Source: Escherichia phage MN05
Sequence record: NC_070987.1
DNA: 64,000 bases
Reading direction: 5' to 3' (one strand)
Shown here: positions 1 through 64,000 of the stretch, one piece after another
How the letters are laid out: every line of letters begins with the position of its first letter
How positions within the stretch are numbered: the stretch's first letter is position 1
Notes under the pieces: model-generated
What the model was told of the DNA's origin: nothing
The model's input: the letters and a program-made list of their open reading frames with translations, nothing else
Database searches by the model: none
Position numbers and translations under genes: made by a program

Positions 1-1
1 A

Positions 2-2956
2 GACTTAGCTCCTAATGCTTTCACTAATGCTATAAATGCTCGATTTGTTGAGCAGAGAGTATTTAAGACGGGGGGCAATGCCCCTCTTTCTTATGTAGAT
101 GAAGATAAGGATTTAACCCCTCTGTCTTTCGTTTCTATGCCTTTCGATTATTATAGCGCAGGTAATAGCTTTCTTGTTGTAGGTACGGATAAGAAGTTAT
201 ATAAACTGACAGATGAAAGCTTGACTGATATTAGCCGTAAGGTTGCTACAGTCACTAAGAAGGCTTCTGCCTCAATTAAGATTTATCCAGTTGTTTCTCA
301 GATCGTTCCTAAAGAATCAACTATCTCAATGAACTTCAATCAGACCAAGAATCTAGAGGTTTCTCTTCTCCCTGCTGATGCTAACAATACTGATCTTATT
401 TGGGAGGTTAGTAACTCATCCTATGGAAGTATTACGGTAGACCCTAGTGACTCTAAACTTGCTACTCTAACATCTTTTGAGAAAGAAGGCAATCTTGTAG
501 TAACTATCTCTACTGCCAACGAATCTGTAGTGGCTCAGATTGCTGTTAATATCATCGACGGTGATTCAGGCATCTTCTTGAGTCAAGACACTGTTACAAT
601 TCGTAAAGGAGGGACTACTACTCTCACGGCTGTTACTGGCAAAACTCCTGTAACTTGGTCCAGCAATAATGCTTCTATTGTAGCCGTAACCCCTAACGCC
701 AATTCTTTAACTGCTGTCATTACAGCGAACGGAGAAGGTAATGTAACAATCACTGCTGATAACGGGACTAAGACTGCTTCTTGTGAGGTTGTTTCCATCC
801 CTCAGATTGATAGTATCTCTTTGAGCCAGTCAGATGTTATTGTGAGCAGAGGTTCTCAGTATATCTTAACTGCTACCCTTTCTCCTGCTAACGCCCCTAA
901 TCAAAATATTACTTGGACCTCTTCTAATCCAAATATTGCAACAGTATCAGGGAATAGCACACAAGGGACGATCAACGCTTTACTTGCTGGCTTTACTGAG
1001 ATTACAGCTACCACTGAAGAAGGCAACAGGGTTGCTGTCTGTACTGTAAGAGTAGACTTAGCTGGAAGGGCTATGAGAACAAGTGCTATGGCATTTGCTG
1101 CACCTGCATCAGAACCAATTGAATCACAAGAGGAAGAAGTAGTAACTCCTCCTGAAAGTGAAGAGACGGTTTATTTTGCTGAGCCTACGTCTGGTATTGA
1201 TACGTCAGGGATGTACGAAGGTAACAACTTCTATGATTATTCTAACGTAAACGATATTGAAGGTTTTGCAAGAGCTTCTTTGTTCGCAACCCCTTTATCA
1301 TCCGTAACCTTAGATGTTGTCAGCGCTTCTCTCGATGTTGGTGAGGAAATAGTTATTACAGCTACAGCTTCTCCAGAAGGTGATTATTCTTATCAGTGGT
1401 CTGTTGATAAGACTGGCTATGTTTCTACAACTTCAGTTACTGGTAAATCTATCAAACTGGTTGCTCTTCGTAAAGGAGAGATTAATGTAACATGTACTGT
1501 CAGCCAAATGACTCAGAAGGATTACGATGCTTTTGATGACTACCCTTGGTATCACGCTATTATTTCTAACTGTGCAGTTGCTACAACTCACTATGAAACT
1601 CCTCAGGTAAAAGAATTCGAATCAGAATACTTTGTAGATCTTCCGGGATGGGGTGAGCAAACAGTTGTCGATAATGACGGGAACCCTTCAGTCAAGAAGT
1701 TTAACTGGAAATGTGAAAGAGTGAGATCTTTTAACAACCGTCTTTTTGCTCTGAACATGAGAGAGGCTAACGCTTCTGGTGTTACCACTAACTACCCGCT
1801 TCGTCTTCGTTGGTCTAACTTTGCCAATGAGAACAAGGCTCCTACACTGTGGGATGACTTTGCCTATGATAGAGTTGTGTCTTCGGACTTGGCTTCTAAC
1901 ATCGTAGGACAGACTCAGGCTTTAGAAAATGGATATGCGGGTTACATTGACCTAGCGGATTCTAATGGCAGCCTGATTGATATCCTACCTCTTAAAGATT
2001 ACTTGTTCGTTTACACAGAGTTTGAAACGTATATTGGTTCTCCGACTAATAACACATACCAACCTCTGATGTTCAAGAAACTCTTTAATGACTCTGGTAT
2101 CCTTGCTCCTGAGTGTGTGGTTGAAGTAGAAGGTAGCCACTTCGTAGTTACTCAGAACGATGTAATCTTACATAATGGTGCAACCAAGAAGTCAATTGCA
2201 TCTAACCGTGTTAAGAACATGCTGATTAATGAGGTGTGTCTGGTCAACCCTCTAGCTACTCGAGTTCACTTACATCAGGATAAGAAAGAAGTTTGGGTTC
2301 TCTATGTAGGTCCGGGAGAGCCGAAAGAAAGCTTCGCTTGTACTAAAGCTGCTGTATGGAACTACGAGTTTGATACTTGGTCCTTCCGTACTATTCCTTA
2401 TGCTCAGTGTATCGGTCTGGTTGATCCTCCTGTTTTAGAGAGAGGTCCAATCTGGTCTGACTTCCAAGAGATCACTTGGGATGACCAATCCATCAAAGAG
2501 CTTGTTTGGAGAAAGGATGCAACAAACTTTAGACAGAGGGTTACGATAGTAGGTTCGTTCTTGAGGGGATTCTACCAAGTGGATGTAGGTGCTCTTGATT
2601 ATTTCTATGACAGGTTAAATGATGTTGTTATAGAGAAGCCTCTGGAGATGAGGTTGGAGAGAACTGGTCTAGATTTTGATAATGTGACGAATGAGTGGAA
2701 TCAGAAGCATATTAACAGATTCCGTCCTCAGACAACCGGCTCAGGCACTTATACCTTTGAAGCTGGAGGTAGTCAATTCTCAAATGAATATGGACACCCA
2801 CACACATCTAAGACTTATACAATCGGTGTTGACAGGCATGTCTCGGTGAGACTGAACCATCCATACCTTTTCTATAATGTTATAGATAATGATGTTAACA
2901 GTAATGCTGCTATCAATGGACTAACGATAGAGTTTGCTGTTGGCGGACGGAGATAA
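2..2956 (+). CDS. Tail fibre / tail spike protein with tandem Ig-like (Big_2-type) repeats; 5' end probably lies outside the window
   Basis: Track ORF 137..2956; the frame stays open back to position 2 and there is no SD before ATG 137; N-terminal half has repeated ~90-aa Ig-like segments; followed by a terminator. Confidence 0.6.
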   Translation, partial: DLAPNAFTNAINARFVEQRVFKTGGNAPLSYVDEDKDLTPLSFVSMPFDYYSAGNSFLVVGTDKKLYKLTDESLTDISRKVATVTKKASASIKIYPVVSQIVPKESTISMNFNQTKNLEVSLLPADANNTDLIWEVSNSSYGSITVDPSDSKLATLTSFEKEGNLVVTISTANESVVAQIAVNIIDGDSGIFLSQDTVTIRKGGTTTLTAVTGKTPVTWSSNNASIVAVTPNANSLTAVITANGEGNVTITADNGTKTASCEVVSIPQIDSISLSQSDVIVSRGSQYILTATLSPANAPNQNITWTSSNPNIATVSGNSTQGTINALLAGFTEITATTEEGNRVAVCTVRVDLAGRAMRTSAMAFAAPASEPIESQEEEVVTPPESEETVYFAEPTSGIDTSGMYEGNNFYDYSNVNDIEGFARASLFATPLSSVTLDVVSASLDVGEEIVITATASPEGDYSYQWSVDKTGYVSTTSVTGKSIKLVALRKGEINVTCTVSQMTQKDYDAFDDYPWYHAIISNCAVATTHYETPQVKEFESEYFVDLPGWGEQTVVDNDGNPSVKKFNWKCERVRSFNNRLFALNMREANASGVTTNYPLRLRWSNFANENKAPTLWDDFAYDRVVSSDLASNIVGQTQALENGYAGYIDLADSNGSLIDILPLKDYLFVYTEFETYIGSPTNNTYQPLMFKKLFNDSGILAPECVVEVEGSHFVVTQNDVILHNGATKKSIASNRVKNMLINEVCLVNPLATRVHLHQDKKEVWVLYVGPGEPKESFACTKAAVWNYEFDTWSFRTIPYAQCIGLVDPPVLERGPIWSDFQEITWDDQSIKELVWRKDATNFRQRVTIVGSFLRGFYQVDVGALDYFYDRLNDVVIEKPLEMRLERTGLDFDNVTNEWNQKHINRFRPQTTGSGTYTFEAGGSQFSNEYGHPHTSKTYTIGVDRHVSVRLNHPYLFYNVIDNDVNSNAAINGLTIEFAVGGRR

Positions 2957-2960
2957 CAAC

Positions 2961-2989
2961 AAGGGGCTTCGTGCCCCTTTTATTGTTTT
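2961..2989 (+). terminator. Rho-independent terminator
   Basis: Stem AAGGGGC/GCCCCTT with loop TTCGT, then TTATTGTTTT; lies between the tail-fibre stop and the next start. Confidence 0.6.
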
Positions 2990-2999
2990 GGAGGAACTT

Positions 3000-3968
3000 A
3001 TGGGTGCAGGTGGTTTTCGTAAGAATACTGGTCGTAATAACACCACACTCCCGTACAACGTTGGGTTTCTCAATAATGTACAGGACACAGAAACATATAA
3101 CGTAGCCGTATATGACGAGCTACAGAAAGTCAGTACAGCTACTAACCAAATGTTCCAAGCTATTGATGAGATTCATGATGAGATTGATGTTCGTATCAAA
3201 GCTCTTCATGCGATGAATCTACAATTTGATGAGCTTGAGAACAGAATTACCACAGAGATTGAAACAGCTATCGCAGATATTATAACACAGATGGGGAATC
3301 TCTCCACTGAGGATATTTGGGATAACTCTGTTCAACCTCCGGTAAAACTAGAAAGCACTGTATCTGGCTTTAAAACAAGTATTGAAGGTAACACAACTAA
3401 GATTCAAACGGTAGAAGGGATTGTTAACGACCAAGGTCAAGAGATTGCTTTAGTTCAGACAGAGATTCAAAATATCAATGGAAGCCTCTCTCAGTATATG
3501 AAGCTTTCTGAGTATGAAGCTACGTGGGGTGTTAACTCTACGGTCAACGGAAGATATGCTGGGGTCAAGTTAACTAATAACGGAACAAACAGTCAATTCC
3601 AAGTAACAGCTAACAAGTTTATTGTTGGTGATGGCAGCTCTGGTAATACCCCTTTTGTATTTGAAGGCGGAAGAGCTAGGATGGAATTCGCTGACATAAA
3701 GAACGTCAACATCACAACGGCTCAGATTGCCAACGCTAGGATCCAATGGGCACAGATTGATAACGTATCTATCTCCAATGCTCAGATTCAGAACTTATCA
3801 GCGGATAAAATCACTGCTGGTTCTATGTGGGGTTCTAACTGGAGACTTACTGTTGGTGGTGATTTTGTTATGGGTGGTACAGGTGGTTCTCAGTTGTGGA
3901 TGAATGGTAATAGAATAGATTTTTATGATGGGAGTGGAACTCTTCGCATAAGAATAGGGAGTTGGTAA
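3000..3968 (+). CDS. Tail fibre-associated / tail protein
   Basis: Track ORF 2934..3968 trimmed to ATG 3000, which has SD GGAGGAA upstream; the track N-terminus overlaps the terminator; coiled-coil N-terminus then beta-rich repeats. Confidence 0.5.
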   Translation: MGAGGFRKNTGRNNTTLPYNVGFLNNVQDTETYNVAVYDELQKVSTATNQMFQAIDEIHDEIDVRIKALHAMNLQFDELENRITTEIETAIADIITQMGNLSTEDIWDNSVQPPVKLESTVSGFKTSIEGNTTKIQTVEGIVNDQGQEIALVQTEIQNINGSLSQYMKLSEYEATWGVNSTVNGRYAGVKLTNNGTNSQFQVTANKFIVGDGSSGNTPFVFEGGRARMEFADIKNVNITTAQIANARIQWAQIDNVSISNAQIQNLSADKITAGSMWGSNWRLTVGGDFVMGGTGGSQLWMNGNRIDFYDGSGTLRIRIGSW

Positions 3969-3969
3969 C

Positions 3970-5004
3970 ATGGCATATGGAATATGGACACGCCCGGTTG
4001 GTCCGGGTCCAGCGGCACCTGCTGATATTTATATTGATAGTGGTAGCACATTCCCTCAACTCAGAAATAGAGTCAGTGGGAATTTCTCTTTTAGTGGAAA
4101 TACCTGTGACTTGCCTATAAGTGGTTGGGATGGTAGTGGTCAGATAGTTGTAGTCCCAACAGGGTCTGTTGTTTGGGAGAGATATATACCTCCTAATGTA
4201 ACGTCTGATGTGTATTGGCTAACGGATATATCTGTTATTAATAACTCAACCTTCAGGGTTACTATGGACTATAACGTAAACGGTTGGGTATTTGATATGG
4301 CTTTTAATGTATATCAAATATGGCCTAGAGCTAACAGGAACTATGGAATCACATTCTCCAACTCTGCTGACTATTTCTCAATCTCTGATTCTGGAGTTGT
4401 TGGTCAATGTATTTGGGCTTGGGAGGGTGACATAAACGGTGCTCTTCAAATACCAGATATTGGTGGTTTTGATATGAGCCGAGCAACTGTCTATGCGAAT
4501 TGGAGTAACGGCGGAGCAGGTCTGCTATACAACCCATCCAATAGGGTTGTTTATGTGTACCAGAACAGATCTCATGATAATGGTAACACAAACCAAACAG
4601 GATCAATTGGCGGTGTTAGAATTGCCGTCTTCTGTGATGGTTCTGGAGTACCAACTCATAATGGAGGTTTAAATATCTTCTCTCCAAATGGGTCTCAGTG
4701 TGTATTTTCTACATATAGAACCCCTTTTAGTGTTGAGAGATTTATGCCTATGAGTGGCGGTAACACATCTCTGGCCTATCCAATGATACCATTATCTTAC
4801 GGAGCAGGAGCAATAAGGGGCAAGGCTAGTGGTTGGTATTTTCAACACGCAAGATCTCACATGATGAATGGCTCTTCTTTCGGTACAGGTTTCGGAAGGA
4901 TGATTTACTCTTGGAGTAGTCAATATGATTTAGGAGGGGGTGGTGCCCTCGGGTTAAGTATTCCAATATTAGATGCTAGGAAAATATTCAGGAGTATACA
5001 ATAA
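3970..5004 (+). CDS. Tail fibre / tail protein (Gly/Asn/Ser-rich, beta-rich)
   Basis: Track ORF; starts 2 nt after the previous stop; composition typical of fibre or receptor-binding proteins. Confidence 0.45.
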   Translation: MAYGIWTRPVGPGPAAPADIYIDSGSTFPQLRNRVSGNFSFSGNTCDLPISGWDGSGQIVVVPTGSVVWERYIPPNVTSDVYWLTDISVINNSTFRVTMDYNVNGWVFDMAFNVYQIWPRANRNYGITFSNSADYFSISDSGVVGQCIWAWEGDINGALQIPDIGGFDMSRATVYANWSNGGAGLLYNPSNRVVYVYQNRSHDNGNTNQTGSIGGVRIAVFCDGSGVPTHNGGLNIFSPNGSQCVFSTYRTPFSVERFMPMSGGNTSLAYPMIPLSYGAGAIRGKASGWYFQHARSHMMNGSSFGTGFGRMIYSWSSQYDLGGGGALGLSIPILDARKIFRSIQ

Positions 5005-5013
5005 GGAGATATT

Positions 5014-5796
5014 ATGGCAATTAGAATGGGTATCGAAGAACTAGACCCAATGGTGCAACGGGCTTCAAAGAAGTATGGAATACCAGCTGCTTTGATTCAT
5101 GCTGTAATCCAAAGAGAATCTAGTGGTCGTCCTACAGTGGCCTCTGGAACTGGTCCTGTAGGTTTAATGCAGATCAGTAAAGGGTTGGCTAAAGATTACG
5201 GTTACAAACTAGAAGACAGACTTGACCCAGAAAAGAATATTGATATGGGTGCTCGTTACATAAGAGATAACTTAAAAGCTTTTAATGGTGATGTTAAGAA
5301 AGCAATGGTTGGTTATTCAGAAGGTATCGGTGGAGCTAAGCAAATGTTCGCTGGTAAAAAGGGATTTACTCCACAAGCTCTTGACTCCATGAACAATAAA
5401 CACTTTCTTCCTTTCTATGGTGATGCAGCTTCTCAGATTGCTAATCCAATTGGAGCTTTGCAAGCTGTTCAACCAGTCAATCAGTTTAATCCTGACTTGT
5501 TAGACAGAGAGAAGGCTGCACAAGCTCCCACTCAGGCAGAGATTGCTGCTTCTAAGACAGGTGCTTTAGGTGGTAATCCGGTAGAGTTTTACTCTGATGA
5601 AGTGCAGGAAGGTGAAGACCAGAAGCCTCAACAGAACTTTGGTAATGCTGTATTAGGGGTAGCTGCTATGCTTGCTGGTAAACCTCCCACCTCTCAAACA
5701 GTTCAGAGGGCAAGTGCACCACATGCAGCAGGTTCTCAGTATAGTCCACAAACACAAGCAGTGCTCAGACGTTTGGCTAGCATTGGTGTAAAGTAA
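5014..5796 (+). CDS. Virion-associated lytic transglycosylase (SLT domain)
   Basis: Motif GIPAALIHAVIQRESSGRP...GLMQI typical of the SLT catalytic domain; SD AAGGAG upstream; located among virion genes. Confidence 0.7.
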   Translation: MAIRMGIEELDPMVQRASKKYGIPAALIHAVIQRESSGRPTVASGTGPVGLMQISKGLAKDYGYKLEDRLDPEKNIDMGARYIRDNLKAFNGDVKKAMVGYSEGIGGAKQMFAGKKGFTPQALDSMNNKHFLPFYGDAASQIANPIGALQAVQPVNQFNPDLLDREKAAQAPTQAEIAASKTGALGGNPVEFYSDEVQEGEDQKPQQNFGNAVLGVAAMLAGKPPTSQTVQRASAPHAAGSQYSPQTQAVLRRLASIGVK

Positions 5797-5815
5797 TAAC
5801 CTTTAAGGAGGACTT

Positions 5816-6868
5816 ATGTCTTTATTTGGAAAATCAGCTTCTAGCAAAACCACAGTGGCCCCTTCCTCTCAGGTTGATGCCCTGCTGAAGCAGATTGTTG
5901 CTAATGCTCAGAATATGCAGAACAACGATCCGGGATTCATCTCCCAACAGCTGGCTGGGTTTAATGGCAACCAACAAGGTGCTCTTAATAACTTAGCAGC
6001 TTCTACTACTCAGAAGAAACTAGCTGATATGTACACACCTCGTACACAGCAAGGTTTAGACCAACTTAACTCTCTTGCTCAACAGTATCAGAATATTGTT
6101 AATGGTGGTGGAGTGACGGCTGAAGGGGTTAATAACTTTAGTAAAGGTTTGAATAACTCAGCTCTTGCACAAGCTACTAGTAAAGCAGCTTCTAATGTTT
6201 CTCTTGGCAATGGCTCTGATTCAGGATCTCTCCGTAGAGCTGCGGCTCAAGGGGCTGCTTTGAATGGTGCTAACACTAACCTGTCTCGTACTATCAGTGG
6301 CAAGAATATGGGTGTAAGTGCTCTTCAACAAGATCAAAACTTCCAGAGAGGGTTGCTTGGTGCTCAATCTGGTCTAGCTGGACAGAACCTCAACCTAGGT
6401 GCTCAAGGTGTTCAGGCAACTCAACAGGCTATTCAGAATCAACTCATGGCTGGCAATCTTCAACAGCAACAAGCTCAAGCTCAGGCTGATACTAATTGGC
6501 AAAATGCTATTGGTTCTCAGCAGTATGGGTGGAATCAGCTTAACAACCAGCTTAATGTATTAAATAGTGTAAGTCCGATGGCTGGATACACGATTAAGAA
6601 TTCTGCTCCGGGAGTTAATGTTGGGCAGCAGCTCCTAGGTGCTGGTATCACTGGTTTAGGTATTGCGGGTCGTATGGGTGCTTTCTCTCCTGATCAACAA
6701 ACTCAGAATGCTTGGAGTTCCTATAACAATTCAGGTGGGCAATCTGGAATGGCTGGTCCTATGATTGGAGGTTCTAATCTTTCTCAACAGAAAGGTCAAT
6801 CTAACTGGTTATCCACAACGGGTAATAATATCTTAGGCGGAGTCTTAGGGGCATTTGGAGCAAACTAA
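5816..6868 (+). CDS. Gln/Asn/Gly-rich virion (internal/ejection) protein, paralog 1
   Basis: Track ORF; SD GGAGGA; shares N-terminal MxLFG and GFNxNQ..ALNNLA motif with the next gene. Confidence 0.5.
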   Translation: MSLFGKSASSKTTVAPSSQVDALLKQIVANAQNMQNNDPGFISQQLAGFNGNQQGALNNLAASTTQKKLADMYTPRTQQGLDQLNSLAQQYQNIVNGGGVTAEGVNNFSKGLNNSALAQATSKAASNVSLGNGSDSGSLRRAAAQGAALNGANTNLSRTISGKNMGVSALQQDQNFQRGLLGAQSGLAGQNLNLGAQGVQATQQAIQNQLMAGNLQQQQAQAQADTNWQNAIGSQQYGWNQLNNQLNVLNSVSPMAGYTIKNSAPGVNVGQQLLGAGITGLGIAGRMGAFSPDQQTQNAWSSYNNSGGQSGMAGPMIGGSNLSQQKGQSNWLSTTGNNILGGVLGAFGAN

Positions 6869-6880
6869 AGGAGATTTGAT

Positions 6881-7849
6881 ATGGCTTTATTTGGAGGAGG
6901 GAATAGTAAAACTACTTCCCAAATGATTCGCCCTGAATATATTCAACAGTATATTGACCAGCTTAACCAACAGATTGGTAATACTAGTTCAGGGGATTAT
7001 GTTTATCGTGACAATGTAGGATTCAATAACAACCAGACAGAAGCTCTTAACAACTTAGCACAATCTGGTGCTCTAGGGACTCTCTCGCAGCAATATATGG
7101 ATGCAGCAGGTCAAGGGTTGGGTTATCTAGATAATGCCTATAAAGGCTATCAGAGCCTCTCTGGACAAGGTGGGATTACTGGGGAACAGATTGGTGCTCT
7201 TGCTGGTCAACTATATGATGATGACGCTGTGCAAGCAGCCATTACAGCTAATAATGAACAAGTTCAACAGAACCTAGCACGTAACGCTCTTCCTCAGTTG
7301 TCTCAACAGTATGCTGGTCAGCAGGGTTCAGGTGCTCGTATGGCTAAATCTTTTGCTCAGGGTGATGCTCTGAATCAGATGCAAAGTCAAGCAACAGATA
7401 TTACCAATAGTGCTTATAACTCGGCTATCAACCAAGCTGAAAGCATTCTCTCTGGTAATAGACAGAATCAGGCAGCTGCTCTCTCGGGCCTTTCTACTAT
7501 CGGTTCTAACCTTTCTAATTTAGGTCAACAAGGTGCTGATCTATCTCAACAGCAAATACTAAACCAGTGGAAGGCTGGGTTGCAGCAACAACAGCAACAA
7601 CAGAATGAATATGATAATGCCTACCAGAATGCTCAGAACGCAGCTAATTGGGGATGGCAGGATATAAACAACCAACTCGGTGCAGCAGGTGTACTTAACG
7701 GTGCTCTCGGACAAACTACAACTACTAAAACATCTGGTGGGGGTGGTGGCTTCTTAGGTGGAGCTATGAGTGGTGCAGCAGCTGGCTCTTCTTTTGGTCC
7801 TTGGGGTGCCTTGGCTGGAGGGGTGATTGGCGGGATGGCTAGTTCTTAA
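6881..7849 (+). CDS. Gln/Asn/Gly-rich virion (internal/ejection) protein, paralog 2
   Basis: Track ORF; SD GGAG; paralogous to 5816..6868. Confidence 0.5.
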   Translation: MALFGGGNSKTTSQMIRPEYIQQYIDQLNQQIGNTSSGDYVYRDNVGFNNNQTEALNNLAQSGALGTLSQQYMDAAGQGLGYLDNAYKGYQSLSGQGGITGEQIGALAGQLYDDDAVQAAITANNEQVQQNLARNALPQLSQQYAGQQGSGARMAKSFAQGDALNQMQSQATDITNSAYNSAINQAESILSGNRQNQAAALSGLSTIGSNLSNLGQQGADLSQQQILNQWKAGLQQQQQQQNEYDNAYQNAQNAANWGWQDINNQLGAAGVLNGALGQTTTTKTSGGGGGFLGGAMSGAAAGSSFGPWGALAGGVIGGMASS

Positions 7850-7862
7850 TTAGGAGATAAAT

Positions 7863-9536
7863 ATGCAACAGACAACTTATGCTCAGGTCAGAAGTCGTGA
7901 CCCGAGAAATACTTTCTATGGTGTTAATCCGGGAGCGGCTTCGGCCTCTCCTTACATGGCTAGACCCATTCAGACAGCAGATGTTTCTATGTACCAACGT
8001 CCTGCTGTACCTGCTGGACTTTCCCGTCTTGTAGGTCAAACTTCAGTGGATTATCAGAATATGCTGAACCCTGTTCAGAGTAATGGACTTCCTTCTGATA
8101 TTCCTAATGACGTACAACCTCAAGCACAACAAGCTGTAACTCTTCCTGAGCCTAATAATCAAGAAACTGTGCAAGATGCCGGACCTTCTCCTTCTTCTGT
8201 TCCTCAAGAATCGGAGCCTCTTCCGGTGACGCCTCCGACTAAGCCTCTCGAAGATGGTCCTACAGAGTTTACTCCTTCTCAAGTAGAGCAGGCACAAGGT
8301 GTTGTTACCACTCTTGCTCAAAGTCAGGACACTGGTGAAGGCATGGCTGGGGCTACTCGTGCAAAAGATCAAGAACGTGTTAACTCTGATATCATGCAGA
8401 TTGCAAAAGCTAAAGACCCTTCAGAGGCTTGGAATAAGTTACAGAAAGAGCCGTTCTACCAGAACTCTAGTTTCTACACAGGCTTAATGGGTGTAGGTCT
8501 TTCAATCATGTCAGGTAAGTCTCCGATTGAAGCTTTCCAAATTGGTCAAGGTATGGCTAACCAAGATGAGACTAAGAAACAACTAGAAGCTAACCGTGAT
8601 GCATTGGTTGAACAAGGTTTCTCTCAAGACTCTATTGCTGCTGCTATCGCAAGCGGAGACCCTTCTCTTCTGAAGATGAGAGCTAAAGACCCTCTTCAAC
8701 AGGAAGCTTTATACGCTGAGCGTGAGAGACGCCAGAATGCTGAGTGGGATAGACGTCAAGCTATCAATGAAGAATCTGCTGAGAGAAATCGTAAGGCTAC
8801 TTGGGAAAACCAATTAGCTCTGGCAGAAGCCCGTGGTGAGATTGTTCGTGACAACCTTTTGTTCAAGAATGAACACAGTGTTCGTAAAACATCTCCCAAG
8901 TGGGAAAAATCAGAAGAACTTGGTGGTATTACCCCTAACTTCCGAGATAAGTTACAGCAATCTTATCGTCCTGTTATTAATGTCCTAGCTTCTCGAAACA
9001 AGTGGATGGCTCCTACAGAAGCTGCTATTTCTAAACTAGGAACTGGTTCAAACTCTCAAGAGAGTGCAGCTCAGCAACGTGCTGCTATTGAGAACTTGAC
9101 TAAACTTATTCAAGGTGGTTTAGCTTCCATTAATGGAGAGGTAATGAATGAGCTTACAGGTGATCCAGATTGGGTTAACAACAAGTTGAATAAGATTCAG
9201 ATGATGGCAGGTCAAGGTCCGACCGAAGCAAATATCAAATGGCTTAAAGCACTAGGTACAGAGATTCAAGAAATCGATAAAGAGGCAACTAAATATCAAG
9301 TAGCCCCTCTAGTGGAATCTTTGATTCTTGACAGTGGTTTAGCTCCTGATAATGCTATCAAAGCTGCTAACTCTATTTTTGCTCCTGGCTCTGTTCGACT
9401 TACTACTGAAGAGTTTAAAGAATGGTCTCGTGGACATAGTAAAGTTCATGATAAAACATTCCCTGATGATAAGCCCTCTAAATTGAAGGGTGGTGCTTTA
9501 TCTGATTCTTCAGATACTAGCTGGTTCACTAAGTAA
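7863..9536 (+). CDS. Virion structural / internal protein
   Basis: Track ORF with SD; Pro/Gln-rich linker then helical domain; position within the structural module. Confidence 0.45.
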   Translation: MQQTTYAQVRSRDPRNTFYGVNPGAASASPYMARPIQTADVSMYQRPAVPAGLSRLVGQTSVDYQNMLNPVQSNGLPSDIPNDVQPQAQQAVTLPEPNNQETVQDAGPSPSSVPQESEPLPVTPPTKPLEDGPTEFTPSQVEQAQGVVTTLAQSQDTGEGMAGATRAKDQERVNSDIMQIAKAKDPSEAWNKLQKEPFYQNSSFYTGLMGVGLSIMSGKSPIEAFQIGQGMANQDETKKQLEANRDALVEQGFSQDSIAAAIASGDPSLLKMRAKDPLQQEALYAERERRQNAEWDRRQAINEESAERNRKATWENQLALAEARGEIVRDNLLFKNEHSVRKTSPKWEKSEELGGITPNFRDKLQQSYRPVINVLASRNKWMAPTEAAISKLGTGSNSQESAAQQRAAIENLTKLIQGGLASINGEVMNELTGDPDWVNNKLNKIQMMAGQGPTEANIKWLKALGTEIQEIDKEATKYQVAPLVESLILDSGLAPDNAIKAANSIFAPGSVRLTTEEFKEWSRGHSKVHDKTFPDDKPSKLKGGALSDSSDTSWFTK

Positions 9537-9543
9537 GACCTAA

Positions 9544-9588
9544 GTCCTGCCTTCTATAATGTATATAGGGGGTAGGACATTTTTATTT
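9544..9588 (+). promoter_or_regulatory. Hairpin plus T-run (terminator-like) whose loop contains the motif TAATGTATA
   Basis: GTCCTGCC...GGTAGGAC stem followed by ATTTTTATTT; TAATGTATA at about 9557-9565, upstream of the 9604 start. Confidence 0.35.
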
Positions 9589-9603
9589 ATAAAAGGAGAC
9601 GTT

Positions 9604-12600
9604 ATGGCTAACATTAAACCGTGGGAAGAAGCTTCCAAAGCTCCTGCGTATCTGAATGCCTCTCCAGAGCGTCAAGCTCAAATGAGAGAACAATATAAGG
9701 CAGCAGGTGGCTCTATTCCTGAGGAACAACCAGTAGCACAACCACAACAAGAAGAACGTGGTGCTGTAGGTGAGTTTGCTCAAGGTGTGTCAAATGCTCT
9801 TCAGTCCGGCAGTGCTAATATCTCTGCTAACCTCTCTAGAGGTATTGGCGGTTTAGTTGAGATTGGTGAAGACCTAGTTGGAGCACAAACCGGCTATGGT
9901 AAACGTATGCAAGAGAACGCCCAGAACCTTCTTAAAGAACGTATGGATAAGATCGAGGACGGGATTGGTAAATCTGCTGGTCAGTATGCTGGGGTGGTTG
10001 CCGATATTGGTTTGACAGTTGCTAACCCGCTAGCTGCCGCTGCTATCATCGCAGGTCGTGAGACAGGTCGTGCATATGCAGACCAAACCCCTAAAGAGGG
10101 AGAAGACAAATCCGTTCTGGATGCAGCCTTAGTTGGTGGAGCTAACTATGCAGCTCAGAGAATTCTTCCGGGTGCTGTTGGTACAGCTAAGTCCACACTT
10201 GGTCGTATCGGTCAGAACGTTGCTAGTAACGCAGTGGCTGGTGCTAAGGGTGGTGCTATTGTTGGTGCTGCTGAAGCTCAAAACAAATATGGGGATGATA
10301 ACAATCTAGCTAGGACATTAGAAGGTGTTATCGAAGAAGGGGGCATGGGTGCTGCATTCGGTGGTGCAGTTGGTGGTGTTCATGGCTTAATTAGCCGTCC
10401 AGATTCTGCTGTATTCAAGAATACTCCAGAGTATGCAAAGACTGACATTGCTGCTGACGATGAATTAATTCGTAGTGCTAAGAATATTGATGAACTGAAA
10501 GAAGCCTACTCTAAAGCTGAAAATGCTAACGCTGCTTCTGCTCTTAATCTTCTGGATGAGAATGGATTCCGTATCACGGATGCTGTTGCTTTAGATTCTC
10601 CTGCTGCCCAGCGTATTCTTAATACAGACCAAGCTAGTGCCGAGAAAGCTGCTTCTGCTCAGAAAGAGCATTCTAATATTCCGGGTCTTAATCCTTTGGC
10701 TGCTCCTGCTAAAACTCGTGGTAAAGCATTCGCTGATAACGAGCACAACCAGAAGAAAGCTGTCGCTATGAAAGATGCAATGGCTGACTACACCAAGGAT
10801 AACACGAAAGCTCTTACAGATGTTCTAGATAACCTAGATCGTGAATTAACCTCTCTCCGAGCTGCTGATGATTTTACTGGAAGTCCACTTGATGCCAAAA
10901 ATCGTTCACAAGCTGACCGGGACTTCGTTGATGCTTACAAGACTTTCTATAATGAAGCAAACCGATTTAAAGCTCGTGATGGTGAAGATTTTAATAACTT
11001 TGTAGAGAAAGCTACTGAGCTACAGAAGATGGCTGATAATGTTTCTCCAGAGATGAAAAAAGCTATCGGTGGATTGAAGAAACTGAAAGGTATGCCTGAA
11101 GGTTTTAATCCTATCCAAGATGCTTACACTCTGAACAATACAGCTAAGTTCATGAGCAACCAAGATCGTGGTTGGACTTCTCTGACTGATGATGGCTTCC
11201 GTGAAGCTTCTTCTCCTAGTCTGGTTATGAATACACTTGGTGCTGCTAAGTATGCTTTGAATCGCTTCTCTTCTCAGCGTGCCCGCTCTCAACGTGTTAA
11301 GCAACAAGAATCTAACAGTGAAGCTATTCGCTCTCTGGCTCGTGGTGATTTGGAAGTTGCTCGTGCTAAGTCTACTGCTGACGAAGCTCGTGCTAAAATG
11401 GAAGAAGAACCAGTTGTTGATGACATTAAATTTAAGACGCAAAATGACGTGGAAAACGAACCGGTTCGGGATCCTTCTTCTAGTACTGTGACGGAAGAAA
11501 ATCTTCCTTCTTCTGCTCCTCAAGAAGCTCCTCTTACAGCTCGTGATTTGGTTGCGCAAAGACGTGCTATCCGTCAGGCTGAACAGCGTCGTGCTGAAGA
11601 AGAATCAGCTGCTGCTCAAGAAGCTCCGGTTGAACAGGCTCCGAAGGCTGAACCACTCCCTGCTCGTAATCCTTTAGAGGAACGTCGTGCCATGGAACAG
11701 CAACGTGCTCAAGAAGAGGCCGCACAGGCTCCAGAACCAACCGTAGAGGAACCAACAGTCAAATCTGAGCCGTTACCTACCCGTGCTCCTAAAGCTCCTG
11801 AGGAAGCTGTACAGGACGTTAAACCGGCAAGTGGTGTAGAACGTTTAGCTGCTATGTCTAGTACTGCTCGTCAGGCTACTATAGATCGTGCAGAACGTTT
11901 TGCTCGTTCTTTGTACTCTAAGACTGCTAAGGCTAAGGCCACTGCTGAAAACTTCTTGGCTTACAAGGGAAGTTATAGGGAGTTGATGCGTCGGATTCGT
12001 CAGGAAGATAATGCTATCAACACTGAACGTCATGAAGAGATGGCTCGTAATCAGAGAGCTACTCAGAAAGGTATTGCTACTGCTAAGAACAACGCTGTAC
12101 GATCTGAGTTTGCTGAATGGGTTAAAGAACGTGGTCTGCCAGAAGATATTGCTACTAAGGCATTACGTGCTGAAGAGAGCGGTTTAGGTGGGAACGTAAC
12201 TAACTTGGAAAGCCTGAAACGCAGATCTGAAAGATTGTACCAGAAGCAACGTGAGGCTGAGTTTGATAGGTTGTATCAAGAAGCTCTGGAAGAGAACAAA
12301 GCTTTCGATAAGAAGGATGCTCCTAAACTGGTTGACCAGAAGAAAGAGCTTCAGTCTGAGATTGATACTTTGATTGATTCTGAACCTTTACGTCCTGCTC
12401 AGAAAGATGCTATGCGTAGGCTGATGAATGACTTTGTAGATGGGAAGTTTAAATCTTCAGAGAAAGCTGGTAGGGAAGAGGCTTTGGAAGTTGGTCAGAT
12501 GAAGGATATTTGGGATGGGTTTATTAACACCTATAACAGAGAAGTGAATGCCTTCAACAAAGCTAACAAGAACTCTCAATACGAAGCTGCTGCTAAACAC

Positions 12601-14025
12601 TTGCAGGCTCGTGAAGAACGTCTTGCTACTCTGAGAAATAAAGCTCAGGCTCGTTCAGATGCTAAAGCTGCTGTTGAAAATGAACGTAAAACTCTAGAGG
12701 CTATTGCAGCTCAGAAGAGTGAGATTGAGAAGATGATGGAAGGTTTACCTAAACCTGTTCGTGAGGCTCAGGAATCTCGTACATTGAAACAGTTGGCTGC
12801 TCACCACGATAAGAACTCTCCAGTTCCTCCAGAGAAGTTCCGTAGTTACATTGAACGTATCCATAACGCCGAGTCAGATTACCTTGATCGTCAGCGTCGT
12901 TTAACTGATGCAGAGGAAGATGCTCGTCAGGCCAAGTGGAACAGGATGTATGAGCAAGCGGAAGAGATGGACCGTAAGTTTGATATAGACAAAAGAGTTA
13001 AGCGCAGTGAAGAGCTTAAAGCGGCTCAGAAGCGTGAGAATGACCTTATGGCAGTACAACGTCAACGTGACGACATTCATCGTCGCCTGATGCATACTAT
13101 GGAAGATAAAGGCATATCTAAAGAGGATGCTGAAGCATTTGCTGGTTCCTACATGGATAACCGTTATGCACTTCTTGATAAACCTATGACTCCTACTGAA
13201 CATCAGAATGCTCGTTCTCGTATCGAAGCTGATGTTGAGAAGTTTGCTAAGAAGTACGAATCAATGACTCCTATTGAGAAAGAGATTGTTAAGATTACTG
13301 GAGATACTGAAGGTAAACTTGATAATTTGGATGCGGATACTAGGAAGGCTGTTGAGGAGGCTCAGAAGGTTGACTCTGATATCAAGAAACTGCAAGAGGA
13401 AGAGTTGGAGATGGAGAAGATTCGTTCTGCTCTGCCTGATGATGAAAAATCTCAAGCAAATTCTGATATCTTGGAAAGCATTAAACAACAAGAAGAGGTC
13501 TTTGCTGATAAAGTAGAGAAAGCTTTCTTGAGTGGGAAGAGCTTGGATGAGTTGGCTAGTGTGGCTGAAGTTTTAGACAGGGTTCATGGTGCAGATAAGG
13601 CTGGTAACAACCGTCGCTTTGTACGTGCATTGCAGACTGCTGCTGAAAACAAGAAGAAGTATGGTGATAATCCAGTAGCTTGGTTTAGTGCTGATGATTA
13701 CTCTGCCATTGCTAAACTTGGTGCTTCTTCCGCAGGTGGTAACAAATCCAGAGCACTGGAGAAGATCTTTGGTTCTACAGCTGAACAGGCTAAGAGTAAG
13801 TTGCTTGGTAGGGATGATGTAGCGAAGATGAGACGTGTAATTGAAGAGAACCCTGATGTTAAGATTCCTTCTTACAAGACAACGAATCGTACTGAGTACT
13901 TGAAGTTCTTGGAGAAGTTTAATGACGAAGGGAAGCCGAAGATTAAACGTGGCTCATTGTCAGAGAAGCTTGAACGCAGTAAGCGTCAATCAAGACTCCG
14001 TGTAAGAGTTCGACCTAAGGAGTGA
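9604..14025 (+). CDS. Large internal virion / ejection protein (tape-measure-like, 1474 aa)
   Basis: Track ORF 9559..14025 trimmed to ATG 9604 with SD AAAGGAGA; Ala/Gly-rich N-terminal region then long charged helical region. Confidence 0.55.
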   Translation: MANIKPWEEASKAPAYLNASPERQAQMREQYKAAGGSIPEEQPVAQPQQEERGAVGEFAQGVSNALQSGSANISANLSRGIGGLVEIGEDLVGAQTGYGKRMQENAQNLLKERMDKIEDGIGKSAGQYAGVVADIGLTVANPLAAAAIIAGRETGRAYADQTPKEGEDKSVLDAALVGGANYAAQRILPGAVGTAKSTLGRIGQNVASNAVAGAKGGAIVGAAEAQNKYGDDNNLARTLEGVIEEGGMGAAFGGAVGGVHGLISRPDSAVFKNTPEYAKTDIAADDELIRSAKNIDELKEAYSKAENANAASALNLLDENGFRITDAVALDSPAAQRILNTDQASAEKAASAQKEHSNIPGLNPLAAPAKTRGKAFADNEHNQKKAVAMKDAMADYTKDNTKALTDVLDNLDRELTSLRAADDFTGSPLDAKNRSQADRDFVDAYKTFYNEANRFKARDGEDFNNFVEKATELQKMADNVSPEMKKAIGGLKKLKGMPEGFNPIQDAYTLNNTAKFMSNQDRGWTSLTDDGFREASSPSLVMNTLGAAKYALNRFSSQRARSQRVKQQESNSEAIRSLARGDLEVARAKSTADEARAKMEEEPVVDDIKFKTQNDVENEPVRDPSSSTVTEENLPSSAPQEAPLTARDLVAQRRAIRQAEQRRAEEESAAAQEAPVEQAPKAEPLPARNPLEERRAMEQQRAQEEAAQAPEPTVEEPTVKSEPLPTRAPKAPEEAVQDVKPASGVERLAAMSSTARQATIDRAERFARSLYSKTAKAKATAENFLAYKGSYRELMRRIRQEDNAINTERHEEMARNQRATQKGIATAKNNAVRSEFAEWVKERGLPEDIATKALRAEESGLGGNVTNLESLKRRSERLYQKQREAEFDRLYQEALEENKAFDKKDAPKLVDQKKELQSEIDTLIDSEPLRPAQKDAMRRLMNDFVDGKFKSSEKAGREEALEVGQMKDIWDGFINTYNREVNAFNKANKNSQYEAAAKHLQAREERLATLRNKAQARSDAKAAVENERKTLEAIAAQKSEIEKMMEGLPKPVREAQESRTLKQLAAHHDKNSPVPPEKFRSYIERIHNAESDYLDRQRRLTDAEEDARQAKWNRMYEQAEEMDRKFDIDKRVKRSEELKAAQKRENDLMAVQRQRDDIHRRLMHTMEDKGISKEDAEAFAGSYMDNRYALLDKPMTPTEHQNARSRIEADVEKFAKKYESMTPIEKEIVKITGDTEGKLDNLDADTRKAVEEAQKVDSDIKKLQEEELEMEKIRSALPDDEKSQANSDILESIKQQEEVFADKVEKAFLSGKSLDELASVAEVLDRVHGADKAGNNRRFVRALQTAAENKKKYGDNPVAWFSADDYSAIAKLGASSAGGNKSRALEKIFGSTAEQAKSKLLGRDDVAKMRRVIEENPDVKIPSYKTTNRTEYLKFLEKFNDEGKPKIKRGSLSEKLERSKRQSRLRVRVRPKE

Positions 14026-14034
14026 TAAAAGAAA

Positions 14035-14068
14035 AGCCCCAACCGAAAGGAAGGGGCTTTATTTGTTT
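14035..14068. terminator. Bidirectional rho-independent terminator between convergent gene blocks
   Basis: AGCCCC...GGGGCT stem flanked by an A-run on one side and a T-run on the other; plus-strand structural block ends here and the minus-strand block ends opposite. Confidence 0.5.
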
Positions 14069-14384
14069 CTAAGTTTTAAAAACCATCAAATTCGTCATAC
14101 ATCCCAATTCTCTTCAGAAGTCTGGATGTTCATCTTCAAAGCATCCTGAGATGCCTCCGTAGAACCAATCTGATTTATTGCCAAGAATGACAACTTCTTC
14201 ATTCATATACCCTCCTAGATTGTGTTTATAAAATTAGTAAGTTTCTCTTCACTTTCATCAAAAGCTTTTCCAGCTGCTTCCATCTCCCAAGTATCGGCAT
14301 TGTCAATAAAGCTCTGAGCTTCTAATAGGTCGTGGATTAAGTCAAAGAGTTTATTTTTATCTGCTTGTGTGATCATTTCAGTTC

Positions 14385-14612
14385 CTAGATTAAATCGTAA
14401 TACTGAATAATGTCCGAGAGCTTGAACTCTCGAACCTCATCTTTCTCTACATCAATTGCTGTCATAATCCAACAAGGTTTGCCACCGTTATGAAAACGGG
14501 AGCTAGCAACGGAGGTTCGGAGTGGAATAACGGACCGGTCAGCAACCTCGCCTCTCCAATTGCGATAGCGAAAGCGAAGTACTTGTTGCGTAGATTTTTG
14601 ATCATCACTCAT
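14385..14612 (-). CDS. Hypothetical protein (75 aa)
   Basis: Track ORF 14385..14753 trimmed to ATG 14612, which overlaps the HNH stop by 8 nt; the longer N-terminus would run inside the HNH gene. Confidence 0.4.
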   Translation of the reverse strand: MSDDQKSTQQVLRFRYRNWRGEVADRSVIPLRTSVASSRFHNGGKPCWIMTAIDVEKDEVREFKLSDIIQYYDLI

Positions 14613-15006
14613 TTCCTTTTTTGAATTGTTTTCTTGCATCATTCTCTTCTTTTGTTTTAATCTTATGACAAGGGTCTTTACACAGAACCTGAAAACCTTC
14701 TTTCTCACACAGAGCACGAGAGATGATCTCATCCCAAGTTGCTTCGTGGTCAATAGGAACTATAGGCTCTATGTGGTCAATAGCCATATCCTTTACAGGG
14801 TGGTCAGAACCACACATGGCACACTTAAAGTGCATTGCCAGTCTTCCTGTCTTTGGATTAATCTTCTGCTCTGTCTTGGCGTCTGCTAGTGCATCGAACA
14901 TGGGCTTCCACTTTCTAGTCAGAGAACGAATCCCTGACTTGATGAAAGAGTTGTAACGAGCTTCAGTCCACATTCCACTACAACGAGTCTTCTCAGACTT
15001 CGCCAT
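14605..15006 (-). CDS. HNH endonuclease
   Basis: CxxC...DHIxP...CxxxCH zinc-HNH motif. Confidence 0.6.
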   Translation of the reverse strand: MAKSEKTRCSGMWTEARYNSFIKSGIRSLTRKWKPMFDALADAKTEQKINPKTGRLAMHFKCAMCGSDHPVKDMAIDHIEPIVPIDHEATWDEIISRALCEKEGFQVLCKDPCHKIKTKEENDARKQFKKGNE

Positions 15007-15172
15007 AATCAGCTTCTTCCCAAACTCGTTTGTTTACACGATGGCTCACTTTGCCCTCACGAGGAATACGACCAGTTCGCTGATCAAACAGTTGGTGTTT
15101 AATCTTTTGGTCTTTACGAGATTCACGATTGGAGGAGTTTTCATCATATGAACGATAATCAAATTTACCCAT
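14993..15172 (-). CDS. Hypothetical basic protein (59 aa, below the track cutoff)
   Basis: ATG with SD AAGGA 8 nt upstream; its stop overlaps the HNH start. Confidence 0.4.
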   Translation of the reverse strand: MGKFDYRSYDENSSNRESRKDQKIKHQLFDQRTGRIPREGKVSHRVNKRVWEEADYGEV

Positions 15173-15185
15173 TATAATATCCTTA

Positions 15186-16004
15186 TTACCAAGATTTATC
15201 TAACCATGTCCAGTCGAACAGGTCTTCCGGAGTCTGACCAACAAAGAGCAGCCGAGCATTCTCAAGCATCTTCTCTTCATCTTCAGTATCGAACTTCTTA
15301 TAATATTCCATTCGTACTATATGATACATGGTCCACTTATCTGTAACACCAGCCAACAGTTTAGCTGCTGCTTTCTTCCCTATTCCTTGACGTCGAAGCT
15401 GGAACTTACCACCCCACATAACTTCTTTACGTTCTCCGCATCCGGGGATATTATCTGTACCGTCTCCAACCAGCATCTGATAGAAGAAATTTTGCCATGA
15501 AACTAAATCAGACACGTAGTGAGGGGGAACCTCTTTCTGTCTTTCTCCACAAGCCCAACGATAATGCCATCCGGGAGTTATCAACAAATCTTTGTCTCTA
15601 GTACAGATGATAGTGTTCTTATCTCTGCGTTGCCTTTCAGCTAGTGCATCATCAGCCTCTCTCCCAAATACGTCTATGTATTCATATTTATCTTTAATAT
15701 AATCACCAACGTTTTGCCAATGAAAAGGTCTTTCTCCGGGAGGTCTATTTGCTTTGTAGTCTTGCTGCTTAGCAACATCGAAACGGAAGTTACCACCTTC
15801 ACTGAAGTAGAATACAACCTTACTACAACCTGAGCGAGCTATGATTGTATCAATCTTGTACTGAAGTCGTTCAATCATGAAATTGTAATCAACTGGAACA
15901 CGTCCTGTGTCAAGAAAGGGATGCTCCTGAGTAAGAGCACCCACTTCATATCGAAGAACGTCAGCATCCACTATAGCTACCTCAGGGAGCTTAACGTCTT
16001 CCAT
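15186..16004 (-). CDS. 5'-3' exonuclease / flap endonuclease (T7 gp6 / FEN-like)
   Basis: GDGTDNIPG motif and acidic clusters typical of the 5' nuclease family; SD AGGAGA. Confidence 0.65.
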   Translation of the reverse strand: MEDVKLPEVAIVDADVLRYEVGALTQEHPFLDTGRVPVDYNFMIERLQYKIDTIIARSGCSKVVFYFSEGGNFRFDVAKQQDYKANRPPGERPFHWQNVGDYIKDKYEYIDVFGREADDALAERQRRDKNTIICTRDKDLLITPGWHYRWACGERQKEVPPHYVSDLVSWQNFFYQMLVGDGTDNIPGCGERKEVMWGGKFQLRRQGIGKKAAAKLLAGVTDKWTMYHIVRMEYYKKFDTEDEEKMLENARLLFVGQTPEDLFDWTWLDKSW

Positions 16005-16005
16005 A

Positions 16006-16532
16006 TTATTCTCCTAACAGCTTACGAATTTCACTACGGAAATTATCATACTCTTCAGGGTATTCAAATCCACACTCAAGAAGAGCGTAGTGAACAACCT
16101 TCAACAAATCCTGAGCCTTATTCTTATCCTTGTGTCGATAAGCATATTTGATCATGTTGGTTTGTTGGAAGTTCAACTGAGGGTTTGCATGGTAAAACTC
16201 AACAGGTTGAATGATTTTAGATTCAGGGTTATAATGTGCACCACCAACCATAGTGTCTAAAGCTGGACTCCTTTTGCTGGCTTGTTCAGTTGTAGCTTTA
16301 AAGCTGGCTACAGGAACAGAAGAATAAATTGGATACGCTTCACCTACTGGTGGTTTTACTATCAATCTTTTCATTGCAAATCGAATTTCTGTATCAGCAG
16401 AACATGAAGAGATCTCTTCAACAGTTTTACGATAACTGTCAATAACTGCACGTAGCATAGAGACTGTCTTAGTCTTCTCTTTTAATTTCTCTGTTAGTAC
16501 AATAACTTCGGCTTTTTTGGATTCAAACTCGT

Positions 16533-16542
<10 letters not shown>
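16006..16542 (-). CDS. Hypothetical protein
   Basis: Track ORF in the co-directional packed block. Confidence 0.45.
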
Positions 16543-17826
<1,284 letters not shown>

Positions 17827-18074
17827 AATGCATCTCTTTATAAATAGTTTCCGTGTTCTTCTTCCAGTTAGATAAACCGGTAAGAACCCTCTGAGCAACT
17901 TCATCAGCTGCCCTACTTCTTTCAATCTCTAGCTCTTGCTGGTGCTTCTCTTTGTCCAGATTACTGCTGTCTGTTTGATATTCGTTAAACTTCATACCAC
18001 CAAAGAATACAAGAGCTGAGAAAACGATAAACCCTAAGTTATCACTTAATGTGTTTTGCATATTGTCTCCAACG

Positions 18075-18096
18075 AAAAAAGCCACCCGGAGGTGGC
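18075..18096 (-). terminator. Rho-independent terminator (minus strand)
   Basis: GCCACC-CGGA-GGTGGC perfect hairpin followed on the minus strand by TTTTTT. Confidence 0.55.
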
Positions 18097-18118
18097 TAAG
18101 CTATAACAAGGAGAGTTA

Positions 18119-18865
18119 TCAGAATGGGCTATCGTTGTCGTCTTCGTAAGTAGAAGCAGGCTCTTTATCAATCGTAGGGATTGAAGGAGTAGCTTCTTTC
18201 TGCTCTGTTTCAGAAGCACGAGTAATTTCACGACCAGCCAGAGGCATGTTCTTAGCGTCATTAGCTTGAGTAAGCAGGTTGCGCTGGAACGGGAACATCA
18301 GTTGATAGGATGCTACGTTCTCATCGGTTTCAGCATACGGTTCGAAGAATACCAGAGGACTACGAGCTTCGCCAACTGCTGCACGATATTTGGTTGGGAT
18401 TGGAGAAATGGTCTTGATGGAGTTTTTAACTTCACCAGCTTTGTTAGTGTAAGAGTTAACCAGAATGTTAACAGGCTGACCTAACAGAACATCCTTGAAC
18501 CAAGACAGATCACCTTTCAGTGCTTGAATACTTGGGTCAATCATCTTGCAAAGATCAAGAATACCAGAGTTCTTAGCTCGTGGGTTTACATCATAGCTCT
18601 TGAACTGGCAAGCAGGACGTGGTTCTAATGCCTTACCATCGGAATCTTTACCAGTAGCATCAACACCAATCAGCTCGAAAGCCAAATCCATACGGAAAGC
18701 TGGATTCTTAGGAGTTACTGCTTTGGTCTTCGGGTCAATCCAAGGGTCACGATTGTGAACACCCAAACCTACTACACGAACGATACGTGCTTCGTATTCA
18801 CCATCAGGGATGATGTCGTAGTTGGATTTACGGGAAGAAGTTGCGATAGTTGGAATCATAGACAT
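18119..18865 (-). CDS. Putative ssDNA-binding protein (acidic C-terminal tail ending DSPF)
   Basis: Acidic C-terminus ending in Phe as in E. coli SSB and T7 gp2.5; position in the replication block. Confidence 0.4.
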   Translation of the reverse strand: MSMIPTIATSSRKSNYDIIPDGEYEARIVRVVGLGVHNRDPWIDPKTKAVTPKNPAFRMDLAFELIGVDATGKDSDGKALEPRPACQFKSYDVNPRAKNSGILDLCKMIDPSIQALKGDLSWFKDVLLGQPVNILVNSYTNKAGEVKNSIKTISPIPTKYRAAVGEARSPLVFFEPYAETDENVASYQLMFPFQRNLLTQANDAKNMPLAGREITRASETEQKEATPSIPTIDKEPASTYEDDNDSPF

Positions 18866-18925
18866 ATTTTAATTTCCTTATTTAATTTTGAAAGATTGTT
18901 GCTCTCTTTGAGCGGTTATGTATAA

Positions 18926-18934
18926 TATACATTA
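18926..18934 (-). promoter_or_regulatory. TAATGTATA motif (candidate phage-sigma promoter element), minus orientation
   Basis: Exact 9-mer about 60 nt upstream of the SSB-like gene start. Confidence 0.3.
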
Positions 18935-18986
18935 TAACTTTTGTAAGATAAGTATCATTTTATTGGTAGTAGATACTCACTAATGA

Positions 18987-18995
18987 TAATGTATA
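18987..18995 (+). promoter_or_regulatory. TAATGTATA motif, plus orientation, facing a 330-bp region with no plus-strand ORF
   Basis: Exact 9-mer divergent from the 18926 copy. Confidence 0.3.
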
Positions 18996-19299
18996 TAAGG
19001 TAGAGTTAGAGAATAACTCTTGCACGGGACTGACGACGATAAGGCGCAGACGACAATCTCTCATAAGTTTGTAAGAAATTGAGAGACTACCGGAAGGGCA
19101 GGAGCCACCTGCGAGATAAAAATAGAGAATTAAGGAATCCTTGATTTAGGTTGTAGGGACTCCTAGGGACTTTGATTCTCTATTTAAAAGAATATTAATT
19201 ACTTACTACCTAAATAATTAACTAGCTTACTTAAACCAAATTCAAGAATAATAGATAAAAAGATTATTCCTAAGAAAGCTAAGAAGTAAAGGATATAAG

Positions 19300-19464
19300 T
19301 TACCATTCAAGTAAACCTTTAAAATTAGATTTTTCTACTATCCTCTGATAATGAAGATTAGAATCAGCTTGTTTCTTTAACATCTCATTATATCTATCTC
19401 TGATAGAGTCTTTATAAACTACAGGTTCTTTAAATAATGAGATCTTGTTCTTTTCTTCTTTCAT
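19300..19464 (-). CDS. Hypothetical protein (54 aa)
   Basis: Track ORF 19300..19545 trimmed to ATG 19464 with SD AGGAAGG. Confidence 0.4.
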   Translation of the reverse strand: MKEEKNKISLFKEPVVYKDSIRDRYNEMLKKQADSNLHYQRIVEKSNFKGLLEW

Positions 19465-19933
19465 CGAAAACCTTCCTAATCTCTTGCAGAGAAACAGCTT
19501 TATAATTAATTTGCTCCATTGATGTACAGAAATATCTCCAATCATTAATTACATGGTTATGAGTATGAGCATAAATATTAAACTTCCCTCTCATCTCATC
19601 AGTGTGAATAGGAATATGAGTTACCCAAAACTCTTTATATTTATAATCACCAGAGATTCTACGGAAGACTTTCATCATATCAGGGAGAAGTTCTAACCTG
19701 TCATGGTTCCCTAAGACTAGATGCTTCTCTCCTCTAACTTCAGCGATGATATCAAGGGCATACTTTTCAAACACCCAATCACCGGTAAAGAAAACTTTAT
19801 CACGTTTGGTTACGTGGTCAAAAGCAGCCAGAATTGCTTTGTCATGCTCTTCAATGTTTTTAAATTGCTTACGAAAACTACAGATGTTGCGATGGCCTAA
19901 GTGACCATCTCCTGCAAAATAAACTTCAGCCAT
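19430..19933 (-). CDS. Metallophosphoesterase (calcineurin-like phosphatase)
   Basis: GDGHLGH...GDWV...GNHD...H.H motif series. Confidence 0.65.
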   Translation of the reverse strand: MAEVYFAGDGHLGHRNICSFRKQFKNIEEHDKAILAAFDHVTKRDKVFFTGDWVFEKYALDIIAEVRGEKHLVLGNHDRLELLPDMMKVFRRISGDYKYKEFWVTHIPIHTDEMRGKFNIYAHTHNHVINDWRYFCTSMEQINYKAVSLQEIRKVFDERRKEQDLII

Positions 19934-19942
19934 AAAGACCTC

Positions 19943-20158
19943 TTAAATCAAGCATCCATCACAGGTTAAGTCACCTAATAGGGACAGGGAGAGTAATCTG
20001 GATTGTTCATCGCTGTACAGTTGATCAATCTCTTCTTTAAGTTTTGCCAATTCCATAAAATTAATAAGCTGTCCATGTTCTAGACAGTCTGTTTTCAATA
20101 TGAATAAAACATCAGCGTCTTTTGAATCTTCACTTGAGTATTTATCAATGTATTCCAT
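19943..20158 (-). CDS. Hypothetical protein
   Basis: Track ORF in the packed block. Confidence 0.4.
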   Translation of the reverse strand: MEYIDKYSSEDSKDADVLFILKTDCLEHGQLINFMELAKLKEEIDQLYSDEQSRLLSLSLLGDLTCDGCLI

Positions 20159-20160
20159 TT

Positions 20161-20382
20161 TTATGCCACATCTCCTTGTTTGTTGTTAATAACATCCAGT
20201 GCTGTATAAGCTTTACCTGTTCCTAGATATTCTAGAACTGGAGGATTCTTCTTTTCTTCAGCGACTACATAAGGTGTGATCTTTCCTTTCAGTACAGCCT
20301 GAGATGCTTTAGCACTGTCTTCAGAGGTATGAATAGTGGTAAGCTCTTTCTTTCCAATCTTATAAGTGTGAATCCAAATCAT
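20161..20382 (-). CDS. Hypothetical protein
   Basis: Track ORF in the packed block. Confidence 0.4.
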   Translation of the reverse strand: MIWIHTYKIGKKELTTIHTSEDSAKASQAVLKGKITPYVVAEEKKNPPVLEYLGTGKAYTALDVINNKQGDVA

Positions 20383-20546
20383 ACTTCTTCCTTATATTCC
20401 CAATTTCTTTCATAATATCCAGAGTTATAGTTTAGGGCGCACTTCTCGGCCTCTTCTATGTCGTCAGTGTTTAGGATATTTACCCACCCTCCAGTCTCAT
20501 CAAAACCTTCTTCTTCCTCATTAATCCATACACTGTATTTCTTCAT
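20379..20546 (-). CDS. Hypothetical acidic protein (55 aa, below the track cutoff)
   Basis: ATGA-type overlap with the upstream stop and TGA overlapping the next start. Confidence 0.35.
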   Translation of the reverse strand: MKKYSVWINEEEEGFDETGGWVNILNTDDIEEAEKCALNYNSGYYERNWEYKEEV

Positions 20547-20953
20547 CGAATCACCAAAGGCTCTTCAGAGTACACAGGAGCGGCTATTTCTACAGGAGGT
20601 GCTGCCCTAAGGTCATTAAGTCTTACGCCCTTCAGCATACCATCTAGGTGGTCCTTTTTGGGGATTCCAACAGGGAAGTCATCAATCCAGATATCTACAA
20701 AGAAACCTAGCTGTCGACAGACCTCATCCTTCTGCACACCGTTGCAAAAGATGATAGGAATTTGCAAACACTCTGCATCAATCTTAATGTCGTGGTTATC
20801 GTACCCATTAGGCTCTGCAAAGCGATAAGTTACAAAACGTACATCATAACCTTTCGCTTGCATTAATGTCACCACAGAGCGCCACAGCTCCTTATCTGAG
20901 GTGTAAGTGTCATCATAATCTAAACCAATATTCATGTCAAGTCCTTTAGACAA
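20543..20953 (-). CDS. HAD-like phosphatase (tentative)
   Basis: N-terminal LDYDDT fits the DxDxT HAD motif I; otherwise unrecognised. Confidence 0.3.
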   Translation of the reverse strand: MSKGLDMNIGLDYDDTYTSDKELWRSVVTLMQAKGYDVRFVTYRFAEPNGYDNHDIKIDAECLQIPIIFCNGVQKDEVCRQLGFFVDIWIDDFPVGIPKKDHLDGMLKGVRLNDLRAAPPVEIAAPVYSEEPLVIR

Positions 20954-20981
20954 GAAAAGCCGCCCTAAGGCAGCTTTTTAT

Positions 20982-21158
20982 TTAACTATTCACTTTAGCT
21001 TCAAGTGCTTCATTTTCGATACTCAAGTCAATCACTACACCAGTAAGCTCAACGACTGCTTGGCGAAGGGCATCTTTACCCATAGAGTGTACTTGAGATA
21101 AGAAGAAAGCTTTACCTTCTTCAGTGGATAGGGTTTCTTTTAATTCAGAAGCAGTCAT
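20982..21158 (-). CDS. Hypothetical protein (58 aa, below the track cutoff)
   Basis: ATG with SD AAGGA 9 nt after the upstream stop. Confidence 0.35.
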   Translation of the reverse strand: MTASELKETLSTEEGKAFFLSQVHSMGKDALRQAVVELTGVVIDLSIENEALEAKVNS

Positions 21159-21167
21159 TGATATTCC

Positions 21168-21335
21168 TTATGTTATGTTATAAATTCGCATGATTGTACC
21201 ACCATTGGCTTCAATAGCAGCAACCATTTGGTTTCGTTCTTCATCCGTGTAAACTAACACACTTCTAAACTCACCTGTTGCATCAGTATAAAGGATGTTA
21301 TATTTTGGAGGCGGTTTACGGTAAATACCTTCCAT
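21168..21335 (-). CDS. Hypothetical protein
   Basis: Track ORF 21168..21362 (GTG start) trimmed to ATG 21335 with SD GGAGAAAGAG. Confidence 0.4.
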   Translation of the reverse strand: MEGIYRKPPPKYNILYTDATGEFRSVLVYTDEERNQMVAAIEANGGTIMRIYNIT

Positions 21336-21518
21336 CACTCTTTCTCCTCTCGTTCTTTCCACAGTTCAGCAAGTTCTAAATAAAACTCAGCTTCATCAGG
21401 ACGTCCTTGTTCATTACAGATGGCGCTCTGACGATAACACCAATCCGATGGCATCTCTTCCACTTCAATCTCCTTGTTACGAACCAATCAATAAGAATAG
21501 TTCATTCGTCTTATTTAT

Positions 21519-21710
21519 TCACTCTACCAATGCAGGTACTTCTATCCTTTTAACTGTGAATGACTTGTTTGGAAACTTTCGAACTAACTCTGCTGCTTTG
21601 GTTATTGCTAAGTTCTCTGTCTCAAAGATACACAGTTGACCATTTAATGCTACGAGAGTGGAGCCACCACTGTAGATGGCCCAAGATTGATAATAACTAC
21701 GAACACTCAT
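21519..21710 (-). CDS. Hypothetical protein
   Basis: Track ORF. Confidence 0.4.
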   Translation of the reverse strand: MSVRSYYQSWAIYSGGSTLVALNGQLCIFETENLAITKAAELVRKFPNKSFTVKRIEVPALVE

Positions 21711-21718
21711 AACTCACC

Positions 21719-22141
21719 TTATTTAATCTTAAAGTCTTCTGTTTTTATTGAAGCCCGAGATCCAGTTACAACACTCCCATCTTCGAGCAATTTTCCAAAA
21801 GTGAAAGATTTCTTATCTAAAACCAGATCTACTGGAAACCTCCACAACCCTGTATCGTGAACAACTATCAGTTCGTCAAAATCATCTCTAGTGTATTCCC
21901 TGACAGAGAAGTCAGTCGGCTTCCCTTGTAGCCGTATCTGCAAATACGTCCCATGTTTTGTGGGATTTTCAGAAGCCTTCTTTACTTGCACTTTTATAGT
22001 CTCAGAGTTTTTACTAGCTATAAAATCACATTTACTTTGAGGCATTATTGGGGTGTATATTTCATACCCCTCCTCAATATAATACACCTGAGCAGTTAGT
22101 TCTGCTAACATCCCAATTCTGTGGTTCTCACTTCCACTCAA
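21719..22141 (-). CDS. PD-(D/E)XK-type nuclease-like protein (tentative)
   Basis: E...D(F)...Q-V-K arrangement resembling restriction-endonuclease-fold nucleases. Confidence 0.3.
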   Translation of the reverse strand: MSGSENHRIGMLAELTAQVYYIEEGYEIYTPIMPQSKCDFIASKNSETIKVQVKKASENPTKHGTYLQIRLQGKPTDFSVREYTRDDFDELIVVHDTGLWRFPVDLVLDKKSFTFGKLLEDGSVVTGSRASIKTEDFKIK

Positions 22142-22151
22142 AATTGATCTC

Positions 22152-23996
22152 CTAGTGAGTATTCATCCAATTTAATCCAATCTGACAATCAGAAGCCAGA
22201 GGACATTCCATATTCAAATACTCACCAGCCTTCTTAACACAAAGCTCGGTGTGCTCTTTGAGTTTCTGTACATCGTTACGATTAACTGAGAATTGACCTT
22301 CATCGTGCATATCAATTACCTTAGCACAACGAACTCCATCCCTCTCAATCCACTTGTTTAGGAACATCATAGCATATTTCATAACAACAGCACCAGCACA
22401 TTGCAGGAGTGTGTTAAGAGCTTTATGAACCATAACTTTACCAGTTGCATCTCGTCTCATTGTAATCTTACGACCATCAACACCAATCAAGTATCCCTGA
22501 GCAGCCTTTTCTGTCATACGATCAATGAGGATTGCAATACATGGGTTCTCTGCCAAGAAACGTGCCCGCATCACTGAACCTTCGTCAGCCCCACCACCCA
22601 CAATTGAACCGAGCTTAGCATCACCAGCACCATAGTTGAATGCGTAGATAAATGTCTTAGCGTTGTCGCGAGTAGGAAGACCAGCAAGTTTCTGGTTGTG
22701 GGAGTGGATATCACCTTCAAGGAGAATATCACGATACATAATAGCAGAAGCTAAACCACGTTCTGCCAGAGCTTTCTTAGCTGGGTTGTTCTCTTCGATT
22801 GCCTCAGCAAGCATATCCCTACACTCTTTAATGAGGTAGTGAGCGAGCATACGAAGTTCAAGTCCAGAACCATCATACCCTAAGAATACTTCTTTACCAG
22901 CGGGTATGTAATATTTGTAAGCACCTACAGGTTTGTCTTTCTTCCCCGGCTTACCTTTCTCATAAATTACGTTAGTACCTTTTCGTATATAACAACCATC
23001 AGGAACAACGTTAGTAATAACGAAAGGACGAGAGTGATCACTGTCTGAGTTATAGTCAGACTCAAACAAACTGCGACACTCATGACCAAACAAACCACGG
23101 GAGGGAATATTAACCACGATACGATGTTTGAATCGAAAAGTCGGCGTAGCGCAGCTGTTAGCTTCTGCCGAAAGTTTACCATCTTCGCGTTCCTTTGCTA
23201 TGAGTCCACTGATAAGACCTAGCCTGTGAGCCGCTACAACGCGCCTCTTAAGCAAACTTCCGACACTCCCTAGCTCACCCCCTAACCCCTCTTCAAGAGT
23301 CTCCTCGAGGTTTGTAGGAGCTGTAGGCCACTTGTTTGAGGTAGCTAGTGCTATCTTAATCTCATCAAAAGTGATAGGTCTACGTCGGTTAGGGTTTAAA
23401 CCTAAACCAAACACATAAGCCTTCATATAGTTCTTAGTTTTAAACCTAAAATGCTTCTCTAAGAACTTCCTAATATCAGCGTCAACCATCTCGGCTGTCT
23501 GTTTCTTTTTAGCATTACCTTGTATCCAAGCTGAATACCACGCTTGATATGTTCCATACTTTCTTATATCTTTCTTAATTTCAAAAGTATTCCAAGGTTT
23601 CTTTGATACGTTAAACTCTGGAGGAAGAAAACCCTCATCCATAAGGGCTTCTTTAACTCGTGCATCTTTCGATGGGTCAAAGTCTACGTACTCTACACAG
23701 GTGAAAGCTCCACCAATGTCTTCTCTCTTCAGCCCAACCCTATCACAATAGGCTTGAGGCCACTTCTGTAAAGCTCCAGACTTCTTAAACGGCTTCATGT
23801 AAGTAGAGCCATCTAATCTCATCTTAGGTAAGAGAGGAATCAACTCTCTGTCAATATTAACAATAATCTCTTTAAGGAGGTGAACATACCACCGAGCATT
23901 TCTTCGGTTGAAACTCACTCCGTGCTTTGCTTGCTTAGAGATTATATCAGCGACAGTCATCTCTGTCAAAAATGGAAGAGCGTCCGGGTTGCTCAC
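22152..23996 (-). CDS. Family-A DNA polymerase, polymerase domain only
   Basis: Motif A DGSGLELR, motif B RDNAKTFIYAFNYGAG, motif C HDE; GTG start with SD AAGGAG; no 3'-5' exonuclease domain in this ORF. Confidence 0.8.
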   Translation of the reverse strand: MSNPDALPFLTEMTVADIISKQAKHGVSFNRRNARWYVHLLKEIIVNIDRELIPLLPKMRLDGSTYMKPFKKSGALQKWPQAYCDRVGLKREDIGGAFTCVEYVDFDPSKDARVKEALMDEGFLPPEFNVSKKPWNTFEIKKDIRKYGTYQAWYSAWIQGNAKKKQTAEMVDADIRKFLEKHFRFKTKNYMKAYVFGLGLNPNRRRPITFDEIKIALATSNKWPTAPTNLEETLEEGLGGELGSVGSLLKRRVVAAHRLGLISGLIAKEREDGKLSAEANSCATPTFRFKHRIVVNIPSRGLFGHECRSLFESDYNSDSDHSRPFVITNVVPDGCYIRKGTNVIYEKGKPGKKDKPVGAYKYYIPAGKEVFLGYDGSGLELRMLAHYLIKECRDMLAEAIEENNPAKKALAERGLASAIMYRDILLEGDIHSHNQKLAGLPTRDNAKTFIYAFNYGAGDAKLGSIVGGGADEGSVMRARFLAENPCIAILIDRMTEKAAQGYLIGVDGRKITMRRDATGKVMVHKALNTLLQCAGAVVMKYAMMFLNKWIERDGVRCAKVIDMHDEGQFSVNRNDVQKLKEHTELCVKKAGEYLNMECPLASDCQIGLNWMNTH

Positions 23997-24012
23997 TTTA
24001 TACTCCTTTAAA

Positions 24013-24435
24013 TTATTGGTAAATCAAATCCGTAAATGCTTGATTGTCTTCTATCACATCTAACACGGTAGCTTCATAACTGTAAGCCCTAACCGCCCCG
24101 TTAACAACTATCCGAGGAGTAGGTGGAGGTGGTGCATGGTTAGCCCTAGCTTCACGAGGTTGCTCTCGTACTAGATGAGCCACAACTCTTTGGTTAGCGA
24201 CTTCTTCTCTTTCTCGGATAGCTCTCTGAATGTAAGCTAACTTCATGCCCCAAGCTTCTTCAAACTCTTGAGGGTGTTTATCGCTGATAACTACATACTG
24301 ACGCTCTGGATTACCTGCCCTGATATCTGACAATAGCTCGTGGAATAAATCAAGTTCATGCTCAGTGAGACTTTCTTCAATATCATCCCACTTGAGAACT
24401 AAGAAACGGTTTTGGTGTCTAGCTGGTAATGGCAT
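24013..24435 (-). CDS. Hypothetical protein
   Basis: Track ORF. Confidence 0.45.
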   Translation of the reverse strand: MPLPARHQNRFLVLKWDDIEESLTEHELDLFHELLSDIRAGNPERQYVVISDKHPQEFEEAWGMKLAYIQRAIREREEVANQRVVAHLVREQPREARANHAPPPPTPRIVVNGAVRAYSYEATVLDVIEDNQAFTDLIYQ

Positions 24436-24598
24436 TCTACTTCACCTCTACTCTAACGTAAGTTCTCTCGCCAACATCATCTTTCCAGACCCATGCCTTA
24501 GCATCTTCTTCAGACTTAAAAGCTTTCACAACGCTGTATCCACCTTCCCATTCATCACCGAACCAGCGCTGTCCTACGTAAACATATTCTTTCATTAT

Positions 24599-24883
24599 TT
24601 AACCTTTTGGGAATGGCATTAAAGATTCCATAGCATTTTTGATATCGCTATTGATTCGTTCATCACGGTAAGAGATAAACTTACCTTTGCTATCACGTAA
24701 CATCACATGAGTTCTTGCTGTTTTATGTGGAAGTAATGTGATACTTTTTGGGATGGTGTTAAGTTCTACAGAGTAGCTATCAATAGTCTTGCTCTCGGTT
24801 AACAGGTAAGACCAAGTACGTGGTTTCTGCTCTGGGCGATTTGGGTATGTGTCTCGAATCTGAACCATAGCTAACTTATTCAT
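24599..24883 (-). CDS. Small protein, paralog pair D (1 of 2)
   Basis: C-terminal TART.V.LR...GKFISY...PFPKG shared with 24885..25136. Confidence 0.5.
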   Translation of the reverse strand: MNKLAMVQIRDTYPNRPEQKPRTWSYLLTESKTIDSYSVELNTIPKSITLLPHKTARTHVMLRDSKGKFISYRDERINSDIKNAMESLMPFPKG

Positions 24884-24884
24884 A

Positions 24885-25136
24885 TTAAACTCCTTTAGGG
24901 AATGGGATGAGGTTTTCTACTGCAACACGGAACTCTTTCTCTACATCTTTATTCTTATAAGAAATGAATTTACCATCAGCACCACGTAGGATTACGTTAG
25001 TACGAGCTGTTTTTGGGTTATGACTAATCTGGTTTGCAATGATATTAGCAATGCCGTGATTATTGGTGAACTTCCATTTAACCATACGATTGTTAGACAT
25101 TACATCAATGATATTTACAGATTTTACAATAGACAT
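24885..25136 (-). CDS. Small protein, paralog pair D (2 of 2)
   Basis: Tandem paralog of 24599..24883. Confidence 0.5.
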   Translation of the reverse strand: MSIVKSVNIIDVMSNNRMVKWKFTNNHGIANIIANQISHNPKTARTNVILRGADGKFISYKNKDVEKEFRVAVENLIPFPKGV

Positions 25137-25204
25137 ATTTATTACCTAAGAAGTTTAATTTGGTTTATATAAAAGAAAAGGCCACCCATTTGGGTAGCCT
25201 TATA

Positions 25205-25522
25205 TTACGATGAGCTTAAAGCTCCTTTTCGTGCTCCAGCCGCTTTTCCAGCTCGATTACCACTTTTGCCGCCGTTTGAACGGTTTGAGCTGACTGATTC
25301 AACACGTAAGTTGCTTGACGCATTAGAGCCTCCAGACTTGACAGCTCGTTTGTGTCCAACATCTTTACCTCTGACAGCAGCTTTTCCATCGCGCTTTTCA
25401 ACGATGCGACGTGCACGGTGGCGCTGAGCATCTCCGCTCTTGCTCCCAACGCCTGTTTCACCACGGGCAATTGCGGTACGTCTTTCTTGTGCATAATCTC
25501 TCTTTCCTACATGGTCTGCCAT
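25205..25522 (-). CDS. Highly basic Gly/Lys/Arg-rich protein
   Basis: Strong SD AAGGAG 6 nt upstream; preferred over the fully overlapping alternative frame 25216..25494. Confidence 0.5.
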   Translation of the reverse strand: MADHVGKRDYAQERRTAIARGETGVGSKSGDAQRHRARRIVEKRDGKAAVRGKDVGHKRAVKSGGSNASSNLRVESVSSNRSNGGKSGNRAGKAAGARKGALSSS

Positions 25523-25578
25523 TTAAAACTCCTTAATATATCAGTGTACACTAAGGAGTATACATTATAAGTTACTGT

Positions 25579-26316
25579 TTAAGCTTTCTTTTCCATTGCT
25601 TTAACAATCGCCTTACAGAAACCAGAACGAACAATGTCATCTGATTCCCCATCTACAATCTCAGCAAACTCATACAGATCATGTTCATCAATAAAGTTAG
25701 TAGCCCAAGTAAGACCACTCTCACGACCACGCATATCATGCTGGTTAGTATCACCCATGCAGAACAGTTGAGAGGTTTCTCCCAATCGAGTCATGATTGA
25801 GAAGGCTTCATCTTTAGTGGTGTTCTGGAACTCATCAACAATAACAATAGCATCATTGAAAGAACGACCACGGAGATATTCCAGAGGTACGAACTCAATG
25901 TTACTGTTACCGAGCTGGCATTCATAGAACCCCTTACCGTATCGCTGAGTAATAACATCAATGATAGGCATCAGGTAAGGTTCAAACTTCTCGCGCATTC
26001 CTCCCGGAAGTAACCCAAGAGAGTTACCCATGCCGACCGAAGGGCGACTCAGAATGATCTTCTGAATCTTACCGCTCTTCAGTGCGTCAATAACTGTGGA
26101 AGTGATTACAAAGGTCTTACCACAGCCCGCAGGAGCGTCTGTGAACACAACTTGTTTAGTCTTAATAGCATTGAGTAGCTCAGACTGAAACTGGTTCTGA
26201 GGGACTACAGGCTTTGCTAAAACCACCTCTTCAAACTCTCGCTTACCTTTACGAGTAACAAGTGCTTCCCGACGAAGGTCTTTCCGTGATTCTTTCCGTG
26301 ATTGACGACGACTCAT
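25579..26316 (-). CDS. phoH: PhoH-like ATPase
   Basis: Walker A APAGCGKT, LSRP, GLLPG and DEFQN motifs co-linear with PhoH. Confidence 0.8.
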   Translation of the reverse strand: MSRRQSRKESRKDLRREALVTRKGKREFEEVVLAKPVVPQNQFQSELLNAIKTKQVVFTDAPAGCGKTFVITSTVIDALKSGKIQKIILSRPSVGMGNSLGLLPGGMREKFEPYLMPIIDVITQRYGKGFYECQLGNSNIEFVPLEYLRGRSFNDAIVIVDEFQNTTKDEAFSIMTRLGETSQLFCMGDTNQHDMRGRESGLTWATNFIDEHDLYEFAEIVDGESDDIVRSGFCKAIVKAMEKKA

Positions 26317-26510
26317 TTACGCTCTCCAATTTCTTCGTAATGACACTCAGTAGTTAAACAATCTTTACAGATTGCTGTGTAAACCCTGACGTTAGTAAAT
26401 CGTTTGTTCTTCCCTTTGGTTGGAGAGCCTTTGGCAAGCTCTCTGATAACCTTGTTACTTAAATGAAGGTTTGTTCCTTCACATCTAGAGCACTTCACCA
26501 CAATGTCCAT
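26313..26510 (-). CDS. Zinc-ribbon protein
   Basis: CxxC...CxxC; ATGA overlap. Confidence 0.4.
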   Translation of the reverse strand: MDIVVKCSRCEGTNLHLSNKVIRELAKGSPTKGKNKRFTNVRVYTAICKDCLTTECHYEEIGERK

Positions 26511-26695
26511 TCAGTAAGAGACCACAGAGAGTCACCTATGTTGGCATTGTCATTCCTGATGAGGTCTTTGATTTTATCAACATCAGTTAAGTGAGTCACA
26601 TTCAAAATATCCTCAACATCCGGGGCATATTTAAATATGGCAACAATACTGTTGTGATCTTCAGCATATCTTTCTAGAACATAAACTACGCTCAT
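26495..26695 (-). CDS. Hypothetical protein
   Basis: Track ORF. Confidence 0.4.
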   Translation of the reverse strand: MSVVYVLERYAEDHNSIVAIFKYAPDVEDILNVTHLTDVDKIKDLIRNDNANIGDSLWSLTEWTLW

Positions 26696-27015
26696 GCGAC
26701 GTTAACCTCTTTATGAAGTCTGTAAACGGCTGTCGCCATACAAGCAACAGCCTCATTGTGTGGGAGATGCATACCTGTAGAACCATCCCAATCTCTGAAC
26801 TCATTGTCAAAGACTCCGGTAGGCTCTGGATACAAGGCTTGCAACTCAACCAAATCATTAGCAACTTGTTGCCATTTATCATCAGACCAGATAGGGTCAT
26901 CCAACCAGTAATACAAATAGGAATGGATGATCAATTGCCTTCTATGCCGATTAATTACTTCAGCGGGACTTATCTCACTTCCATTTGAAGTCCTAAATGT
27001 ATTACTGTCAATCAT
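26692..27015 (-). CDS. Hypothetical protein
   Basis: Track ORF. Confidence 0.45.
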   Translation of the reverse strand: MIDSNTFRTSNGSEISPAEVINRHRRQLIIHSYLYYWLDDPIWSDDKWQQVANDLVELQALYPEPTGVFDNEFRDWDGSTGMHLPHNEAVACMATAVYRLHKEVNVA

Positions 27016-27197
27016 TTCACAACCTTAAATTTGAATGTTGTTGGGTGATAATAGTGCAACCTGTTAATGGTGTGCTTTGTTTCAAGATATATCCTACAAG
27101 AGTGACACATCACATGATTTAGACCAGTCACAGGATTGGGCTTAAAGTTGGCGATAGGCTTCTCTTTCTTACAGAAGCTACAGATCTTCTTTTCCAT
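27012..27197 (-). CDS. Zinc-finger protein
   Basis: Track ORF 27012..27266 trimmed to internal Met to reduce overlap with 27178..27411; CxxC...CxxC. Confidence 0.35.
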   Translation of the reverse strand: MEKKICSFCKKEKPIANFKPNPVTGLNHVMCHSCRIYLETKHTINRLHYYHPTTFKFKVVK

Positions 27198-27411
27198 CTT
27201 TTCTCCAGTGGTCAACGAATTGCTGAAACACTTTATGGTCGAATGTGAAACCGCTAGCAATTCCACACTCTACGAAAGTAGAAGGCATATAGTCTATATC
27301 ATCTTTAGATGTATGACCATAAACTTGAATAAGCTTTTTAATCTTATCCTTCTCTCTTCGAGGAAGCATTCTAAATGCCTCCTGAATATCTGTAATATGT
27401 TTGATTTTCAT
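27178..27411 (-). CDS. Hypothetical protein
   Basis: Track ORF. Confidence 0.4.
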   Translation of the reverse strand: MKIKHITDIQEAFRMLPRREKDKIKKLIQVYGHTSKDDIDYMPSTFVECGIASGFTFDHKVFQQFVDHWRKDGKEDL

Positions 27412-27423
27412 CAGAAATTCCTG

Positions 27424-27558
27424 CTAATCCTCTGAGTTGTGGGAACAGCAATATTCACATACTCCACAACAAGGGCAGATTTCTACACTTGGGTCATATG
27501 CATCATCAACTGTCATCCCACACTTGGTGCAGAACACATCGTCATCTTCTTCCAACAT
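27424..27558 (-). CDS. Cys-rich small protein (44 aa, below the track cutoff)
   Basis: SD GGAGAG; ATG overlaps the ThyX stop (TAATG). Confidence 0.35.
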   Translation of the reverse strand: MLEEDDDVFCTKCGMTVDDAYDPSVEICPCCGVCEYCCSHNSED

Positions 27559-28214
27559 TAACTCTCCAAAGTTTTCTTCAGAGCTGCCCACGAGATTGGG
27601 TAGAGCTTAGCCATCTCTTCATCCAGAGATTGAGCAAACACTCGAACTTCATATTGAGCGTGAGAGGAAAGTCGCTGACGACACAACTCAAACCAGCCAT
27701 ACAAAGAACCAGTCCACACCCACTCAGTGATCATCCCCTGAGGAAGAACAAATCGAGCTTGCTCTGGTGCAACAAATTCAATCAACTTATCATATGCTGC
27801 TAGAGAGGCTTCATATGCATCGTTAATCAACATTAATGCTTCAGCTCGTTCTCCATTGATGAGTTGAATCCCTGAACCTGCATGGAGGTCCGAAGGTCTC
27901 GCAAAAATCTCTTTAGGGATGAAGACTTCAACTGCTCCATCTTTATACCGCCGGGACATTTCGTTCCACGAGAATCCAACCTGATGCTTGCCCAACTGTC
28001 TCGCAATTGCGATAGGTGCTTTGCATCGGAAACTGACTTGCGGGTGTCGGAATGGGGTAACATGCTTCTCTCTTGCGAGGAAGTTGATGAGACGTTCATC
28101 ACGTTCATTTAAATCACCTTCACGGGTTACGCCAAAGGAAACTCGAGCTGCGTTTACTACGCTACGATCACTTCCCATAGCTTCGATTAATGTTGCTTGT
28201 AATTGTTCATTCAT
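27558..28214 (-). CDS. thyX: Flavin-dependent thymidylate synthase ThyX (divergent signature motif)
   Basis: Co-linear with ThyX (AARVSF...TPF.H...KAPI.IARQ...S....SRRY...SHAQ); the RHR motif position reads KHQ. Confidence 0.75.
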   Translation of the reverse strand: MNEQLQATLIEAMGSDRSVVNAARVSFGVTREGDLNERDERLINFLAREKHVTPFRHPQVSFRCKAPIAIARQLGKHQVGFSWNEMSRRYKDGAVEVFIPKEIFARPSDLHAGSGIQLINGERAEALMLINDAYEASLAAYDKLIEFVAPEQARFVLPQGMITEWVWTGSLYGWFELCRQRLSSHAQYEVRVFAQSLDEEMAKLYPISWAALKKTLES

Positions 28215-28229
28215 CCGTGAATTTCCTTA

Positions 28230-28445
28230 TTAATATTCCTTGATTGGAGAAACTACAAAACCACCCAGAACTGACATATGGGATTGTCTTAAACTTACCG
28301 TATTGACAGGCATTGGTACAACTTTTAAAGCTTTCTTGAAACGACGAGCCTCTTTTCTGGTCTTAAAGTTTTCTGAAAAAGGGACTGGATTGTCCCCCAC
28401 GTAATACACCACTGTCCAGAAATATTTAATCTTTTCCATATTCAC
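28230..28445 (-). CDS. Small protein, family B (TRKEAR..KK motif)
   Basis: Shares the TR(K/E)EAR..KK core and C-terminal Y with 30301..30916. Confidence 0.45.
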   Translation of the reverse strand: MNMEKIKYFWTVVYYVGDNPVPFSENFKTRKEARRFKKALKVVPMPVNTVSLRQSHMSVLGGFVVSPIKEY

Positions 28446-28717
28446 TTAACACCTAAAGCTGTGTCCAAAAATGCTTTCAGGTTTGCTTCAGTCTGCATAC
28501 CAGAGAGGCTGTAATGTGCACCACTGTTACGATCAGGCACAACGAAAGCAGGGATGCTTCGTACACCATACTTAACAGCTTGCTCACGACCATCACCTTC
28601 AAGGATGTTAATCTCTTCCACTTCTACATCAAACTCCTTAACAACCTTCTCAAAGGTAGGAGCCATTGCTTTACATGGAGCACACTGATCACTATAAAAC
28701 TTAATTACTTTACTCAT
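28442..28717 (-). CDS. Thioredoxin / glutaredoxin-like protein
   Basis: CAPC active-site motif in thioredoxin-fold context; track ORF trimmed to ATG 28717 with SD AAGGA. Confidence 0.6.
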   Translation of the reverse strand: MSKVIKFYSDQCAPCKAMAPTFEKVVKEFDVEVEEINILEGDGREQAVKYGVRSIPAFVVPDRNSGAHYSLSGMQTEANLKAFLDTALGVK

Positions 28718-28907
28718 TCTATTCCTTGTTAATAAACAGGTTGATATGACGCTGGGTAGCAGGAACAACAATAAAAGATTTATACTGACCTTTTGCTAGG
28801 TCATGAGCAATCTTCTTTGTCTGACCAAGACCCATCACACAGCCACTAACGATAATGGCATGTGCTTGTAATTCTTCAGGTAGGTTTAGTTTCACTCTTT
28901 GGATCCC

Positions 28908-29093
28908 TTATAGCATACAAAGAATAATAACAAGAGGTAGTGTTATAGCAAAATGTACCAGAACAACACTACCTAGCTTGATAGCTTTAACATCCTCTTC
29001 TGCTGGGTTTTCTTTAATTGCTAAATTTCGAGCTTTATATATAACAGTACCAACTATTAACGACCACACGGCCCACACAATCAGTGAAATCAT
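28908..29093 (-). CDS. Small membrane protein, pair E (1 of 2)
   Basis: Two predicted transmembrane segments. Confidence 0.45.
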   Translation of the reverse strand: MISLIVWAVWSLIVGTVIYKARNLAIKENPAEEDVKAIKLGSVVLVHFAITLPLVIILCML

Positions 29094-29102
29094 ATCAAAC
29101 CC

Positions 29103-29282
29103 TTATGCAGTCAGGAGGTGAAGCAGGAATGGGATAACAACAGCTACGATAACCATGATAGTTGATGCTGTTTGAATCTCACCTTTCTTATCAGGAGTTT
29201 CTTCAATAAGCTTACCAGAAGCCCAATAAATACCACCACCAATAAAGATAGCCCAAATACCCCATACGATTGCTGATAACAT
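29103..29282 (-). CDS. Small membrane protein, pair E (2 of 2; 59 aa, below the track cutoff)
   Basis: Paralogous N-terminus (M.S.IVW..W....G..IY) and two transmembrane segments; replaces the alternative-frame track ORF 29144..29416. Confidence 0.4.
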   Translation of the reverse strand: MLSAIVWGIWAIFIGGGIYWASGKLIEETPDKKGEIQTASTIMVIVAVVIPFLLHLLTA

Positions 29283-29342
29283 ATATCTATATCCTTATAA
29301 ATAAGTTCGCCCCACCTCGGGTTAGGAGACAGGGCGGAGGTT

Positions 29343-29906
29343 TTAGTAAGACACGTCACCACTTGAATGGGACATGTTGCTCTTGACGAAGTAGCAATAC
29401 TTGCCAAGACCTTCATTAATTTCTTGAAGCATACTCTGATCGACAGGGTAGGTGGCTAAATCGCCATCAAACTCATCCATCTTCTCAATAATACACATCA
29501 AGGTCATGCACATATCAGAGAGCATACCGTCCATATCCAGATCAGCATTACCCTCTGAGAACCAAGCATGAGAGATGTAGTTAGCTGCTGTAGCATCCAC
29601 TTTAACACAGTGGTAACGCATACGTTCAGCAATACGATCTCCTACCTGTCGTGCGTAATCTTCCAGCTCATCAAACATACCATGAACACCCTGAAATCCT
29701 GCACCAGAGACGTTCCAGTGATAGTTTTTAGCTTTGATATGCAAGAGTTCCATGTTAGCTTGTAAGCAGCTCAGGATGTGTTCTAGGCTATTTCCGCTAA
29801 TCATGCCTTGCATCGTTTCAAGGCGAGAGATTGAAAGCTCAGACCGGTCTAACATGTTATATTCTGCACGACCAATCTCAGGTAAATCAAAGACATTCTT
29901 ATGCAT
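29343..29906 (-). CDS. dps: Dps / ferritin-like protein
   Basis: KNYHWNVSG...FQGVHGMFDE...ARQVGDRIAER matches the Dps ferroxidase-centre helices; start trimmed to ATG 29906 with SD GGAGA. Confidence 0.65.
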   Translation of the reverse strand: MHKNVFDLPEIGRAEYNMLDRSELSISRLETMQGMISGNSLEHILSCLQANMELLHIKAKNYHWNVSGAGFQGVHGMFDELEDYARQVGDRIAERMRYHCVKVDATAANYISHAWFSEGNADLDMDGMLSDMCMTLMCIIEKMDEFDGDLATYPVDQSMLQEINEGLGKYCYFVKSNMSHSSGDVSY

Positions 29907-30228
29907 TTGGCTTTTCTCCATCAAGTTCAACTGAATTAGCAACGTTACGTTCCAGATTGTCAATTACCTGCTGGGTAATTACGATGCAGTTCTGTGGGTC
30001 TACTGACTTAGAACGCCCCATTTCAGGGTCATACACCTTAACTCGCTTAGCAGTTGAACCTGTAACCTGAAGAACCTTCAACAGATACCCCTGATTACCA
30101 ATAGACCAAGCAACAACATCACGATTCTTGATAAAGCGACCAAGCATATCACGATGATAAAACTGTTGCATCACCTTGGATTTTGTAATCTCTTCAGTGG
30201 GCGGGGCCACTTTACTCAAATCTAACAT
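29899..30228 (-). CDS. Hypothetical protein
   Basis: Track ORF. Confidence 0.45.
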   Translation of the reverse strand: MLDLSKVAPPTEEITKSKVMQQFYHRDMLGRFIKNRDVVAWSIGNQGYLLKVLQVTGSTAKRVKVYDPEMGRSKSVDPQNCIVITQQVIDNLERNVANSVELDGEKPNA

Positions 30229-30300
30229 AACTCTCTCCTGTAAAATACAAATTCTTATTGTACTCTATATACATTTGAGAGTTATCATATCTACTACCAA

Positions 30301-30510
30301 TCAGTAGTAAATTACTTTAGACATAAAAGAACCAGTGTTAGGGTCTTCATACCAGCGATGTATGTCAGCGCTTTTTACTATTGTGCCCAGAGTCTTCAAC
30401 TGTTTCTTAGCAATACGAGCCTCTTTGCGAGTGTCAAACAATTTGATGCTATCTTTTCTCATGTGTTGCTCAAGATCCCAAACAACATGAATAGCCCACA
30501 TCTTTTTCAT
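30301..30510 (-). CDS. Small protein, family B
   Basis: FDTRKEARIAKKQLK...VIYY. Confidence 0.5.
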   Translation of the reverse strand: MKKMWAIHVVWDLEQHMRKDSIKLFDTRKEARIAKKQLKTLGTIVKSADIHRWYEDPNTGSFMSKVIYY

Positions 30511-30719
30511 TAGTAATGCACCTTTCCGCTGATATAAACACGACCAGAAGAATACTCCTTGGCCTTATGGATACTGATACTATTGACCACGTCACCAGTA
30601 AGCATAGTCTTTTTAAAATCTCGAGCTTGTTGGCGAGTGGGTAGTGCAGTCATAGTCATGCCACCTGATGCCCACTTAATCTTTGCTAACCAAAATTTTC
30701 TCATAGTGATTGGTCTCAT
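30510..30719 (-). CDS. Small protein, family B
   Basis: LPTRQQARDFKKTML...KVHY. Confidence 0.5.
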   Translation of the reverse strand: MRPITMRKFWLAKIKWASGGMTMTALPTRQQARDFKKTMLTGDVVNSISIHKAKEYSSGRVYISGKVHY

Positions 30720-40391: not shown

Positions 40392-41495
40392 TTACAGCGC
40401 TTGCTCTAACTGATTTTCCAGATGGTCTGGAATGTACCCTGTGATATTGCTATCACTGTGACCTGACTCACGTAGTAAGTCAAAAATAGCACGGATACGC
40501 TGTTCTGGAGCGTGTCTTACTTGAGATAGGTCTGCTGTACGAAGCATAACCAGAATCTCTTGGTACAAATTGTTAGCGTTCCCTCGGACATATCCAAGGA
40601 ATCCGTAGAAGTCTGACATATGACGTAAGTCAACAAGAACATCTCCGTTGGAGTTAGTTCTACGTAAACGAATACGACCAGACTGTTCTACTTCATGAGA
40701 ACGGCAATACAAAACATCACGGGCCATACAATACCCTGAATGCAAATCAGATTCATCCAGATTGTAATCTAGAGGAAGATAAGGAAGCATTGGGGCGAAT
40801 CGTACAGTATTTAAATGCTCAACAAACTGATCGTTGCTCATATCTGCGTTATCTAAAGCCAGCTTCTTCAACATCAAGAAGCGGTTAACCAGATTGAGAA
40901 GTTGACCACGTTTCCACTTAGGCTCACTGATACGGAACTCAATTGAACCGTATTGGGCAAGTGGCAGAAGGTTCAGGGATGTATACTTATCCCATGAACG
41001 AACCAGACGGTTGAAGAACTCTTCGTCGTCGTAGTTAAATGCGTCAGAGGCATTCATTACCTGTGCTTGTACCACTGCAAAAGCAGGGCAGAAGTTGCTA
41101 CGGTAACGATGGTAGCCTGAACACTTGAACAACATCTTTTCATAGAAGGTCCAAGCGAGAATGGTTTTCTTGAGGATATTACTATCAGCATCCCTCATAT
41201 CCATATGAACGTGAGTAGAGCAACGCCAAGTCCCCTCGGCGTGCGATTCAGCTACTGCTTCACTCAGGTTGTTGATAGCGTCTAACAACTCCTGTCCGTT
41301 GTAAGGCCGTGAACATACCATTTCACAACCATTACGCAGGGAACCATCCTCTGTACAATCCCACATATCTGCTTCAATATGATCGGAACCTTCGAGTTCA
41401 AGTTCAATACCGACACCGCACTGAAGTGCAATTGAACTATGCGCCTCAGTTAAACGACCTTCTCGATATCCAAAAGTTTGCGCTACAGTTGTCAT
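40392..41495 (-). CDS. Putative carboxylate-amine ligase (GCS2 / glutamine-synthetase-like amidoligase fold)
   Basis: N-terminal GIELELEG and downstream EDGSL...STHVH resemble the metal-binding strands of this fold; start overlaps the upstream stop (ATGA). Confidence 0.4.
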   Translation of the reverse strand: MTTVAQTFGYREGRLTEAHSSIALQCGVGIELELEGSDHIEADMWDCTEDGSLRNGCEMVCSRPYNGQELLDAINNLSEAVAESHAEGTWRCSTHVHMDMRDADSNILKKTILAWTFYEKMLFKCSGYHRYRSNFCPAFAVVQAQVMNASDAFNYDDEEFFNRLVRSWDKYTSLNLLPLAQYGSIEFRISEPKWKRGQLLNLVNRFLMLKKLALDNADMSNDQFVEHLNTVRFAPMLPYLPLDYNLDESDLHSGYCMARDVLYCRSHEVEQSGRIRLRRTNSNGDVLVDLRHMSDFYGFLGYVRGNANNLYQEILVMLRTADLSQVRHAPEQRIRAIFDLLRESGHSDSNITGYIPDHLENQLEQAL

Positions 41496-42109
41496 AACGA
41501 ATCCACCAACGTAATATTGTAATTGCTAAGGTTTTCAGAAATGTGATGAAAGTGTTCCAGAAGTCGCATCGGTTGCTGACCGTAAGAGTCACGAGGCGCT
41601 TCCAGATCTACTTGTCCTACCAGTGCACCTTTATAATGCACCTTACCATCCGTAGGGTTGATGTAAATATAACGAGTAACCAATCCTTCGAATTCAGGAT
41701 TGAACAGACTATAAACCATCTCCCCGGAGATAGCACGACCAACACCCGGAGCATTTCGAATCTTATTACCCATTAAACCCTTTGCTCTCTGACGAACAGG
41801 GTTAATATGAGTCCAGCTTACAGTGTTACCGTTATGGAACAGATAACCAACATCAGGTGATTCAAGAATCAAGGTTGGGTCGAACACTGGAATACTTATC
41901 GTAGTGTTTCGAAGATACCCTTGCTCGTTCTTGTACCACTGCTCTACAACAAAGTACAGGGCCTGCTCTGCTTCGTGAGAGAAGTCATCACTGCGGAAGT
42001 TACCGCTCTGCTCAACACCAATCACAAAACACGGAAGGTTAATATTACCTGCTCGTTTAGCAATCCATGTACCATTATAGTAATGAGAAAAATCAGCTAC
42101 TAAGCTCAC
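41492..42109 (-). CDS. Hypothetical protein (module-associated)
   Basis: Track ORF; translationally coupled to the flanking genes. Confidence 0.45.
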   Translation of the reverse strand: MSLVADFSHYYNGTWIAKRAGNINLPCFVIGVEQSGNFRSDDFSHEAEQALYFVVEQWYKNEQGYLRNTTISIPVFDPTLILESPDVGYLFHNGNTVSWTHINPVRQRAKGLMGNKIRNAPGVGRAISGEMVYSLFNPEFEGLVTRYIYINPTDGKVHYKGALVGQVDLEAPRDSYGQQPMRLLEHFHHISENLSNYNITLVDSL

Positions 42110-42118
42110 GATAACCTC

Positions 42119-42925
42119 TTATGCTACCTGAAGGAGTTTGATCTGCTGGTCCGCTTCTTTAACGTTGTTACCGTTAATGATTTCATGAAGCTTCTCAATT
42201 GGAAGGCGAGAGTGCAATGCCATCAGAGTGGACATGTCACACTGCTGAACAACCTTGTCAACCTGATCGTAAACAAACTTACGATTTTCACGATCACTAA
42301 TCCAGAAGTTAGACAGCGAACGATATTCGATACCGTAGTCCTTATAACGGATTGCAGACGCTTTGCCATAAAGCTCTTTACGGCGAGTATCTTTGTCCAT
42401 AATTACTGCTGGGAGAGACAGGAAATAGTCACACAGCACACCAAGCATCATCTGAGTTTGCAGAGTGATATCCAAAGCACCAACCACTCCAAGATGTACG
42501 TGACCACCGGCAGTACGAAGCCCTTTATTCTGAGAAGTCGGGGATGGGTTCTTCTGACCAGTGAAAGCGTTGAAATCAGGAGTACATCCGAAGATGAACG
42601 CTGATTCGTTGAAAGTCTTCATCTCTTCTTCAGTGAAGATATGAGAGCTAACACCCGGAGCTGTTTCCATGTCCAGTTTGTTCAGGACATTATTGGTAAG
42701 ATCAATACCACGTTGCATGTTATCGTTAAACGCTTCAAAACCGCTCTGTGGGTCAATATCAAACTCAGCCAGTACATTGTCCTCTTGAAGACGAACATCC
42801 TTAGCCAGAGTGATCTTATCGTCCTTAGAACAACCTAACAGACCAGCCACAGAGGTGATGATGCCATTGCTGGTACGAACGAACATCTCGGGATCGCTCC
42901 CAATAAGGAATTTGCGCTTAGTCAT
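42119..42925 (-). CDS. Hypothetical protein; possible second amidoligase-like enzyme
   Basis: N-terminal FLIGSDPE and later GGHVHLG loosely echo the motifs of 40392..41495. Confidence 0.4.
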   Translation of the reverse strand: MTKRKFLIGSDPEMFVRTSNGIITSVAGLLGCSKDDKITLAKDVRLQEDNVLAEFDIDPQSGFEAFNDNMQRGIDLTNNVLNKLDMETAPGVSSHIFTEEEMKTFNESAFIFGCTPDFNAFTGQKNPSPTSQNKGLRTAGGHVHLGVVGALDITLQTQMMLGVLCDYFLSLPAVIMDKDTRRKELYGKASAIRYKDYGIEYRSLSNFWISDRENRKFVYDQVDKVVQQCDMSTLMALHSRLPIEKLHEIINGNNVKEADQQIKLLQVA

Positions 42926-43889
42926 TGTAATACTCCACTAGTTCAGAAAAGAGAGATGAGATTGTGTTACCAACTTCTTCAGTAGTAAGGCCAGAGCTTG
43001 GGCCAGTACGCTGAATTAGTCGGGCTGTAAAGTTTTGTACTGTAATGTTTTCCAACTTATTGTCTATTGCTTCACGTTTGTGACCATGACAGTTGGACCA
43101 GAGTCTTAACCACTCTGACATTGTTTCATACTCGTCCGGGTCTTGATCTTTAGCACGAGCAAATCTTCGTAAGGCATCTTGGTTATGGTTACGAACATAA
43201 CCATTCTCGTTGTCGCCAACACCGAAGAGGTTTTGAACCCATACTTGCTTCGTGTATTCATCAGAGTCTACAACCAAAGGAAGGAAGGCTGCTGCTGACA
43301 TATTATTGTTGACAACAATAGATGTGCTCTCACTACTCCCATTGGCCCTTCCTCGTTGAGACCACCCACCGAAGAAGTCACGACCCAACCCAGCTAACAC
43401 TAGAGCGATACCGATGCGTTTACGCTTCAGCCACTCTTCCCTGTCTTCAATTCCTTCTGCTAGGAAATCCATTCCACGATATTGCCCTTCCAGAATACTA
43501 CGAAAGAGCATAAGTCCTGTGAAGATCTGATCTGCTGGATGCTCACGAAGGTTGACAGCAACACTATTCGCTGAAGTGATCGTAAATACGTCACGATAGC
43601 AAGACATGGAGTTCATAATGTCTGCTGTTTCAACCAAGTTCTTTTCAATATCAGATGCAACATGACCATGAAAAGAGTGAGTCCAGTAATTCAACATCTC
43701 CAGTTGCAAGTTGATATCACGGTTGAAGCGACGATAGCGCCCCTCTTCCGTGATAACTTCACCATTAATGTCATTTACACACTGGCCTTGCATGTAGTTG
43801 TGGATACCGAAGCACCCACGACCTAAGAACTTCTGTTCCCCTAAATCCTGTTGAAGATTAAGAGGTACGATCGTTGTGGAGATTGACAT
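42918..43889 (-). CDS. Hypothetical protein
   Basis: Track ORF. Confidence 0.45.
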   Translation of the reverse strand: MSISTTIVPLNLQQDLGEQKFLGRGCFGIHNYMQGQCVNDINGEVITEEGRYRRFNRDINLQLEMLNYWTHSFHGHVASDIEKNLVETADIMNSMSCYRDVFTITSANSVAVNLREHPADQIFTGLMLFRSILEGQYRGMDFLAEGIEDREEWLKRKRIGIALVLAGLGRDFFGGWSQRGRANGSSESTSIVVNNNMSAAAFLPLVVDSDEYTKQVWVQNLFGVGDNENGYVRNHNQDALRRFARAKDQDPDEYETMSEWLRLWSNCHGHKREAIDNKLENITVQNFTARLIQRTGPSSGLTTEEVGNTISSLFSELVEYYND

Positions 43890-43899
43890 AACTAACCTT

Positions 43900-45096
43900 T
43901 TATTTTCCTAAAAATAATCCGCTCATAATACCATCCCACTCAGAGGATGGAATCACTGAATACACTGAACTTTGGTCCAGAGTTCCACTACTAAATCGTT
44001 GAACGATGTTATAGATGTTGAACAGATCTTTAGTCTCAGCACGAATGCCGTAGATTAGACTATTAGCTGTTCTTTCATCTTTAGACACTCGACGGGTAAA
44101 GTTAATCAGAAGGTTGTCACATTTCAGGATTTCTGATTCACTCTCTACTAAGTCGGGGTGCATCACCGGCAAGAACATCGAGTTATTAACTCGTAATTCT
44201 GCTGTTTCATCATTCTCATAATGAATCCACTTAAAATCTTCATCACGGAAATGACCACACCCATCTCTATATGACTGTTGACGCCAAGGCACTTGAAATG
44301 CTTCAGCATACTTATTAGCCATGCCAACTGTAAACAGCGACGCTGGGAAGATACAAGCATCCCAATCATTACCAACCAGAGTTGCTTTCGTTTCCCCTAA
44401 GAGGTTAGTGTAAGTGCTAACCATTCGTGAGTAAACATAAGCCTGAAGGATTGTCCAGCCTTCAACCAACCATTTATGGAGGAAGGTTTCAACTTGACTC
44501 TCTTCATCTTCACAATAGAAGGTTCGGTCTAACATCAAATAGAACAGACAACGATCAGCAGGGATATTCTCAGTTGCTACCCCCATAAAACCTTTATCGT
44601 GCCAGCGTAAACAGGAGGGACGATCTTTGTCCACAAATGCTTCCATAGCTTCCAGTACAGCACGAGGTGTGGTTCGATGCTCAGGGTTTTTGTCGTTCCA
44701 ACGTTCGATGTTGTTCTTAGGGGGCGTGTCTTCATCTTCATACGAACACCAACTTAAAGCTTCAGCTACATGCTTTTCATCACGCCAACGTCTAAAACCT
44801 AACATCTTCATATGAGTTCCAGAGTTCCAGATATGCTTGATTTTACACATATCCATCTCTCGGCTTAACAGGAACTCTTCCCCATCAGCACTACGAACGT
44901 TAGCTTCTTCATGCCACACTCGAACGTGCATATTCCATCCATGAGTTGCCTCATACATGTTAGGGTCGAAGTAGTCATCATCTTCGTCGTCTTCATCAAC
45001 GCCACCATTATAGTTGCGAAGCTGAAGGAACCCATAACAAGGAGGACTAACCGTTAAAACATTACCTTCAGTATCTTCTAATGTTACTGGAAACAT
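43900..45096 (-). CDS. Hypothetical protein (398 aa)
   Basis: Track ORF. Confidence 0.45.
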   Translation of the reverse strand: MFPVTLEDTEGNVLTVSPPCYGFLQLRNYNGGVDEDDEDDDYFDPNMYEATHGWNMHVRVWHEEANVRSADGEEFLLSREMDMCKIKHIWNSGTHMKMLGFRRWRDEKHVAEALSWCSYEDEDTPPKNNIERWNDKNPEHRTTPRAVLEAMEAFVDKDRPSCLRWHDKGFMGVATENIPADRCLFYLMLDRTFYCEDEESQVETFLHKWLVEGWTILQAYVYSRMVSTYTNLLGETKATLVGNDWDACIFPASLFTVGMANKYAEAFQVPWRQQSYRDGCGHFRDEDFKWIHYENDETAELRVNNSMFLPVMHPDLVESESEILKCDNLLINFTRRVSKDERTANSLIYGIRAETKDLFNIYNIVQRFSSGTLDQSSVYSVIPSSEWDGIMSGLFLGK

Positions 45097-45107
45097 TATA
45101 CCAACCT

Positions 45108-45470
45108 CTATTGGTTTTTAATCAACTCAATCGATTTACGGATATAAAGAATATCTCGGAAGTTTCGATAGTTGTTCATAAATTGATGCTTCTGGAACTC
45201 AGCTTCTTCCAGAGCTTTCTTTGCATCTGCGTAGTTTTTACGGGCAAGATGTACAACCCGCTCTGGTAACACATTTGCACGACGGATGATATACTTGTGA
45301 GCTTTCATGTTGCTTTGCTCACGAGAAATCTTACCTTTAGCAACTTTGATACCATTTGCAATCCAAGCAAGTTCTTGCTCAAGATCCTCGTTGGACATTC
45401 CACCGAGATTTGATGCAACCTTGTTCAGAGTTTCAATATTAACGTTGCCCTTGATGGGACGTGTATTCAT
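45108..45470 (-). CDS. Hypothetical protein
   Basis: Track ORF. Confidence 0.45.
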   Translation of the reverse strand: MNTRPIKGNVNIETLNKVASNLGGMSNEDLEQELAWIANGIKVAKGKISREQSNMKAHKYIIRRANVLPERVVHLARKNYADAKKALEEAEFQKHQFMNNYRNFRDILYIRKSIELIKNQ

Positions 45471-45472
45471 AC

Positions 45473-45625
45473 TTACTCCTGTTGTTTACACTCGTCAATA
45501 ACCCACTGATAAGTGGATTGCCCAGAAAAGAAACACTGAATAAATCCAGATGTTCTCTGCGTTACCAGTGCTAGTGCACAAATCACTACCGCTGCTGCTA
45601 GCAGTTTTAAATCTAATTTAGACAT
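45473..45625 (-). CDS. Small membrane / secreted peptide (50 aa, below the track cutoff)
   Basis: SD GAGAGG upstream of the ATG; hydrophobic N-terminus; ends 2 nt before the next start. Confidence 0.35.
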   Translation of the reverse strand: MSKLDLKLLAAAVVICALALVTQRTSGFIQCFFSGQSTYQWVIDECKQQE

Positions 45626-45739
45626 ATTTCCTCTCATTGAATTTAAAAAAGGACTCTCCGAAAAGAGCCAAGCTTTAAATCCAAAAAAAAGATATTACCC
45701 AATATCTGTGGATAACCTGCTCTTAAAATATCTATCCGA

Positions 45740-45853
45740 CGGATGTTTGAGGAACACTCCTCGCCCTAGCATCGGCCCCATACGGGAAATATATTAAGAT
45801 TAGGTTAGTTGAGTCAGAATAACTCACATAGCCCTCCGGAGGGAAGGCTATAG
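45740..45853. repeat. Conserved bipartite intergenic element, copy A
   Basis: Block CGGATGTTTGAGGAAC..CCCTAGC and hairpin block CTCACATAGCCCT...GGCTATAG; second copy at 52125..52228. Confidence 0.45.
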
Positions 45854-45865
45854 GCGTTACTACAA

Positions 45866-46081
45866 CTAAAAATCACTTGATTTTACAAAACCATCACTAA
45901 GAATTTCGTCAATTTCTTTGTTAGTCAAATCTTTCCTGAACCAACAACAAGGTACATCCACCCATTGACCAGAGTTGTTTTCTACAGAGCATCTATTGCC
46001 TGTCTTACTCTTGCACTTATAGGTTTTACCTTTGTCTAGACGATAGTGTATTCTGTGAACGATCGACACAAGCGTTATCAT
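45866..46081 (-). CDS. Hypothetical protein
   Basis: Track ORF. Confidence 0.4.
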   Translation of the reverse strand: MITLVSIVHRIHYRLDKGKTYKCKSKTGNRCSVENNSGQWVDVPCCWFRKDLTNKEIDEILSDGFVKSSDF

Positions 46082-46314
46082 TACTCGCCTTTCTTAGCAC
46101 GATCTTTGGCAGTTTTGCCAGTGCGGATACGATGGGAAACGTTAACCAGAGTGCCACCATCAATTACGGTAACGCTCTTGTTTTTAGCCAGATCAAACAC
46201 AGTCTTCTCTGTGCCACCCAAGCGAATTTGCTTAGGCTCACTGAAGGTTTGGGTTGATTTGGATTGGAACTGGAACGGTTGACGGATTGCATCAATTGCA
46301 CTTACTTTAGACAT
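46081..46314 (-). CDS. Hypothetical protein
   Basis: Track ORF. Confidence 0.45.
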   Translation of the reverse strand: MSKVSAIDAIRQPFQFQSKSTQTFSEPKQIRLGGTEKTVFDLAKNKSVTVIDGGTLVNVSHRIRTGKTAKDRAKKGE

Positions 46315-46420
46315 AGGGGAAATTCCTTAAAAAGTCATGGCTGCGTAGAGGGAATTCCCTACGCAAATTGGGCCGCCCACAGAGAGGCGTCATAGTACTA
46401 AAAGGAGGAGAGAAGAGGGC

Positions 46421-46537
46421 TTATTTAGCTACCTTTTTCTGTCCGTTTACGAACCAGATAATTGAACCATCAGGCTGTCGTTGACCGAAGCCTTTCTGGT
46501 TAATCATATCGTAATAAGAATATGCTTTGATTCTCAT
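46421..46537 (-). CDS. Hypothetical small protein (38 aa)
   Basis: SD AGGAAA; stop lies just upstream of the repeated motif GCGTCATAGTACTAAAA. Confidence 0.3.
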   Translation of the reverse strand: MRIKAYSYYDMINQKGFGQRQPDGSIIWFVNGQKKVAK

Positions 46538-46545
46538 TTGTTTTC

Positions 46546-46788
46546 CTATGGAGTTAAGATAATTTCAGCCTTACTAAACTTCTCACCAACTTCAAGAGTA
46601 TCAGCAACAGGACGGGGCACACCTGTACCCAAACAAACAGCCCTTCGATACCCTCCAGTCACAGGCATCATCAAATAGATGATCTGATTATCATCTTCTT
46701 TTAAAGTGAAGATATCAGCGATCGCTAGATCTTTAACAAAGAGTTTCTTTTCTTCTTCATGATGAACTTTGATATGTATTGTGCTCAT
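46546..46788 (-). CDS. Small protein, family A (G-x-hF / Y-hhh motif)
   Basis: ~80 aa with the shared motif pattern; tandem array. Confidence 0.45.
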   Translation of the reverse strand: MSTIHIKVHHEEEKKLFVKDLAIADIFTLKEDDNQIIYLMMPVTGGYRRAVCLGTGVPRPVADTLEVGEKFSKAEIILTP

Positions 46789-46790
46789 AC

Positions 46791-47036
46791 CTACTCCTGA
46801 ACCACTGACATACGAATCATTTCTACCTGATCATCAAGACCTTTAACAGATAATACACCTGTGGAAAGGTTTACCACAGGAACCCAACCACTGGCTATAC
46901 GGATGTTACCAGAAGCATTTTCAACCCTCATGTAATACTGAGGAGAGGCACTTCCGTTCTGAACCACGAAAGGGTTTCCGGGAATGATTGTTTCCAATCG
47001 TACCGTATTATCCTTTTTCTTTGGGATGATTTTCAT
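46791..47036 (-). CDS. Small protein, family A
   Basis: PGNPFVV...YYMRVEN...NLSTG. Confidence 0.5.
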   Translation of the reverse strand: MKIIPKKKDNTVRLETIIPGNPFVVQNGSASPQYYMRVENASGNIRIASGWVPVVNLSTGVLSVKGLDDQVEMIRMSVVQE

Positions 47037-47275
47037 TAGCCACCACTCACTAAAAGTTCAGCTGATACAGGGACAACTTGGCACGTAGAATCTGGTGCTG
47101 TTACAAGCCCGTCATGTAGACGAAGGGCTAGGGTACGTCCACTATTTACAGACACGTTGGGTGTGCCGTGAACAAAACCTTTAACATAAAGTGTGTCACT
47201 ATCTGGGTGCTTAAACACGGTCCCATTTTCTAAGGATTCAAGTGGGACACGATCAACTCTCTTTGTAATCTTCAT
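47036..47275 (-). CDS. Small protein, family A
   Basis: NGTVFKH...LYVKGF...NVSVNSG. Confidence 0.5.
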   Translation of the reverse strand: MKITKRVDRVPLESLENGTVFKHPDSDTLYVKGFVHGTPNVSVNSGRTLALRLHDGLVTAPDSTCQVVPVSAELLVSGG

Positions 47276-47283
47276 ATTGATTC

Positions 47284-47595
47284 CTATTTAAGTTTTAGAC
47301 TAATATTAAGGTGCATACATGCCCTGTTCTGTACAGCAGCATAACTTCTACCGAGCATGTCAGCCATTCTCTGAATAGACATGAACCCAGCATTACGGAT
47401 AAGGAACTGATCTTCTTCTTCAGACCATTTAACTCGGATTGAAGCTCTTGATATTCCGAATTTAGTGCAAGCTGTGTTAACAGCATTCTCCGTTACATTC
47501 ATAATCTGAGCAACTTCTTGAACCGAGTACTCTTTGATTAGTCTCCGAAGATTTTCAATCTGCATCGGAGTCCATATAGTTCTTCGTGCTTTCAT
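47284..47595 (-). CDS. Myb/SANT-like DNA-binding protein (two repeats)
   Basis: W..MQIENL...VAQIM and WSEEEDQFL...MADMLGRSYAAVQNRA repeats. Confidence 0.45.
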   Translation of the reverse strand: MKARRTIWTPMQIENLRRLIKEYSVQEVAQIMNVTENAVNTACTKFGISRASIRVKWSEEEDQFLIRNAGFMSIQRMADMLGRSYAAVQNRACMHLNISLKLK

Positions 47596-47949
47596 ACATC
47601 CTCCAATTAATTGTTAAAGCTATCAGGGGAGCACACTAGCTCTGGGCCACGCTGTAGATATCGGCCTGCCTTCCACAGCTAATCAGCTAATGTACTCTCC
47701 TAATAGTTTATGAATAGGGGGAGGGGACGAATCCTCCCATATCCTATTAATTAATATTGCATGTAAGATCTAACAATCGGTTGCCTTTGTAGGAATAAGC
47801 GTAAAGCCAATCCAGCACTAAACTCCCGCCCCCTTAGTGGGCTGGGTTATTAAAGGGTAACGCCCTTATGGGCTAGTTACATGAATGTTAGTTTGATAGG
47901 AGATCTGAAGTCCTATCTCAAAGGACTCTCGTAAGAATCCTTCACGATA

Positions 47950-48207
47950 TTACTTAAAGATAAAATGTATAACTGCATCATATGCTTTAGACAGAAGCCA
48001 ACCTATCGGATAACAAACTCCTGCCAATATTGAGATAGGCCACAACACAATTAAGATCACAACCATCATCTCATCAGGTTCAGAGCTGGTGGATCCTGTT
48101 GTAATGACCCCTTTTAGTAGACCTTTCTTGTATAGCAGTTTCAGCACTAAAACAGAAAGGAATACTCCAATAAAGTAAACTGAGATAAAAATATCAAGTA
48201 AACCCAT
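47950..48207 (-). CDS. Small membrane protein, pair F (1 of 2)
   Basis: Two predicted transmembrane segments; shared LWPI motif. Confidence 0.45.
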   Translation of the reverse strand: MGLLDIFISVYFIGVFLSVLVLKLLYKKGLLKGVITTGSTSSEPDEMMVVILIVLWPISILAGVCYPIGWLLSKAYDAVIHFIFK

Positions 48208-48218
48208 TTAATCGTCTC

Positions 48219-48350
48219 TTACTTATTCATCTCTCGTCGGCTGTCTCTCCAAGCCAACCAAGTGTAGGTTTTCAGTTCTTCAAAGTCTTCTGGAGAGAAG
48301 AGATAATCTTTGAAGGTGTTTCCAAACCACTCTAAAAATTCTTTAGTCAT
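48219..48350 (-). CDS. Hypothetical small protein (43 aa)
   Basis: ATGA overlap with the upstream stop. Confidence 0.3.
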   Translation of the reverse strand: MTKEFLEWFGNTFKDYLFSPEDFEELKTYTWLAWRDSRREMNK

Positions 48351-48592
48351 GAGTCCTCATACTTTTTGTTAGGAAGGATGAAATCCCAAAGAGCAGCCCA
48401 TACTGCGAGAGATATAAACAGTACAGCAATGATAGGCCATAGGAAAACCATGGCTGCTATCTTTCCAAGGTCTGCTTCACCTCTCCAGTTTCTAAAGCAT
48501 TCATCACCTTTAACATCTATAACCTTAATAAGTACTCCTGATAATACCATACCTATCAGATATACTATTAACACACTAACAAGACTGATCAC
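48347..48592 (-). CDS. Small membrane protein, pair F (2 of 2)
   Basis: Paralog of 47950..48207. Confidence 0.45.
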   Translation of the reverse strand: MISLVSVLIVYLIGMVLSGVLIKVIDVKGDECFRNWRGEADLGKIAAMVFLWPIIAVLFISLAVWAALWDFILPNKKYEDS

Positions 48593-48791
48593 AAGGTTGA
48601 TCTCCGCATGTTTTACAGATCACTGGTGAGTAACTACAGGCAGGATATACTGACACTCCATCCCACGTCTCACACCCACAGTCAGGACATGTACCATTAG
48701 AAGTCATGTCATCATCGTCACACACATCACCGCCACCAAAACAACTCATATGAACTCCCCTATTAATTGAGAATCCAACTGCCATTCTCAT
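48576..48791 (-). CDS. Cys-rich small protein (start uncertain)
   Basis: Track ORF; CPDCGC...CKTCGD clusters. Confidence 0.35.
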   Translation of the reverse strand: MRMAVGFSINRGVHMSCFGGGDVCDDDDMTSNGTCPDCGCETWDGVSVYPACSYSPVICKTCGDQPCDQSC

Positions 48792-48911
48792 CTATGAATG
48801 AAATCCAATCCCCTACACTCCACTTTGTAGTATCCCCTTTAGGGGATTCTCGGAGAGTGTACATTCCATTTCGAAAAAGCATTCGTTTAAGTTTCACTTA
48901 AGTTAAACTCC

Positions 48912-49133
48912 TTAGTAAACTAAACCTACAACCTTTGCATTAGCTTGAGGGGTGACTTCAGCGGCTGGACGAAATCCGTCAACAACACCGTTGCAGATGT
49001 TGATGCAAGTGATATACCCTCCAACCTCTTGGTCGCCTTTAATCCAAAAACCATCTCTATGTCTAAAAGCACTTCCGCTTAGGAGTGTAGACAGAGGAAC
49101 TACTGGGAGTGTTTGCTTAGCTTCAACCAACAT
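48912..49133 (-). CDS. Small protein, family A
   Basis: SGSAFRHRDGFWIKG...NICNG. Confidence 0.45.
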   Translation of the reverse strand: MLVEAKQTLPVVPLSTLLSGSAFRHRDGFWIKGDQEVGGYITCINICNGVVDGFRPAAEVTPQANAKVVGLVY

Positions 49134-49140
49134 AATAACC

Positions 49141-49395
49141 TCAATTATCGTAGCATGTATTCCAATACATGTAGTTAATGTACGTTCTCGGTTTGATTCC
49201 GTACATGATGAAGTGAGTCTTCTTAATCCTTTCCTTCAGTGTGTAGTAAAGGCCATCGCTGAAGTTACCAATCTTTACTTGGAAGCGTAAAGAGCGAGCA
49301 TCCATTCGAAGCATAGAGATTAGCTGTACCCTACTACCCCCAGCCATCTCTTCCAGAAGCTTCTTTGTATTCCAATAATGAGCTGTCATACTCAC
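49141..49395 (-). CDS. Hypothetical protein
   Basis: Track ORF. Confidence 0.4.
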   Translation of the reverse strand: MSMTAHYWNTKKLLEEMAGGSRVQLISMLRMDARSLRFQVKIGNFSDGLYYTLKERIKKTHFIMYGIKPRTYINYMYWNTCYDN

Positions 49396-49396
49396 C

Positions 49397-49558
49397 TCAG
49401 CGTAGTAAGGTTACGGATGAAAGTTTACCTGTTGCACAGAGAATAACCTCTTTTACAGGGTATTCGTTTCCTGAAAGATCTTCAATATAGACAATAGCTT
49501 CTGGACCACAGTCAACAGATAGATTTTCAAGAGTTCTGATGAGTTCTTCAATAGTCAT
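49397..49558 (-). CDS. Hypothetical small protein (53 aa)
   Basis: ATG 1 nt after the upstream stop; ends 1 nt before the next start. Confidence 0.35.
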   Translation of the reverse strand: MTIEELIRTLENLSVDCGPEAIVYIEDLSGNEYPVKEVILCATGKLSSVTLLR

Positions 49559-49559
49559 A

Positions 49560-49859
49560 TCACCACTCCTTACCGGTTGTTGTTACAGAGCCACCACACC
49601 ACAACGCTGTATCAATCACAACATTGTCTGGAGTAGATTTCTCTTCGTTGATAGAAGGGTTAGCGTTAGAGCAGGTTGCTCCGTTCCAGCGCATATCAAT
49701 TTCACCAGAAGGAATCTTCTCACCTTTATGCCAGCGAGAAACACAAACACCTTCCACTGCTACTGCACACCACCCATCAGGACGGCTCTGTACGCAGCCT
49801 GTAATGGCCACACAGACAAGGAAGATACAGATTAAGGATATTACACCACCCCAACTCAT
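49560..49859 (-). CDS. Predicted lipoprotein
   Basis: Signal peptide with lipobox-like AITGC. Confidence 0.45.
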   Translation of the reverse strand: MSWGGVISLICIFLVCVAITGCVQSRPDGWCAVAVEGVCVSRWHKGEKIPSGEIDMRWNGATCSNANPSINEEKSTPDNVVIDTALWCGGSVTTTGKEW

Positions 49860-49878
49860 AACTATCTCCTACGTTGAT

Positions 49879-49954
49879 TGGTGCACCCTACAGGACTCGA
49901 ACCTGTAACCAACGACTTAGAAGGTCGCTGCTCTGTCCATTGAGCTAAGGGTGC
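49879..49954 (-). tRNA. tRNA-Arg (anticodon TCT), CCA encoded
   Basis: 76-nt cloverleaf folded by hand: 7-bp acceptor stem, D-arm GCTC/GAGC, anticodon loop CTTCTAA, T-arm ACAGG-TTCGAGT-CCTGT, 3' ACCA. Confidence 0.85.
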
Positions 49955-49963
49955 TAGATTTGT

Positions 49964-50173
49964 TTAACTAAAGATACGAATGGCTACATCATGACCGATA
50001 TGACCGGGAACTTTATGCTGTTCTATTTTCAAACAGTGTTTACAGATACGAGATACACGAGATTCTTTTCTCTCGACCGGAGTGTCTTTAGCGTGGGTGA
50101 TATGTAGGTTCTCAGTGATCACCCACTCGTGTTTACATCCAGAATCTTCGGGCTTTTTCTTACGAAAGAACAT
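49964..50173 (-). CDS. Small zinc-finger protein, family C (1 of 3)
   Basis: Track ORF trimmed to ATG 50173 with SD AAGGGG; CKHEW...CKHC. Confidence 0.4.
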   Translation of the reverse strand: MFFRKKKPEDSGCKHEWVITENLHITHAKDTPVERKESRVSRICKHCLKIEQHKVPGHIGHDVAIRIFS

Positions 50174-50181
50174 AACACCCC

Positions 50182-50346
50182 TTAGATCAGATCTGTTTTC
50201 TTGTGCAGACCACACACTTTACAGCGAGAGTAGATACGCAACCCTTGTCGCTCTCTGTCAGTAAGTTTATTTGTGATCGTCAGTTCATAAGTATGAAGAT
50301 CTTCCCACTCATGGAAATGAAAGAAGCGTTTGAACCATTTGATCAT
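50182..50346 (-). CDS. Small zinc-finger protein, family C (2 of 3; 54 aa, below the track cutoff)
   Basis: MIKWFKRFFHFHEW...CKVCG paralogous to 50356..50517. Confidence 0.4.
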   Translation of the reverse strand: MIKWFKRFFHFHEWEDLHTYELTITNKLTDRERQGLRIYSRCKVCGLHKKTDLI

Positions 50347-50355
50347 AATGATTCC

Positions 50356-50517
50356 TTAGATTACATCACGATGACTAACATCACCACACACCTTACACTG
50401 AATAACGTAACGTGTGCCCTTGTCATTATTCCCATCTGAATCTGTATAGACCAGAGGGCGAGTATTAATAATCTTCCAATCATGACAATGAAAGACACGC
50501 TTTAGCCACTTGAACAT
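50356..50517 (-). CDS. Small zinc-finger protein, family C (3 of 3)
   Basis: Track ORF 50356..50691 trimmed to MFKWLKRVFHCHDW...CKVCG with SD GAGG; the track N-terminus overlaps the neighbouring gene. Confidence 0.4.
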   Translation of the reverse strand: MFKWLKRVFHCHDWKIINTRPLVYTDSDGNNDKGTRYVIQCKVCGDVSHRDVI

Positions 50518-50524
50518 ATTAACC

Positions 50525-50776
50525 TCAAGCACAAGCAGGGAGAGTGATGATTTTATACTTGTCATCAAACTCTCCAAATAAACCCAAGAATATAGGACTG
50601 TAAGTACCAGTACAAACAAACTCATCAAACAATGCGTTATAGCTAGGCTTAATCTTCCAAGCCCATACATAACCCATCTTATCAATTGCAATGTAACGAG
50701 TGTTCAGAGGAACAGTCATCATTACACCGTCAACTTCGATCACTTTAGTTATTGGTGCAGCTTGAAAGTTTTTCAT
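50525..50776 (-). CDS. Hypothetical protein
   Basis: Track ORF. Confidence 0.4.
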   Translation of the reverse strand: MKNFQAAPITKVIEVDGVMMTVPLNTRYIAIDKMGYVWAWKIKPSYNALFDEFVCTGTYSPIFLGLFGEFDDKYKIITLPACA

Positions 50777-50997
50777 CCTACTCTCCTAACATTTAGGGTA
50801 GCTTGATAGTATTTGACAGGGCAAGTTCTATCAAATGTAAATCTTGTTTCAGGATTCTTTATACAGATAGCATGTCTGTGCATAACCTTCATGTATAAAG
50901 GAGGTTTTGTATCCCCGTCTATTTCTAGAGAGAATACATCACCATTACGTAGACTACCAAAAGTATTATCTTTAGGTTCAGAGTGGACGATAATCAT
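50773..50997 (-). CDS. Small protein, family A
   Basis: NGDVFSLEIDG...LYMKV. Confidence 0.45.
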   Translation of the reverse strand: MIIVHSEPKDNTFGSLRNGDVFSLEIDGDTKPPLYMKVMHRHAICIKNPETRFTFDRTCPVKYYQATLNVRRVG

Positions 50998-51170
50998 ACT
51001 TTACCTTTGATAAAAATATCATTACCACAAACACAGCATGAACGAACAACAGTAGCGCCACGCTGAACGATACGAACCTCTTCCTTAACCAGATTAATAC
51101 GAGCACCGCAGCAAGGAGAGTTAACATAAGAGTAACCAGCTTGTGTATTCTTGATTGTTTGCTTAGACAT
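50994..51170 (-). CDS. Cys-rich zinc-ribbon protein (58 aa, below the track cutoff)
   Basis: CC...CCVC clusters; stop overlaps the next start (ATGA). Confidence 0.35.
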   Translation of the reverse strand: MSKQTIKNTQAGYSYVNSPCCGARINLVKEEVRIVQRGATVVRSCCVCGNDIFIKGKV

Positions 51171-51519
51171 TTGATTCGAGATCTCTTAGTTGTTCAGCCA
51201 TTTGTTCGCATTCGTTGATGCAGAACACTTCTGTTCTTGGAACCCCGTTAGGGTTGAACCGTGTCTTATCACCTGCATGGGCACAATCAAATCCGATTGT
51301 ATCTAAACCACCCATCTCTTCAAGGGTGTCTTGCCATGTGACACCACCATGAACGTTCACATAACAAACAACCTTTTCCTCTCCGTTATATCCGGTGAAG
51401 TTTTTATGTTTCAAACTATCTGGTAACTCTACATACCCACATAAGTGGGAATTGTTCATGTGCATAATCACAGAACGAAGACCCGATTTAGTTTCCCAAC
51501 TTTTAACTATGCGTCTCAT
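51163..51519 (-). CDS. Hypothetical protein
   Basis: Track ORF. Confidence 0.45.
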   Translation of the reverse strand: MRRIVKSWETKSGLRSVIMHMNNSHLCGYVELPDSLKHKNFTGYNGEEKVVCYVNVHGGVTWQDTLEEMGGLDTIGFDCAHAGDKTRFNPNGVPRTEVFCINECEQMAEQLRDLESNV

Positions 51520-51596
51520 ATAAGCACCTCTTGTTAGTTTAAGTAAGAGTTGTCCCTTAATTAAAACAACAAAGGCCGCCCGAAGGCAGCCTCTCT

Positions 51597-51848
51597 TTAT
51601 TGACTCACACCACGAATCAGATGATTCTGTAGCGTCCCGTCTTCTGCATTATAAAGGAATGCGAACATCAATTCCTTAGCCACATCTCTTGAGCAATTAA
51701 GACACTTAGAGATTTGAGTTAGTTGAGCGTTGCGATCAGTGTGTTCCATCAAGGCAATGCGAATGATCTCTCGCATACCTATTACATGAACTGATTTAAC
51801 CGGCATAGGTCCAATTACCTTGCTTGTTACGAATGGCTGACATTGCAT
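51597..51848 (-). CDS. Hypothetical protein (start uncertain)
   Basis: Track ORF; several internal Met candidates. Confidence 0.35.
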   Translation of the reverse strand: MQCQPFVTSKVIGPMPVKSVHVIGMREIIRIALMEHTDRNAQLTQISKCLNCSRDVAKELMFAFLYNAEDGTLQNHLIRGVSQ

Positions 51849-52124
51849 GAACCCAGAAGCCTTCCAGTTTCAGAGCACCGTTAGCTACTGCATCCATACG
51901 TTCAGGGCGGTTCATACGTTTGGTTGATACTTTCATACCTATCTCTCTTTGTTGGTGGAGGCATTATTGCCAGTTGATATAGCGGATGACTCTTACAATA
52001 GAGCCACCTACTCTACAAACTGGTGAAGACTCCCTACCCCTAGGAAGTCTCCTGAATCCCAAACCAATACGTACCCCTACATATCGGAAAGTCTTTCGAA
52101 AATTAACAGGTTTTAGTCTAACAC

Positions 52125-52228
52125 CGGATGTTCGAGCAAGCTCTCCCTAGCGGTGTGGCATATGCCTGGTTAATAAGTTAATGAGGAACATCCTCACATA
52201 GCCCTCTGATAAACACAAGGGCTATAAG
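52125..52228. repeat. Conserved bipartite intergenic element, copy B
   Basis: CGGATGTTCGAGCAAGCTCTCCCTAGC and CTCACATAGCCCT...AGGGCTATAAG; matches copy A. Confidence 0.45.
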
Positions 52229-52234
52229 TCGATG

Positions 52235-52453
52235 TTACTTTTGAGTCAAACACAAATCAGGACGAGGCATAACAGTGGTTGACAGATTGAACACACCAAT
52301 ATATCCAGTTACCAAATTAGCTGCCTGACGCAAGCCATCAGGAGTCTTATCCTCTAGCATCAGCCAGAAGCATTTATCATAAGAGAAAACATCACCACCC
52401 TTAACGTCTTCTGCATTTGCATATTTAGGATAATCAACTACTTTAATTTCCAT
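52235..52453 (-). CDS. Small protein, family A
   Basis: GGDVFSYDKCFWLM...NLVTG. Confidence 0.5.
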   Translation of the reverse strand: MEIKVVDYPKYANAEDVKGGDVFSYDKCFWLMLEDKTPDGLRQAANLVTGYIGVFNLSTTVMPRPDLCLTQK

Positions 52454-52711
52454 TTACTTGCCTTTATTAGTAATTACTACATCAGGGACGAGGATAACTT
52501 TACTTTTTGATCTGAGCTTAATGACTTTTTTATTTGTCAGACTCAGGACAACACACCCACCATCAGAGGGTTTAACTTCCTTGATTTGTGGTGAAAACAA
52601 CTGAACAACCATGTAGAAATCTGCGCGGGTATCCCTGATTTGGAATACATCCCCGAGAACAAGATCACCCACTGTAAGATCTGGGTCTTTCATCTCAAGA
52701 TCAATCTTCAT
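52454..52711 (-). CDS. Small protein, family A
   Basis: LGDVFQIRD...FYMVV. Confidence 0.5.
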   Translation of the reverse strand: MKIDLEMKDPDLTVGDLVLGDVFQIRDTRADFYMVVQLFSPQIKEVKPSDGGCVVLSLTNKKVIKLRSKSKVILVPDVVITNKGK

Positions 52712-52958
52712 CTTTATCCTCTATGTTAGTTATGTGGAGATCATTGCGCACTTGGCAGACTTCGTTTTTGCTGATAACAATAAGCTCTCCAGAAACCACG
52801 TTAACGCAATTGACGTGATAATCAGTTGTTAATCCGGTTCTGATATAGAGGGAACCTTTAAAATGAAACAGGGCACCCGGCCTCATGTTATTTAAACGGA
52901 GTGTAGTATGATCAGGCTTAATATTAACTTTCACTGTTAATCTCCTGCTGCTTAGCAA
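52701..52958 (-). CDS. Small protein, family A
   Basis: PGALFHFKGSLYIRTG...NVVSG. Confidence 0.45.
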   Translation of the reverse strand: MLSSRRLTVKVNIKPDHTTLRLNNMRPGALFHFKGSLYIRTGLTTDYHVNCVNVVSGELIVISKNEVCQVRNDLHITNIEDKDED

Positions 52959-53220
52959 TAGCTACTCGCAAGTCTTCATTAGCACGAGCAAGACGTAATA
53001 CTTCATGGTTGAGACTCTGAAGACGCTTGTTTCTGTCTTCAACTTGCATAATAAGATCATTAAGAGTTGCTTTAACTTTCTCATTATACATCTCATCCAC
53101 TCGGACTAGAGATTTATACATTCTTTCCCAGCTTGCTGCTTTGTTTCTGAGAACAATAAATCCTATAACGCTGATAGTTAAACAGCTTACAAAAAGGAAT
53201 TTATATACTTCTAAAGTCAT
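52924..53220 (-). CDS. Membrane-anchored coiled-coil protein
   Basis: N-terminal transmembrane segment followed by coiled coil; downstream of the hydrolase gene. Confidence 0.4.
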   Translation of the reverse strand: MTLEVYKFLFVSCLTISVIGFIVLRNKAASWERMYKSLVRVDEMYNEKVKATLNDLIMQVEDRNKRLQSLNHEVLRLARANEDLRVAIAKQQEINSES

Positions 53221-53420
53221 ATCATTTTACCCTTTATCAGAGATTAAAAGTAATATTATTTAAGTAAGTTATATTTAGTAAACTTATTTTCTAAGAAATT
53301 TTCAAAGGGTCTATATACAGAGCATTACCCATAGTCCCAGAATACTACCATCTTTTTCAATAAATTTACTAAGTGGTTGGTTTATAAAGGAATTTAGTTT
53401 GTCAAATCTGGCACTAGTGA

Positions 53421-53810
53421 TTATTCCCTAGAGCTATTATCGAATACTAAATCACCACAATACATAGGATTGGCATACCATTTTGGCACCCCTTCGCTCT
53501 TACTCTGAAAGTAAGTCCCACTATACAGCGGAACATAATTCTTCTTAAGGGCACGTTTAGCCAGCCGCTCGCTTTCTCCAATGGCTTGCTTAGTCATCGG
53601 ATTTTTATCACGAATCAGCTTTACATAACGTTTATAAGGTTTCTCCTGTTTTAATAGTACCGGAATCCACTCAAACTGGTTCTTTTGTCTTATCACCTGT
53701 TCAGCGGTCAGTTTTCGTTGGGCCATTCTATTTATCACGGTATCCGCAACTAAAGCCTTACATGCGGTTGGCTGGTTCCCTGCCTCATAATAAATAGTCA
53801 ATGTCAACAT
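53421..53810 (-). CDS. SleB-like cell-wall hydrolase (candidate endolysin)
   Basis: YYEAGNQ...KALVADTVINR resembles the Hydrolase_2 catalytic motif; no SD seen at the start. Confidence 0.45.
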   Translation of the reverse strand: MLTLTIYYEAGNQPTACKALVADTVINRMAQRKLTAEQVIRQKNQFEWIPVLLKQEKPYKRYVKLIRDKNPMTKQAIGESERLAKRALKKNYVPLYSGTYFQSKSEGVPKWYANPMYCGDLVFDNSSRE

Positions 53811-53857
53811 TAGCTGGGCCGTTGTTATCAGAACTTGCTACCTCCTGTTTTACGGGC

Positions 53858-53885
53858 ATAAAAAAGCCCCAGCCGTAGCCGGGGC
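53858..53885 (-). terminator. Rho-independent terminator (minus strand), first of a tandem pair
   Basis: GCCCCGGC-TACG-GCTGGGGC hairpin (one mismatch) followed by TTTTTT on the minus strand. Confidence 0.55.
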
Positions 53886-53948
53886 AAACCTGAAAGCAAC
53901 GCATGACCGTTGCTATAAATACACTCGCAAATGCACTTACAGCAACGC

Positions 53949-53969
53949 AAAAAGCCGCTCAAAGGCGGC
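53949..53969 (-). terminator. Rho-independent terminator (minus strand), second of a tandem pair
   Basis: GCCGCC-TTTGA-GCGGC hairpin followed by TTTTT on the minus strand. Confidence 0.5.
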
Positions 53970-54027
53970 TATGTGGAAGCTTCAAATGGGGGAGAGGGCA
54001 CGACGCTACAGAAAGAGCGTCATAGTA

Positions 54028-54201
54028 CTAAAAAGAGAGGCTATTGGAGAGGTTACTTATTGCCTTCCTTAATGCCTTGTTTTCTTGTTTAACCAAATCG
54101 TTTTCTTCTTGCAAGGATGATACCAGATGAACCAGAACATCAACTACTGCATCACCTTGCCGCATCTCTCTGACTTTATTTAGAATCTCTGAATAAATCA
54201 T
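54028..54201 (-). CDS. Small coiled-coil protein (57 aa, below the track cutoff)
   Basis: ATGA overlap with the upstream stop; stop lies inside the repeated motif GCGTCATAGTACTAAAA. Confidence 0.35.
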   Translation of the reverse strand: MIYSEILNKVREMRQGDAVVDVLVHLVSSLQEENDLVKQENKALRKAISNLSNSLSF

Positions 54202-54641
54202 TTTACCCTCGCCTCTTTGATGGGGTCAATGTATTTCTCAACGCCCCACTTGTGTTTACTATCTGCGTAGAAAACATCAGGCGCACACTGACTTGTCTTA
54301 GGGAATGCTTGCGGGTCTTTCGTGCTACCCTTAAACTTCTGTTTACCACGGGTGCGACCATTACAGAAGATCTCTAACTTCTTCTCCTCTTCTGTTTTAG
54401 CTCCCCCGCTCTGTAACAAAGAACGTTTATGATCGGCTAACAATAACGCATCAGCACGATGAACGCGATGGCCTACACGTTTTGCCACACTGGAAGGAAT
54501 ATGGGATTCAGCCTCAGCCTTTGCAGCACGACGTTTTAAACTGCGCTTACTAACGTGATTGGTTGCCTTCGGCTTCTCTTTCTCCAGTTCAGAGATAGAA
54601 AAACAACGCCCGCCCTTCATGCTGATTTTAGATTTAGCCAC
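54198..54641 (-). CDS. Basic protein (possible nucleic-acid binding)
   Basis: Track ORF; Lys/Arg-rich. Confidence 0.45.
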   Translation of the reverse strand: MAKSKISMKGGRCFSISELEKEKPKATNHVSKRSLKRRAAKAEAESHIPSSVAKRVGHRVHRADALLLADHKRSLLQSGGAKTEEEKKLEIFCNGRTRGKQKFKGSTKDPQAFPKTSQCAPDVFYADSKHKWGVEKYIDPIKEARVK

Positions 54642-54710
54642 AATCTTATCCCTTTTAGTGATAAATTATATCGGGCAAGCCCATCAAGGCGACGGGCTTG
54701 AACAAATAAC

Positions 54711-54920
54711 TTAATCAAGTAAACCGAATGACTTCCAACTACGTAGCAGGATTGTACCATCATCCATAGTTACACATAATTTTAGTAGTGTTTTGTTGGT
54801 ACTACTCACCGTTGTAATTTGTCCGGTTGTACATTTACCTTTATTGCTATAAAGATATATAACACGACGGCCTAACAGTCTGGAAGGTGCTTTCTTAAAT
54901 TCTGAGATGTTAGTGATCAT
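54711..54920 (-). CDS. Hypothetical protein
   Basis: Track ORF. Confidence 0.4.
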   Translation of the reverse strand: MITNISEFKKAPSRLLGRRVIYLYSNKGKCTTGQITTVSSTNKTLLKLCVTMDDGTILLRSWKSFGLLD

Positions 54921-55141
54921 AATGCTTGATACCTTTGAATATGTTCGATACGGGTTGATTGAGCAAACGACGCTTTAACAGCCATTTTCCTAACTTCTTC
55001 TTTACGCTGGTTAGTGTGTACAGTATCCCAATGGTTGTTATCACGTTGGCGCTGTAATATCTTACTACACTTGCGATGGTTTCCCGTGCTGCGATGTTTC
55101 TCACAAATAGGACACTTGCCAAAATTATTACTGAATATCAT
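54917..55141 (-). CDS. Zinc-finger protein
   Basis: CPICEKH...HRKC; preferred over the overlapping frame 54910..55122. Confidence 0.4.
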   Translation of the reverse strand: MIFSNNFGKCPICEKHRSTGNHRKCSKILQRQRDNNHWDTVHTNQRKEEVRKMAVKASFAQSTRIEHIQRYQAL

Positions 55142-55356
55142 TTTCTCAATCCCAGCTTTCTTAAGATACGGCCTAACGTTGTTTCTTGCGTGATAATATA
55201 GCTGATCGCTTCACGTTCCAACGTTTCAATTTTCATTGGTGACGGACACCATTCACCAGTAAGCACACACTTACACTCAACGCCATACTTTTTAGATAGG
55301 CGGTAATGTTGACCGTTGACAAGATTTCTATAAACCGTCGTATGTGTAATTAACAT
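55138..55356 (-). CDS. Hypothetical protein (first gene after the promoter)
   Basis: Track ORF (GTG start) trimmed to ATG 55356 with SD AAGGTG. Confidence 0.4.
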   Translation of the reverse strand: MLITHTTVYRNLVNGQHYRLSKKYGVECKCVLTGEWCPSPMKIETLEREAISYIITQETTLGRILRKLGLRK

Positions 55357-55370
55357 GATCGTCACCTTTG

Positions 55371-55401
55371 ATTATATTCTTTGATTAATGCACTGAATCA
55401 A
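55371..55401 (-). promoter_or_regulatory. Sigma70-like promoter candidate with a tandem AATGCACTGA repeat
   Basis: On the minus strand TTGATT-N19-TATAAT, ending about 15 nt before the ATG; two direct AATGCACTGA copies overlap the -35 region. Confidence 0.3.
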
Positions 55402-55410
55402 TGCACTGAT

Positions 55411-55455
55411 AAAAGAAAAGGCGCTACCCATTAAGATAGCGCCTTATGTTTATTT
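55411..55455. terminator. Bidirectional rho-independent terminator
   Basis: GGCGCTA...TAGCGCC 7-bp stem flanked by A-run and T-run; lies just after the stop of 55468..56367. Confidence 0.5.
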
Positions 55456-55467
55456 AAATTGTCTTAC

Positions 55468-56367
55468 TTATGCTGCCTGACGTGCTGCCATAATCTCGGC
55501 TGCCTTACGCAATACTTCTTCTTCTTCTGCCGCCGCTTTCTCATTGGCCTTAATAGTAGTGGCAGTTTCGATACGTTGGCGCAGGTTATTCAGCTTGTCC
55601 TGCATCACACTGACCACTTTTTCCATTTCATCAGCGTATGAATCGAGTGATTCCAATTCCTTGCTTGATGCGTTCATCAGATAATCGTCTGAGATCGCTA
55701 CCGTTGAAGCCGTGACTTTCTTGATGAGTGAATCAAAGGACTTTTTAACCTTGCCGACTTCTTCACTTAAGGCAATAGTGTTGTCACTGGTAGCGCCGTT
55801 GCGCTCATCAGCCAACAATTTGGCTTCAATACGGATTGCATTCAAGCGTTCAACTAAAGCGTAAATATCCTGATTAAAATCTTCCTTGTTTTTCGCCGGG
55901 ATTTGAAGGTGGGCCGCCACGTTGTCATTGCAACCCTTGTAGAAGTTAGGGTTATCGACTTCAATTTCACGACCTAACGCGAAGTTTTCGAAAGCGTTTG
56001 ACCAGCGGGCACGATTCTGTTCCATTTTGGTTTTAATTTGCGCTTCTTTCGCATCTTCTTTCGCTTTCGCTTCACCTTCCAGATTAATCCACTTCTTACG
56101 ACCATTTGCCGCATCGGTGTTAAACTTGATAGGGGTTAAGAAAGTAATTGCAGTGGCAATCACATCCATATCGCGGAAACGTTCGGTTAACAGAAAATCA
56201 ACCGCCGACTGCAATACATCTAACTTCTTGCCGTTGCTACGGAAGTGCTGCAAGTGCCCTAACAGAAAATTAGATACATCTTGTTTGATCGCCGCGTTAT
56301 TGCTACGGATGTTGTTAGCCAGTGCGTTAAAACCAGATTCTTTTACCAGATTAAAAATTTTAGCCAT
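55468..56367 (-). CDS. Hypothetical early protein (300 aa, helical / coiled-coil)
   Basis: Track ORF (GTG start) trimmed to ATG 56367 with SD AAGGTG. Confidence 0.5.
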   Translation of the reverse strand: MAKIFNLVKESGFNALANNIRSNNAAIKQDVSNFLLGHLQHFRSNGKKLDVLQSAVDFLLTERFRDMDVIATAITFLTPIKFNTDAANGRKKWINLEGEAKAKEDAKEAQIKTKMEQNRARWSNAFENFALGREIEVDNPNFYKGCNDNVAAHLQIPAKNKEDFNQDIYALVERLNAIRIEAKLLADERNGATSDNTIALSEEVGKVKKSFDSLIKKVTASTVAISDDYLMNASSKELESLDSYADEMEKVVSVMQDKLNNLRQRIETATTIKANEKAAAEEEEVLRKAAEIMAARQAA

Positions 56368-57189
56368 GATATTCACCTTTCAATTGTAAGGGCACTATTG
56401 CCCCGCTCGCTATGAGCCTTTAAGTCGCCATTGACTTATCAATATCCACTCAATGTTAAGTAAATATTGATAAGCGGAGCGGTCTTATCAGGAGTTAACC
56501 TTGCCGCTCCCTTATCCGTGATGTTTCATCTGGTATCTTTAATTAGTCGCTATAAACAAAGCCGACCTGATAGCGATGATCAATCATCACAATAAGGCTA
56601 TGCGTCCGATTCTATTTAATTACATTGATGTAACCATCGGCAATATCGTTTACTTTGCTTTCGCTCCCGCCTATCCTTTTGTATTAGCTCTTTATCGCTA
56701 GTCATCGCCCACTACGGGATACTGTTGCGAAAAAGTCACTAACCGCCTAATATTCCGGCGTTTTATATCTTTCGGCAGGTTTACTACATAACCCGACTAT
56801 GTACTTCCGTCATAAGACGAATATCAAGCCGTTCACATCGTAAACGTTCGCATTAAACCTTATTGTTAAATAGCAATTTGCCACTGTTTAACCATTCCCC
56901 GCCGCTCTCAATTGAGCGTTAATTCGTCGGACTTGCCTACCCTGATTAGCTTCTCTCATTGTAGCACCTTGTTAGCGATGGCCGCCGCTACCCTTAACCG
57001 TGGGCGATTAGCTTAAACCGTTGCGTGTACTCAATGAATCCGCTTATCAGTGGTGACGTTTCCAGTTAAGGGAATGTAAAACTGTTTACCCTGATAATTT
57101 AGGGAGTTTTACGCCGTTTTATCTGGTATGCTTTCCGATGGTTATTATCTTCCAGCATATGCAACCGATATAGGGGAATGTTTAAATTG

Positions 57190-58234
57190 TTAAAGAGCGG
57201 TAAATCTATCAAACGTGCTTTCTCACGTTATGCAACTGTTAGCCGTTGTTACGCTTTTCACTGAAGCGGTGTTTTGCTTGAGTGTGCTCATTATGGACCA
57301 TGATGTTTTCGCCGTCAACCGCTTTTTTAATCTTTTTCGTCGTTCCCACTATTGGGAGGATATATCAACCAGCTTTGTTTGATTGAAGATCAAGCGATAA
57401 GGCTTAACTCATGATTCACATTGTTAAAGAGCGTTTAGCCTTTTATAGTGTCTGCTAATCACTGCATCATTAAAGGCTTACTTATTCATTAACGGGGCGC
57501 CTAATCCCGAACTGCCCGCTGCACTATGTGCCACCTTTCCCGCGATACGTTGATTTGGGAACTAGTTAACGTTGTTTTGTTAACTTGTGGTTAGTATGAA
57601 CTACCTTAACCACGTTTGCAACCTCTTTTTTATCATCTTCTTTTATTCTTTTCCCTTATCTCGCGTGACTCTATGCGAAAGGGCAAGATGATAAGTCTGA
57701 TTTGTCTTTTAGGAATCTAGTACGCTTTCAAGCATTAATCTTTTGAAAGTATCGAACAAATAAGGCTTATTGATATTGCTTATTGTCCGCCTGCGTCACG
57801 TATGAATCAGGAATCAATTCTACCGATTAACTGGGCGCCTTATAGTAATGACGTCGCCGCCACCCGTAAGACAAATCATATTTTTAAAGAGCGTGCGGCT
57901 CACATAACACCGCTTGATAGTCAGTTAACCTATGACTATTCAGGGGCATGGTATCCGTCTGCCTACGTCTGACTTGCTTCACTCACTAGGGAGTTACTTG
58001 AGCGGTCATCTTGTCTTTCTAAGCTCATTATAGGTTAGGCTTTCCAGTTGTCAAATACTTTTTCAAGTATTTTTTCACTTTCCAGCCTGATTTTTAAAGA
58101 GCGGGGCAAGTTTCCTTGCCTTGTATGTTTTACATCGTACCCGATGAAAACCAGTATACGCCATCTTTCACGGAGCGCAATAGGGCAAAGCAAAATATTT
58201 TAAACTTTTTCACTATAGGGAAGATAAAAGAGCG
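57190..58234. repeat. Dispersed direct repeats of TTAAAGAGCG (four exact copies and one degenerate) in an ORF-free region
   Basis: Copies at 57190, 57424, 57884 and 58094, plus AAAAGAGCG at 58226; each preceded by AT-rich ATT(G/T)T. Confidence 0.5.
57290..57318 (-). promoter_or_regulatory. Sigma70-like promoter candidate (minus strand)
   Basis: TTGACG-N17-CATAAT with an upstream A-tract; no ORF of 60 aa or more for about 900 nt downstream. Confidence 0.35.
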
Positions 58235-58655
58235 GGCGAACGTGTTACACCGTAGGAAAAGGCTCGTAAGGCAACAATAGGCGGCCTAAAACGCACCGTA
58301 GCGAGCTAAAAGGGAGTAGGGAATACAATCACCTTAGAAAAGAAAAAAGCCTCATGGCGAGGCTTTCAGGGAGGTTTTAAAGCATTAAGTAAATTATGGC
58401 CATAGGCATGACTACGGCACAATAAAGGAGAAAGATCAGTCCTATGGATTTAAACATTACCCACAGCCGATAGCAGAACACCTAACAGAAGAATGACCAG
58501 AAAGAAGCCTACAACCGTTTTAACGACGAATCTAATAAACCACATAGCAATAAACCTTCTTAATTAAAGGATGTAAGAATAAAGCATATCAGCGACGAAT
58601 AGCGCCACTGTAACAACGAACAAGCAACGCCAAAGATAATCACAAATCATTTTTA

Positions 58656-58907
58656 TCACCATTTTGGCAGATCACAATCCAGAAGACCAGCAAGCGACAA
58701 ATCACCGTCAACATATATCGAACGAAAATCATCGCGATTTATATCAATGCGCACCAATTGGAGCCATCTTTTGGCCTCGCTAAAACTCATGGAACAAAAG
58801 GCAACGGTAGGCAGTATTACGTCACCTTCTTTCAAGCCGAACGCAATAAAAGTATCACAAACAAAACAAGAAACACCGCTAGATAATTTGATCACTTTGT
58901 TACTCAT
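58656..58907 (-). CDS. Hypothetical protein
   Basis: Track ORF. Confidence 0.4.
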   Translation of the reverse strand: MSNKVIKLSSGVSCFVCDTFIAFGLKEGDVILPTVAFCSMSFSEAKRWLQLVRIDINRDDFRSIYVDGDLSLAGLLDCDLPKW

Positions 58908-58934
58908 TTTTTGTTACTCCTGAAAATTGGTTAT

Positions 58935-59426
58935 TTACTTACTGGCCTTGATGCAGTTGGCTAGGTTAATGTAAGCGGTATAAACAGCATTGCCCGCATT
59001 ATTGTAAACAGTAGTCGCAATCATCGACTCCTTAACCGGGCCATAACTCACTAGGTTGGTTACAGCTTTAACGTCTTTATAACGTTTTACAGTGCCATAC
59101 GTCACCATATCCGCATCGTTATCAGTACGCTTAAGCACCAGATCATTGTTAGGCTGATTATCTAGCGTTTTAGATTGAAAGAGAACGCCTTCACTAGTTA
59201 CGTTGCTAAATTTCACTTTTAACACGATAGAAGCACCGTCACTATCAGCACCGTTACAAATCATCCAACCTTTATTGATGGAACTAGCGAAGACACTAGC
59301 GGCATCAGTTGCAGAAATAGGGCCAGCGATAGCCTTATCAGAAAGAGATGTTACCAGCGCACTAACACCGATCGCGGCAATCAGTGCATAACTTGCCAGA
59401 TTAATCATCTGCATCGGTTTAGTCAT
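58935..59426 (-). CDS. Secreted / periplasmic protein (signal peptide)
   Basis: Track ORF trimmed to the Met preceding a hydrophobic signal sequence (..ALVTSLSDKAIAG). Confidence 0.45.
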   Translation of the reverse strand: MTKPMQMINLASYALIAAIGVSALVTSLSDKAIAGPISATDAASVFASSINKGWMICNGADSDGASIVLKVKFSNVTSEGVLFQSKTLDNQPNNDLVLKRTDNDADMVTYGTVKRYKDVKAVTNLVSYGPVKESMIATTVYNNAGNAVYTAYINLANCIKASK

Positions 59427-59479
59427 TTGTGAAGCCTCATTGATATGTATTAGAAAGGGATATAATAGGACACGCTTTT

Positions 59480-59671
59480 TCACATTGCAACCATCTTTCT
59501 AACTTTCTTTCTACTAAAAGTAGCGCCATTAAACTTACTAGGTTTGTTTCTTGGGCTTAACTCGCTATCAGTGAACGATTCGACTACTTCACAAACAATC
59601 AGAACAAGTAAAGGAAACACTACAGCCATTGCCATCATTACTAGAATAATCATTTCTATCACTCCAATCAC
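59480..59671 (-). CDS. Small membrane protein
   Basis: Hydrophobic N-terminal segment. Confidence 0.4.
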   Translation of the reverse strand: MIGVIEMIILVMMAMAVVFPLLVLIVCEVVESFTDSELSPRNKPSKFNGATFSRKKVRKMVAM

Positions 59672-59775
59672 TCAATTGATAGGCTTCAATTTACTACCAC
59701 TTAACAAGGAAGACAAGCGACCACGGGTAAACTATTTCTACTATATAGGACGGGGCATACAACCGCAGAACAGAC

Positions 59776-60171
59776 CACGGGGAAACATGCCAGATAGTGC
59801 GGTAATAATATACCACTTAAATAATTAGTTAACTATTAATGTAAACTCATAAAAGAAAAAGACCAACAGAACGCTGAAAAAGAAAAGAAGAAAAAGAATA
59901 TAATAACTGTTAATTACTATCTTCCACTTAATTAATACATACATCATTATTGCACTCATAATCATTACTATTGAAACTATTTACATTCAAACTATGGGGA
60001 GCTGCGACTGTTACATGACGGTATTATATCGCCTTAAACTATTCTTACAGTGGGGGAATTATACAGTGCTAGCCTTTCTCTCACTCTTTAAAGGGGAACT
60101 AAATAAACGGGTAGGTAATGAATAGGATGGTATACACGGGGAAAGAATAACGGGGAGTAGGCACGGGGAAA
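59776..60171 (+). repeat. Direct repeats CACGGGGAAA (three exact copies and related ACGGGGA variants) in the divergent intergenic region
   Basis: Exact copies at 59776, 60135 and 60162; variants at about 59722, 59749, 60149 and 60179. Confidence 0.5.
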
Positions 60172-60369
60172 GGTTGGAACACGGAAGAAGGTGTAAAGGC
60201 ATTGCCAATAACCATTTTTTATTTGAGGACTCCCCCTTTTTGAGAAACACGCGGCGAGCGGCTAGCCCCACTCGGTCAAATCAGAATTTTAAACAGATAT
60301 ATACATCTTTATTTTTTTTATAAATCTGTATTTTAAACTCTTATATATATAAGCTTAAGAGAGGACTTA

Positions 60370-60531
60370 ATGAATCTAATTAAAGTATTTAGACGGATGA
60401 AGTGTAAGCACAATTACTATCTTCTTCGTAAAGCTTACGGGGATGAAAGAATACATGGTCTCTACCTATCAACATGGAGATGTAGGGAATGTGGTAAGTT
60501 GAGATTCAGTACGTGGGTGGATAGGCCTTAA
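60370..60531 (+). CDS. Small zinc-ribbon protein (53 aa, below the track cutoff)
   Basis: SD AGAGAGGA; C.H...CxxC; first gene of the plus-strand block. Confidence 0.4.
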   Translation: MNLIKVFRRMKCKHNYYLLRKAYGDERIHGLYLSTWRCRECGKLRFSTWVDRP

Positions 60532-60798
60532 CATGACATGGCCTTTATGAAGCCCCCTTTAAACCCCTTCCCTTTATCAGCGATCACGGGTTGTTGGTAT
60601 GAGGGTGCCTTTACGGGTAGGTCTTATGATGTGCCCTTTATACTTTTATTCAGAGGATAAGAATATGAGGTTTTTAAAAGAACTACACTCCTTGATTTAT
60701 AAGGACATAGTGTACTCAGTATCCCGCAATGCATGGTTCTACCAAAAAGGTGGCAACGGTGAATGGGTAGATTGAATCTTATTCAGAGGAGATGAATT

Positions 60799-61053
60799 AT
60801 GAATTTAGTATTAGACTTTTTATCAGAGATAGTGCCTAGGTTCAGAACGGAGACATATGCTTTCGTGGTCAATAGTGACTCTGAAGAAGGGATGGAAGCT
60901 ACATGCTTAGGTCGACTTGTTGACTTAGATGATGAAACAGATTTTGATATTACAATTGATGTGAGTAGTTTAGGTTGGCTCTTCTTCAGAGCATTCCGCA
61001 CTTACAAAGTAGAAACATACAAAGATTATAGCAAGGGAGATGCAAATGAATAA
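60799..61053 (+). CDS. Hypothetical acidic protein
   Basis: Track ORF. Confidence 0.45.
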   Translation: MNLVLDFLSEIVPRFRTETYAFVVNSDSEEGMEATCLGRLVDLDDETDFDITIDVSSLGWLFFRAFRTYKVETYKDYSKGDANE

Positions 61054-61678
61054 TAAAATAATCGCAGTTAATATGGAAGGTGTTTATGGAGGTAGTTTCC
61101 CTTCTGGTTCTCCTTTCCACATCAAAGCAATGGACATGGTTGACTACAATTCACAGCTATGTCGCTCTGGTTGTAGCTTACAACATTTAGAAACTATGGG
61201 AAATATTTCAGGACTGGCTGTACAAGATTTATATAGTGGAAGTATTCTTAAACCAAATATTACGGAGAACAAAAACATGTTAGATTTGATTCATACTACT
61301 CGCCCTGATTCTAAAACTAAAACACAACCATCTACTCTGGAAGTAGTTGAATACGAATCTACTAAACATGATCACCTCCCTGACTATGCTCGTGCAATGA
61401 TTGAGATGATTGAAGAAGCTGAATATGAAATGCTCCATGATTACATTACCTCCAAAGATGAATGGCATCGTGATGTTCGAATCGAAGAAGATGGTACAGA
61501 AACAATTACGTGGATTCACAAGAGTGAGCTAGTAGACGACGCACTGCGAGACTACGAAAAATTTTTGGTCGACGGCTCTATTCTTTTAGAGGAAGAGAAG
61601 GGTGCAGAACTTCCGTGGGAAGGTGAGATAGTTACTCTTGGTAAGATGTTTAACCTGTCCGTTGGTGATTGTAAGTAA
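61040..61678 (+). CDS. Hypothetical protein
   Basis: Track ORF. Confidence 0.45.
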   Translation: MQMNNKIIAVNMEGVYGGSFPSGSPFHIKAMDMVDYNSQLCRSGCSLQHLETMGNISGLAVQDLYSGSILKPNITENKNMLDLIHTTRPDSKTKTQPSTLEVVEYESTKHDHLPDYARAMIEMIEEAEYEMLHDYITSKDEWHRDVRIEEDGTETITWIHKSELVDDALRDYEKFLVDGSILLEEEKGAELPWEGEIVTLGKMFNLSVGDCK

Positions 61679-61683
61679 TATTT

Positions 61684-61704
61684 GCCTCCCTTGGGAGGCT
61701 TTTT
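61684..61704 (+). terminator. Rho-independent terminator
   Basis: GCCTCC-CTTG-GGAGGC hairpin followed by TTTTT. Confidence 0.55.
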
Positions 61705-61734
61705 GTGTTGTTGATAATGTAGAAGGAGTATAAA

Positions 61735-62208
61735 ATGTTTGGAGAAAAAGGAGAACTCACGCCTGCACAGGTAGCTGAGATTACAGGAAGATTACCCGGA
61801 GTAACGGAAGAACTTGAAAGCCGTGGTATGAACCCAAGCAATGGGAAGTTTCAAAAGGGAAATAAATTCGGACGACCCAGAGGTAGTAGAGGTAAACTGA
61901 CACAATTAATGTTGGACCGTGTTGCTGCAAGTCATTTGTCTCCTGATGAAGTGTTAATTCAAATTTACGAAGATCCTAATATTCCACCTGATCTTAGATT
62001 CAAGGCTGCATCAAAAGTTGCAGATCTGGTATATCCTAAGGCGGCCTCTGTTGAAGTTAAGATTGAGGAAGAGAATGTAATCAACGAAGAATCATTGAAT
62101 GCACAAATCAAGGACTTCTTGACTGGAGCACTTGGTATCGACGTTATGCCTCCAGAAGAAGACAACTCTGAGGACGCTGAAAAGGGGGAGGAAGCGGACG
62201 AGAGTTAA
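61735..62208 (+). CDS. Putative terminase small subunit
   Basis: Position immediately upstream of the large terminase; N-terminal HTH-like segment; acidic C-terminus. Confidence 0.4.
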   Translation: MFGEKGELTPAQVAEITGRLPGVTEELESRGMNPSNGKFQKGNKFGRPRGSRGKLTQLMLDRVAASHLSPDEVLIQIYEDPNIPPDLRFKAASKVADLVYPKAASVEVKIEEENVINEESLNAQIKDFLTGALGIDVMPPEEDNSEDAEKGEEADES

Positions 62209-62369
62209 TTAAAGGAAACAGGGAGCTGTCGAAGATCATCTGATTAGCAATCTGAGGATTGTTATAGTTTTATTGCCACGATGTTCTTTTGCAGTGTACC
62301 CTTGTAGTGGAGAGGGGAGGTTCTTTGACGAAGGGACTTTCCCTTTTCTATTTTTAAACTGGAGGAAGT

Positions 62370-63911
62370 ATGTCATTAGATAAACAAATTTATGAAGCTC
62401 TAACTGGTAACAACCTTAGTGTAGATGAAAAGAAAGCACTATTGAATATGTTGAAAGAGCGTGACCAATGGAGGAAGTATAATAGGATTTTGTCTTTCAA
62501 GGCGTATGACTTCCAAAAGAAATTTTATGCAGCAGGATTGAAGCATCGCTTTAGATTCTTGTGTGCAGCGAACCGTGTTGGTAAATCTTACAGCGAGGCA
62601 TACGAGTTTGCTTGTCATGTCACAGGTCGCTACCCAACTTGGTGGACAGGATATAAATTTAAAAGACCTATCTTAGCATGGGCAGTTGGTATTACAGGGG
62701 ATTCCACAAGGAAAGTATTGCAAAAGGAATTGTTTGGTACACCTATCGGAAAGGATACAAATTTATTGGGGACAGGTGTCATTCCTCGTGATGCTATCGT
62801 CATTGACACGATAGAACGAGATGGTAATAAACTTCAAATCGTACAAATCAAACATCAAAATGAAAGAGGAGAATTTGACGGTTTAAGTACATTAGAATTC
62901 CGTTCAACCCAACAGGGTGAACACACATTGATGGGTGCAACAGTTGACTACATTTGGTTAGACGAAGAAGATCCATACGAGTCTATGGCTATATTCGCAC
63001 AGTGCGTCACACGTACACTCACAACTAAAGGTCTAGTTACAATTACAGCTACACCAGAGAACGGTTTAACTGAACTGGTGGATAAATTTATGAAAGGTGA
63101 AGGGGATGAGAACACAGGTTCTCTGTATTTCCAGAATGCTTCTTGGTGGGATGCTCATGCAGACCTAGGTGGGCACATCACTGACCAAGATATAAAAGAT
63201 ATGACTGAAGGTATTCCAGCGTGGCAGTTAGAGATGCGTTCGAAAGGTATGCCATTGTTAGGAAGTGGTTTGATATATGATGTATCGGATGACACAATTA
63301 AATGTGAACCATTCGAAATTCCTGATACGTGGAAACGTGTCTGTGCAATTGATATTGGTATTGATCACCCAACTGCTGCTGTTTGGACAGCTTACGATGC
63401 AAACACGGATACTATCTATGTTTACGACTCATATAAAGAAGGTGGCTTTACTCCAGTGTATCATGCTCCAGCTATTAATGGTCGTGGTCAGTGGATTCCT
63501 GTCATCCTACCGCATGATGCGGACAATACTGAGAAAGGTAGTGGTTCATCTGTTGCTCAATTCTATAAGAATGCAGGAGTTAACGTACAGAGTGAGACCT
63601 TCTACAACAAAATTGGAATGGATGGTAAAAAGAACTTCTTTGTAGAACCGGGAATCACAGATATCCGAGAAAGAATGATGAGTGGACGCTTTAAAGTCTT
63701 TAACACAGCCGCTAACGCTAAGCTATTCGAAGAGAAAGCTAGATATCACCGTAAGGTTGGTAAGATTATTAAAGAACATGATGACTTAATGGATGCAATG
63801 CGCTATTCAGCGTGCTCTGTTACACATCGTGGTCGCTCTAAGCATGATGTTAGCTACGGAAGCGCTTCTTTGTATGAGGCAAACGTAAGCAGATGGAATC
63901 AGAGCTACTAA
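62370..63911 (+). CDS. Terminase large subunit
   Basis: Walker A AANRVGKS, Walker B VDYIWLDEED, C-terminal RNase-H-like nuclease region; SD GGAGGAAG. Confidence 0.8.
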   Translation: MSLDKQIYEALTGNNLSVDEKKALLNMLKERDQWRKYNRILSFKAYDFQKKFYAAGLKHRFRFLCAANRVGKSYSEAYEFACHVTGRYPTWWTGYKFKRPILAWAVGITGDSTRKVLQKELFGTPIGKDTNLLGTGVIPRDAIVIDTIERDGNKLQIVQIKHQNERGEFDGLSTLEFRSTQQGEHTLMGATVDYIWLDEEDPYESMAIFAQCVTRTLTTKGLVTITATPENGLTELVDKFMKGEGDENTGSLYFQNASWWDAHADLGGHITDQDIKDMTEGIPAWQLEMRSKGMPLLGSGLIYDVSDDTIKCEPFEIPDTWKRVCAIDIGIDHPTAAVWTAYDANTDTIYVYDSYKEGGFTPVYHAPAINGRGQWIPVILPHDADNTEKGSGSSVAQFYKNAGVNVQSETFYNKIGMDGKKNFFVEPGITDIRERMMSGRFKVFNTAANAKLFEEKARYHRKVGKIIKEHDDLMDAMRYSACSVTHRGRSKHDVSYGSASLYEANVSRWNQSY

Positions 63912-63917
63912 AGTAAG

Positions 63918-63946
63918 GGGGAGGTTTGTCCTCCCTTCTTTTATTT
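63918..63946 (+). terminator. Rho-independent terminator (possibly attenuating)
   Basis: GGGAGG-TTTGT-CCTCCC hairpin followed by TTCTTTTATTT. Confidence 0.45.
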
Positions 63947-63972
63947 AAGCTATCAACCGAGGGAGAGAATAG

Positions 63973-64000
63973 ATGGCTAAGCAAAAATATAGTGAAGAGG
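63973..64000 (+). CDS. Start of the next virion gene (probably portal), truncated by the window end
   Basis: ATG with SD GAGGGAGAG directly after the terminase; only 9 codons visible. Confidence 0.3.

Follow-up and report, generated by a model that had tools for sequence, protein, structure and literature searches.

The OOP RNA of phage lambda is a 77-nt RNA that has its own promoter, is convergent with the cII mRNA and overlaps its 3' end, and is RNase III-dependent; it was once proposed as a replication primer. Phage T7 has the orphan promoters phiOL/phiOR and a primary origin at phi1.1A/B, and oriF and oriG of phage T4 are middle-promoter origins. phiEco32 is a model for phage sigma-factor replacement, and its transcription map has been held complete with six gp36 promoters. 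Synthesis by the gp36 holoenzyme is stimulated by gp79. Kuraviruses are common in phage-therapy collections. Pavlova et al. (2012) are said to have described the gp36-dependent promoters of phiEco32, including the middle promoter P68.

These promoters are recognized by E. coli RNA polymerase with gp36, the sigma factor of phiEco32, and six of them were reported, upstream of genes 6, 13, 26, 40, 58 and 68 (PMC4331800). Their consensus, TAATGTATA, was determined experimentally (PMC4331800; SU10 paper). In the open-complex structure of P68 (2025), AATG occupies positions −14 to −11, which places AATGTA at −14 to −9, and the C-terminal domain of gp36 reads G-37 together with the base pair at A-34. 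Mutation of G-37 or A-34 abolishes transcription from P68, and the contacts at −14 to −11 are likewise essential (PMC12276001).

The gap between the homologues of phiEco32 genes 40 and 41 was analysed here in the window, by which we mean the whole 64,000-nt stretch of Escherichia phage MN05 DNA. With moderate confidence, we consider that this gap contains an unannotated small RNA gene driven by gp36. For any specific function of the predicted RNA our confidence is much lower.

Gene organization around the gap

The window is Kuravirus (phiEco32-like coliphage) DNA. Its positions 18800-19500 match 97 phage records at 60-95% identity, all of them from phages of E. coli or Shigella that belong to the phiEco32 group, which comprises Kuravirus and the sister genera Suseptimavirus and Nieuwekanaalvirus; NC_010324 was used as the phiEco32 reference record. 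The features of the locus are collected in Table 1.

The first-pass annotation had treated the region as intergenic up to 19299. The gene-41 homologue fills 19199..19306, so the last ~100 bases are coding and the real gap is 18866..19198. This homologue closes the converging minus-strand unit and was found in most relatives. The ECBP2/Paul/Bas87 group lacks gene 41, and there a phosphoesterase gene ends directly at the long hairpin described below.

The description of the left neighbour, the gene-40 homologue, as SSB-like found no support in Pfam, PHROGs or PDB sequence searches, which returned no Pfam match, PHROG function or PDB sequence match for it. The SSB hint consists only of an acidic C-terminal tail (...EDDNDSPF) and two GenBank annotations (Ptacy1532 and Ptacy1479), and a single-sequence AlphaFold model was unusable (mean pLDDT 36.5). 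Just 3' of this gene, at 18080..18097 (−), AGCCACCTCCGGGTGGCT and then TTTTTTCG make up a canonical intrinsic terminator. Gene 40 therefore seems to be a short transcription unit of its own, running from P40 to this terminator.

Table 1. Coordinates of the features in and around the gap between the gene-40 and gene-41 homologues (window positions)
Feature	Position	Strand	Basis and remarks
Sigma-like gene, counterpart of phiEco32 gene 36	16922-17566		
Gene-40 homologue, 248 aa	18119..18865	−	ORF; synteny with phi32_40; phrog_6599, function unknown
P40, known gp36-dependent middle promoter	18919..18958	−	Motif and published lists; inferred start ~18919
Orphan gp36-type promoter	18963..19001	+	Motif, hexamers and P68-like layout
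Predicted non-coding RNA, ~185 nt	19002..19187	+	Fold, no ATG or GTG; 3' end inferred
5' hairpin, AGAGTTA/TAACTCT, loop GAGAA	19002..19020	+	Begins at predicted +1; covariation
Middle module type A, 68 nt	19021..19088	+	Alignments
Near-invariant 3' domain, 99 nt	19089..19187	+	Alignment of 97 records
3'-domain hairpin GCAGG/CCTGC	19098-19102/19108-19112	+	Predicted
3'-domain lower stem	19120-19130/19175-19185	+	Predicted
3'-domain hairpin a	19131-19135/19139-19143	+	Predicted
3'-domain hairpin b	19147-19150/19162-19165	+	Predicted
Long hairpin as predicted minus-strand terminator	19114..19185	−	Fold; U-run UUUUUAUCU at 19122..19114
Gene-41 homologue, 35-aa hydrophobic peptide	19199..19306	−	ORF; synteny; phrog_24970, E = 4e-23

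A second gp36-type promoter in the gap

Five exact copies of TAATGTATA occur in the window, compared with 0.75 expected from shuffled sequences, and none of 100 shuffles reached five. The copies reported earlier at 18934..18926 (−), 60 nt upstream of the ATG of the gene-40 homologue at 18865 (−), and at 18987..18995 (+) were both found at these positions. What had been called divergent motifs are, judged by their sequence, two back-to-back gp36 promoters in one gap.

The minus copy belongs to P40, which has ATGATA at −39 to −34 (G-37 at 18956, A-34 at 18953) and AATGTA at 18933..18928 (−14 to −9). P40 is listed as the gene-40 promoter of phiEco32 (PMC4331800) and appears in Table S2 of the SU10 study, whose promoter table gives it as the sole promoter for the gene 40/41 gap (SU10 paper). 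The gene-40 homologue is transcribed from P40.

The plus copy belongs to the promoter designated here the orphan promoter. TTGGTA at 18963-18968 occupies −39 to −34, with G-37 at 18965 and A-34 at 18968, and AATGTA at 18988-18993 occupies −14 to −9, giving a predicted start at ~19002. Both sequence features of the gp36 class, the tAATGTAtA element and G-37/A-34, are present. The orphan promoter and P68 have in common the tAATGTATAtA element and, in the window and in phiEco32, a 13-nt TTGGTAGTAGATA block at −39 to −27 that includes G-37 and A-34. The layout TTGGTAGTAGATA-N11-(T/A)AATGTATA, with the same spacing, is found in the orphan promoter and in P68, both in phiEco32 and at 30276 (−) of the window. 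Unlike P68, the orphan promoter aims away from all nearby genes. All genes downstream of it lie on the minus strand, and it serves no co-directional protein gene, there being no plus-strand ORF of at least 30 aa for more than 500 nt; the earlier remark that the plus strand lacks an ORF holds for such ORFs between 18925 and 19553.

The P68 homologue of the window reads AAATGTATA at 30276..30268 (−), with the upstream block TTGGTAGTAGATAT at 30300..30287 (−), and a 14-nt upstream block is common to it and the orphan promoter at the same spacing. Further gp36-type motifs, at 4305 (+), 9557 (+, P26-like) and 25567 (−, P58-like), are without G-37/A-34.

TAATGTATATA of the orphan promoter was invariant in 20 of 20 aligned sequences. 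The motif was kept together with G-37 and A-34 in 29 of 30 sampled sequences; a single metagenome contig has TAATGTATACA instead. In the ES17/myPSH2311 group, an insertion of ~140 bp separates the two promoters, and in these genomes the plus promoter, with its G-37 and A-34, remains beside the downstream segment. It is therefore apparent that the orphan promoter belongs to this segment and not to P40. The insertion (L002, L020 and L025-L028) opens with a CTACCGGAAGGTAG hairpin and TAGGTTTTGT, which together look like a plus-strand terminator. The insertion also resembles the ACTACCGGAAGG stretch of the type A middle module, a sequence likeness that suggests repeated recombination in the gap.

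The orphan promoter is absent from the six mapped gp36 promoters and from the SU10 promoter table. An earlier bioinformatic study scanned only the strand co-directional with the genes, which would have hidden it. No plus-strand feature is annotated at the downstream segment in any of 26 records inspected, 25 of which have no feature there at all, and the feature is currently unannotated in the Kuraviruses relevant to phage therapy.

Conservation and distribution of the segment

Positions 19088-19195 of the window were at least 91% identical in each of the 97 records, and in most of them the identity was 99% or close to it. The 3' domain of the predicted RNA was 93-97% identical in genomes in which the DNA of gene 40 was 80-82% identical. 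Conservation had been proposed as a check on the first-pass reading, and the segment turned out to be better conserved than the adjacent gene. In phiEco32 the counterpart of the predicted RNA is ~156 nt long (NC_010324, 36719-36874).

Relatives at 67-69% gene-40 protein identity (L007-L009, IMG/VR contigs) do not have the element. A profile search with the 3' domain, covering the window and the loci of distant relatives, found a single copy in the window and none in L007-L009. Protein-anchored searches of viral and metagenome contigs yielded few new variants. Of six further GenBank records, three repeated known sequences, two brought minor new variants, and in one locus the 3' boundary pattern was not found, so that the diversity hardly grew. 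L007-L009 carry instead an invariant non-coding block with AGCTA repeats (GGAAGCATCTAGCAAAGCTAGCATATCAAAGCTAAGCTAAGCTATATGC), ~60-130 nt upstream of the gene-40 homologue, and this block holds the same genomic position as the element.

Structure of the predicted RNA

The arms of the 5' hairpin are AGAGUUA/UAACUCU in the window, AUAGCU/AGUUAU in phiEco32, AUAGUU/AACUAU in ECBP2, AUAGCU/AGCUAU in the SU7 group and AUAGA/UCUAU in KBNP1711. Covariation was counted on 24 distinct sequences. Compensatory double changes were seen at pair 2/18 (UA or GC) and pair 5/15 (CG, UA or AU), and pair 4/16 alternated between GC and GU, as seen across 10 sequences. Since a G·U pair becomes an A·C mismatch on the opposite strand, the pairing works on the plus strand only. 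The observed covariation score was reached by none of 500 shuffles, and the paired fraction was 99%, compared with 36-54% in slid controls. The 5' hairpin of phiEco32 also folds only on the plus strand (−2.4 versus 0 kcal/mol). The covariation in relatives that the first-pass annotation had called for was thus found in the 5' hairpin, at two double-change pairs and one GC/GU pair; the other four helices are invariant in their internal pairs.

The middle module exists in two types. Type A, present in the window, holds the hairpin TCTCTCA/TGAGAGA (19057-19063/19080-19086). Type B, present in phiEco32 and most relatives, is unrelated and shorter. The two types assort freely with the variants of the 5' hairpin and of the 3' domain.

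Both repeats pointed out earlier in the 3' domain were recovered. GAGAAT (19125-19130) and ATTCTC (19175-19180) form the core of a longer inverted repeat (19120-19133/19172-19185; 14 nt, 93% complementary), and the direct repeat TAGGGACT occurs twice, at 19154 and 19164, 10 nt apart. Among distinct sequences the domain varies at 11 sites by one- or two-base indels and substitutions. Eight of these sites lie in predicted loops, one change gives a G·U pair, and two hit terminal pairs (Fisher p = 0.05 for loop versus stem, a test that is partly circular since the three-way model was picked after the variants had been seen). The internal pairs never vary and so give no covariation evidence on structure or strand. 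A minimum-free-energy model with one long single hairpin was rejected: its pairs are broken by a U-to-C change in TH42 and by a 2-nt deletion, and the three-way model is preferred for this reason. Five A(N)GGA motifs lie on the plus strand within ~75 nt of the domain, a modest enrichment assessed post hoc (p ~0.01), and the tandem copies switch from AGGGA to AGGA together in one lineage.

Strand asymmetry and termination

In phiEco32, the plus-strand fold of the RNA (−45.8 kcal/mol, z = −2.2) is more stable than the minus-strand fold (−35.3 kcal/mol, z = −1.6) by 10.5 kcal/mol. In the window, the plus strand gave −52.3 kcal/mol (z = −3.0) and the minus strand −48.8 kcal/mol (z = −4.3; slightly longer stretch). 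The window version thus has the lower z-score on the minus strand, which counts against a plus-strand RNA.

The terminal hairpin, with an 11-bp base stem, gave −18.2 kcal/mol on the minus strand (z = −3.6) and −23.5 kcal/mol on the plus strand. The U-run that follows it on the plus strand is short, UAUUUAAAA (UAUUU) in the window and UAUUAAAA in the ECBP2 group, so that termination of the plus RNA may be inefficient. In the genomes inspected, whichever gene comes last in the converging operon has its stop codon within a few tens of bases of the hairpin. The converging operon, whose last gene is the gene-41 homologue, likely has its intrinsic terminator in the long hairpin. For this operon the hairpin makes a credible terminator; for the plus RNA it is a weaker one. 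A consensus terminator scan made no call at the long hairpin, whose loop exceeds 8 nt. The same scan found no consensus plus-strand terminator within 4 kb downstream, the first match being at 23309. Some plus transcription may therefore run on, antisense, over gene 41 and beyond. If both the plus and the minus RNA end at the hairpin, they would be complementary over ~70 nt.

The arrangement resembles bidirectional intrinsic terminators in that a hairpin, bordered by an A-run and, opposite, by a T-run, stands between convergent units. It differs from them in that the hairpin is 66 nt long, branched and AU-rich at its base, in that the U-run is strongly asymmetric (good on the minus but poor on the plus strand), and in that its conservation far exceeds the needs of a terminator.

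These data bear on an alternative in which the segment acts only on the minus strand or at the DNA level, terminating the converging middle operon, providing a processing site for it or stabilising its 3' end. The plus promoter would then be a by-product, either a duplicated P68 module or a local gp36-RNA polymerase booster for P40, and its transcript would be functionless. The constant position of the hairpin near the stop codon of the last minus gene in every genome inspected fits this explanation, as do the strong U-run on the minus strand only and the fold z-score on that strand; a terminator followed by a promoter is moreover a normal phage arrangement. On the other hand, 99 nt at 93-100% identity is more than a terminator needs. 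The 5' hairpin covaries in a way that requires G·U pairs on the plus strand, and it lies beyond the minus U-run, out of reach of a terminated minus transcript. In addition, the plus promoter is as well conserved as P40 and, in the insertion variants, travels with the RNA and not with P40. We therefore regard an action restricted to the minus strand or the DNA as unlikely, and equally so a plus promoter that is only a by-product.

Replication and recombination as alternative explanations

The orphan promoter could also be a transcription-activated or transcription-primed replication origin, whose RNA would open or prime the DNA for the phage primase-helicase. As at the T7 and T4 origins, a phage-specific promoter without a gene is followed by an AT-rich stretch (19186-19300, 3' of the hairpin, 15-27% G+C), and the same transcription unit encodes a T7-like replication set (primase/helicase and DNA polymerase). 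The RNA strand is rich in purines and in G, a composition favourable for R-loops. However, the AT-rich stretch is not conserved as such: most genomes have a coding gene there, and the ECBP2 group has unrelated sequence instead. GC skew changes only with the orientation of the genes and shows no extremum around 19 kb, and there is no iteron array, only two 8-nt repeats. The predicted RNA also differs from the T7 and T4 cases in being structured, and selection on a 5'-terminal RNA hairpin is not expected of a simple primer. An origin at this position is accordingly improbable.

The invariant block might instead be a recombination linker between exchangeable modules, kept alike by frequent homologous exchange. 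The independent assortment of 5' hairpin variant, middle type, 3' variant and downstream gene content would agree with such a linker, but module exchange can be a result of conservation rather than its cause. The complete promoter, the covariation of the hairpin and the confinement of variation to predicted loops would be left unexplained, and we consider this explanation very unlikely.

Coding capacity and database searches

Positions 19002..19190 contain no ATG or GTG, and the only ORFs are two that begin with TTG, of 20 and 21 codons, neither preceded by a Shine-Dalgarno sequence. No reading frame is conserved, since each TTG ORF is either disrupted by natural 1-nt indels or missing in type B. 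The natural 1-nt and 2-nt indels, together with the lack of ATG and GTG, argue against coding. That the transcript encodes a micro-peptide from 19020-19082 (MHGTDDDKAQTTISHKFVRN) or 19079-19144 (a basic 21-mer) is hardly credible: the first ORF is open in ECBP2, with five of eight substitutions at third codon positions, and the second is open from its TTG in type B too, but the first is missing in the majority type B, natural 1-nt indels (columns 121 and 135) frameshift the second in many genomes, and these frameshifts argue so strongly against coding that the micro-ORFs were rejected.

The gp36-driven RNA gene that we favour lies outside every curated RNA family. In Rfam searches, the whole window at the gathering score gave only a tRNA, and 18700-19500 at E values up to 10 gave nothing credible. 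ARAGORN reported only a tRNA-Arg, elsewhere in the window. A similarity search of E. coli genomes with the segment produced nothing beyond a 21-nt match in a prophage gene, attributable to chance. Readings of the RNA as 6S-like, put-like, pRNA-like, Y-RNA-like or ToxI-like were dropped because no matching feature was seen. No description of a small RNA of phiEco32 was found in the literature searched. The proposal of a non-coding RNA in the first-pass annotation was borne out in promoter spacing, the 5' hairpin, the lack of coding potential and conservation, the transcript itself being predicted. Public RNA-seq data of Kuravirus infection, taken at 10 min with phages PX402466 and PX402468, exist as BioProject PRJNA1225266 (PMC12803456).

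A model for the predicted RNA

In the proposed model, P40 would drive the gene-40 homologue leftward, and the P68-type promoter would fire rightward from ~19002 at middle times of infection. The product would be a non-coding RNA of ~185 nt (~156 nt in phiEco32). The hairpin that begins at +1 probably protects its 5' end, and the middle module, exchangeable between type A (as in the window) and type B (as in phiEco32), would be either dispensable or specificity-conferring. The invariant 99-nt 3' domain, which closes in the long branched hairpin, would be the functional portion. Its unpaired loops containing A(N)GGA may bind a partner, either a protein or another RNA, and the domain may also pair with the 3' end of the transcript that converges on it. 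Flanked by an A-run and a U-run, the hairpin would terminate the converging minus operon, so that the two transcripts overlap at their 3' ends.

By analogy with lambda OOP, the RNA may be an antisense partner of the converging transcript. Like OOP, it is predicted to be short and non-coding, to have its own promoter, to be convergent with an operon and, given the 3' ends assumed here, to have a terminator hairpin in common with that operon and hence a complementary 3' end. It differs from OOP in being about twice as long and driven by a phage sigma factor. Barring read-through, the overlap would cover only the untranslated terminator region and no coding sequence, and the conservation is far above what cis-antisense pairing needs.

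The A(N)GGA motifs provide a lead, and only a lead, toward a protein sponge of the CsrB/CsrC/McaS type. The likeness, taken from the primary sequence, consists of the five motifs and of the AGGGA to AGGA changes in both tandem copies; unlike in CsrB, CsrC and McaS, there are only four to five motifs, and two lie partly inside predicted stems. In a broader form, the predicted RNA would be a modular effector, in which an invariant scaffold binds a protein of the host or of the phage and a swappable A/B module tunes specificity. The partner of the scaffold could be, for example, a CsrA-type global regulator bound through the A(N)GGA loops, and gp36 would switch the RNA on at host takeover. We rate this proposal as quite doubtful. 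As for a trans-acting sRNA of the Hfq type, k-mer complementarity of the RNA to phage mRNAs was no better than that of shuffles, leaving no seed excess, and the U tail is short. Furthermore, the 5' and middle parts are the least conserved parts of the predicted RNA, which speaks against a seed of that type.

If the gene is real, a seventh complete promoter adds a missing player to the phiEco32 transcription map, and a new RNA family joins the very few small RNAs listed for strictly lytic phages. It is a predicted gene for a small phage RNA, in a model phage that is well studied, and, should the RNA act as a modular effector, the phiEco32 group would have its first functional small RNA. The claim can be tested with the existing gp36, gp79 and promoter assay of the 2025 structure paper.

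Other features of the window

A sigma-70 promoter with perfect consensus lies within the minus-strand gene block at 23969..23941 (−). It consists of TTGACA, a 17-nt spacer and TATAAT (12 of 12 matches), with an upstream TG. The tRNA-Arg, called by both ARAGORN and Rfam, has the anticodon TCT and is located at 49879..49954 (−).

Follow-up and report, generated by a model that had tools for sequence, protein, structure and literature searches.

The KHQ motif in the ThyX-family protein of Escherichia phage MN05 and its place among flavin-dependent thymidylate synthases

Escherichia phage MN05, a phiEco32-like phage, encodes a full-length ThyX-family protein. ThyX is defined in the literature by the signature RHRX7-8S (PMC2826268). 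At the position of the Arg-His-Arg (RHR) triad the MN05 protein reads Lys-His-Gln (KHQ), which our alignments show to be characteristic of a very large ThyX subfamily that is rich in phage members and also includes cellular ones. With a probability of roughly 0.8, we predict that the protein is a functional flavin-dependent thymidylate synthase (EC 2.1.1.148) of a Kuravirus phage, which forms dTMP from dUMP, CH2-H4folate and NADPH. The gene itself is already known and annotated. Most likely it represents an under-studied ThyX branch, with a predicted ordinary dTMP-making enzyme.

The thyX gene and the KHQ motif

The window, by which we mean the whole stretch of DNA that was analysed, comprises 64,000 nucleotides of the MN05 sequence record NC_070987.1. 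The gene and its motif region are located in it as follows.

27558..28214, minus strand: thyX-like gene of the non-RHR (KHQ) subfamily, a 218-aa ORF with ATG start
28224..28228, minus strand: ribosome-binding site AAGGA, 9 nt 5′ of the thyX ATG, read from the sequence
27945..28004, minus strand: extended ThyX-motif region A71-Y90, aligned to T. maritima A73-Y91, codons checked by hand
27981..27989, minus strand: K76-H77-Q78, opposite the canonical R-H-R triad in HMMER and MAFFT alignments

The ORF upstream ends with its stop codon at 28230-28232, and thyX thus abuts it in a tightly packed operon. The product matches the Pfam family Thy1 (PF02511) with an E-value of 1.4e-43 and 149.4 bits (cutoff 24.8), and the match runs end to end, with residues 8-206 on positions 1-190 of the 191 of the profile. 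The NCBIfam equivalog model TIGR02170 (thyX) gave 127.7 bits (cutoff 87.9), and PHROG 85 'thymidylate synthase' was matched as well. A ligand-free AlphaFold2 monomer model reached a pLDDT of 95.1 and a pTM of 0.88. When this model was compared with the PDB by Foldseek, each of the top 50 matches was a T. maritima ThyX structure, with TM 0.77-0.83 across some 210 columns; model and comparison assign the ThyX fold to the protein. ThyX enzymes characteristically form homotetramers with bound FAD, and three subunits contribute to each active site. By tblastn, a gene of Escherichia phage PE006 is 99.5% identical to MN05 ThyX, and the 4 kb surrounding thyX show 93-97% identity to members of the genus Kuravirus, which are phiEco32-like podophages of E. 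coli (such as NJ01, 172-1, WFI101126, Paul and MN03). Kuravirus records label the gene 'thymidylate synthase / ThyX', and it is annotated in this way in more than 90 related genomes.

In HMMER alignments to the solved ThyX enzymes of T. maritima (TM0449; PDB 1O26) and T. thermophilus (6J61), both of the canonical RHR type, the MN05 protein is co-linear over its whole length with about 32-34% identity. The segment 'ARQLGKHQVGFSWNEMSRRY' stands opposite 'ARQWFRHRIA-SYNELSGRY'; T. maritima R78-H79-R80 corresponds to K76-H77-Q78 in MN05 and one extra residue follows the triad, ahead of Ser82. The same register was obtained in two MAFFT alignments with 93 and 464 sequences. Codons aag (K76, 27987-27989), cat (H77, 27984-27986) and cag (Q78, 27981-27983) were checked by hand. 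The complete region A71-Y90 reads A-R-Q-L-G-K76-H77-Q78-V-G80-F-S82-W-N-E85-M-S87-R88-R89-Y90 and keeps both motif serines, S82 being equivalent to T. maritima S83 and S87 to S88. In place of R-H-R-X7-8-S, MN05 therefore carries K76-H77-Q78-X8-S87, in which the His, the X8 spacing and the Ser are retained and both Arg are replaced. The original prediction, made from the sequence alone, had described a co-linear ThyX homologue with KHQ at the RHR position, a one-residue insertion and the signature Ser residues, and all of this was confirmed by the profile matches and alignments. It had also named an intact RHR elsewhere as a finding that would speak against it; none was found in the whole MN05 ThyX sequence or in the alignments. 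Since KHQ is a homology-based observation, chance is not at issue.

ThyX enzymes of actinobacteriophages (Mycobacterium phage Bxz1 gp91, Gordonia phage Magel, Streptomyces phage Joe) are phage-encoded like that of MN05 and share with it the motif shape x-H-x-[SVA]-G-[WF]-S-[YW]-N-E-x-S with X8 spacing. However, they keep R-H-R as well as S-G-R-Y, and the tree split described below places them with the RHR sequences. The one-residue insertion is present in these RHR-type enzymes, too (RHRSGWSY in Bxz1, RHRVGFSY in Magel, RHRAGWSY in Joe), and is therefore unrelated to the loss of RHR; the idea that it forms part of that loss was rejected. In terms of the published RHRX7-8S motif, it corresponds to the X8 spacing.

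Distribution of the non-RHR subfamily

Close homologues were collected as the best 120 sequences from a collection of 5.8 billion proteins. They are 54-92% identical to the query, and many of them are encoded on phage contigs of 50-100 kb. All 115 pattern-matched sequences among these 120 carry KHQxGFSWNExSRRY. An exhaustive phmmer search over 1.84e9 cluster representatives (50% identity) resulted in 6949 matches, 349 of which were below 1e-30. RHR was observed in none of the best 150 representatives (0/150; 39-56% identity), which instead share the pattern ARQ-x-x-[K/R]-[H/S]-x-[V/I]-G-...-[N/S]-E-x-S-R-R-Y. Their triad is most often KHQ, besides which KHK, KHT, RHT, RST and KSQ are seen. In IMG/VR, ARQL[GVA]KHQ or WNExSRRY was found in at least 598 confirmed stretches. 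With clustering at 50% identity, the clade counts at least 150 clusters, and it is represented on hundreds of viral contigs. Its active-site region is invariant in homologues down to 40% identity. A private mutation or a sequencing error as the source of KHQ was ruled out by the invariance of the motif in hundreds of homologues. In several clade members, inteins have repeatedly inserted exactly into the KHQ motif.

The two types were also separated in a neighbour-joining tree of 197 sequences (72% non-redundant), in which one split parts 20 RHR from 177 non-RHR sequences without error; the sample was gathered by similarity to the query and to a canonical profile, and this sampling limits how far the clade boundary can be relied on. 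MN05 ThyX lies on the non-RHR side. We define the non-RHR subfamily by [K/R]-[H/S/Y]-x-[V/I]-G ... [N/S]-E-x-S-R-R-Y together with a residue other than Glu at T. maritima E58 and other than Arg at T. maritima R165, and MN05 shows each of these features with K76-H77-Q78-V79-G80, S87-R88-R89-Y90, R56 and Y172. In the same clade are the KHK enzymes of N4-like phages (Vibrio phage VBP47, Pectobacterium phage CB1) and of Rheinheimera Barba phages, and the K-Y-[IV] forms of Streptomyces phage BoomerJR, a Geobacillus siphophage and Firmicute chromosomes or dfrE-linked plasmids. These other non-RHR enzymes resemble that of MN05 in S-R-R-Y and in the loss of T. maritima R80, R165 and E58, but differ in having K, T, V or I at the third triad position and Y or S in place of the His; in the Firmicute members, the loop before W-N-E is 8-12 residues longer. 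RHR-type ThyX is encoded by phages as well, namely Bxz1, Thermus phiLo, PaMx25, ACP17, RcPeripeteia, Syn5, PSS2 and Aristophanes.

Our literature search found no biochemically or structurally characterised non-RHR member, and no paper that describes the branch or assays a member, although it may already be covered by Liu and Yang (2004, J Bacteriol 186:6316; cited in PMC4913046), whose title speaks of 'distinctive ThyX motifs' in intein-containing bacterial ThyX. As far as the title and the citing text go, the intein is a feature shared with the clade members mentioned above. The ThyX chains of the PDB among the matches listed are all RHR-type or known as such. The ThyX proteins of Borrelia plasmids, considered as possible experimentally studied non-RHR enzymes, proved to be RHR-type. 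In a study of lateral gene transfer, sequences deviating from RHRX7-8S were discarded (PMC2826268). For two decades ThyX sequences have been recognised and filtered by this motif, yet a very large branch of the family lacks it. The branch is mostly viral but has members on bacterial chromosomes and on trimethoprim-resistance plasmids (dfrE-thyX) as well.

Residues kept and residues switched between the classes

In one alignment, 133 RHR-class sequences were compared with 331 non-RHR sequences. Besides the triad, this comparison points to three positions in MN05 ThyX.

28047..28049, minus strand: R56, at the T. maritima E58 position
27951..27953, minus strand: R88, at the T. maritima G89 position, an Arg gained in S-R-R-Y
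27699..27701, minus strand: Y172, at the T. maritima R165 position, where the FAD-phosphate-binding Arg is lost

Conserved to at least 85% in both classes are T. maritima H53, R74, Q75, E86, S88, R90, Y91, E144, R147 and R174, all of them shared by the MN05 protein in direct comparison, as well as Q180 and E182. Their MN05 equivalents are H51, R72, Q73, E85, S87, R89, Y90, E151, R154, R181, Q187 and E189. Conservation reaches at least 98% in both classes for the residues assigned to dUMP binding and catalysis (Q75, E86, S88, R90, Y91, R147, R174) and for those assigned to the folate/flavin side (H53, E144), and MN05 retains this set as Q73, E85, S87, R89, Y90, R154, R181, H51 and E151. R174 reads the uracil O4/N3. 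The kept residues include every T. maritima mutant-structure target in the Foldseek list of PDB matches (H53, S88, R90, Y91, E144, R174). Of the four residues that form hydrogen bonds to dUMP according to Basta et al. (2012, PMC3498832), S88 and R90 are kept, whereas R78 is replaced by Lys and R80 by Gln.

A second group of positions switches between the classes. At T. maritima R78, all 133 RHR-class sequences have Arg, in contrast to Lys in 306 (92%) and Arg in 24 of the 331 non-RHR sequences; the query has K76. R80 is likewise invariant in the RHR class (133/133), compared to Gln in 234, Ile in 31, Lys in 17 and Arg in only 2 of the 331; the query has Q78. At E58, Glu is found in 133 of 133 RHR sequences and never in the other class (Arg 189, Ala 61, Gly 33, others), and at R165, Arg in 128 of 133 (96%) stands against Tyr (162), Gln (45) and Ala (36). 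N163 is mostly Asn in the RHR class and Ser in the non-RHR class (S170 in the query), and the R143 position carries Lys or Arg in the former and Pro in the latter (P150). Conversely, an Arg at the G89 position is present in 317 of the 331 non-RHR sequences and in none of the 133 RHR sequences, which have G, Q, L or A. The change from S-G-R-Y to S-R-R-Y puts this Arg beside the dUMP-phosphate pocket. Relative to T. maritima ThyX, MN05 thus carries R78K, R80Q, G89R, E58R, R165Y, N163S and R143P. E58, R80 and R165 switch together between the classes, and the gain of R88 covaries with the loss of the third triad Arg; this covariation defines the clade and therefore amounts to a single evolutionary event or a handful of them, and the hundreds of sequences are not independent cases.

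The roles published for these positions suggest which part of the site was changed. According to a 2019 review (PMC6514825), the RHR triad together with R190 of the M. tuberculosis (Mtb) enzyme and Ser71 forms hydrogen bonds to the AMP-phosphate, the ribityl chain and the FMN-phosphate of FAD, and only the first triad Arg also contacts the isoalloxazine and dUMP. Mtb R190, which is equivalent to T. maritima R165, and Hp R165 hydrogen-bond the FAD phosphates (PMC6514825). The original prediction had called RHR a substrate-phosphate-binding motif. This holds in so far as R78 and R80 hydrogen-bond dUMP (PMC3498832), but the triad chiefly binds FAD (PMC6514825). The canonical FAD-phosphate and ribityl contacts made by the triad and R165 are missing in MN05, where R80 is replaced by Q78 and R165 by Y172. 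In our reading, the assigned nucleotide and catalytic site would be intact and the flavin-diphosphate cradle rebuilt. Because the RHR signature and the canonical flavin-phosphate contacts are absent, we regard the MN05 protein as a member of a variant branch and not as a plain ThyX; its membership in the family is otherwise supported by model, fold and catalytic residues.

Predicted function and alternative readings

Across the subfamily, [K/R]-[H/S/Y]-x stands in for the R-H-R triad, the second flavin-phosphate Arg (T. maritima R165) and E58 have given way to other residues, and an Arg has been added beside the dUMP-phosphate pocket. We propose that the phosphate contacts of R78 and R80 would then be taken over by K76 and the new R88, and the ADP part of the flavin would be held in a different manner. 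The functional replacement of the lost triad Arg by the Arg of S-R-R-Y is suggested by their covariation, and the compensation by R88 and K76 is likewise drawn from covariation and not from coordinates. A side chain at this site has a precedent in PBCV-1 ThyX, where Gln-89 can fill the dUMP-phosphate pocket (PMC3498832).

The gene is part of a leftward early/middle block that, besides thyX, carries genes for dCTP deaminase, thioredoxin, PhoH, replication proteins and a DUF3310 kinase. Three of these neighbours are relevant here.

31120..31653, minus strand: dCTP deaminase (Pfam DCD, 3.7e-34; TIGR02274 equivalog, 107.8 bits, cutoff 92.8)
28442..28771, minus strand: thioredoxin (Pfam Thioredoxin, 1.7e-13)
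16006..16542, minus strand: DUF3310-containing nucleotide kinase, T7 gp1.7-like (Pfam DUF3310; PHROG 26149)

The true start of the thioredoxin is probably an internal Met at about 28717, and the thioredoxin CDS of a relative has 273 bp. The kinase matches PHROG 26149 'deoxynucleoside monophosphate kinase' with an E-value of 5.5e-106. A dCTP-deaminase-family gene nearby had been part of the original prediction and is indeed present. The deaminase would supply dUTP and then, via host Dut, dUMP, and the gp1.7-like kinase would phosphorylate dTMP. ThyX, phage dCTP deaminase, host dUTPase and kinase could together shift dC pools towards dTTP. The E. coli host has a GC content of about 51% and the window one of 41.8%, and additional dTTP would therefore be useful. 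No ThyA annotation was found in the inspected parts of the relatives' genomes. ThyX-family places numbered 1407 in the 1407 matching phage records; therefore, no second ThyX paralogue appears. A point against the main reading is that the host has ThyA, so that a thymidylate synthase role of the gene is not required for phage viability.

The contexts of non-RHR thyX genes elsewhere were compared as well. On 80 viral contigs, 124 larger ORFs adjoin KHQ-type thyX, most commonly those for DnaB helicase (14), ribonucleotide reductase (11) and PolA (8), and further ones for primase, 5'-3' exonuclease and gp32/gp59. In the 1.79-Mb Spirochaetia chromosome OZ251568.1, a KHQ-type gene with 47% identity to the query is flanked on one side by citrate synthase/oxidoreductase genes and on the other by convergent pyrD and pyrF-pyrE, and this arrangement is syntenic in a second MAG. 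KY-type thyX is syntenic in three Fusibacter species, adjoined by genes for acetate kinase, YceD and a HIGH-nucleotidyltransferase. A KY-type thyX is also found immediately behind dfrE, which encodes a trimethoprim-resistant DHFR, on plasmids of S. aureus and Enterococcus. These phage, chromosome and plasmid contexts are as expected of a working thymidylate synthase and hard to square with a dead protein or a phage DNA-modification enzyme.

The original prediction had suggested that the substrate specificity may be changed or the canonical activity lost. On present evidence neither seems to apply: KHQ is clade-wide and strongly conserved, the Arg of S-R-R-Y covaries with it, the assigned nucleotide and catalytic residues appear intact, and the bacterial pyrimidine and folate contexts point to ordinary dTMP supply. 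A decayed ThyX, which would be a pseudoenzyme or act only as an NADPH oxidase or nucleotide binder, could be supposed from the loss of two of the three signature residues and from the ThyA already supplied by the host. However, the ORF is intact, has a ribosome-binding site and lies in an operon, its product passes the TIGR02170 equivalog cutoff with a margin, and the active-site stretch is extremely conserved in homologues down to 40% identity. Moreover, the repeated invasion of the motif by inteins is typical of functionally essential sites, and loss of activity is scarcely credible. Also very improbable is a retargeted enzyme that uses another nucleotide or another C5 chemistry (dUMP hydroxymethylation, dCMP or UMP methylation) and gives rise to a modified base in phage DNA. 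5-Hydroxymethyl-dUMP can be trapped from the ThyX reaction, and in MN05 the departure from the signature motif and the proximity of a dCTP-deaminase-family gene and an uncharacterised 451-aa 'nucleotidyltransferase' would fit such a change. A precedent for retargeting is PolB of Streptomyces, a ThyX paralogue with relaxed specificity that serves polyoxin biosynthesis and not plain dTMP supply (PMC5954106). The change in PolB, compared here by description only, concerns sugar specificity (UMP as well as dUMP), and unlike PolB, the MN05 gene is not accompanied by an antibiotic-type cluster. On the other hand, T. maritima R174 and the other residues assigned to dUMP binding are conserved in essentially 100% of both classes, the same subfamily occurs in bacterial housekeeping pyrimidine loci and dfrE operons, and its neighbours on viral contigs are ordinary replication and RNR genes. 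We know of no link between PolB and the loss of RHR. Companions of hypermodification (e.g. 5-hmdU DNA kinase, glycosyl or amino-acid transferases) were absent among the annotated neighbours of thyX, and the 25 Pfam families seen most often next to KHQ-type thyX on viral contigs include no hypermodification enzymes. The phage does carry an unexplained ATP-grasp/amidoligase/GATase cluster in addition to the gene for the 451-aa 'nucleotidyltransferase'. Also against a modified base, phiEco32 DNA was mapped by restriction digestion and subcloned (PMC9965538), and the near-complete avoidance of CCWGG in the window (0 and 2 sites observed, about 35 expected each) is that of a phage relying on site avoidance and not on base modification.

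The third alternative keeps the chemistry and changes the handling of the cofactor: the rebuilt flavin-diphosphate site would alter which flavin is bound or how tightly, for instance FAD that is loosely held or exchanges, FMN instead of FAD, or a reductive half-reaction of another kind, and with kinetics unlike those of the slow canonical ThyX. The class-switching positions are those that contact the FAD phosphates and ribityl chain (RHR triad, Mtb R190; PMC6514825), and R80, R165, N163 and E58 change together while the assigned dUMP site is kept. Against it, the triad His and the first basic residue are mostly kept, and we consider this alternative possible but doubtful. It is less a competitor of the main explanation than a refinement of it, and deserves attention. 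With the R80 contacts to dUMP and FAD and the R165 contact to FAD missing, kinetics, flavin affinity and even chemistry could differ. Tentatively, the non-RHR clade might be a mechanistically distinct ThyX branch in which other residues bind the flavin ADP, or the flavin itself is another or an exchangeable one, and R88 replaces R80 at the dUMP phosphate. If so, rate, reductant and inhibitor sensitivity would be unlike those of RHR enzymes, on which current ThyX structures and drug design all rest. A rebuilt cradle that alters kinetics or inhibitor binding would matter for ThyX as an antibacterial target and for metagenome estimates of viral thymidylate synthesis. For the MN05 window, little changes, and the gene is almost certainly that of a phage thymidylate synthase.

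Plasmid-borne thyX genes

On the S. aureus plasmid NZ_LC377539.1 (locus L181), a KY-type non-RHR thyX immediately follows the trimethoprim-resistant DHFR gene dfrE. The same order, dfrE and then a KY-type thyX, was found on 19 more Staphylococcus and Enterococcus plasmid records, and the pair looks like a mobile folate/thymidylate operon on these plasmids. An RHR-type thyX is carried by the Borreliella burgdorferi plasmid NZ_CP077737.1 (locus L179, 159-956). Its product reads S-G-C-Y, with Cys at the equivalent of T. maritima ThyX R90, a departure from the S-x-R-Y found in essentially every other member of the family. The ThyX of relapsing-fever Borrelia keeps S-G-R-Y.

Mobile insertions in non-RHR ThyX homologues

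Mobile insertions of three kinds were observed in non-RHR ThyX homologues, namely inteins at two sites and one in-frame domain. HNH-type inteins are inserted exactly at KHQxGF|[S/C]WNE, and the second intein site lies after the equivalent of His51. In the loop after 'KQGS', an HNH-like domain is inserted in frame. The insertion-bearing homologues form three groups (P0122, P0137/P0271, P0187 and P0257; P0221 and P0229; P0153, P0157, P0180, P0208 and P0241).

Genes near thyX

The following ORFs of the window were considered:
26692-27015, minus strand: Nlig-Ia-only ORF, 107 aa (Pfam PF22745, E 3.6e-35)
28230-28445, 30301-30510, 30510-30719 and 30719-30916, all minus strand: four small ORFs, 65-71 aa
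29343-29963, minus strand: ferritin/Dps-like ORF, two genes away from thyX
31663-33018, minus strand: 451-aa ORF, directly downstream (window coordinates) of the dCTP deaminase gene

The 107-aa ORF encodes nothing but the NAD+-binding Nlig-Ia domain of a DNA ligase; the adenylation and OB domains are absent. In the records of relatives it is nevertheless labelled 'DNA ligase'. The four small ORFs flank the thyX-thioredoxin segment and, judged by eye, look paralogous. Common to them are the core T-R-x-E/Q-A-R-x-x-K-K and a Tyr at the C terminus. In an IMG/VR contig (L099), a ferritin-like ORF (5660-6100) directly adjoins a 64%-identical thyX. For the 451-aa ORF, Pfam and NCBIfam gave no match; PHROG 12715 'nucleotidyltransferase' was the only match in the three collections.

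In phage Paul (L001), a conserved cluster at 21524-27505, within the same leftward block, comprises an ATP-grasp enzyme, a glutamine amidotransferase, an amidoligase and a gamma-glutamyl cyclotransferase, and an equivalent region is present in the relatives of the window. The Pseudomonas phages PPAY/PPAT also pair GATase, amidoligase, PhoH, thioredoxin and ThyX (PMC9348578).

Restriction-site content

Comparison of observed with expected site counts over 1-64000 showed that CCWGG (Dcm/EcoRII) sites are almost wholly avoided, with no CCAGG (35 expected) and two CCTGG (36 expected). GATC is mildly depleted (158 observed, 236 expected).

Follow-up and report, generated by a model that had tools for sequence, protein, structure and literature searches.

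Two similar cis-acting RNAs of about 70 nt act on host RNA polymerase in phage HK022 and involve no phage protein (PMC9378689). In Salmonella phage 7-11, Lavysh et al. described long polycistronic early transcripts, for which an antitermination strategy 'remains to be defined' (PMC8948821). Early sigma-70 promoters of the kuravirus SU10 have been described at the right end only, with the early genes in a single cluster downstream of them. T4-type PeSL cassettes (promoter-early stem-loops), each a promoter joined to a stem-loop, have a role in DNA shuffling.

The window analysed here, a 64,000-nucleotide stretch of Escherichia phage MN05, is from a phiEco32-like Kuravirus. A preliminary description had pointed to two copies of a bipartite intergenic element, and we located both blocks in each of them: CGGATGTT(T/C)GAG at 45740 and 52125, followed by CCCTAGC, and the hairpin block CTCACATAGCCCT at 45823 and 52193. 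As described, the copies lie between minus-strand genes. The ORF-free gaps that hold them (45638-45865 for copy A, 51937-52234 for copy B) are long ones among the minus-strand early genes, and both copies should be read on the minus strand. This places the element in the long early polycistronic transcript that host RNA polymerase makes. The two blocks are real, but the term 'bipartite' understates the element, as they belong to a fold of several helices, 217 nt long in copy A (45645-45861) and about 300 nt in copy B (approximately 51934-52239), which exceeds the extent first given. The hairpin block is helix P1 (UAUAGCC-loop-GGCUAUG), and the CGGATGTTYGAG...CCCTAGC block is helix P4.

A shared 13- or 14-mer is by itself unremarkable in 64 kb: with up to two mismatches, the 13-mer had 4 matches against 1.2 expected, and the 12-mer had 10 against 6.7. 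The joint, ordered and structured similarity of the two copies is far beyond chance. We found that a covariance model trained on A-type copies of other phages, leaving out the B copies and a more distant contig (L131, below), recovered copy B of the window at 37.1 bits (E=5.7e-8), with no further match in the window at E<=1. A model built from both types scored copies A and B at 80.4 and 65.6 bits, the next best site in the window reaching 8.9 bits, and kuravirus loci alone reached E<0.01 among 751 kb of viral contigs, most of them unrelated. The window thus has just the two copies, and others are carried by relatives. Taken together, these results show that A and B are paralogues, two minus-strand examples of a single structured RNA module.

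About 100 kuraviruses have copy A with more than 93% conservation, and copy B was conserved in 97 phage records. We further identified copy A, at about 72% identity, in Salmonella phage 7-11, which belongs to a different family from the phiEco32-like phages; the proteins adjoining copy A are 34% identical or undetectably related to their 7-11 neighbours. A third lineage is represented by L131, an uncultured CVT22-like phage contig, in which the core is present with a fully compensated stem and which has no protein in common with the window by BLASTP. The motif was absent from GAP52, a relative of 7-11, and from CVT22, a relative of L131, indicating that the element is not essential to this transcription strategy. 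No similar sequence was found in E. coli genomes.

Copy A consists of the following parts, which run in the transcript from an AGUAAC leader through P1, P1' and a three-way junction of P2, P3 and P4 to a tail and an intrinsic terminator:

45645-45861, minus strand: copy A, whole structured RNA of 217 nt, between the phi32_91 and phi32_90 homologues
45827-45852, minus strand: helix P1, UAUAGCC(UU)-loop-(AG)GGCUAUG, the hairpin block first described
45810-45826, minus strand: hairpin P1', UGAGUUA-UUC-UGACUCA, present in the single-sequence MFE fold
45794-45808, minus strand: 5' strand of the long-range helix P2, CUAACCU..UCUUAA, pairing with 45713-45726
45777-45786, minus strand: hairpin P3, CCC-GUAU-GGG, from covariation
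45736-45775, minus strand: helix P4, the CGGATGTTTGAG...CCCTAGC block first described
45713-45726, minus strand: 3' strand of P2, UUAAGAGCAGGUUA, followed by an invariant UCCACAG
45645-45706, minus strand: 3' tail, from a terminator scan

This fold (MFE -69.5 kcal/mol, z=-3.4) was examined in an RNAalifold alignment of 16 distinct A-type sequences. P1 combines an invariant stem sequence with a loop of variable length and sequence; pair 18:31 goes from U-A to A-U in three sequences. Hairpin P1' reads GAGCUA/UGGCUC in Suseptimavirus, a compensatory U-A to C-G change, and GAGUUA/UAACUC in the 7-11 type. It competes with a lower stem that alifold draws between AGUAAC and GUUAUU, and this stem is broken by the Suseptimavirus P1' change, which leaves pair 5:44 as A-C in two sequences. 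Compensatory changes in the 7-11 clade were also found in P2 (pair 80:155, A-U to U-A; pair 77:158) and in P3, where a C-G pair becomes G-C. P4 is composed of P4a (CCGAUG/CGUCGG), an internal loop (CUAGGGC / AAACAUC) and an apical hairpin P4b (GAGGA-GUGU-UCCUC). The tail begins with a weak AU hairpin and U8 (45683-45706) and ends in the intrinsic terminator GGCUCU-UUUCGG-AGAGUCC-U6 (45645-45669, hairpin 45669-45652), 12 nt before the ribosome-binding site of the next gene. The terminator stem is invariant in 16/16 A-type sequences with a variable loop, and its counterpart in phage 7-11 is annotated as a terminator.

Copy B was analysed with an alignment of 11 distinct B sequences, by alifold and a pair table (folding z=-3.3). 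It is ordered as leader, P1, P1', the P3/P4 core and hairpins H5-H8:

51934-52239, minus strand: copy B, whole conserved non-coding RNA of about 300 nt, running to the ATG of the phi32_112 homologue
52197-52226, minus strand: helix P1, UAUAGCCCU-12 nt-AGGGCUAUG, the hairpin block first described
52183-52195, minus strand: hairpin P1', GAGGA-UGU-UCCUC, from the fold
52121-52166, minus strand: core, matched by the covariance models
51960-52086, minus strand: B-specific 3' domain, H5-H8, from alifold and per-pair covariation
51571-51594, minus strand: next intrinsic terminator-like site, outside the fold and about 520 nt past the core

The 5' half of P1' can alternatively pair with AACAUC of the leader (52229-52234), and pair 8:49 between the leader and GRUGU is C-G in 7 sequences, U-A in 3 and U-G in 1. 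The core carries P3 as GGC-AUAU-GCC, P4a as ACACCG/CGGUGU, the loop as CUAGGGA / GAACAUC and P4b as GAGC-UU-GCUC. In the B copies of Suseptimavirus, P4a is UCACCG/CGGUGA and P3 is GCC-AUAU-GGC, both compensatory. Downstream of the core follow about 200 nt of further conserved hairpins, in which H5 (52065-52086) and H6 (52025-52052) both have UA-GGGG-UA loops, H7 (51971-52022) has 59-60 nt inserted in most relatives, and H8 lies at 51960-51971. Pairs 196-202 with 213-219 and 235-245 with 313-323 are examples of covariation in this domain.

The part shared by all three lineages is the P3/P4 core. P3 is a small hairpin with an RUAU tetraloop (CCC-AUAU-GGG in L131) that adjoins P4 in the junction, and P4 is a 6-bp stem and a 4-5-bp apical stem around an invariant 7x7 internal loop, CUAGGGN / RAACAUC. 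Between copies A and B, 5/6 base pairs of P4a differ and 6/6 still pair; the 7-11 variant is UCGGUG/CGCCGA and that of L131 is AUAGCG/CGCUAU. Across the P4a alignment, two-sided changes occur at 4/6 pairs, with 98% of cells paired. The N and R positions of the internal loop covary (A..G 11, C..A 9, A..A 2, C..G 0), a pattern consistent with stacking of a non-Watson-Crick pair on tandem G-A pairs. Over the core alignment, 95.9% of cells pair, compared with 33-45% when the 3' partners are slid, and 7/14 pairs change on both sides. Similarly, alifold of the 16 A-type sequences gave 8 pairs with compensatory change. These results leave little doubt that the element is a selected, structured RNA. 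The conserved intergenic stem-loops proposed in the preliminary description are thus borne out by strong conservation in relatives and by compensatory base changes, which also make its view that they act at the RNA level a probable one.

This pattern bears on whether the element could instead work as DNA. It might then be an origin of replication, a site for DnaA or an operator, or it might be a PeSL-type recombination cassette as in T4. A perfect DnaA box (TTATCCACA, 45707-45715 in copy A) is invariant in all A-type copies, and P1 as DNA is an inverted repeat, TATAGCC..GGCTATA. However, the compensatory changes keep G-U pairs, which are numerous in the fold and would read as A-C mismatches on the opposite strand, and folding favours the sense over the antisense strand by 9 kcal/mol. 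The P1 spacer varies from 10 to 16 nt, which is ill-suited to a dimeric operator, and the elements contain no conserved promoter hexamers. The DnaA box is a single one, partly inside helix P2, with none in copy B, and the 64-kb window has 2 perfect boxes against 0.5 expected. A DnaA-dependent origin, with a box cluster and an AT-rich unwinding element, was rejected on the single box and on the lack of a GC-skew inflection here. We consider a DNA-level function very improbable.

Promoters, either for a phage sigma factor as suggested earlier or for host sigma-70, fared worse still and were rejected as extremely unlikely. The promoter consensus of the phage sigma factor gp36 is a single element, tAATGTAtA, 6-8 bp upstream of the start (PMC8948821, PMC4331800). 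It occurs in neither copy even with one mismatch allowed; perfect matches in the window were found only at 4305, 9557, 18926, 18987 and 25559. Known gp36 promoters precede genes 6, 13, 26, 40, 58 and 68, not 90 or 112, and published promoter maps show none at either element. Apart from the intergenic position, a promoter reading could appeal to one weak 9-of-12 sigma-70-like match in copy A, but such a match is at chance frequency, and it falls within helix P2 without being conserved in 7-11.

A further reading, also raised earlier, is an intercistronic processing or stability element. The early RNA would be cut there by a host enzyme, RNase III acting on P1 or else RNase E, and the hairpins would shield the newly made ends, as at the T7 early RNase III sites. 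A site of the T7 type has roughly two turns of duplex, often with an internal loop at the centre. The intercistronic place in a long early transcript is consistent with this, as are the approximately 15-17 bp formed in A and B by P1 plus the lower stem, interrupted by an internal loop. However, covariation in copy A supports P1', with which the lower stem competes, and the individual helices are short for RNase III (P4a 6 bp, P4b 4-5 bp, P1 alone 9-11 bp). Moreover, constraint is strongest on an internal loop that phages of different families share base by base, a feature RNase III does not need, and there are only two sites in an early operon of about 26 kb. Both the cleavage and the protection of ends are unlikely, in our assessment.

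The folded RNA element is previously undescribed. At gathering thresholds, Rfam 15 identified only a tRNA-Arg in the window, and E-value scans of A, B and L131 gave chance-level matches only (<=18.5 bits, E>=0.24). Conservation extends over all 200-300 nt, beyond what a short signal would need, which suggests that the element may be a stable trans-acting non-coding RNA whose invariant loop sequesters or redirects a protein of the host or the phage, in the manner of a decoy, sponge or sRNA. In the case of copy A, the species would be about 215 nt long, come from the 3' end of the upstream mRNA and stop at its own terminator; the 3' end of copy A has the canonical AU-rich segment, terminator hairpin and U6. 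The earlier suggestion of a small RNA may hold for this copy, which ends in a terminator. The conserved unpaired UCCACAG and AUUGG in copy A also fit, and UAGGG-type motifs, four in copy B and one also in L131, are reminiscent of protein-sponge RNAs. On the other hand, there is no conserved promoter upstream, the sequence 5' of P1 diverging even among kuraviruses; B and L131 have no terminator to set a 3' end; and neither an sRNA family match nor, as noted above, a similar sequence in E. coli was found. We regard a trans-acting RNA as doubtful, though plausible.

We tentatively favour, as a possible explanation, a cis-acting RNA that controls antitermination or attenuation by host RNA polymerase in the early operon. 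Copy A stands before a conserved intrinsic terminator just ahead of the next gene, and the same terminator follows every A-type copy within 25-60 nt; for copy B, the next one comes about 520 nt further on. If early promoters lie only at the right end, as in SU10, their transcription would have to pass these terminators. The invariant internal loop may be a docking site for a host component; a host partner is likelier than a phage partner because three lineages share the RNA and no detectable neighbouring protein. The nascent RNA would act in cis on elongating host RNA polymerase or on Nus-type factors, and the module might thereby set the share of transcription that passes the terminators punctuating the early operon, in a put- or nut-like role. 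Against antitermination, neither copy B nor the L131 copy has a terminator next to it. The stretch from the early promoters to copy B holds further terminator-like sites (55445, 53970 and 53885), and the element therefore cannot explain read-through of every terminator. The copies are about 5.5 and 12 kb from the promoters, and no conserved alternative pairing of the module with the terminator was found.

The layout of copy A, an aptamer-like core followed by terminator and ribosome-binding site, with invariant unpaired nucleotides framed by covarying helices, also recalls a riboswitch-like sensor. A small molecule would be bound by the junction and the internal loop, and copy A would in this way control the adjacent terminator. 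In each of the three lineages, a few genes downstream of the module comes an amidoligase/glutamine-amidotransferase/ATP-grasp cluster, or else a gene that in the relative CVT22 stands ahead of that cluster. However, A, B, 7-11 and L131 have unrelated genes directly downstream, none of known function; the neighbouring proteins had no Pfam match and matched only PHROG families of unknown function. In addition, B and L131 have no recognisable expression platform, and we found neither a conserved antiterminator pairing nor an Rfam riboswitch match. Such a sensor seems quite unlikely.

Compared with known systems, the favoured antitermination or attenuation signal most recalls HK022 putL/putR: both are two similar folded cis RNA copies in early transcripts of phages that use host polymerase, with stems whose bulges or internal loops matter by sequence (PMC9378689). 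HK022 put needs no dedicated phage protein (PMC9378689), and here no phage protein is common to the lineages that carry the RNA. Unlike put, which is two adjacent stem-loops just downstream of its own promoter, the module has a three-way junction and P1 and lies kilobases away from the promoters; each copy has a terminator downstream of it, with other terminator-like sites upstream. A put homologue was rejected, since the early region of HK022 (22-40.7 kb) gave the model no score above 8.9 bits (E=1.3). The put RNA itself achieves read-through of terminators by binding, with no other factor, the zinc-binding domain of the RNA polymerase beta' subunit. Lambda nut, which works with the N protein, resembles the module in being an RNA signal of early operons just upstream of terminators (nutR before tR1); it too occurs twice per genome and includes a small conserved hairpin. 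Unlike nut, the module shows no conserved boxA and no boxB-type pentaloop in the alignments, and no N-like protein was identified; GCUCUUU is confined to the kuravirus terminator arm, with GCUCUGG in its place in 7-11. The T7 early RNase III sites are likewise repeated stem/internal-loop/stem structures between genes of a host-polymerase transcript; unlike them, the module has much shorter helices, a cross-family constraint on the internal loop and only two sites. Terminating riboswitches and attenuators share with copy A a multi-helix domain with invariant unpaired bases ahead of a terminator and ribosome-binding site, but the module has no consistent downstream gene class, no conserved switching helix and no Rfam match, and 2/3 variants are without a terminator. 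Finally, the T4 PeSL cassettes are also repeated intergenic stem-loop elements among small early genes; unlike them, the module has no promoter, and its pairing is kept by compensation, as expected of a functional RNA fold.

Both copies of the element were found exactly at the positions of the preliminary description, which had reported a bipartite repeat at 45740-45853 and 52125-52228, and they lie, as it had stated, between minus-strand genes, in unusually long gaps separating small minus-strand ORFs:

45638-45865, minus strand: gap of copy A, between the phi32_91 and phi32_90 homologues
51937-52234, minus strand: gap of copy B, between the phi32_113 and phi32_112 homologues

Given the minus-strand direction of the genes, we read the elements on the minus strand. 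In this order, the hairpin of the preliminary description (UAUAGCC..GGCUAUGUGAG) comes first, and the second block (GCUAGGG-N-GAG..CUC-R-AACAUCCG) follows 45-56 nt later. Region 45000-53000 of the window shares about 91% identity with Escherichia phage phiEco32 and roughly 100 further kuraviruses, and current kuravirus records leave these two long stretches blank or label them as hypothetical proteins. The flanking ORFs gave no Pfam match and only PHROG families of unknown function. ARAGORN and Rfam yielded a tRNA-Arg only, at 49879-49954, so a tRNA, tmRNA or known RNA family was rejected as the identity of the element; this tRNA-Arg(UCU) gene lies on the minus strand between A and B, within their early operon.

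The fold of copy A was obtained with RNAalifold from 16 distinct A-type sequences, and comprises the following parts:

P1: hairpin
P2: long-range helix, CUAACCU..UCUUAA with UUAAGA..AGGUUA
P3: small hairpin, CCC-GUAU-GGG
P4: P4a (6 bp) and P4b (4-5 bp) around a symmetric 7x7 internal loop, CUAGGGN / RAACAUC
Intrinsic terminator: GGCUCU-loop-AGAGUCC-U6, annotated as a terminator in Salmonella phage 7-11

Compensatory change was detected at 8 pairs. An extra hairpin, P1' (GAGUUA..UGACUC), is present in the MFE fold and is backed by Suseptimavirus, where C-G replaces U-A, a double change that breaks the alternative lower P1 stem. The element is a structured RNA fold, more than two motifs. Two other interactions were considered and rejected: an antiterminator pairing of the P2 3' strand (AAGAGC) with the terminator 5' arm (GCUCUU) is possible in kuraviruses and lost in two further A-type loci (L140 and L154), and a GNRA-receptor reading of CCUAA/UAUGG is at odds with P3 covariation. 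G-U pairs are numerous and the fold of the sense strand is 9 kcal/mol more stable than that of its complement, indicating that the structure is that of the transcript and not of the opposite strand; we regard an element acting at the DNA level as very improbable. A replication origin or DnaA site was also judged unlikely. The perfect DnaA box at 45707-45715 (minus strand, TTATCCACA) is invariant in all A-type copies, including 7-11, L140 and L154, and partly overlaps the P2 3' strand, next to an invariant unpaired CCACAG; it is missing from B and statistically unremarkable, with 2 perfect boxes in the window versus 0.5 expected.

Judged from their sequences, A and B are paralogous versions of one module. 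P3 of copy B is GGC-AUAU-GCC, its P4b is GAGC-UU-GCUC and its P4a is ACACCG/CGGUGU, versus CCGAUG/CGUCGG in A, a difference at five of the six pairs with all six able to pair. The 14 loop nucleotides are identical between the copies except at the N and R positions. In a core alignment of 20 sequences, 95.9% of the cells were paired, compared with 33-45% when the 3' partners were slid by 1-3 columns; both sides change in 7 of 14 pairs, and none of 500 shuffles reached the covariation score. The loop positions N and R also covary (A..G in 11 distinct sequences, C..A in 9, A..A in 2, C..G never), and their switches are independent within each clade. According to isostericity tables, this covariation is compatible with N and R forming a trans Hoogsteen/sugar-edge pair that would stack on tandem G-A pairs; this geometry is inferred. 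A chance repeat was ruled out by a leave-out covariance model and control searches: the model built from A-type sequences of other phages only identified copy B of the window (E=5.7e-8) and L131, an uncultured CVT22-like contig (E=8e-14), and had no further match. No third copy exists in the window, where the combined covariance model matched exactly two loci, A and B.

The element is conserved in relatives: about 100 kuravirus records contain copy A, and 97 contain copy B. Copy A is 93-99% identical among these records, while the surrounding 8 kb is just 68-82% alignable. In Salmonella phages 7-11, SE131 and SeKF_80 (Moazamivirus, family Grimontviridae), about 160 nt of copy A match at about 72% identity, in an alignment that covers the whole gap. 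In these 7-11-type phages the adjacent upstream proteins lack any similarity to their phiEco32 counterparts, and the next-but-one upstream protein is 34% identical; the RNA is far better conserved than the surrounding proteins. Scans for exact patterns in IMG/VR, GTDB genomes and JGI/ENA metagenomes showed both copies in Kuravirus and Suseptimavirus and A alone in 7-11-like phages (45-90 kb of 7-11 gave one model match, A-type); a divergent 1.1-kb metagenome fragment (L154) has the element as well. The contig L131 is 48.7 kb long and was assigned to a 'Flavobacterium' MAG; its copy of the core is encoded on the same strand as the genes, in a gap of 460 nt between small ORFs, and has a fully compensated P4a (AUAGCG/CGCUAU), P3 as CCC-AUAU-GGG and the loop intact. 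Beyond the motif, L131 does not resemble the window at the nucleotide level, and BLASTP detected no protein common to the two, and in particular no shared neighbour that might bind the RNA. Its 446-aa protein relates it to Citrobacter phage CVT22 and allies; the motif was not found in CVT22 30-47.6 kb or in GAP52 35-76.6 kb, and the distribution is therefore patchy. A first IMG/VR scan with a loose hairpin pattern gave chance matches apart from a couple of listed loci (e.g. L036, L080). Six GC-rich metagenome or viral contigs (L125, L129, L143, L148, L155 and L138) fit the 22-nt pattern GCTAGGGGGAGACC...CTCAAACATCCG, lack P4 pairing and are probably unrelated; read by eye, a Shine-Dalgarno sequence and the beginning of a holin-like ORF overlap the pattern in L125 and L129.

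Copy B is longer than A, with about 200 nt of additional conserved hairpins 3' of the core, and shows extensive covariation. Two of its hairpins (52025-52086, minus strand) share identical UA-GGGG-UA loops, and UAGGG occurs four times in B; in L131, AUAUGUAGGUGUA at about 3170-3185 (estimated), soon after the core, matches B's AUAUGUAGGGGUA at 12 of 13 positions. These UAGGG-type repeats may represent a protein-binding or an SD-like motif. Helix H7 of B is enlarged by 59-60 nt in most kuraviruses, phiEco32 among them (window about 51990-52000, minus strand; 7959-8316 in L001), an insertion absent from this window and NJ01. The P1' sequence GGRUGUU of B (52183-52195) is complementary to the leader AACAYC (52229-52234, minus strand), covarying as C-G and U-A, and also to the invariant core loop AACAUCC, which hints at mutually exclusive pairings. 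Elsewhere in the early operon, a 217-nt intergenic gap holds two tandem terminator-like hairpins about 100 nt apart (53866-53970, minus strand; AGCCGC..GCGGCU+U5 and GCCCCGGC..GCUGGGGC+U6), which could flank a small RNA or form a double stop. In 7-11, gp136 (L156 38012-38227), beside the phi32_112 homologue, is annotated as 'anti-termination protein Q-like', and a stretch of 711 nt downstream of gp135 carries no annotation (L156 37135-37845).

A conserved RNA-level stem-loop, as the preliminary description had proposed, was borne out by these analyses; its option of a promoter for a phage sigma factor was dropped after a search with the gp36 consensus (PMC8948821, PMC4331800). Perfect matches to this consensus, TAATGTATA, lie at 4305, 9557, 18926 (minus strand), 18987 and 25559 (minus strand) of the window and presumably serve this phage as middle and late promoters. 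The element contains no conserved sigma-70 promoter, and the published SU10 promoter/terminator table has nothing at its position. An obvious mimic of host RNA was rejected: blastn against 5,426 E. coli genomes returned no match, and the rrnB operon contained neither a covariance model match nor a CUAGGG/GAACAUCC loop. A site of RNA processing or stabilization, another reading of a conserved intergenic stem-loop, seems improbable. The element represents a new family of structured RNA, of the kind of phage intercistronic regulatory RNAs, and matches no described family. It had no previous annotation, exists in two copies in kuraviruses and is also present in an uncultured phage that looks unrelated.

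The element lies on the sense strand of what would be a very long early operon transcribed by host RNA polymerase, with these upstream signals:

58027-58054, minus strand: consensus sigma-70 promoter (TTGACA-16-TATAAT), about 58.0 kb
58345-58367, minus strand: strong terminator, about 290 nt upstream of this promoter

From this promoter, the distance downstream is about 5.5 kb to B and about 12 kb to A. SU10 has an equivalent early promoter cluster, and together with the SU10 promoter list the site marks the main early promoter cluster. The carriers are podophage lineages dependent on host RNA polymerase, which encode their own sigma factor where characterised. The core is invariant among lineages without a common neighbouring protein, which suggests that its interaction partner is a host component. 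Sharply defined invariant internal loops of this type earlier proved to be ligand, protein or polymerase-binding sites. A riboswitch is a distinctly improbable reading, and a stable RNA that acts in trans, or as a protein decoy, is rather unlikely. We also hold it rather doubtful that the module is a new RNA class docking on a host machine via CUAGGGN/RAACAUC, be it a put-like, protein-independent antiterminator of E. coli/Salmonella RNA polymerase or a new riboswitch or ribozyme class.

By analogy, we tentatively consider that the element might act in cis on host RNA polymerase, like put of HK022 or, alternatively, like a nut site. A conserved terminator lies directly downstream of every A-type copy, and transcription would have to pass it if the roughly twenty early genes beyond are to be reached. 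Against antitermination, no terminator adjoins copy B or L131, further terminator-like sites lie upstream of copy B, and the motif is absent from close relatives. phiEco32 and 7-11 are models for the reprogramming of host RNA polymerase, and in their early operons of roughly 25-40 kb the host enzyme reads across several terminators; the RNA is a concrete candidate for the control element still missing from this picture, and is easy to mutate. For 7-11, the published work states that antitermination has to exist and leaves its mechanism undefined (PMC8948821); a put-like antiterminator, if true, would supply it. Homology to put was rejected by a model search of the HK022 early region (22-40.7 kb). 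Taken together, the early-operon position, the invariant core, the terminator at A and the antitermination called for in 7-11 make HK022 put the closest working analogy: there, two related cis RNAs modify the host polymerase without a phage protein (PMC9378689), and here, likewise, there are two related RNAs and no phage protein common to the lineages.

Follow-up and report, generated by a model that had tools for sequence, protein, structure and literature searches.

Eight diverged small proteins with a predicted SH3-like barrel fold in the early region of Escherichia phage MN05

Introduction

In coliphage phiEco32, the early genes constitute an experimentally defined class, and early sigma-70 promoters have been published at the start of the early cluster of both phiEco32 and SU10. 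The small proteins with which this report is concerned are listed in PHROGs as eight separate families (12612, 7431, 7832, 6570, 10911, 9955, 16423 and 8365) with neither a link between them nor a function. Proteins of similar size and motifs are also encoded by phages N4 (gp21), PaP3 (ORF65) and LUZ24 (gp7), each of which carries one copy, in contrast to the eight found in Escherichia phage MN05. LUZ24 gp7 was among 13 early proteins tested in PAO1 and was not growth-inhibitory, the inhibitory early ORFans of that screen being its neighbours gp4, gp6, gp9 and gp11 (PMC4635203). No paper describing a paralogous relationship was found in the literature on the phiEco32/SU10-type phages, and a search for N4 gp21 and for anti-defence or toxic early genes of Kuravirus returned nothing specific.

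The DNA analysed here, referred to as the window, is a stretch of 64,000 nucleotides from MN05 (NC_070987.1), a phiEco32-like (Kuravirus) coliphage. A preliminary description of its early region had proposed the presence of about eight paralogous small proteins sharing an N- and a C-terminal pattern, and had suggested for them a small beta-rich fold, with host takeover or anti-defence raised as possible roles. These eight proteins represent approximately one fifth of the small early genes in a therapeutically relevant group of coliphages.

Genetic organization of the eight genes

All eight ORFs are present on the minus strand at the coordinates first given for them, apart from the start of the eighth, and each is preceded by a plausible Shine-Dalgarno sequence. 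They are syntenic with direct orthologs in phiEco32 (gp95-98, gp104, gp109 and gp113-115). Members 1 (46546..46788; 80 aa, gp95 type), 2 (46791..47036; 81 aa, gp96 type) and 3 (47036..47275; 79 aa, gp97 type) correspond to PHROGs 12612 (E = 1.4e-38), 7431 and 7832, respectively, and the stop codon of member 3 overlaps the start codon of member 2 in an ATGA junction. Member 2 was found in all nine relatives examined and, by tblastn, in only 74 records, all of them Kuravirus-like. Members 4 (48912..49133; 73 aa, gp104 type) and 6 (52235..52453; 72 aa, gp113 type) share PHROG 6570, while member 5 (50773..50997; 74 aa, gp109 type) corresponds to PHROG 10911. Members 7 (52454..52711; 85 aa, gp114 type, PHROG 9955) and 8 (52701..52934; 77 aa, gp115 type, PHROG 16423) overlap by 11 nt.

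The start of member 8 had been placed at a TTG codon at 52958. The GTG at 52934, 24 nt further downstream, is most likely the true start, because it is kept in four orthologs, the NJ01 and SU10 orthologs have an in-frame stop four to five codons upstream of it, and the alignment of PHROG 16423 begins only at residue 9 of the longer 85-aa ORF.

With respect to expression, the window genes align by synteny with phiEco32 gp95-115, inside the published early block, and hence the early-region location claimed for them corresponds to the experimentally defined phiEco32 class. By analogy, the eight genes would be expressed early. A consensus scan identified a candidate sigma-70 promoter (58027..58054, minus strand) with the perfect consensus TTGACA-16-TATAAT upstream of the leftward early block that holds the family, consistent with the published promoters of phiEco32 and SU10. 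This organization bears on the notion that the proteins have a place in the virion or in its assembly, for instance as injected internal proteins or chaperones. Some phage structural proteins do contain small SH3-like domains, the fold predicted below, but the family is encoded within the early block and not on the strand of the late genes, and mass spectrometry of SU10 preparations, which detected 34 proteins, revealed none of the SU10 orthologs; a role in the virion is thus very improbable.

Evidence for paralogy

The eight sequences are so far diverged that pairwise BLASTP among them gave a best E-value of 0.002 in a database of eight sequences, which is not significant by itself, and the mean column identity is just 19-29%. 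Both values would be compatible with chance or compositional convergence of unrelated small ORFs. Pairwise comparison was considered too weak to decide the question of kinship, and profile methods were used in its place.

Iterative HMM searches begun from each ORF converged, for seven of the eight seeds, on an identical set comprising the eight window ORFs. With three shuffled decoys per ORF included as a control, the search recruited 54 members from six genomes and none of 2,412 decoys, and no further sequence from these genomes appeared at E<10, leaving no twilight matches. When all 64 kb of the window were scanned from stop to stop in six frames, exactly eight matches were obtained (E<=3e-10), with the ninth-best at only E = 0.16, a gap of more than eight orders of magnitude. 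Profile-profile comparison by hhalign connected all 12 orthologous groups, each through at least one link of probability >=67%; the family links ranged from 67 to 97%, whereas no value above 3.5% came from 168 controls in which other small early proteins were compared. Finally, the separate PHROG profiles matched one another over their full length and collinearly. The decoy-controlled search, the hhalign controls and the gap in the six-frame scan together effectively refute chance convergence, the probability of which we regard as negligible. The eight genes are true paralogs of ancient divergence, and the family that had been proposed from inspection is thereby placed on a statistical footing.

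Both a Kuravirus profile (E = 5e-16 to 9e-24) and a broad profile (1e-10 to 5e-20) recovered the eight ORFs, as full-length and collinear matches. Member 1 is the most peripheral, entering the family profile at iteration 3 (E = 8.5e-4; broad profile, 1e-10) and having a strongest hhalign link of 67%. Member 4 is the hub of the profile-profile network, with links of 93, 89 and 81% to the groups of members 8, 3 and 6, respectively (broad profile, 8e-19); the link of 89% to member 3 (1.6e-12) and that of 93% to member 8 are the ones noted for those two proteins. Member 5 is linked at 95% to the gp98-type group and at 73% to the group of member 3 (4e-12). Broad-profile E-values for members 2 and 6 were 2e-19 and 5e-20, respectively.

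The shared motifs are h-x-x-G-D-V-F, an aromatic [FY][YW]h stretch and V-N-L-x-T-G. The N- and C-terminal pattern noticed earlier is indeed real in the alignments, with the C-terminal motif being partly degenerate in member 5 (ICIKNPETR) and having C in place of its N in member 1; orthologs of the latter carry D[IV]F, IY[LM]M and AVNLGTG. That these are real coding genes follows from their ribosome-binding sites together with dN/dS values of 0.05-0.24 in every orthologous group, indicative of purifying selection (members 1 to 4: 0.20, 0.24, 0.20 and 0.17; members 5, 6 and 8: 0.05, 0.07 and 0.15).

Distribution of the superfamily

The direct family models in PHROGs are the eight families named above, matched at E-values of 1e-16 to 1e-40, and these families of 'unknown function' have been shown here to constitute one superfamily. 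It reaches far beyond the Kuravirus-like group and is larger than had been noticed at the outset, with some 1,400 clusters in public data when sequences are grouped at 50% identity. N4 gp21 (profile E = 1e-10 to 5e-17), PaP3 ORF65 (8e-8) and LUZ24 gp7 (6e-9 to 1e-11) are all full-length members. What had been isolated ORFans can now be approached as a single testable target, one superfamily with a confident fold and with members in the tractable phages N4 and LUZ24/PaP3.

Copy number varies from three in LAMP and six in 4E8 to eight in MN05 and Paul, nine in phiEco32 and 10 in NJ01; elsewhere, three copies were found in locus L013 and 14-16 in L020, an unrelated 61-kb phage contig. The genes occur in small-ORF arrays in phage early regions and on conjugative-element-like contigs with DUF932 or PcfJ. 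Tandem fusions of two, three and five copies exist, and a chromosomal bacterial SprT-like protease carries five family repeats, which are strongly basic (pI 9.7). The superfamily, whose proteins belong to phages and mobile elements, has thus given rise to tandem arrays and fusions on repeated occasions. In its small size, early position, small-ORF arrays and variable copy number, it resembles the multi-copy accessory families of early and leading regions, a general class to which anti-defence and host-modulating proteins belong, and its presence on conjugative-element-like contigs is likewise reminiscent of the leading-region families of mobile elements. Two giant multi-repeat matches returned by the exhaustive search, P0089 (DUF7507 Ig repeats) and P0101 (cadherin), were rejected as repeat-driven false positives.

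As stated in the preliminary description, a function cannot be read from the sequences, none being assigned in PHROGs, Pfam or NCBIfam. Neither the eight window proteins singly nor the family profiles matched Pfam at significance, NCBIfam likewise gave no significant match, and no member matches any of the anti-defence families represented in these two collections. Sequence searches of the PDB were likewise without a significant match, whether begun from single sequences or from the two family profiles (best E-value with the profiles, 0.12). All proteins obtained by word-indexed homolog searches with the profiles were unnamed and lacked Pfam domains, and searches for related loci with the family alignment or consensus sequence provided no usable conserved stretch and no confirmed matches.

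Predicted fold

The AlphaFold2 model of member 7 is all-beta and confident (pLDDT 81), in keeping with the small beta-rich fold anticipated for these proteins. It fits the SH3-like class, its five antiparallel strands forming a strongly bent barrel that can be superposed on known domains of this class, with additional N- and C-terminal strands. The resemblance is to the C-terminal domain of uL2, EF-P domain I, KOW (as in Spt5), Tudor/PWWP, FeoA and the C-terminal domain of DtxR; it holds at the level of fold only, there being no significant sequence relationship. Independent BFVD models of Kuravirus family proteins from NJ01, LAMP and ES17 agreed with the member 7 model at TM scores of 0.5-0.73. 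The ES17 protein is a member 1-type ortholog (82% identity), and the matching NJ01 protein (K4ICI6, 73 aa) is probably an ortholog of member 4 or member 6. PaP3 ORF65 and N4 gp21 also match the member 7 model structurally. For member 1 itself, a model made from its own orthologs only was of low confidence (pLDDT 58.6), all-beta with seven strands, and a fold search with it returned nothing beyond its own ortholog. On the strength of the confident model, the family members are predicted to be tiny SH3-like beta-barrels.

When placed on the model, G-D-V-F falls in strand 2, the aromatic pair in strand 3, V-N-L-x-T-G in a hairpin and a conserved V in strand 6. At least 90% of the 128 sequences retain G20, F23, G61 and V72, and the near-invariant columns further include alternating hydrophobic positions. 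Conservation falls on the core and the turns and variation on the loops, with insertions and deletions occurring only in loops 28-30 and 38-52.

Given its structural likeness, an identity with the N-terminal KOW-like domain of EF-P (PF08207) was considered and rejected. None of the eight window proteins matched PF08207, and the six of 128 family members that did so had a best E-value of 0.011, under the Pfam gathering score. An hhalign comparison with an EF-P N-domain alignment, which was of low diversity, gave 2.2%, a value at the background set by reversed-sequence controls (2.0-2.2%). Moreover, the PGKG loop that bears the modified lysine of EF-P is absent, the equivalent loop between strands 3 and 4 (residues 38-52 of member 7) being the most variable part of the family in both length and sequence.

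Proposed function

Taken as a whole, these diverged SH3-like paralogs have been proposed by us, at roughly even odds, to function as diversified small binding modules for host macromolecules in an accessory capacity early in infection. Each would be a single-domain barrel of about 75 aa, located in the cytoplasm and with no predicted enzymatic activity, produced from an early block presumably dependent on host RNA polymerase. The conserved barrel would serve as a scaffold for a pair of variable loops and a surface that have become diverse, as suggested by the near-invariant core columns and the restriction of indels to loops 28-30 and 38-52. With such an arrangement, the paralogs would differ from one another in the host (or phage) macromolecule that they bind at the early stage of infection. 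The tandem fusions of two, three and five copies, including that of the SprT-like protease, point to autonomous behaviour as binding modules. The roles may be accessory and host-dependent, for example to modulate or neutralise factors of the host, immunity proteins perhaps among them, and the range of three to 10 copies among Kuravirus relatives is consistent with such an accessory nature. This proposal draws on the fold, the pattern of variability and the genetic context.

Against binding modules of this kind stand the gene-wide dN/dS values, which indicate purifying selection whereas a simple arms race predicts diversifying selection, and the fact that the closest structural class (uL2, EF-P and KOW) is mostly RNA- or ribosome-associated. 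The proteins may instead be small nucleic-acid-binding factors akin to KOW, Tudor or Sm-like domains, which would bind phage or host RNA, DNA or the ribosome and regulate early transcription or translation. Members outside the window have a median pI of 5.3, with 68% lying below pI 6, and those within it carry net charges of -2.5 to +2.7; this mostly acidic or near-neutral character is not that of typical nucleic-acid binders. However, three proteins of the window have a mildly basic pI of about 9.1 and, together with the basic repeats of the SprT-like protease, they leave room for nucleic-acid binding, which we consider a somewhat unlikely but credible explanation.

A further alternative is a 'takeover' role, in which each protein would shut off the host or inhibit its growth by poisoning an essential host process. 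The early small-ORF block in which the genes sit is a common place for such inhibitors, as illustrated by LUZ24 gp4, gp6, gp9 and gp11, but the family member gp7 was non-inhibitory in that same screen, and a variation from three to 10 copies among otherwise similar phages would be unexpected for essential takeover functions. Although gp7, the source of the single experimental result found for the family, is a distant homolog from a phage of another host, its lack of toxicity argues against a general host-shut-off toxin, leaving an anti-defence role unaffected. Outright host killing would be unlikely, and we consider the takeover explanation to be improbable.

Within the concept of host-factor binding, a bolder version, which we view as speculative and rather unlikely, would see a widespread and hitherto overlooked repertoire of diversifying binders, in which a stable SH3-like scaffold with evolving loops is amplified in tandem and each paralog is directed against a different immunity or restriction factor. 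In the BASEL study, the Gordonclarkvirinae were found to be unusually resistant to restriction-modification without a known inhibitor (PMC11990801), and such a repertoire, if it exists, would help to explain their broad resistance to restriction-modification and other defences.

Paralogs with specific binding to host factors would be a natural collection of small inhibitors and might account for the broad defence resistance of these phages; should they be ordinary dispensable accessory proteins, the gain would be the definition of a new domain family for annotation. Natural copy-number variants, with three copies in the LAMP clade and eight to 10 elsewhere, allow for a direct comparison.

The eight genes and their early setting

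All eight of the small ORFs singled out in the preliminary description are present on the minus strand, at 46546..46788, 46791..47036, 47036..47275, 48912..49133, 50773..50997, 52235..52453, 52454..52711 and 52701..52958, each with a plausible ribosome-binding site before it; their counterparts in phiEco32 are gp95, gp96, gp97, gp104, gp109, gp113, gp114 and gp115. The eighth most likely starts at a GTG at 52934, giving a protein of 77 aa: this codon is kept in four orthologs, NJ01 and SU10 carry an in-frame stop 4-5 codons upstream of it, and the PHROG 16423 alignment begins at residue 9 of the longer form. Purifying selection was observed across all eight orthologous groups (median dN/dS 0.05-0.24), and these are therefore real, functional genes.

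The 7.3-kb region containing the genes is matched at 87-93% identity by approximately 105 phage records, all of them from phiEco32-like coliphages (subfamily Gordonclarkvirinae), among which NJ01 and TH38 match best. By synteny with the annotated phiEco32 genome, it is the block gp93-gp116, which sits within the leftward-transcribed right-end cluster of that phage. Experiments have placed this cluster in the early class, and the host's sigma-70 RNA polymerase transcribes it from promoters located where the cluster begins (PMC8948821; PMC9965538; PMC4281155). Given this orthology, the eight genes of the window would also be expressed early. A perfect match to the sigma-70 consensus promoter (TTGACA, 16-nt spacer, TATAAT) lies upstream and heads this leftward block of early genes (58054-58027, minus strand).

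Kinship of the eight proteins

By sequence, the eight proteins belong only to their own PHROG clusters, and pairwise BLASTP among them gave a best E-value of 0.002 (eight-sequence database), which is unconvincing by itself. Kinship beyond chance is convincing from four independent tests at the profile level. Each protein matched its own PHROG strongly and those of other members weakly, yet over the full length and collinearly. In iterative HMM searches of every ORF from the window and from five relatives, seven of the eight seeds converged on the same eight window ORFs; with three shuffled decoys added per ORF, the search converged on 54 members in six genomes, recruiting none of the 2,412 decoys and no further sequence at E<10. 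Comparison of 12 orthologous groups by hhalign produced a connected network in which every group had at least one link of probability >=67%, many being 80-97%, whereas all 168 comparisons with 14 other groups of small early proteins gave <=3.5%. Finally, when the whole window was scanned in six frames, stop to stop, eight matches came up at E<=3e-10 and the next stood at E=0.16; the copies thus number exactly eight, with no degenerate remnants. The most peripheral member is the 46546 protein; its orthologs show the family motifs explicitly, and it matches family members from outside at E 1e-7. The preliminary description, which had read the eight as paralogs, is thus upheld in both its observation and its interpretation: the family is real.

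Predicted fold

An AlphaFold2 model of the 52454 protein, built on a 94-sequence family alignment, was all-beta with seven strands (pLDDT 81.3, pTM 0.73). It matched the independently predicted BFVD structures of other Kuravirus family proteins (NJ01, LAMP and ES17), and also small uncharacterised proteins from unrelated phages. A separate model of the 46546 protein, using only its own orthologs, was likewise all-beta and seven-stranded, but of low confidence (pLDDT 58.6). A common fold is well supported for most members and weakly for the 46546 protein, because the latter model retrieved the ES17 ortholog alone, and the 52454 model matched that ortholog at TM 0.50-0.52. The small beta-rich fold originally suggested is consistent with both models; by predicted fold, the eight proteins are SH3-like barrels.

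The one recurrent Pfam match, a weak one, was to EFP_N (6 of 128 family members, best E 0.011). Kinship with EF-P was rejected: hhalign gave 2.2%, equal to reversed controls, and the position of the EF-P functional loop is the most variable part of the family.

Breadth and recurrent expansion of the family

The family is far larger than the initial finding of eight proteins suggested. HMMER, run exhaustively against 1.84 billion representative proteins, recovered 1,408 clusters (50% identity) at E<=0.001, most of them proteins of 68-85 aa aligned end to end; a few giant repeat proteins are false positives, so the safe statement of size is about a thousand or more clusters. All members land on the same eight PHROGs, labelled unknown function, and searches of Pfam, NCBIfam and the PDB yielded no model, name or solved structure for them. 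N4 gp21, PaP3 ORF65 and LUZ24 gp7 belong to the family, as do proteins from one phi29-like contig, from others resembling lytic phages and from some that bear conjugative-element markers (such as DUF932 and PcfJ). Fusions of two and three copies also occur, and in a Tenacibaculum MAG, a chromosomal gene (P0087; contig L012, 3583-5019) adjoining the housekeeping genes LpxK, RF-1 and RNase H encodes an SprT-like metalloprotease domain followed by five tandem repeats of the family domain, which are strongly basic (pI 9.7). No other cellular multi-domain context was encountered. From these fusions and the five-repeat protein, the domain behaves as an autonomous module.

Copy number varies among nine Kuravirus-like genomes: three in LAMP, six in 4E8, eight in the window and Paul, nine in phiEco32, SU10, CHD5UKE1 and KBNP1711, and ten in NJ01, only the gp95, gp96 and gp104 types being universal. 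LAMP (68.5 kb) belongs to a small-genome clade in which the gp109 and gp113-115 types and several further early genes are missing (5772-8992); this natural loss of multiple genes offers a possible comparator. N4, PaP3 and LUZ24 have a single copy each, and one conjugative-element-like contig has three. On an unrelated AT-rich, phage-like 61-kb contig (ENA ERZ16268292 scaffold_2832), a tandem array of 14-16 members at 8838-14819, including a two-domain fusion at 13331-13741, exceeds every Kuravirus expansion observed here. Tandem expansion has therefore recurred within the superfamily. Apart from a few pairs resembling in-lineage duplicates (gp109/gp98, gp114 with an extra copy in NJ01 and SU10, and gp113/gp104), the Kuravirus paralogs are mostly no nearer to one another than to outside members, and hence the set is either old or partly assembled by acquisition. 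The eight proteins are ordinary in kind, namely small early phage accessory proteins; the family is undescribed as such and is notable for its breadth and recurrent tandem expansion.

Probable role

The near-invariant positions of the family are core hydrophobics and turn glycines, and indels are restricted to two loops (in the 52454 protein, residues 28-30 and 38-52), the pattern of a scaffold that is conserved while its surfaces diversify. Our best estimate is that each of the eight proteins would be a small binding module with its own host macromolecule as target early in infection, their roles being accessory and host-dependent. Charge argues against generic nucleic-acid binding: most family members are acidic (median pI 5.3), those of the window lie close to neutral, and the family has no conserved basic residue. 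Pointing the other way are the very basic SprT-fused repeats, the pI of about 9.1 of three window members and the RNA association of the nearest fold class. A general role in host shut-off is argued against by the variation from 3 to 10 copies and by LUZ24 gp7: in a screen that expressed 13 early proteins in P. aeruginosa, the four growth inhibitors did not include it (PMC4635203). Proteomics of phage particles did not detect the SU10 orthologs. A putative counter-defence role is an attractive possibility, and the genomic contexts fit it. Gordonclarkvirinae have been reported to resist restriction-modification systems to an unusual degree, no inhibitor being known (PMC11990801); a connection of that resistance with this family would be speculative.

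Other features of the early block

A tRNA-Arg gene (anticodon TCT; 49879-49954, minus strand) lies among the small early genes, as it does in phiEco32 and relatives. Three adjacent small minus-strand ORFs (49964-50215, 50182-50346 and 50356-50691) have translations with a pattern distinct from that of the eight, K-W-[FL]-K-R-x-F-H-x-H-[ED]-W and then C-K-x-C-[GL] near the C-terminus, and look like a second set of paralogs, early proteins of a zinc-ribbon-like type. The ORFs at 47950-48207 and 48347-48592 (minus strand), encoding small predicted membrane proteins of 85 and 81 aa with similar hydrophobic N-termini and a common LWPI motif, are probably a further paralog pair. At a larger scale, PaP3, a Pseudomonas Bruynoghevirus (32292-39596), and phiEco32 (1-5102) have in common a module of aminotransferase, amidoligase and COOH-NH2 ligase genes. 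In both groups small early ORFs, oriented alike, form a right-end block after it, and this suggests that Bruynogheviruses and phiEco32-like phages have an ancestral genome layout in common.

Follow-up and report, generated by a model that had tools for sequence, protein, structure and literature searches.

The largest ORF-free gap in a 64,000-nucleotide window of Escherichia phage MN05 DNA (NC_070987.1), the whole stretch analysed here, was found to encode a conserved RNA of about 0.8 kb, with selection acting to maintain the secondary structure of its sense strand. As read from the sequence, this RNA is preceded by four tandem promoter-leader-boxA cassettes that show a mosaic arrangement across phages. 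The most likely mechanism, to which we assign a probability of about 0.7, is that host RNA polymerase, modified by Nus factors in the style of the rRNA (rrn) operons, would produce this large structured RNA early in infection.

An ORF-free region shared by phiEco32-like phages

The source phage is a phiEco32-like coliphage (Kuravirus, Gordonclarkvirinae), and its ORF-free gap (56390-58655, 2266 bp) far exceeds the runner-up of the window (511 bp). The first-pass annotation had reported no ORF of 60 aa or more in 56368-58655, which was borne out, the longest being 56 aa (57802..57972, plus strand); a 60-aa ORF was missing in only ~6% of 2000 shuffles of the region. Between 96 and 98 Kuravirus-group records match the region at 87-92% identity. 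The same ~2 kb has been left unannotated in phiEco32, SU10, EP335 and others, and some GenBank records fill it with many tiny ORFs. Three sigma70 promoters were assigned to the corresponding 'spacer' in the SU10 paper. The minus strand, which also carries the flanking early genes, is the strand on which the region is probably read, from right to left, as the main early transcription control region. The earlier proposal of an early regulatory region with multiple promoters agrees with the four sigma70 promoters with conserved hexamers described below; taken as a whole, that earlier reading was partly supported.

The right-hand ~290 bp (58377-58662) cannot be counted as non-coding, since three conserved micro-ORFs below the 60-aa threshold lie there on the minus strand. 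The first (58564..58662) encodes a hydrophobic peptide of 32 aa, MVIKMICDYLWRCLFVVTVALFVADMLYSYIL, its start overlapping the stop of an upstream 83-aa gene (ATGGTGA), and its ...FWRCLFVVTVALFVADMLYSYIL peptide is kept in ECBP2, KBNP1711, SkaterBoy, and phiEco32. The second (58450..58545, 31 aa) represents a truncated N-terminal transmembrane segment of phi32_125, with 87% identity to residues 1-31 by tblastn; phi32_125 has 121 aa in phiEco32 and is truncated in ECBP2 as in the source phage. The third (58377..58457) encodes the hydrophobic 26-aa peptide MFKSIGLIFLLYCAVVMPMAIIYLML and is kept in 5/5 phages compared. The small early operon upstream ends at an intrinsic terminator with a 10-bp stem and a T-run (58336..58367, minus strand), which is conserved, shows a compensatory stem in phage LAMP and is annotated in SU10, 4E8, and SU7.

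The repeats are boxA elements on the minus strand

The motif TTAAAGAGCG occurs four times in the region against 0.13 expected, a number reached in none of 100 shuffles. The four exact copies noticed earlier are indeed present (57190, 57424, 57884, and 58094 on the plus strand), but they had been read on the wrong strand. The meaningful strand is the minus strand, where the motif becomes CGCTCTTTAA(C/A)AAT, that is, boxA, so that the operators suggested before were the wrong kind of element. In the rrn leaders of E. coli, in the nut sites of lambda and in the early leader of T7, boxA is the site at which NusB/NusE is loaded. All four copies fit exactly the gamma-proteobacterial consensus GYTCTTTAANA (Baniulyte et al., 2017), which has six matches in the window against 0.70 expected, four of them clustered in the region on the minus strand.

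The repeats are also kept across 22 phages, at 3-5 copies per phage, and all 90 copies lie in the sense orientation relative to the flanking genes (0 antisense). Among these 90 copies only the degenerate N position varies (position 10, 0.53 bits), positions 1-9 and 11 being set by the search pattern, so that their conservation is better judged from alignments. Outside the search pattern, the copies share with rrn boxA a conserved C(-1), A(+12), and T(+13), and the other flanking positions are variable. At boxA-D, a run of 16 bases (GCTCTTTAACAATTTA) matches the host rrn leader exactly, the leader sequence having been confirmed in 5426/5426 E. coli genomes. The four copies are boxA, and by consensus, strand and conservation they are candidate NusB/NusE sites.

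The adjacent hairpins differ between cassettes, and the full boxB-boxA-boxC layout of rrn is not reproduced. A hairpin lies directly 5' of boxA-A and boxA-D, the latter with covariation, and in many relatives boxA-B and boxA-C are found 12-30 nt from the predicted start, without a consistent hairpin. Reading of the sequence 10-40 nt after each boxA revealed no GU-rich, TGTGTGGG-like boxC, and no consistent hairpin of the lambda boxB type was found 3' of the copies. The distantly related phage 7-11 has no boxA cluster, so that the device is specific to the phiEco32-like clade. Helix 1 of the fold, in which boxA-D would pair with the gene-124 Shine-Dalgarno region, is not claimed, since all its columns are invariant and the pyrimidine-rich boxA complements any Shine-Dalgarno sequence.

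Four tandem promoter-leader-boxA cassettes

The assignment of four putative tandem cassettes is based on the presence, 50-170 nt 5' of each boxA of the region, of a conserved sigma70 promoter (P_A to P_D) whose hexamers and A/T-rich upstream tract are kept across phages while the spacers vary. The match to the sigma70 consensus is perfect for P_B (12/12), high for P_D (10/12) and moderate for P_A and P_C (8/12 each). All features described in this section lie on the minus strand.

P_A (58153..58211) comprises an upstream tract (58190-58211), a -35 hexamer TTGCGC (58175-58180), a 16-nt spacer and a -10 hexamer TATACT (58153-58158). Since its hexamer match is weak, the call rests on the pattern of conservation: 10 phages show no change in the -10 or in the upstream tract and keep the TTGC of the -35, with a varying spacer. 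Its leader (58092..58146) contains two hairpins (58133-58146 and 58105-58120), the one before boxA being GGCAAG-GAAAC-TTGCC, followed by boxA-A, GCTCTTTAAAA (58092-58102). P_B (58027..58054), which escaped the first-pass annotation, is a perfect consensus promoter (TTGACA-16-TATAAT) with an A-rich tract upstream, kept in 10 phages. Between P_B and boxA-B (GCTCTTTAAAA, 57882..57892) lies an optional structured leader of ~126 nt, the B-insert (57893..58020), whose stems show compensatory changes such as GGCA/TGCC versus ACCG/CGGT. This insert is missing from ECBP2, KBNP1711, SkaterBoy, XT73, and 4E8, and is also found 5' of a boxA in the Pseudomonas phage MR4 (Autographiviridae; BLAST, 78% identity, E 2e-20); a scan of IMG/VR gave NJ01 as the sole match.

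P_C (57593..57621; TTGCAA-17-CATACT) has an A-rich upstream tract, and in most relatives its position is occupied by TTGACA with TAGAAT or TAAGCT. It is separated from boxA-C (GCTCTTTAACA, 57422..57432) by a second optional structured leader of ~160-180 nt, the C-insert (57433..57592), present in 7/22 phages; the fold of its alignment contains 52 pairs, 8 of them compensatory, a weaker case than the one for the large RNA. The distance from boxA-C to the ATG of gene 124 is fixed at ~1065 nt in most of the 22 phages. P_D (57290..57337) consists of an invariant upstream tract, AAAAAGATTAAAAAAG, a -35 TTGACG, a 17-nt spacer and a -10 CATAAT. It contains the promoter reported earlier at 57318..57290, whose hexamers proved to be conserved across 22 phages with a variable spacer, the -35 being TTGACA in most relatives. 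The P_D leader (57188..57228) carries a hairpin, ACGTG-AGAAAG-CACGT (57213-57228), with five different compensatory stem variants, a 14-nt spacer and boxA-D, GCTCTTTAACA (57188-57198).

A large conserved structured RNA upstream of gene 124

From the last boxA to the Shine-Dalgarno/ATG of the gene-124 homologue, ~820 nt (56368..57187, minus strand) correspond to a large conserved structured RNA, which gives strong support to the non-coding RNA proposed among other options in the first-pass annotation. Its identity among phages (0.73-0.94) is far above that at the third codon positions of the adjacent gene (0.55-0.82), which excludes a neutral spacer. The alignment fold comprises 38 helices and 228 pairs, 76 of them with compensatory changes, organized in a 5' domain closed by helix A2 (columns 13-26/302-316), a central domain closed by columns 337-346/644-653 and a 3' series of hairpins. 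Pairing was found in 98.9% of cells against 34-48% in slid controls, in which compensatory pairs dropped from 76 to 9-12, and none of 500 shuffles reached the observed values. G-U cells greatly outnumber A-C cells (619 versus 22), indicating that the sense strand is the structured RNA; the fold energy is -232 kcal/mol for the sense and -139 kcal/mol for the antisense strand, and the folding z-score of the RNA is -7.7. In an out-of-sample check on five metagenomic sequences that had played no part in deriving the structure, 98.7-99.6% of the pairs were kept. The inverted repeat TGATAAG...CTTATCA pointed out earlier is present (~56468-56491), but in the covariation-supported fold its bases pair with other partners (helices 33-35).

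The covariance-model search suggested by the first-pass annotation gave no family match for the region: with Rfam 15 at the gathering threshold the sole match of the window was a tRNA-Arg, and at E up to 10 the region gave chance-level matches far below thresholds. A scan of the window for tRNA and tmRNA genes detected only tRNA-Arg (49879-49954). The RNA has no similarity to rRNA, and similarity searches of E. coli genomes and plasmids gave no match. Searches for distant homologues, by conserved-motif scans of IMG/VR and metagenomes and by blastn in distant mode, recovered, apart from one chance match, nothing beyond close relatives from this clade.

The unit contains a single ORF, the gene-124 homologue (55468..56367, minus strand; 299 aa, phrog_13018), which is present in exactly those phage records that carry the RNA. 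Searches of Pfam and PDB with gp124 gave only sub-threshold coiled-coil-like matches, its single-sequence AlphaFold model has a pLDDT of 49, and a search for related loci with gp124 yielded five loci, four of which are known isolates. Directly after the gene lies a strong intrinsic terminator-like hairpin with a 12-bp stem and a T-run (55418..55445, minus strand), at a position where a terminator is annotated in SU7 and 4E8; further terminator-like hairpins are found downstream (53885..53866 and 51594..51571).

As for its role, the RNA may have an activity of its own in the early phase of infection, serving as a scaffold for a ribonucleoprotein or as a host-takeover or anti-defence device, a possibility that we hold at somewhat less than even odds. 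Next comes a tentative role as a cis-acting leader for the stability or translation of gene 124 and for read-through into early genes, and other roles are ranked third. It is likewise conceivable, although doubtful, that the Gordonclarkvirinae RNA constitutes an undescribed class of large non-coding RNA, with a ~0.8-kb core and optional leader modules, strongly transcribed early from a unit mimicking an rRNA operon and acting in trans (ribonucleoprotein, ribozyme, host takeover or anti-defence). Such a trans-acting RNA might work with the co-inherited gp124, and its boxA copies might additionally drain NusB/S10 from the host rrn operons.

Proposed mechanism and alternative explanations

In the proposed mechanism, host RNA polymerase would initiate at the four tandem promoters, located 3' of the terminator of the upstream operon, each cassette opening with an A/T-rich upstream tract and a sigma70 promoter, which are followed by a leader, short or long, with hairpins and then by boxA, CGCTCTTTAANAAT. 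The nascent boxA RNA would recruit NusB/NusE(S10), together with NusA, NusG, and SuhB, and the Nus-modified polymerase would form an rrn-type complex, Rho-resistant, fast-elongating and able to assist RNA folding. This complex would transcribe the ~0.8 kb of untranslated structured RNA and then gene 124, the untranslated stretch amounting to 0.9-1.75 kb when counted from the four promoters. The predicted steps of this scheme are the binding of Nus factors, antitermination or help with folding, and the transcription of the unit as such. In this respect the unit would copy the logic of an rRNA operon, in which strong promoters with upstream tracts are followed by boxA and a large structured non-coding RNA.

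Antitermination would be needed because untranslated RNA is rapidly terminated by Rho, an effect that boxA counters at CRISPR arrays (Stringer et al., 2020), and because terminator-like hairpins also lie downstream; in the rRNA operons, the main contribution of Nus factors is to RNA folding (Baniulyte et al., 2017). Being G-rich and structured, the sense RNA may also resist Rho by itself. Complexes of the rrn type act mainly on Rho-dependent terminators, so that passing the strong intrinsic terminator after gene 124 may need something more.

That downstream terminator would be accommodated if the boxA copies belonged to lambda-type nut sites, with an adjacent boxB hairpin and an N-like early phage protein allowing intrinsic and Rho-dependent terminators to be read through. 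Hairpins with A-rich or GNRA-like loops do adjoin boxA-A and boxA-D (GTG-AGAAAG-CAC in the latter, covarying), and many early proteins have no known function. Nevertheless, these hairpins lie 5' of boxA, in the rrn order, and not 3' as in lambda, their sequence and loop differ from cassette to cassette, many phages lack a consistent one at boxA-B and boxA-C, and a scan of the flanking genes gave no N-like protein, which makes nut sites unlikely. The presence of 3-5 boxA copies per phage behind strong promoters would also suit a decoy, in which abundant early RNA titrates NusB/S10 away from host rrn operons to shut off the host, any role in the phage's own transcription being secondary; over-expressed boxA RNA is indeed able to compete for NusB. 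However, one boxA per promoter suits the cis-modification of each transcript and would not be required of a decoy, which as the principal function is therefore quite improbable. Both roles are compatible with each other.

A replication origin or primer RNA, whose transcript or DNA hairpins would initiate replication as in ColE1 RNA II or the transcription-primed T7 origins, was among the options raised earlier and would fit the largest non-coding stretch of the window, with its many inverted repeats and promoters, the more so as the literature surveyed defines no origin for these phages. No specific support for it was obtained: the repeats are boxA and strictly strand-specific, selection acts on RNA pairing, G-U pairs included, neither iterons nor an AT-rich unwinding element were seen in the region, and the skew shows no switch within it, changing instead at ~59.8 kb, where gene orientation flips. 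We regard an origin as very unlikely. Least probable of all, to the point of being barely tenable, is the view that the region consists of numerous small genes of the conventional kind, or else that it is a spacer or a decayed pseudogene. The cluster of very small ORFs that had been envisaged holds for the three real-looking micro-ORFs of 58377-58662 and fails elsewhere, despite the many tiny ORFs annotated here in some GenBank records, as coding tests over 56368-57198 revealed no 3-nt periodicity of substitutions. Only a 19-codon ATG frame (57158..57099), intact in 22/22 phages, is conserved in position, and it was judged structural because no Shine-Dalgarno sequence accompanies it and because the first-codon positions that vary in it do so as covarying base pairs. 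A pseudogene or spacer is at odds with conservation far above that of synonymous sites.

Comparison with known systems

The rrn leader system of E. coli consists of boxB-boxA-boxC and a complex of NusA, NusB, NusE, NusG, SuhB, and S4 (rrnTAC). The phage region shares with it tandem strong sigma70 promoters with A/T-rich upstream tracts, a boxA identical over 16 nt (GCTCTTTAACAATTTA), a hairpin before boxA (in two phage cassettes) and a long structured non-coding RNA thereafter. In contrast, the phage has four cassettes instead of a P1/P2 pair with one boxA, no boxC was found in it, and its RNA is unlike rRNA and precedes a protein gene. The T7 early region likewise belongs to a virulent phage that uses host polymerase for its early genes, with several strong promoters near the genome end that bears them, and has a perfect CGCTCTTTAACAA after the A1-A3 promoters and before the first gene. 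Nevertheless, in T7 three promoters share one boxA, which is followed by RNase III sites, and the leader is ~100 nt long, whereas in the source phage every promoter is paired with a separate boxA and a conserved structure of ~820 nt comes after them.

The lambda nutL and nutR sites are also boxA elements on nascent early phage RNA that serve processive antitermination, a function predicted in the source phage, but they need a boxB 3' of boxA and the N protein; here no such layout was found, and no N-like protein among the flanking genes that were scanned. The boxA elements of CRISPR arrays and the suhB leader share the same consensus and guard a long untranslated transcript from Rho (Stringer et al., 2020; Baniulyte et al., 2017), as predicted for the phage. 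These are chromosomal and single-copy, and the RNA downstream is repeats or mRNA instead of a large folded RNA. Among large structured non-coding RNAs, GOLLD and ROOL are tied to phages or prophages and resemble the phage RNA in size (0.6-0.8 kb), many covarying helices, invariant single-stranded stretches, phage context and a biochemical function yet to be assigned. The phage RNA differs from both in that Rfam 15, searched up to E 10, gave it no match by sequence or by structure, and in its E. coli host, its early promoters equipped with boxA and its predicted fusion to an mRNA.

Significance

The ~0.8-kb folded RNA of phiEco32-like phages was previously undescribed. Few non-coding RNAs of such size and intricate folding exist in bacteria and phages, and the organisms that have supplied most of them are difficult to handle, whereas this one belongs to phages that are common on E. 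coli. The BASEL collection includes members of the group, which can be grown on K-12 once its O-antigen is restored, so that genetics, probing and structural work are directly feasible. In addition, annotation can now be corrected in ~100 GenBank records in which the region is blank or filled with spurious tiny ORFs.

The boxA cassettes provide a candidate answer to how early transcripts of the phiEco32 group cross long untranslated stretches that contain terminators; for phage 7-11, the antitermination strategy was said in the paper describing it to remain 'to be defined'. The use of host Nus factors and boxA would thereby extend past lambda-like phages and rRNA to virulent phages with predicted multi-copy cassettes. 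If Nus factors are required, nusB, nusE, and suhB alleles would be host determinants for a widespread phage group, which would be relevant to phage therapy.

Tandem promoter-boxA cassettes in an ORF-free region

The gap at 56390-58655 (2266 bp) is the largest in the window without an ORF of at least 60 aa, the runner-up measuring 511 bp. As the first-pass annotation had claimed, no such ORF occurs in the region, where the longest is 56 aa; ORFs of 60 aa or more were also absent from approximately 6% of composition-matched shuffles. The promoter TTGACG-17-CATAAT (57318..57290, minus strand), the inverted repeat TGATAAG/CTTATCA and four exact copies of TTAAAGAGCG (0.13 expected) were likewise found as described, and a perfect-consensus promoter that had been overlooked, TTGACA-16-TATAAT, was located at 58054..58027 on the minus strand.

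In minus-strand orientation, the repeats are CGCTCTTTAACAAT (two copies) and CGCTCTTTAAAAAT (two copies), and each of the four conforms to the BoxA consensus that Baniulyte et al. (2017) derived for gamma-proteobacteria, GYTCTTTAANA. The window contains six matches to this consensus against 0.70 expected, four of them clustered at 57188-58102 on the minus strand. Conservation of the repeats in related phages, proposed earlier as a check, was confirmed in a comparison set of 22 sequences (the window plus the corresponding region of 21 other phages): each carries 3-5 boxA matches, and all 90 lie on the sense strand. In nearly all 22, some 830 and 1065 nt separate the two promoter-distal copies from the ATG of gene 124, the downstream homologue of phi32_124. 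Variation within boxA is confined to the degenerate tenth position, and C at -1, A at +12 and T at +13, positions beyond the search pattern, are also conserved, a context that at the sequence level is that of the rrn form of boxA. BoxA-D, the copy at 57188-57198, has 16 consecutive bases in common with the host rrn leader containing CACTGCTCTTTAACAATTTATCAG, which every one of 5426 complete E. coli genomes carries at 100% identity, at a median of seven places per genome. Phage early leaders are already known to contain boxA, and T7 offers a precedent among virulent phages, since CGCTCTTTAACAA lies directly past its host promoters A1-A3 (Table 1 of PMC11863960); in the literature searched, no mention of boxA in the phiEco32 group was found.

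Alignments revealed conserved hexamers and an A/T-rich upstream tract ahead of every boxA, with spacers constant in length and variable in sequence, a pattern with the classic signature of promoters. Comparative sequence data show sense-strand boxA-consensus elements behind conserved sigma70 promoters, one ahead of every boxA, in line with the early region with multiple promoters considered in the first-pass annotation. On the minus strand, P_D consists of AAAAAGATTAAAAAAG followed by TTGAC(A/G)-17-CATAAT in 22 of 22 phages; in the alignments, P_B reads TTGACA-16/17-TATAAT or TATAGT, P_A reads TTGCnn-16-TATACT with the invariant tract GAAAAAGTTTAAAATA, and P_C combines TTGACA or TTGCAA with TAGAAT, TAAGCT or CATACT. 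P_A and P_C show a weaker hexamer match in the window (8/12) and were called from their conservation pattern.

Leaders separating promoter from boxA vary in length, from about 12-30 nt up to 50-170 nt. That of P_D forms a hairpin, GTG-AGAAAG-CAC, 14 nt ahead of boxA and lengthened by two pairs for which five compensatory variants occur, and that of P_A forms two hairpins, the second adjoining boxA. Pairwise BLAST indicated that cassettes have been reshuffled, lost or expanded among phages, and the window carries two optional structured inserts within them. The first (126 nt; 57893-58020, minus strand), between P_B and boxA-B, showed an unexpected 78% identity to part of Pseudomonas phage MR4 (Autographiviridae, Gajwadongvirus; 1749-1886 of locus L002), from which its stems differ by compensatory changes. 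The MR4 copy is directly upstream of a boxA, as in the window, and a second boxA follows about 240 nt beyond the first; this insert resembles a boxA-linked RNA module that moves horizontally. The second insert (about 160-180 nt, minus strand), between P_C and boxA-C, has weaker covariation support.

A large structured RNA upstream of gene 124

The 820-830 nt from boxA-D to the gene-124 start codon, hereafter the large RNA, are collinear in all 22 phages. Their identity to the window is 73-94%, compared with 55-82% for third codon positions of the adjacent gene (87-90% versus 55% in Suseptimavirus-type phages), and their substitutions show no 3-nt periodicity. For the 22-sequence alignment (A2), RNAalifold predicted 38 helices with a total of 228 pairs; 76 of these pairs carry at least one compensatory double change, and 98.9% of 5010 helix cells hold standard pairs. 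When the 3' partners were slid by 1-3 columns as a control, pairing fell to 34-48% and compensatory pairs to 9-12, and none of 500 column shuffles attained the observed values on any measure. Moreover, the fold of the window sequence alone is 7.7 standard deviations better than shuffles, and five metagenomic sequences outside the structure derivation retain 98.7-99.6% of the pairs. G-U cells (619) greatly outnumber A-C cells (22), the same helices on the opposite strand pair in 87% of cells, and the alignment folds at -232 kcal/mol in sense versus -139 in antisense. This asymmetry, together with the better sense folding, argues for an RNA transcribed the same way as the early genes and not a DNA element. 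Judged by its covarying pairs, the large fold is under selection on the sense strand, which bears out the non-coding RNA option raised earlier.

In the predicted structure, the 5' domain spans A2 columns 13-316. An invariant long-range helix of 10 bp, pairing columns 337-346 with 644-653, closes the central domain, and a number of 3' hairpins run up to the Shine-Dalgarno sequence. Among the long single-stranded stretches that do not vary are ACCAGAUAAAACG, ACCAGAUGAAACA, GCAAAUUGCUAUUUAACAAUAAGGUUU and GGCAAGGUUAAC; other features are a tetraloop, GAAA, and an expansion segment that varies and that phage LAMP has replaced. In this model, the invariant single-stranded stretches, tetraloop and expansion segment resemble complex functional RNAs more closely than ordinary leaders. 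ACCAGAU(A/G)AAAC occurs in two invariant copies in different domains (57115-57127 and 56522-56534, minus strand), which are candidates for a repeated binding site. The boxA-like GCTATTTAACAA (C4 changed to A; 56863-56874, minus strand), invariant in 22/22 phages and partly within the long-range helix, may be a degenerate boxA or purely structural. The Rfam search suggested earlier gave no match in Rfam 15 for the large RNA or elsewhere in the region; no similarity to the large RNA was found in E. coli genomes and plasmids, and motif scans of IMG/VR and metagenomes recovered it in close relatives only.

Coding potential and gene 124

The right-hand edge (58377-58662, minus strand) holds three small hydrophobic ORFs (32, 31 and 26 aa) whose start and stop codons are coupled. 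The two outer ORFs are kept in phiEco32, ECBP2, KBNP1711 and SkaterBoy, and the one between them is a remnant of phi32_125 (121 aa in phiEco32) that retains its N-terminal transmembrane segment, shortened in ECBP2 as in the window; by its sequence, this edge is coding. The three micro-ORFs are left unannotated in most related GenBank records. A conserved terminator lies 3' of them (58367..58345, minus strand). Just past it, the boxA-like variant GCTCTTTTATC (58223-58233, minus strand), with no promoter of its own and kept in most, not all, relatives, may be a decayed cassette. Within the large RNA, the 19-codon ATG frame MLEDNNHRKAYQIKRRKTP (57099-57158, minus strand) is intact in 22/22 phages; it lacks a Shine-Dalgarno sequence, its variable positions covary as RNA pairs, and it is probably untranslated.

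The large RNA and gp124 (phrog_13018, no assigned function) occur in essentially one set of records (96-98 and 96, respectively), and a strong intrinsic-terminator-like hairpin lies directly 3' of gene 124 (55418-55445, minus strand), so that promoters, RNA, gene 124 and terminator look like one unit. Two similar strong hairpins (53866-53885 and 51571-51594, minus strand) lie, like this one, within the early gene cluster, and the three imply attenuation, or a need for read-through.

Phage group and genomic setting

The region matches 96-98 phage records at 87-92% identity over most of its length, nearly all from phiEco32-group phages of Escherichia or Shigella (here Kuravirus, Suseptimavirus and Nieuwekanaalvirus; subfamily Gordonclarkvirinae). 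Both flanking genes are on the minus strand, and in relatives the equivalent 2 kb or so between the phi32_124 and phi32_125 homologues is unannotated or holds tiny ad hoc ORFs. The window also carries a tRNA-Arg (anticodon TCT; 49879-49954, minus strand), the tRNA typical of this group. The SU10 genome paper, which puts three sigma70 promoters in this "spacer", makes the sole statement on the region in the literature searched, a scope outside which the primary phiEco32 papers fall. Salmonella phage 7-11 is phiEco32-like, more distant and now assigned to Grimontviridae; its early region (L029, 40001-89916) lacks a boxA cluster, and according to its authors a strategy for antiterminating transcription "remains to be defined". 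That locus has unannotated gaps at 42133-42845 and 48863-49916.

In six relatives (L001, L016, L018, L019, L022 and L023), small early proteins bear implausible product names that look like propagated annotation errors: in relatives' records the 121-aa phi32_125 homologue is labelled "terminase" and a protein of about 85 aa "polymerase" or "DNA polymerase B region", and in the NJ01 record a small early protein is a "cathepsin L-like cysteine proteinase A". The second-largest stretch of the window without an ORF of at least 60 aa (60272-60782, 511 bp) lies just past a switch in gene orientation and GC skew at about 59.8-60.0 kb.

Proposed function and alternatives

The region is too conserved to be a neutral spacer. 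The cluster of very small ORFs among the roles first proposed holds for 58377-58662, with its three ORFs, but coding is excluded for 56400-58340 bar the 19-codon frame, and the suggested replication origin, or a primer RNA, found no specific support. A lambda-type system needing an N-like protein is possible, although the layout of boxA followed by boxB is absent. The boxA copies may also act as a Nus-factor decoy, alongside modification of polymerase in cis.

For such cis-acting modification by boxA, the rrn operons provide a close parallel: both systems have strong promoters with upstream tracts, then boxA, then a large structured RNA. Nevertheless, the phage region lacks boxC and its hairpins are heterogeneous, and for these reasons it would work like an rrn leader without being classed as one. 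A tandem array in which each promoter has its own boxA, joined to a large conserved structured RNA in a virulent coliphage, is undescribed in Rfam and the literature searched (the 2008 and 2012 phiEco32 papers being outside that scope).

In systems where it is established, BoxA RNA is bound by NusB/NusE and seeds a complex that also includes NusA, NusG and SuhB; this complex blocks Rho-dependent termination and at rRNA operons chiefly aids RNA folding (Baniulyte et al., 2017). Long untranslated RNA is subject to fast termination by Rho, which boxA counters at CRISPR arrays (Stringer et al., 2020). Each early transcript begun in the region would gain a Nus-modified polymerase, which would secure a full, correctly folded 0.8-kb RNA and the expression of gene 124, perhaps with partial read-through into the downstream early genes.
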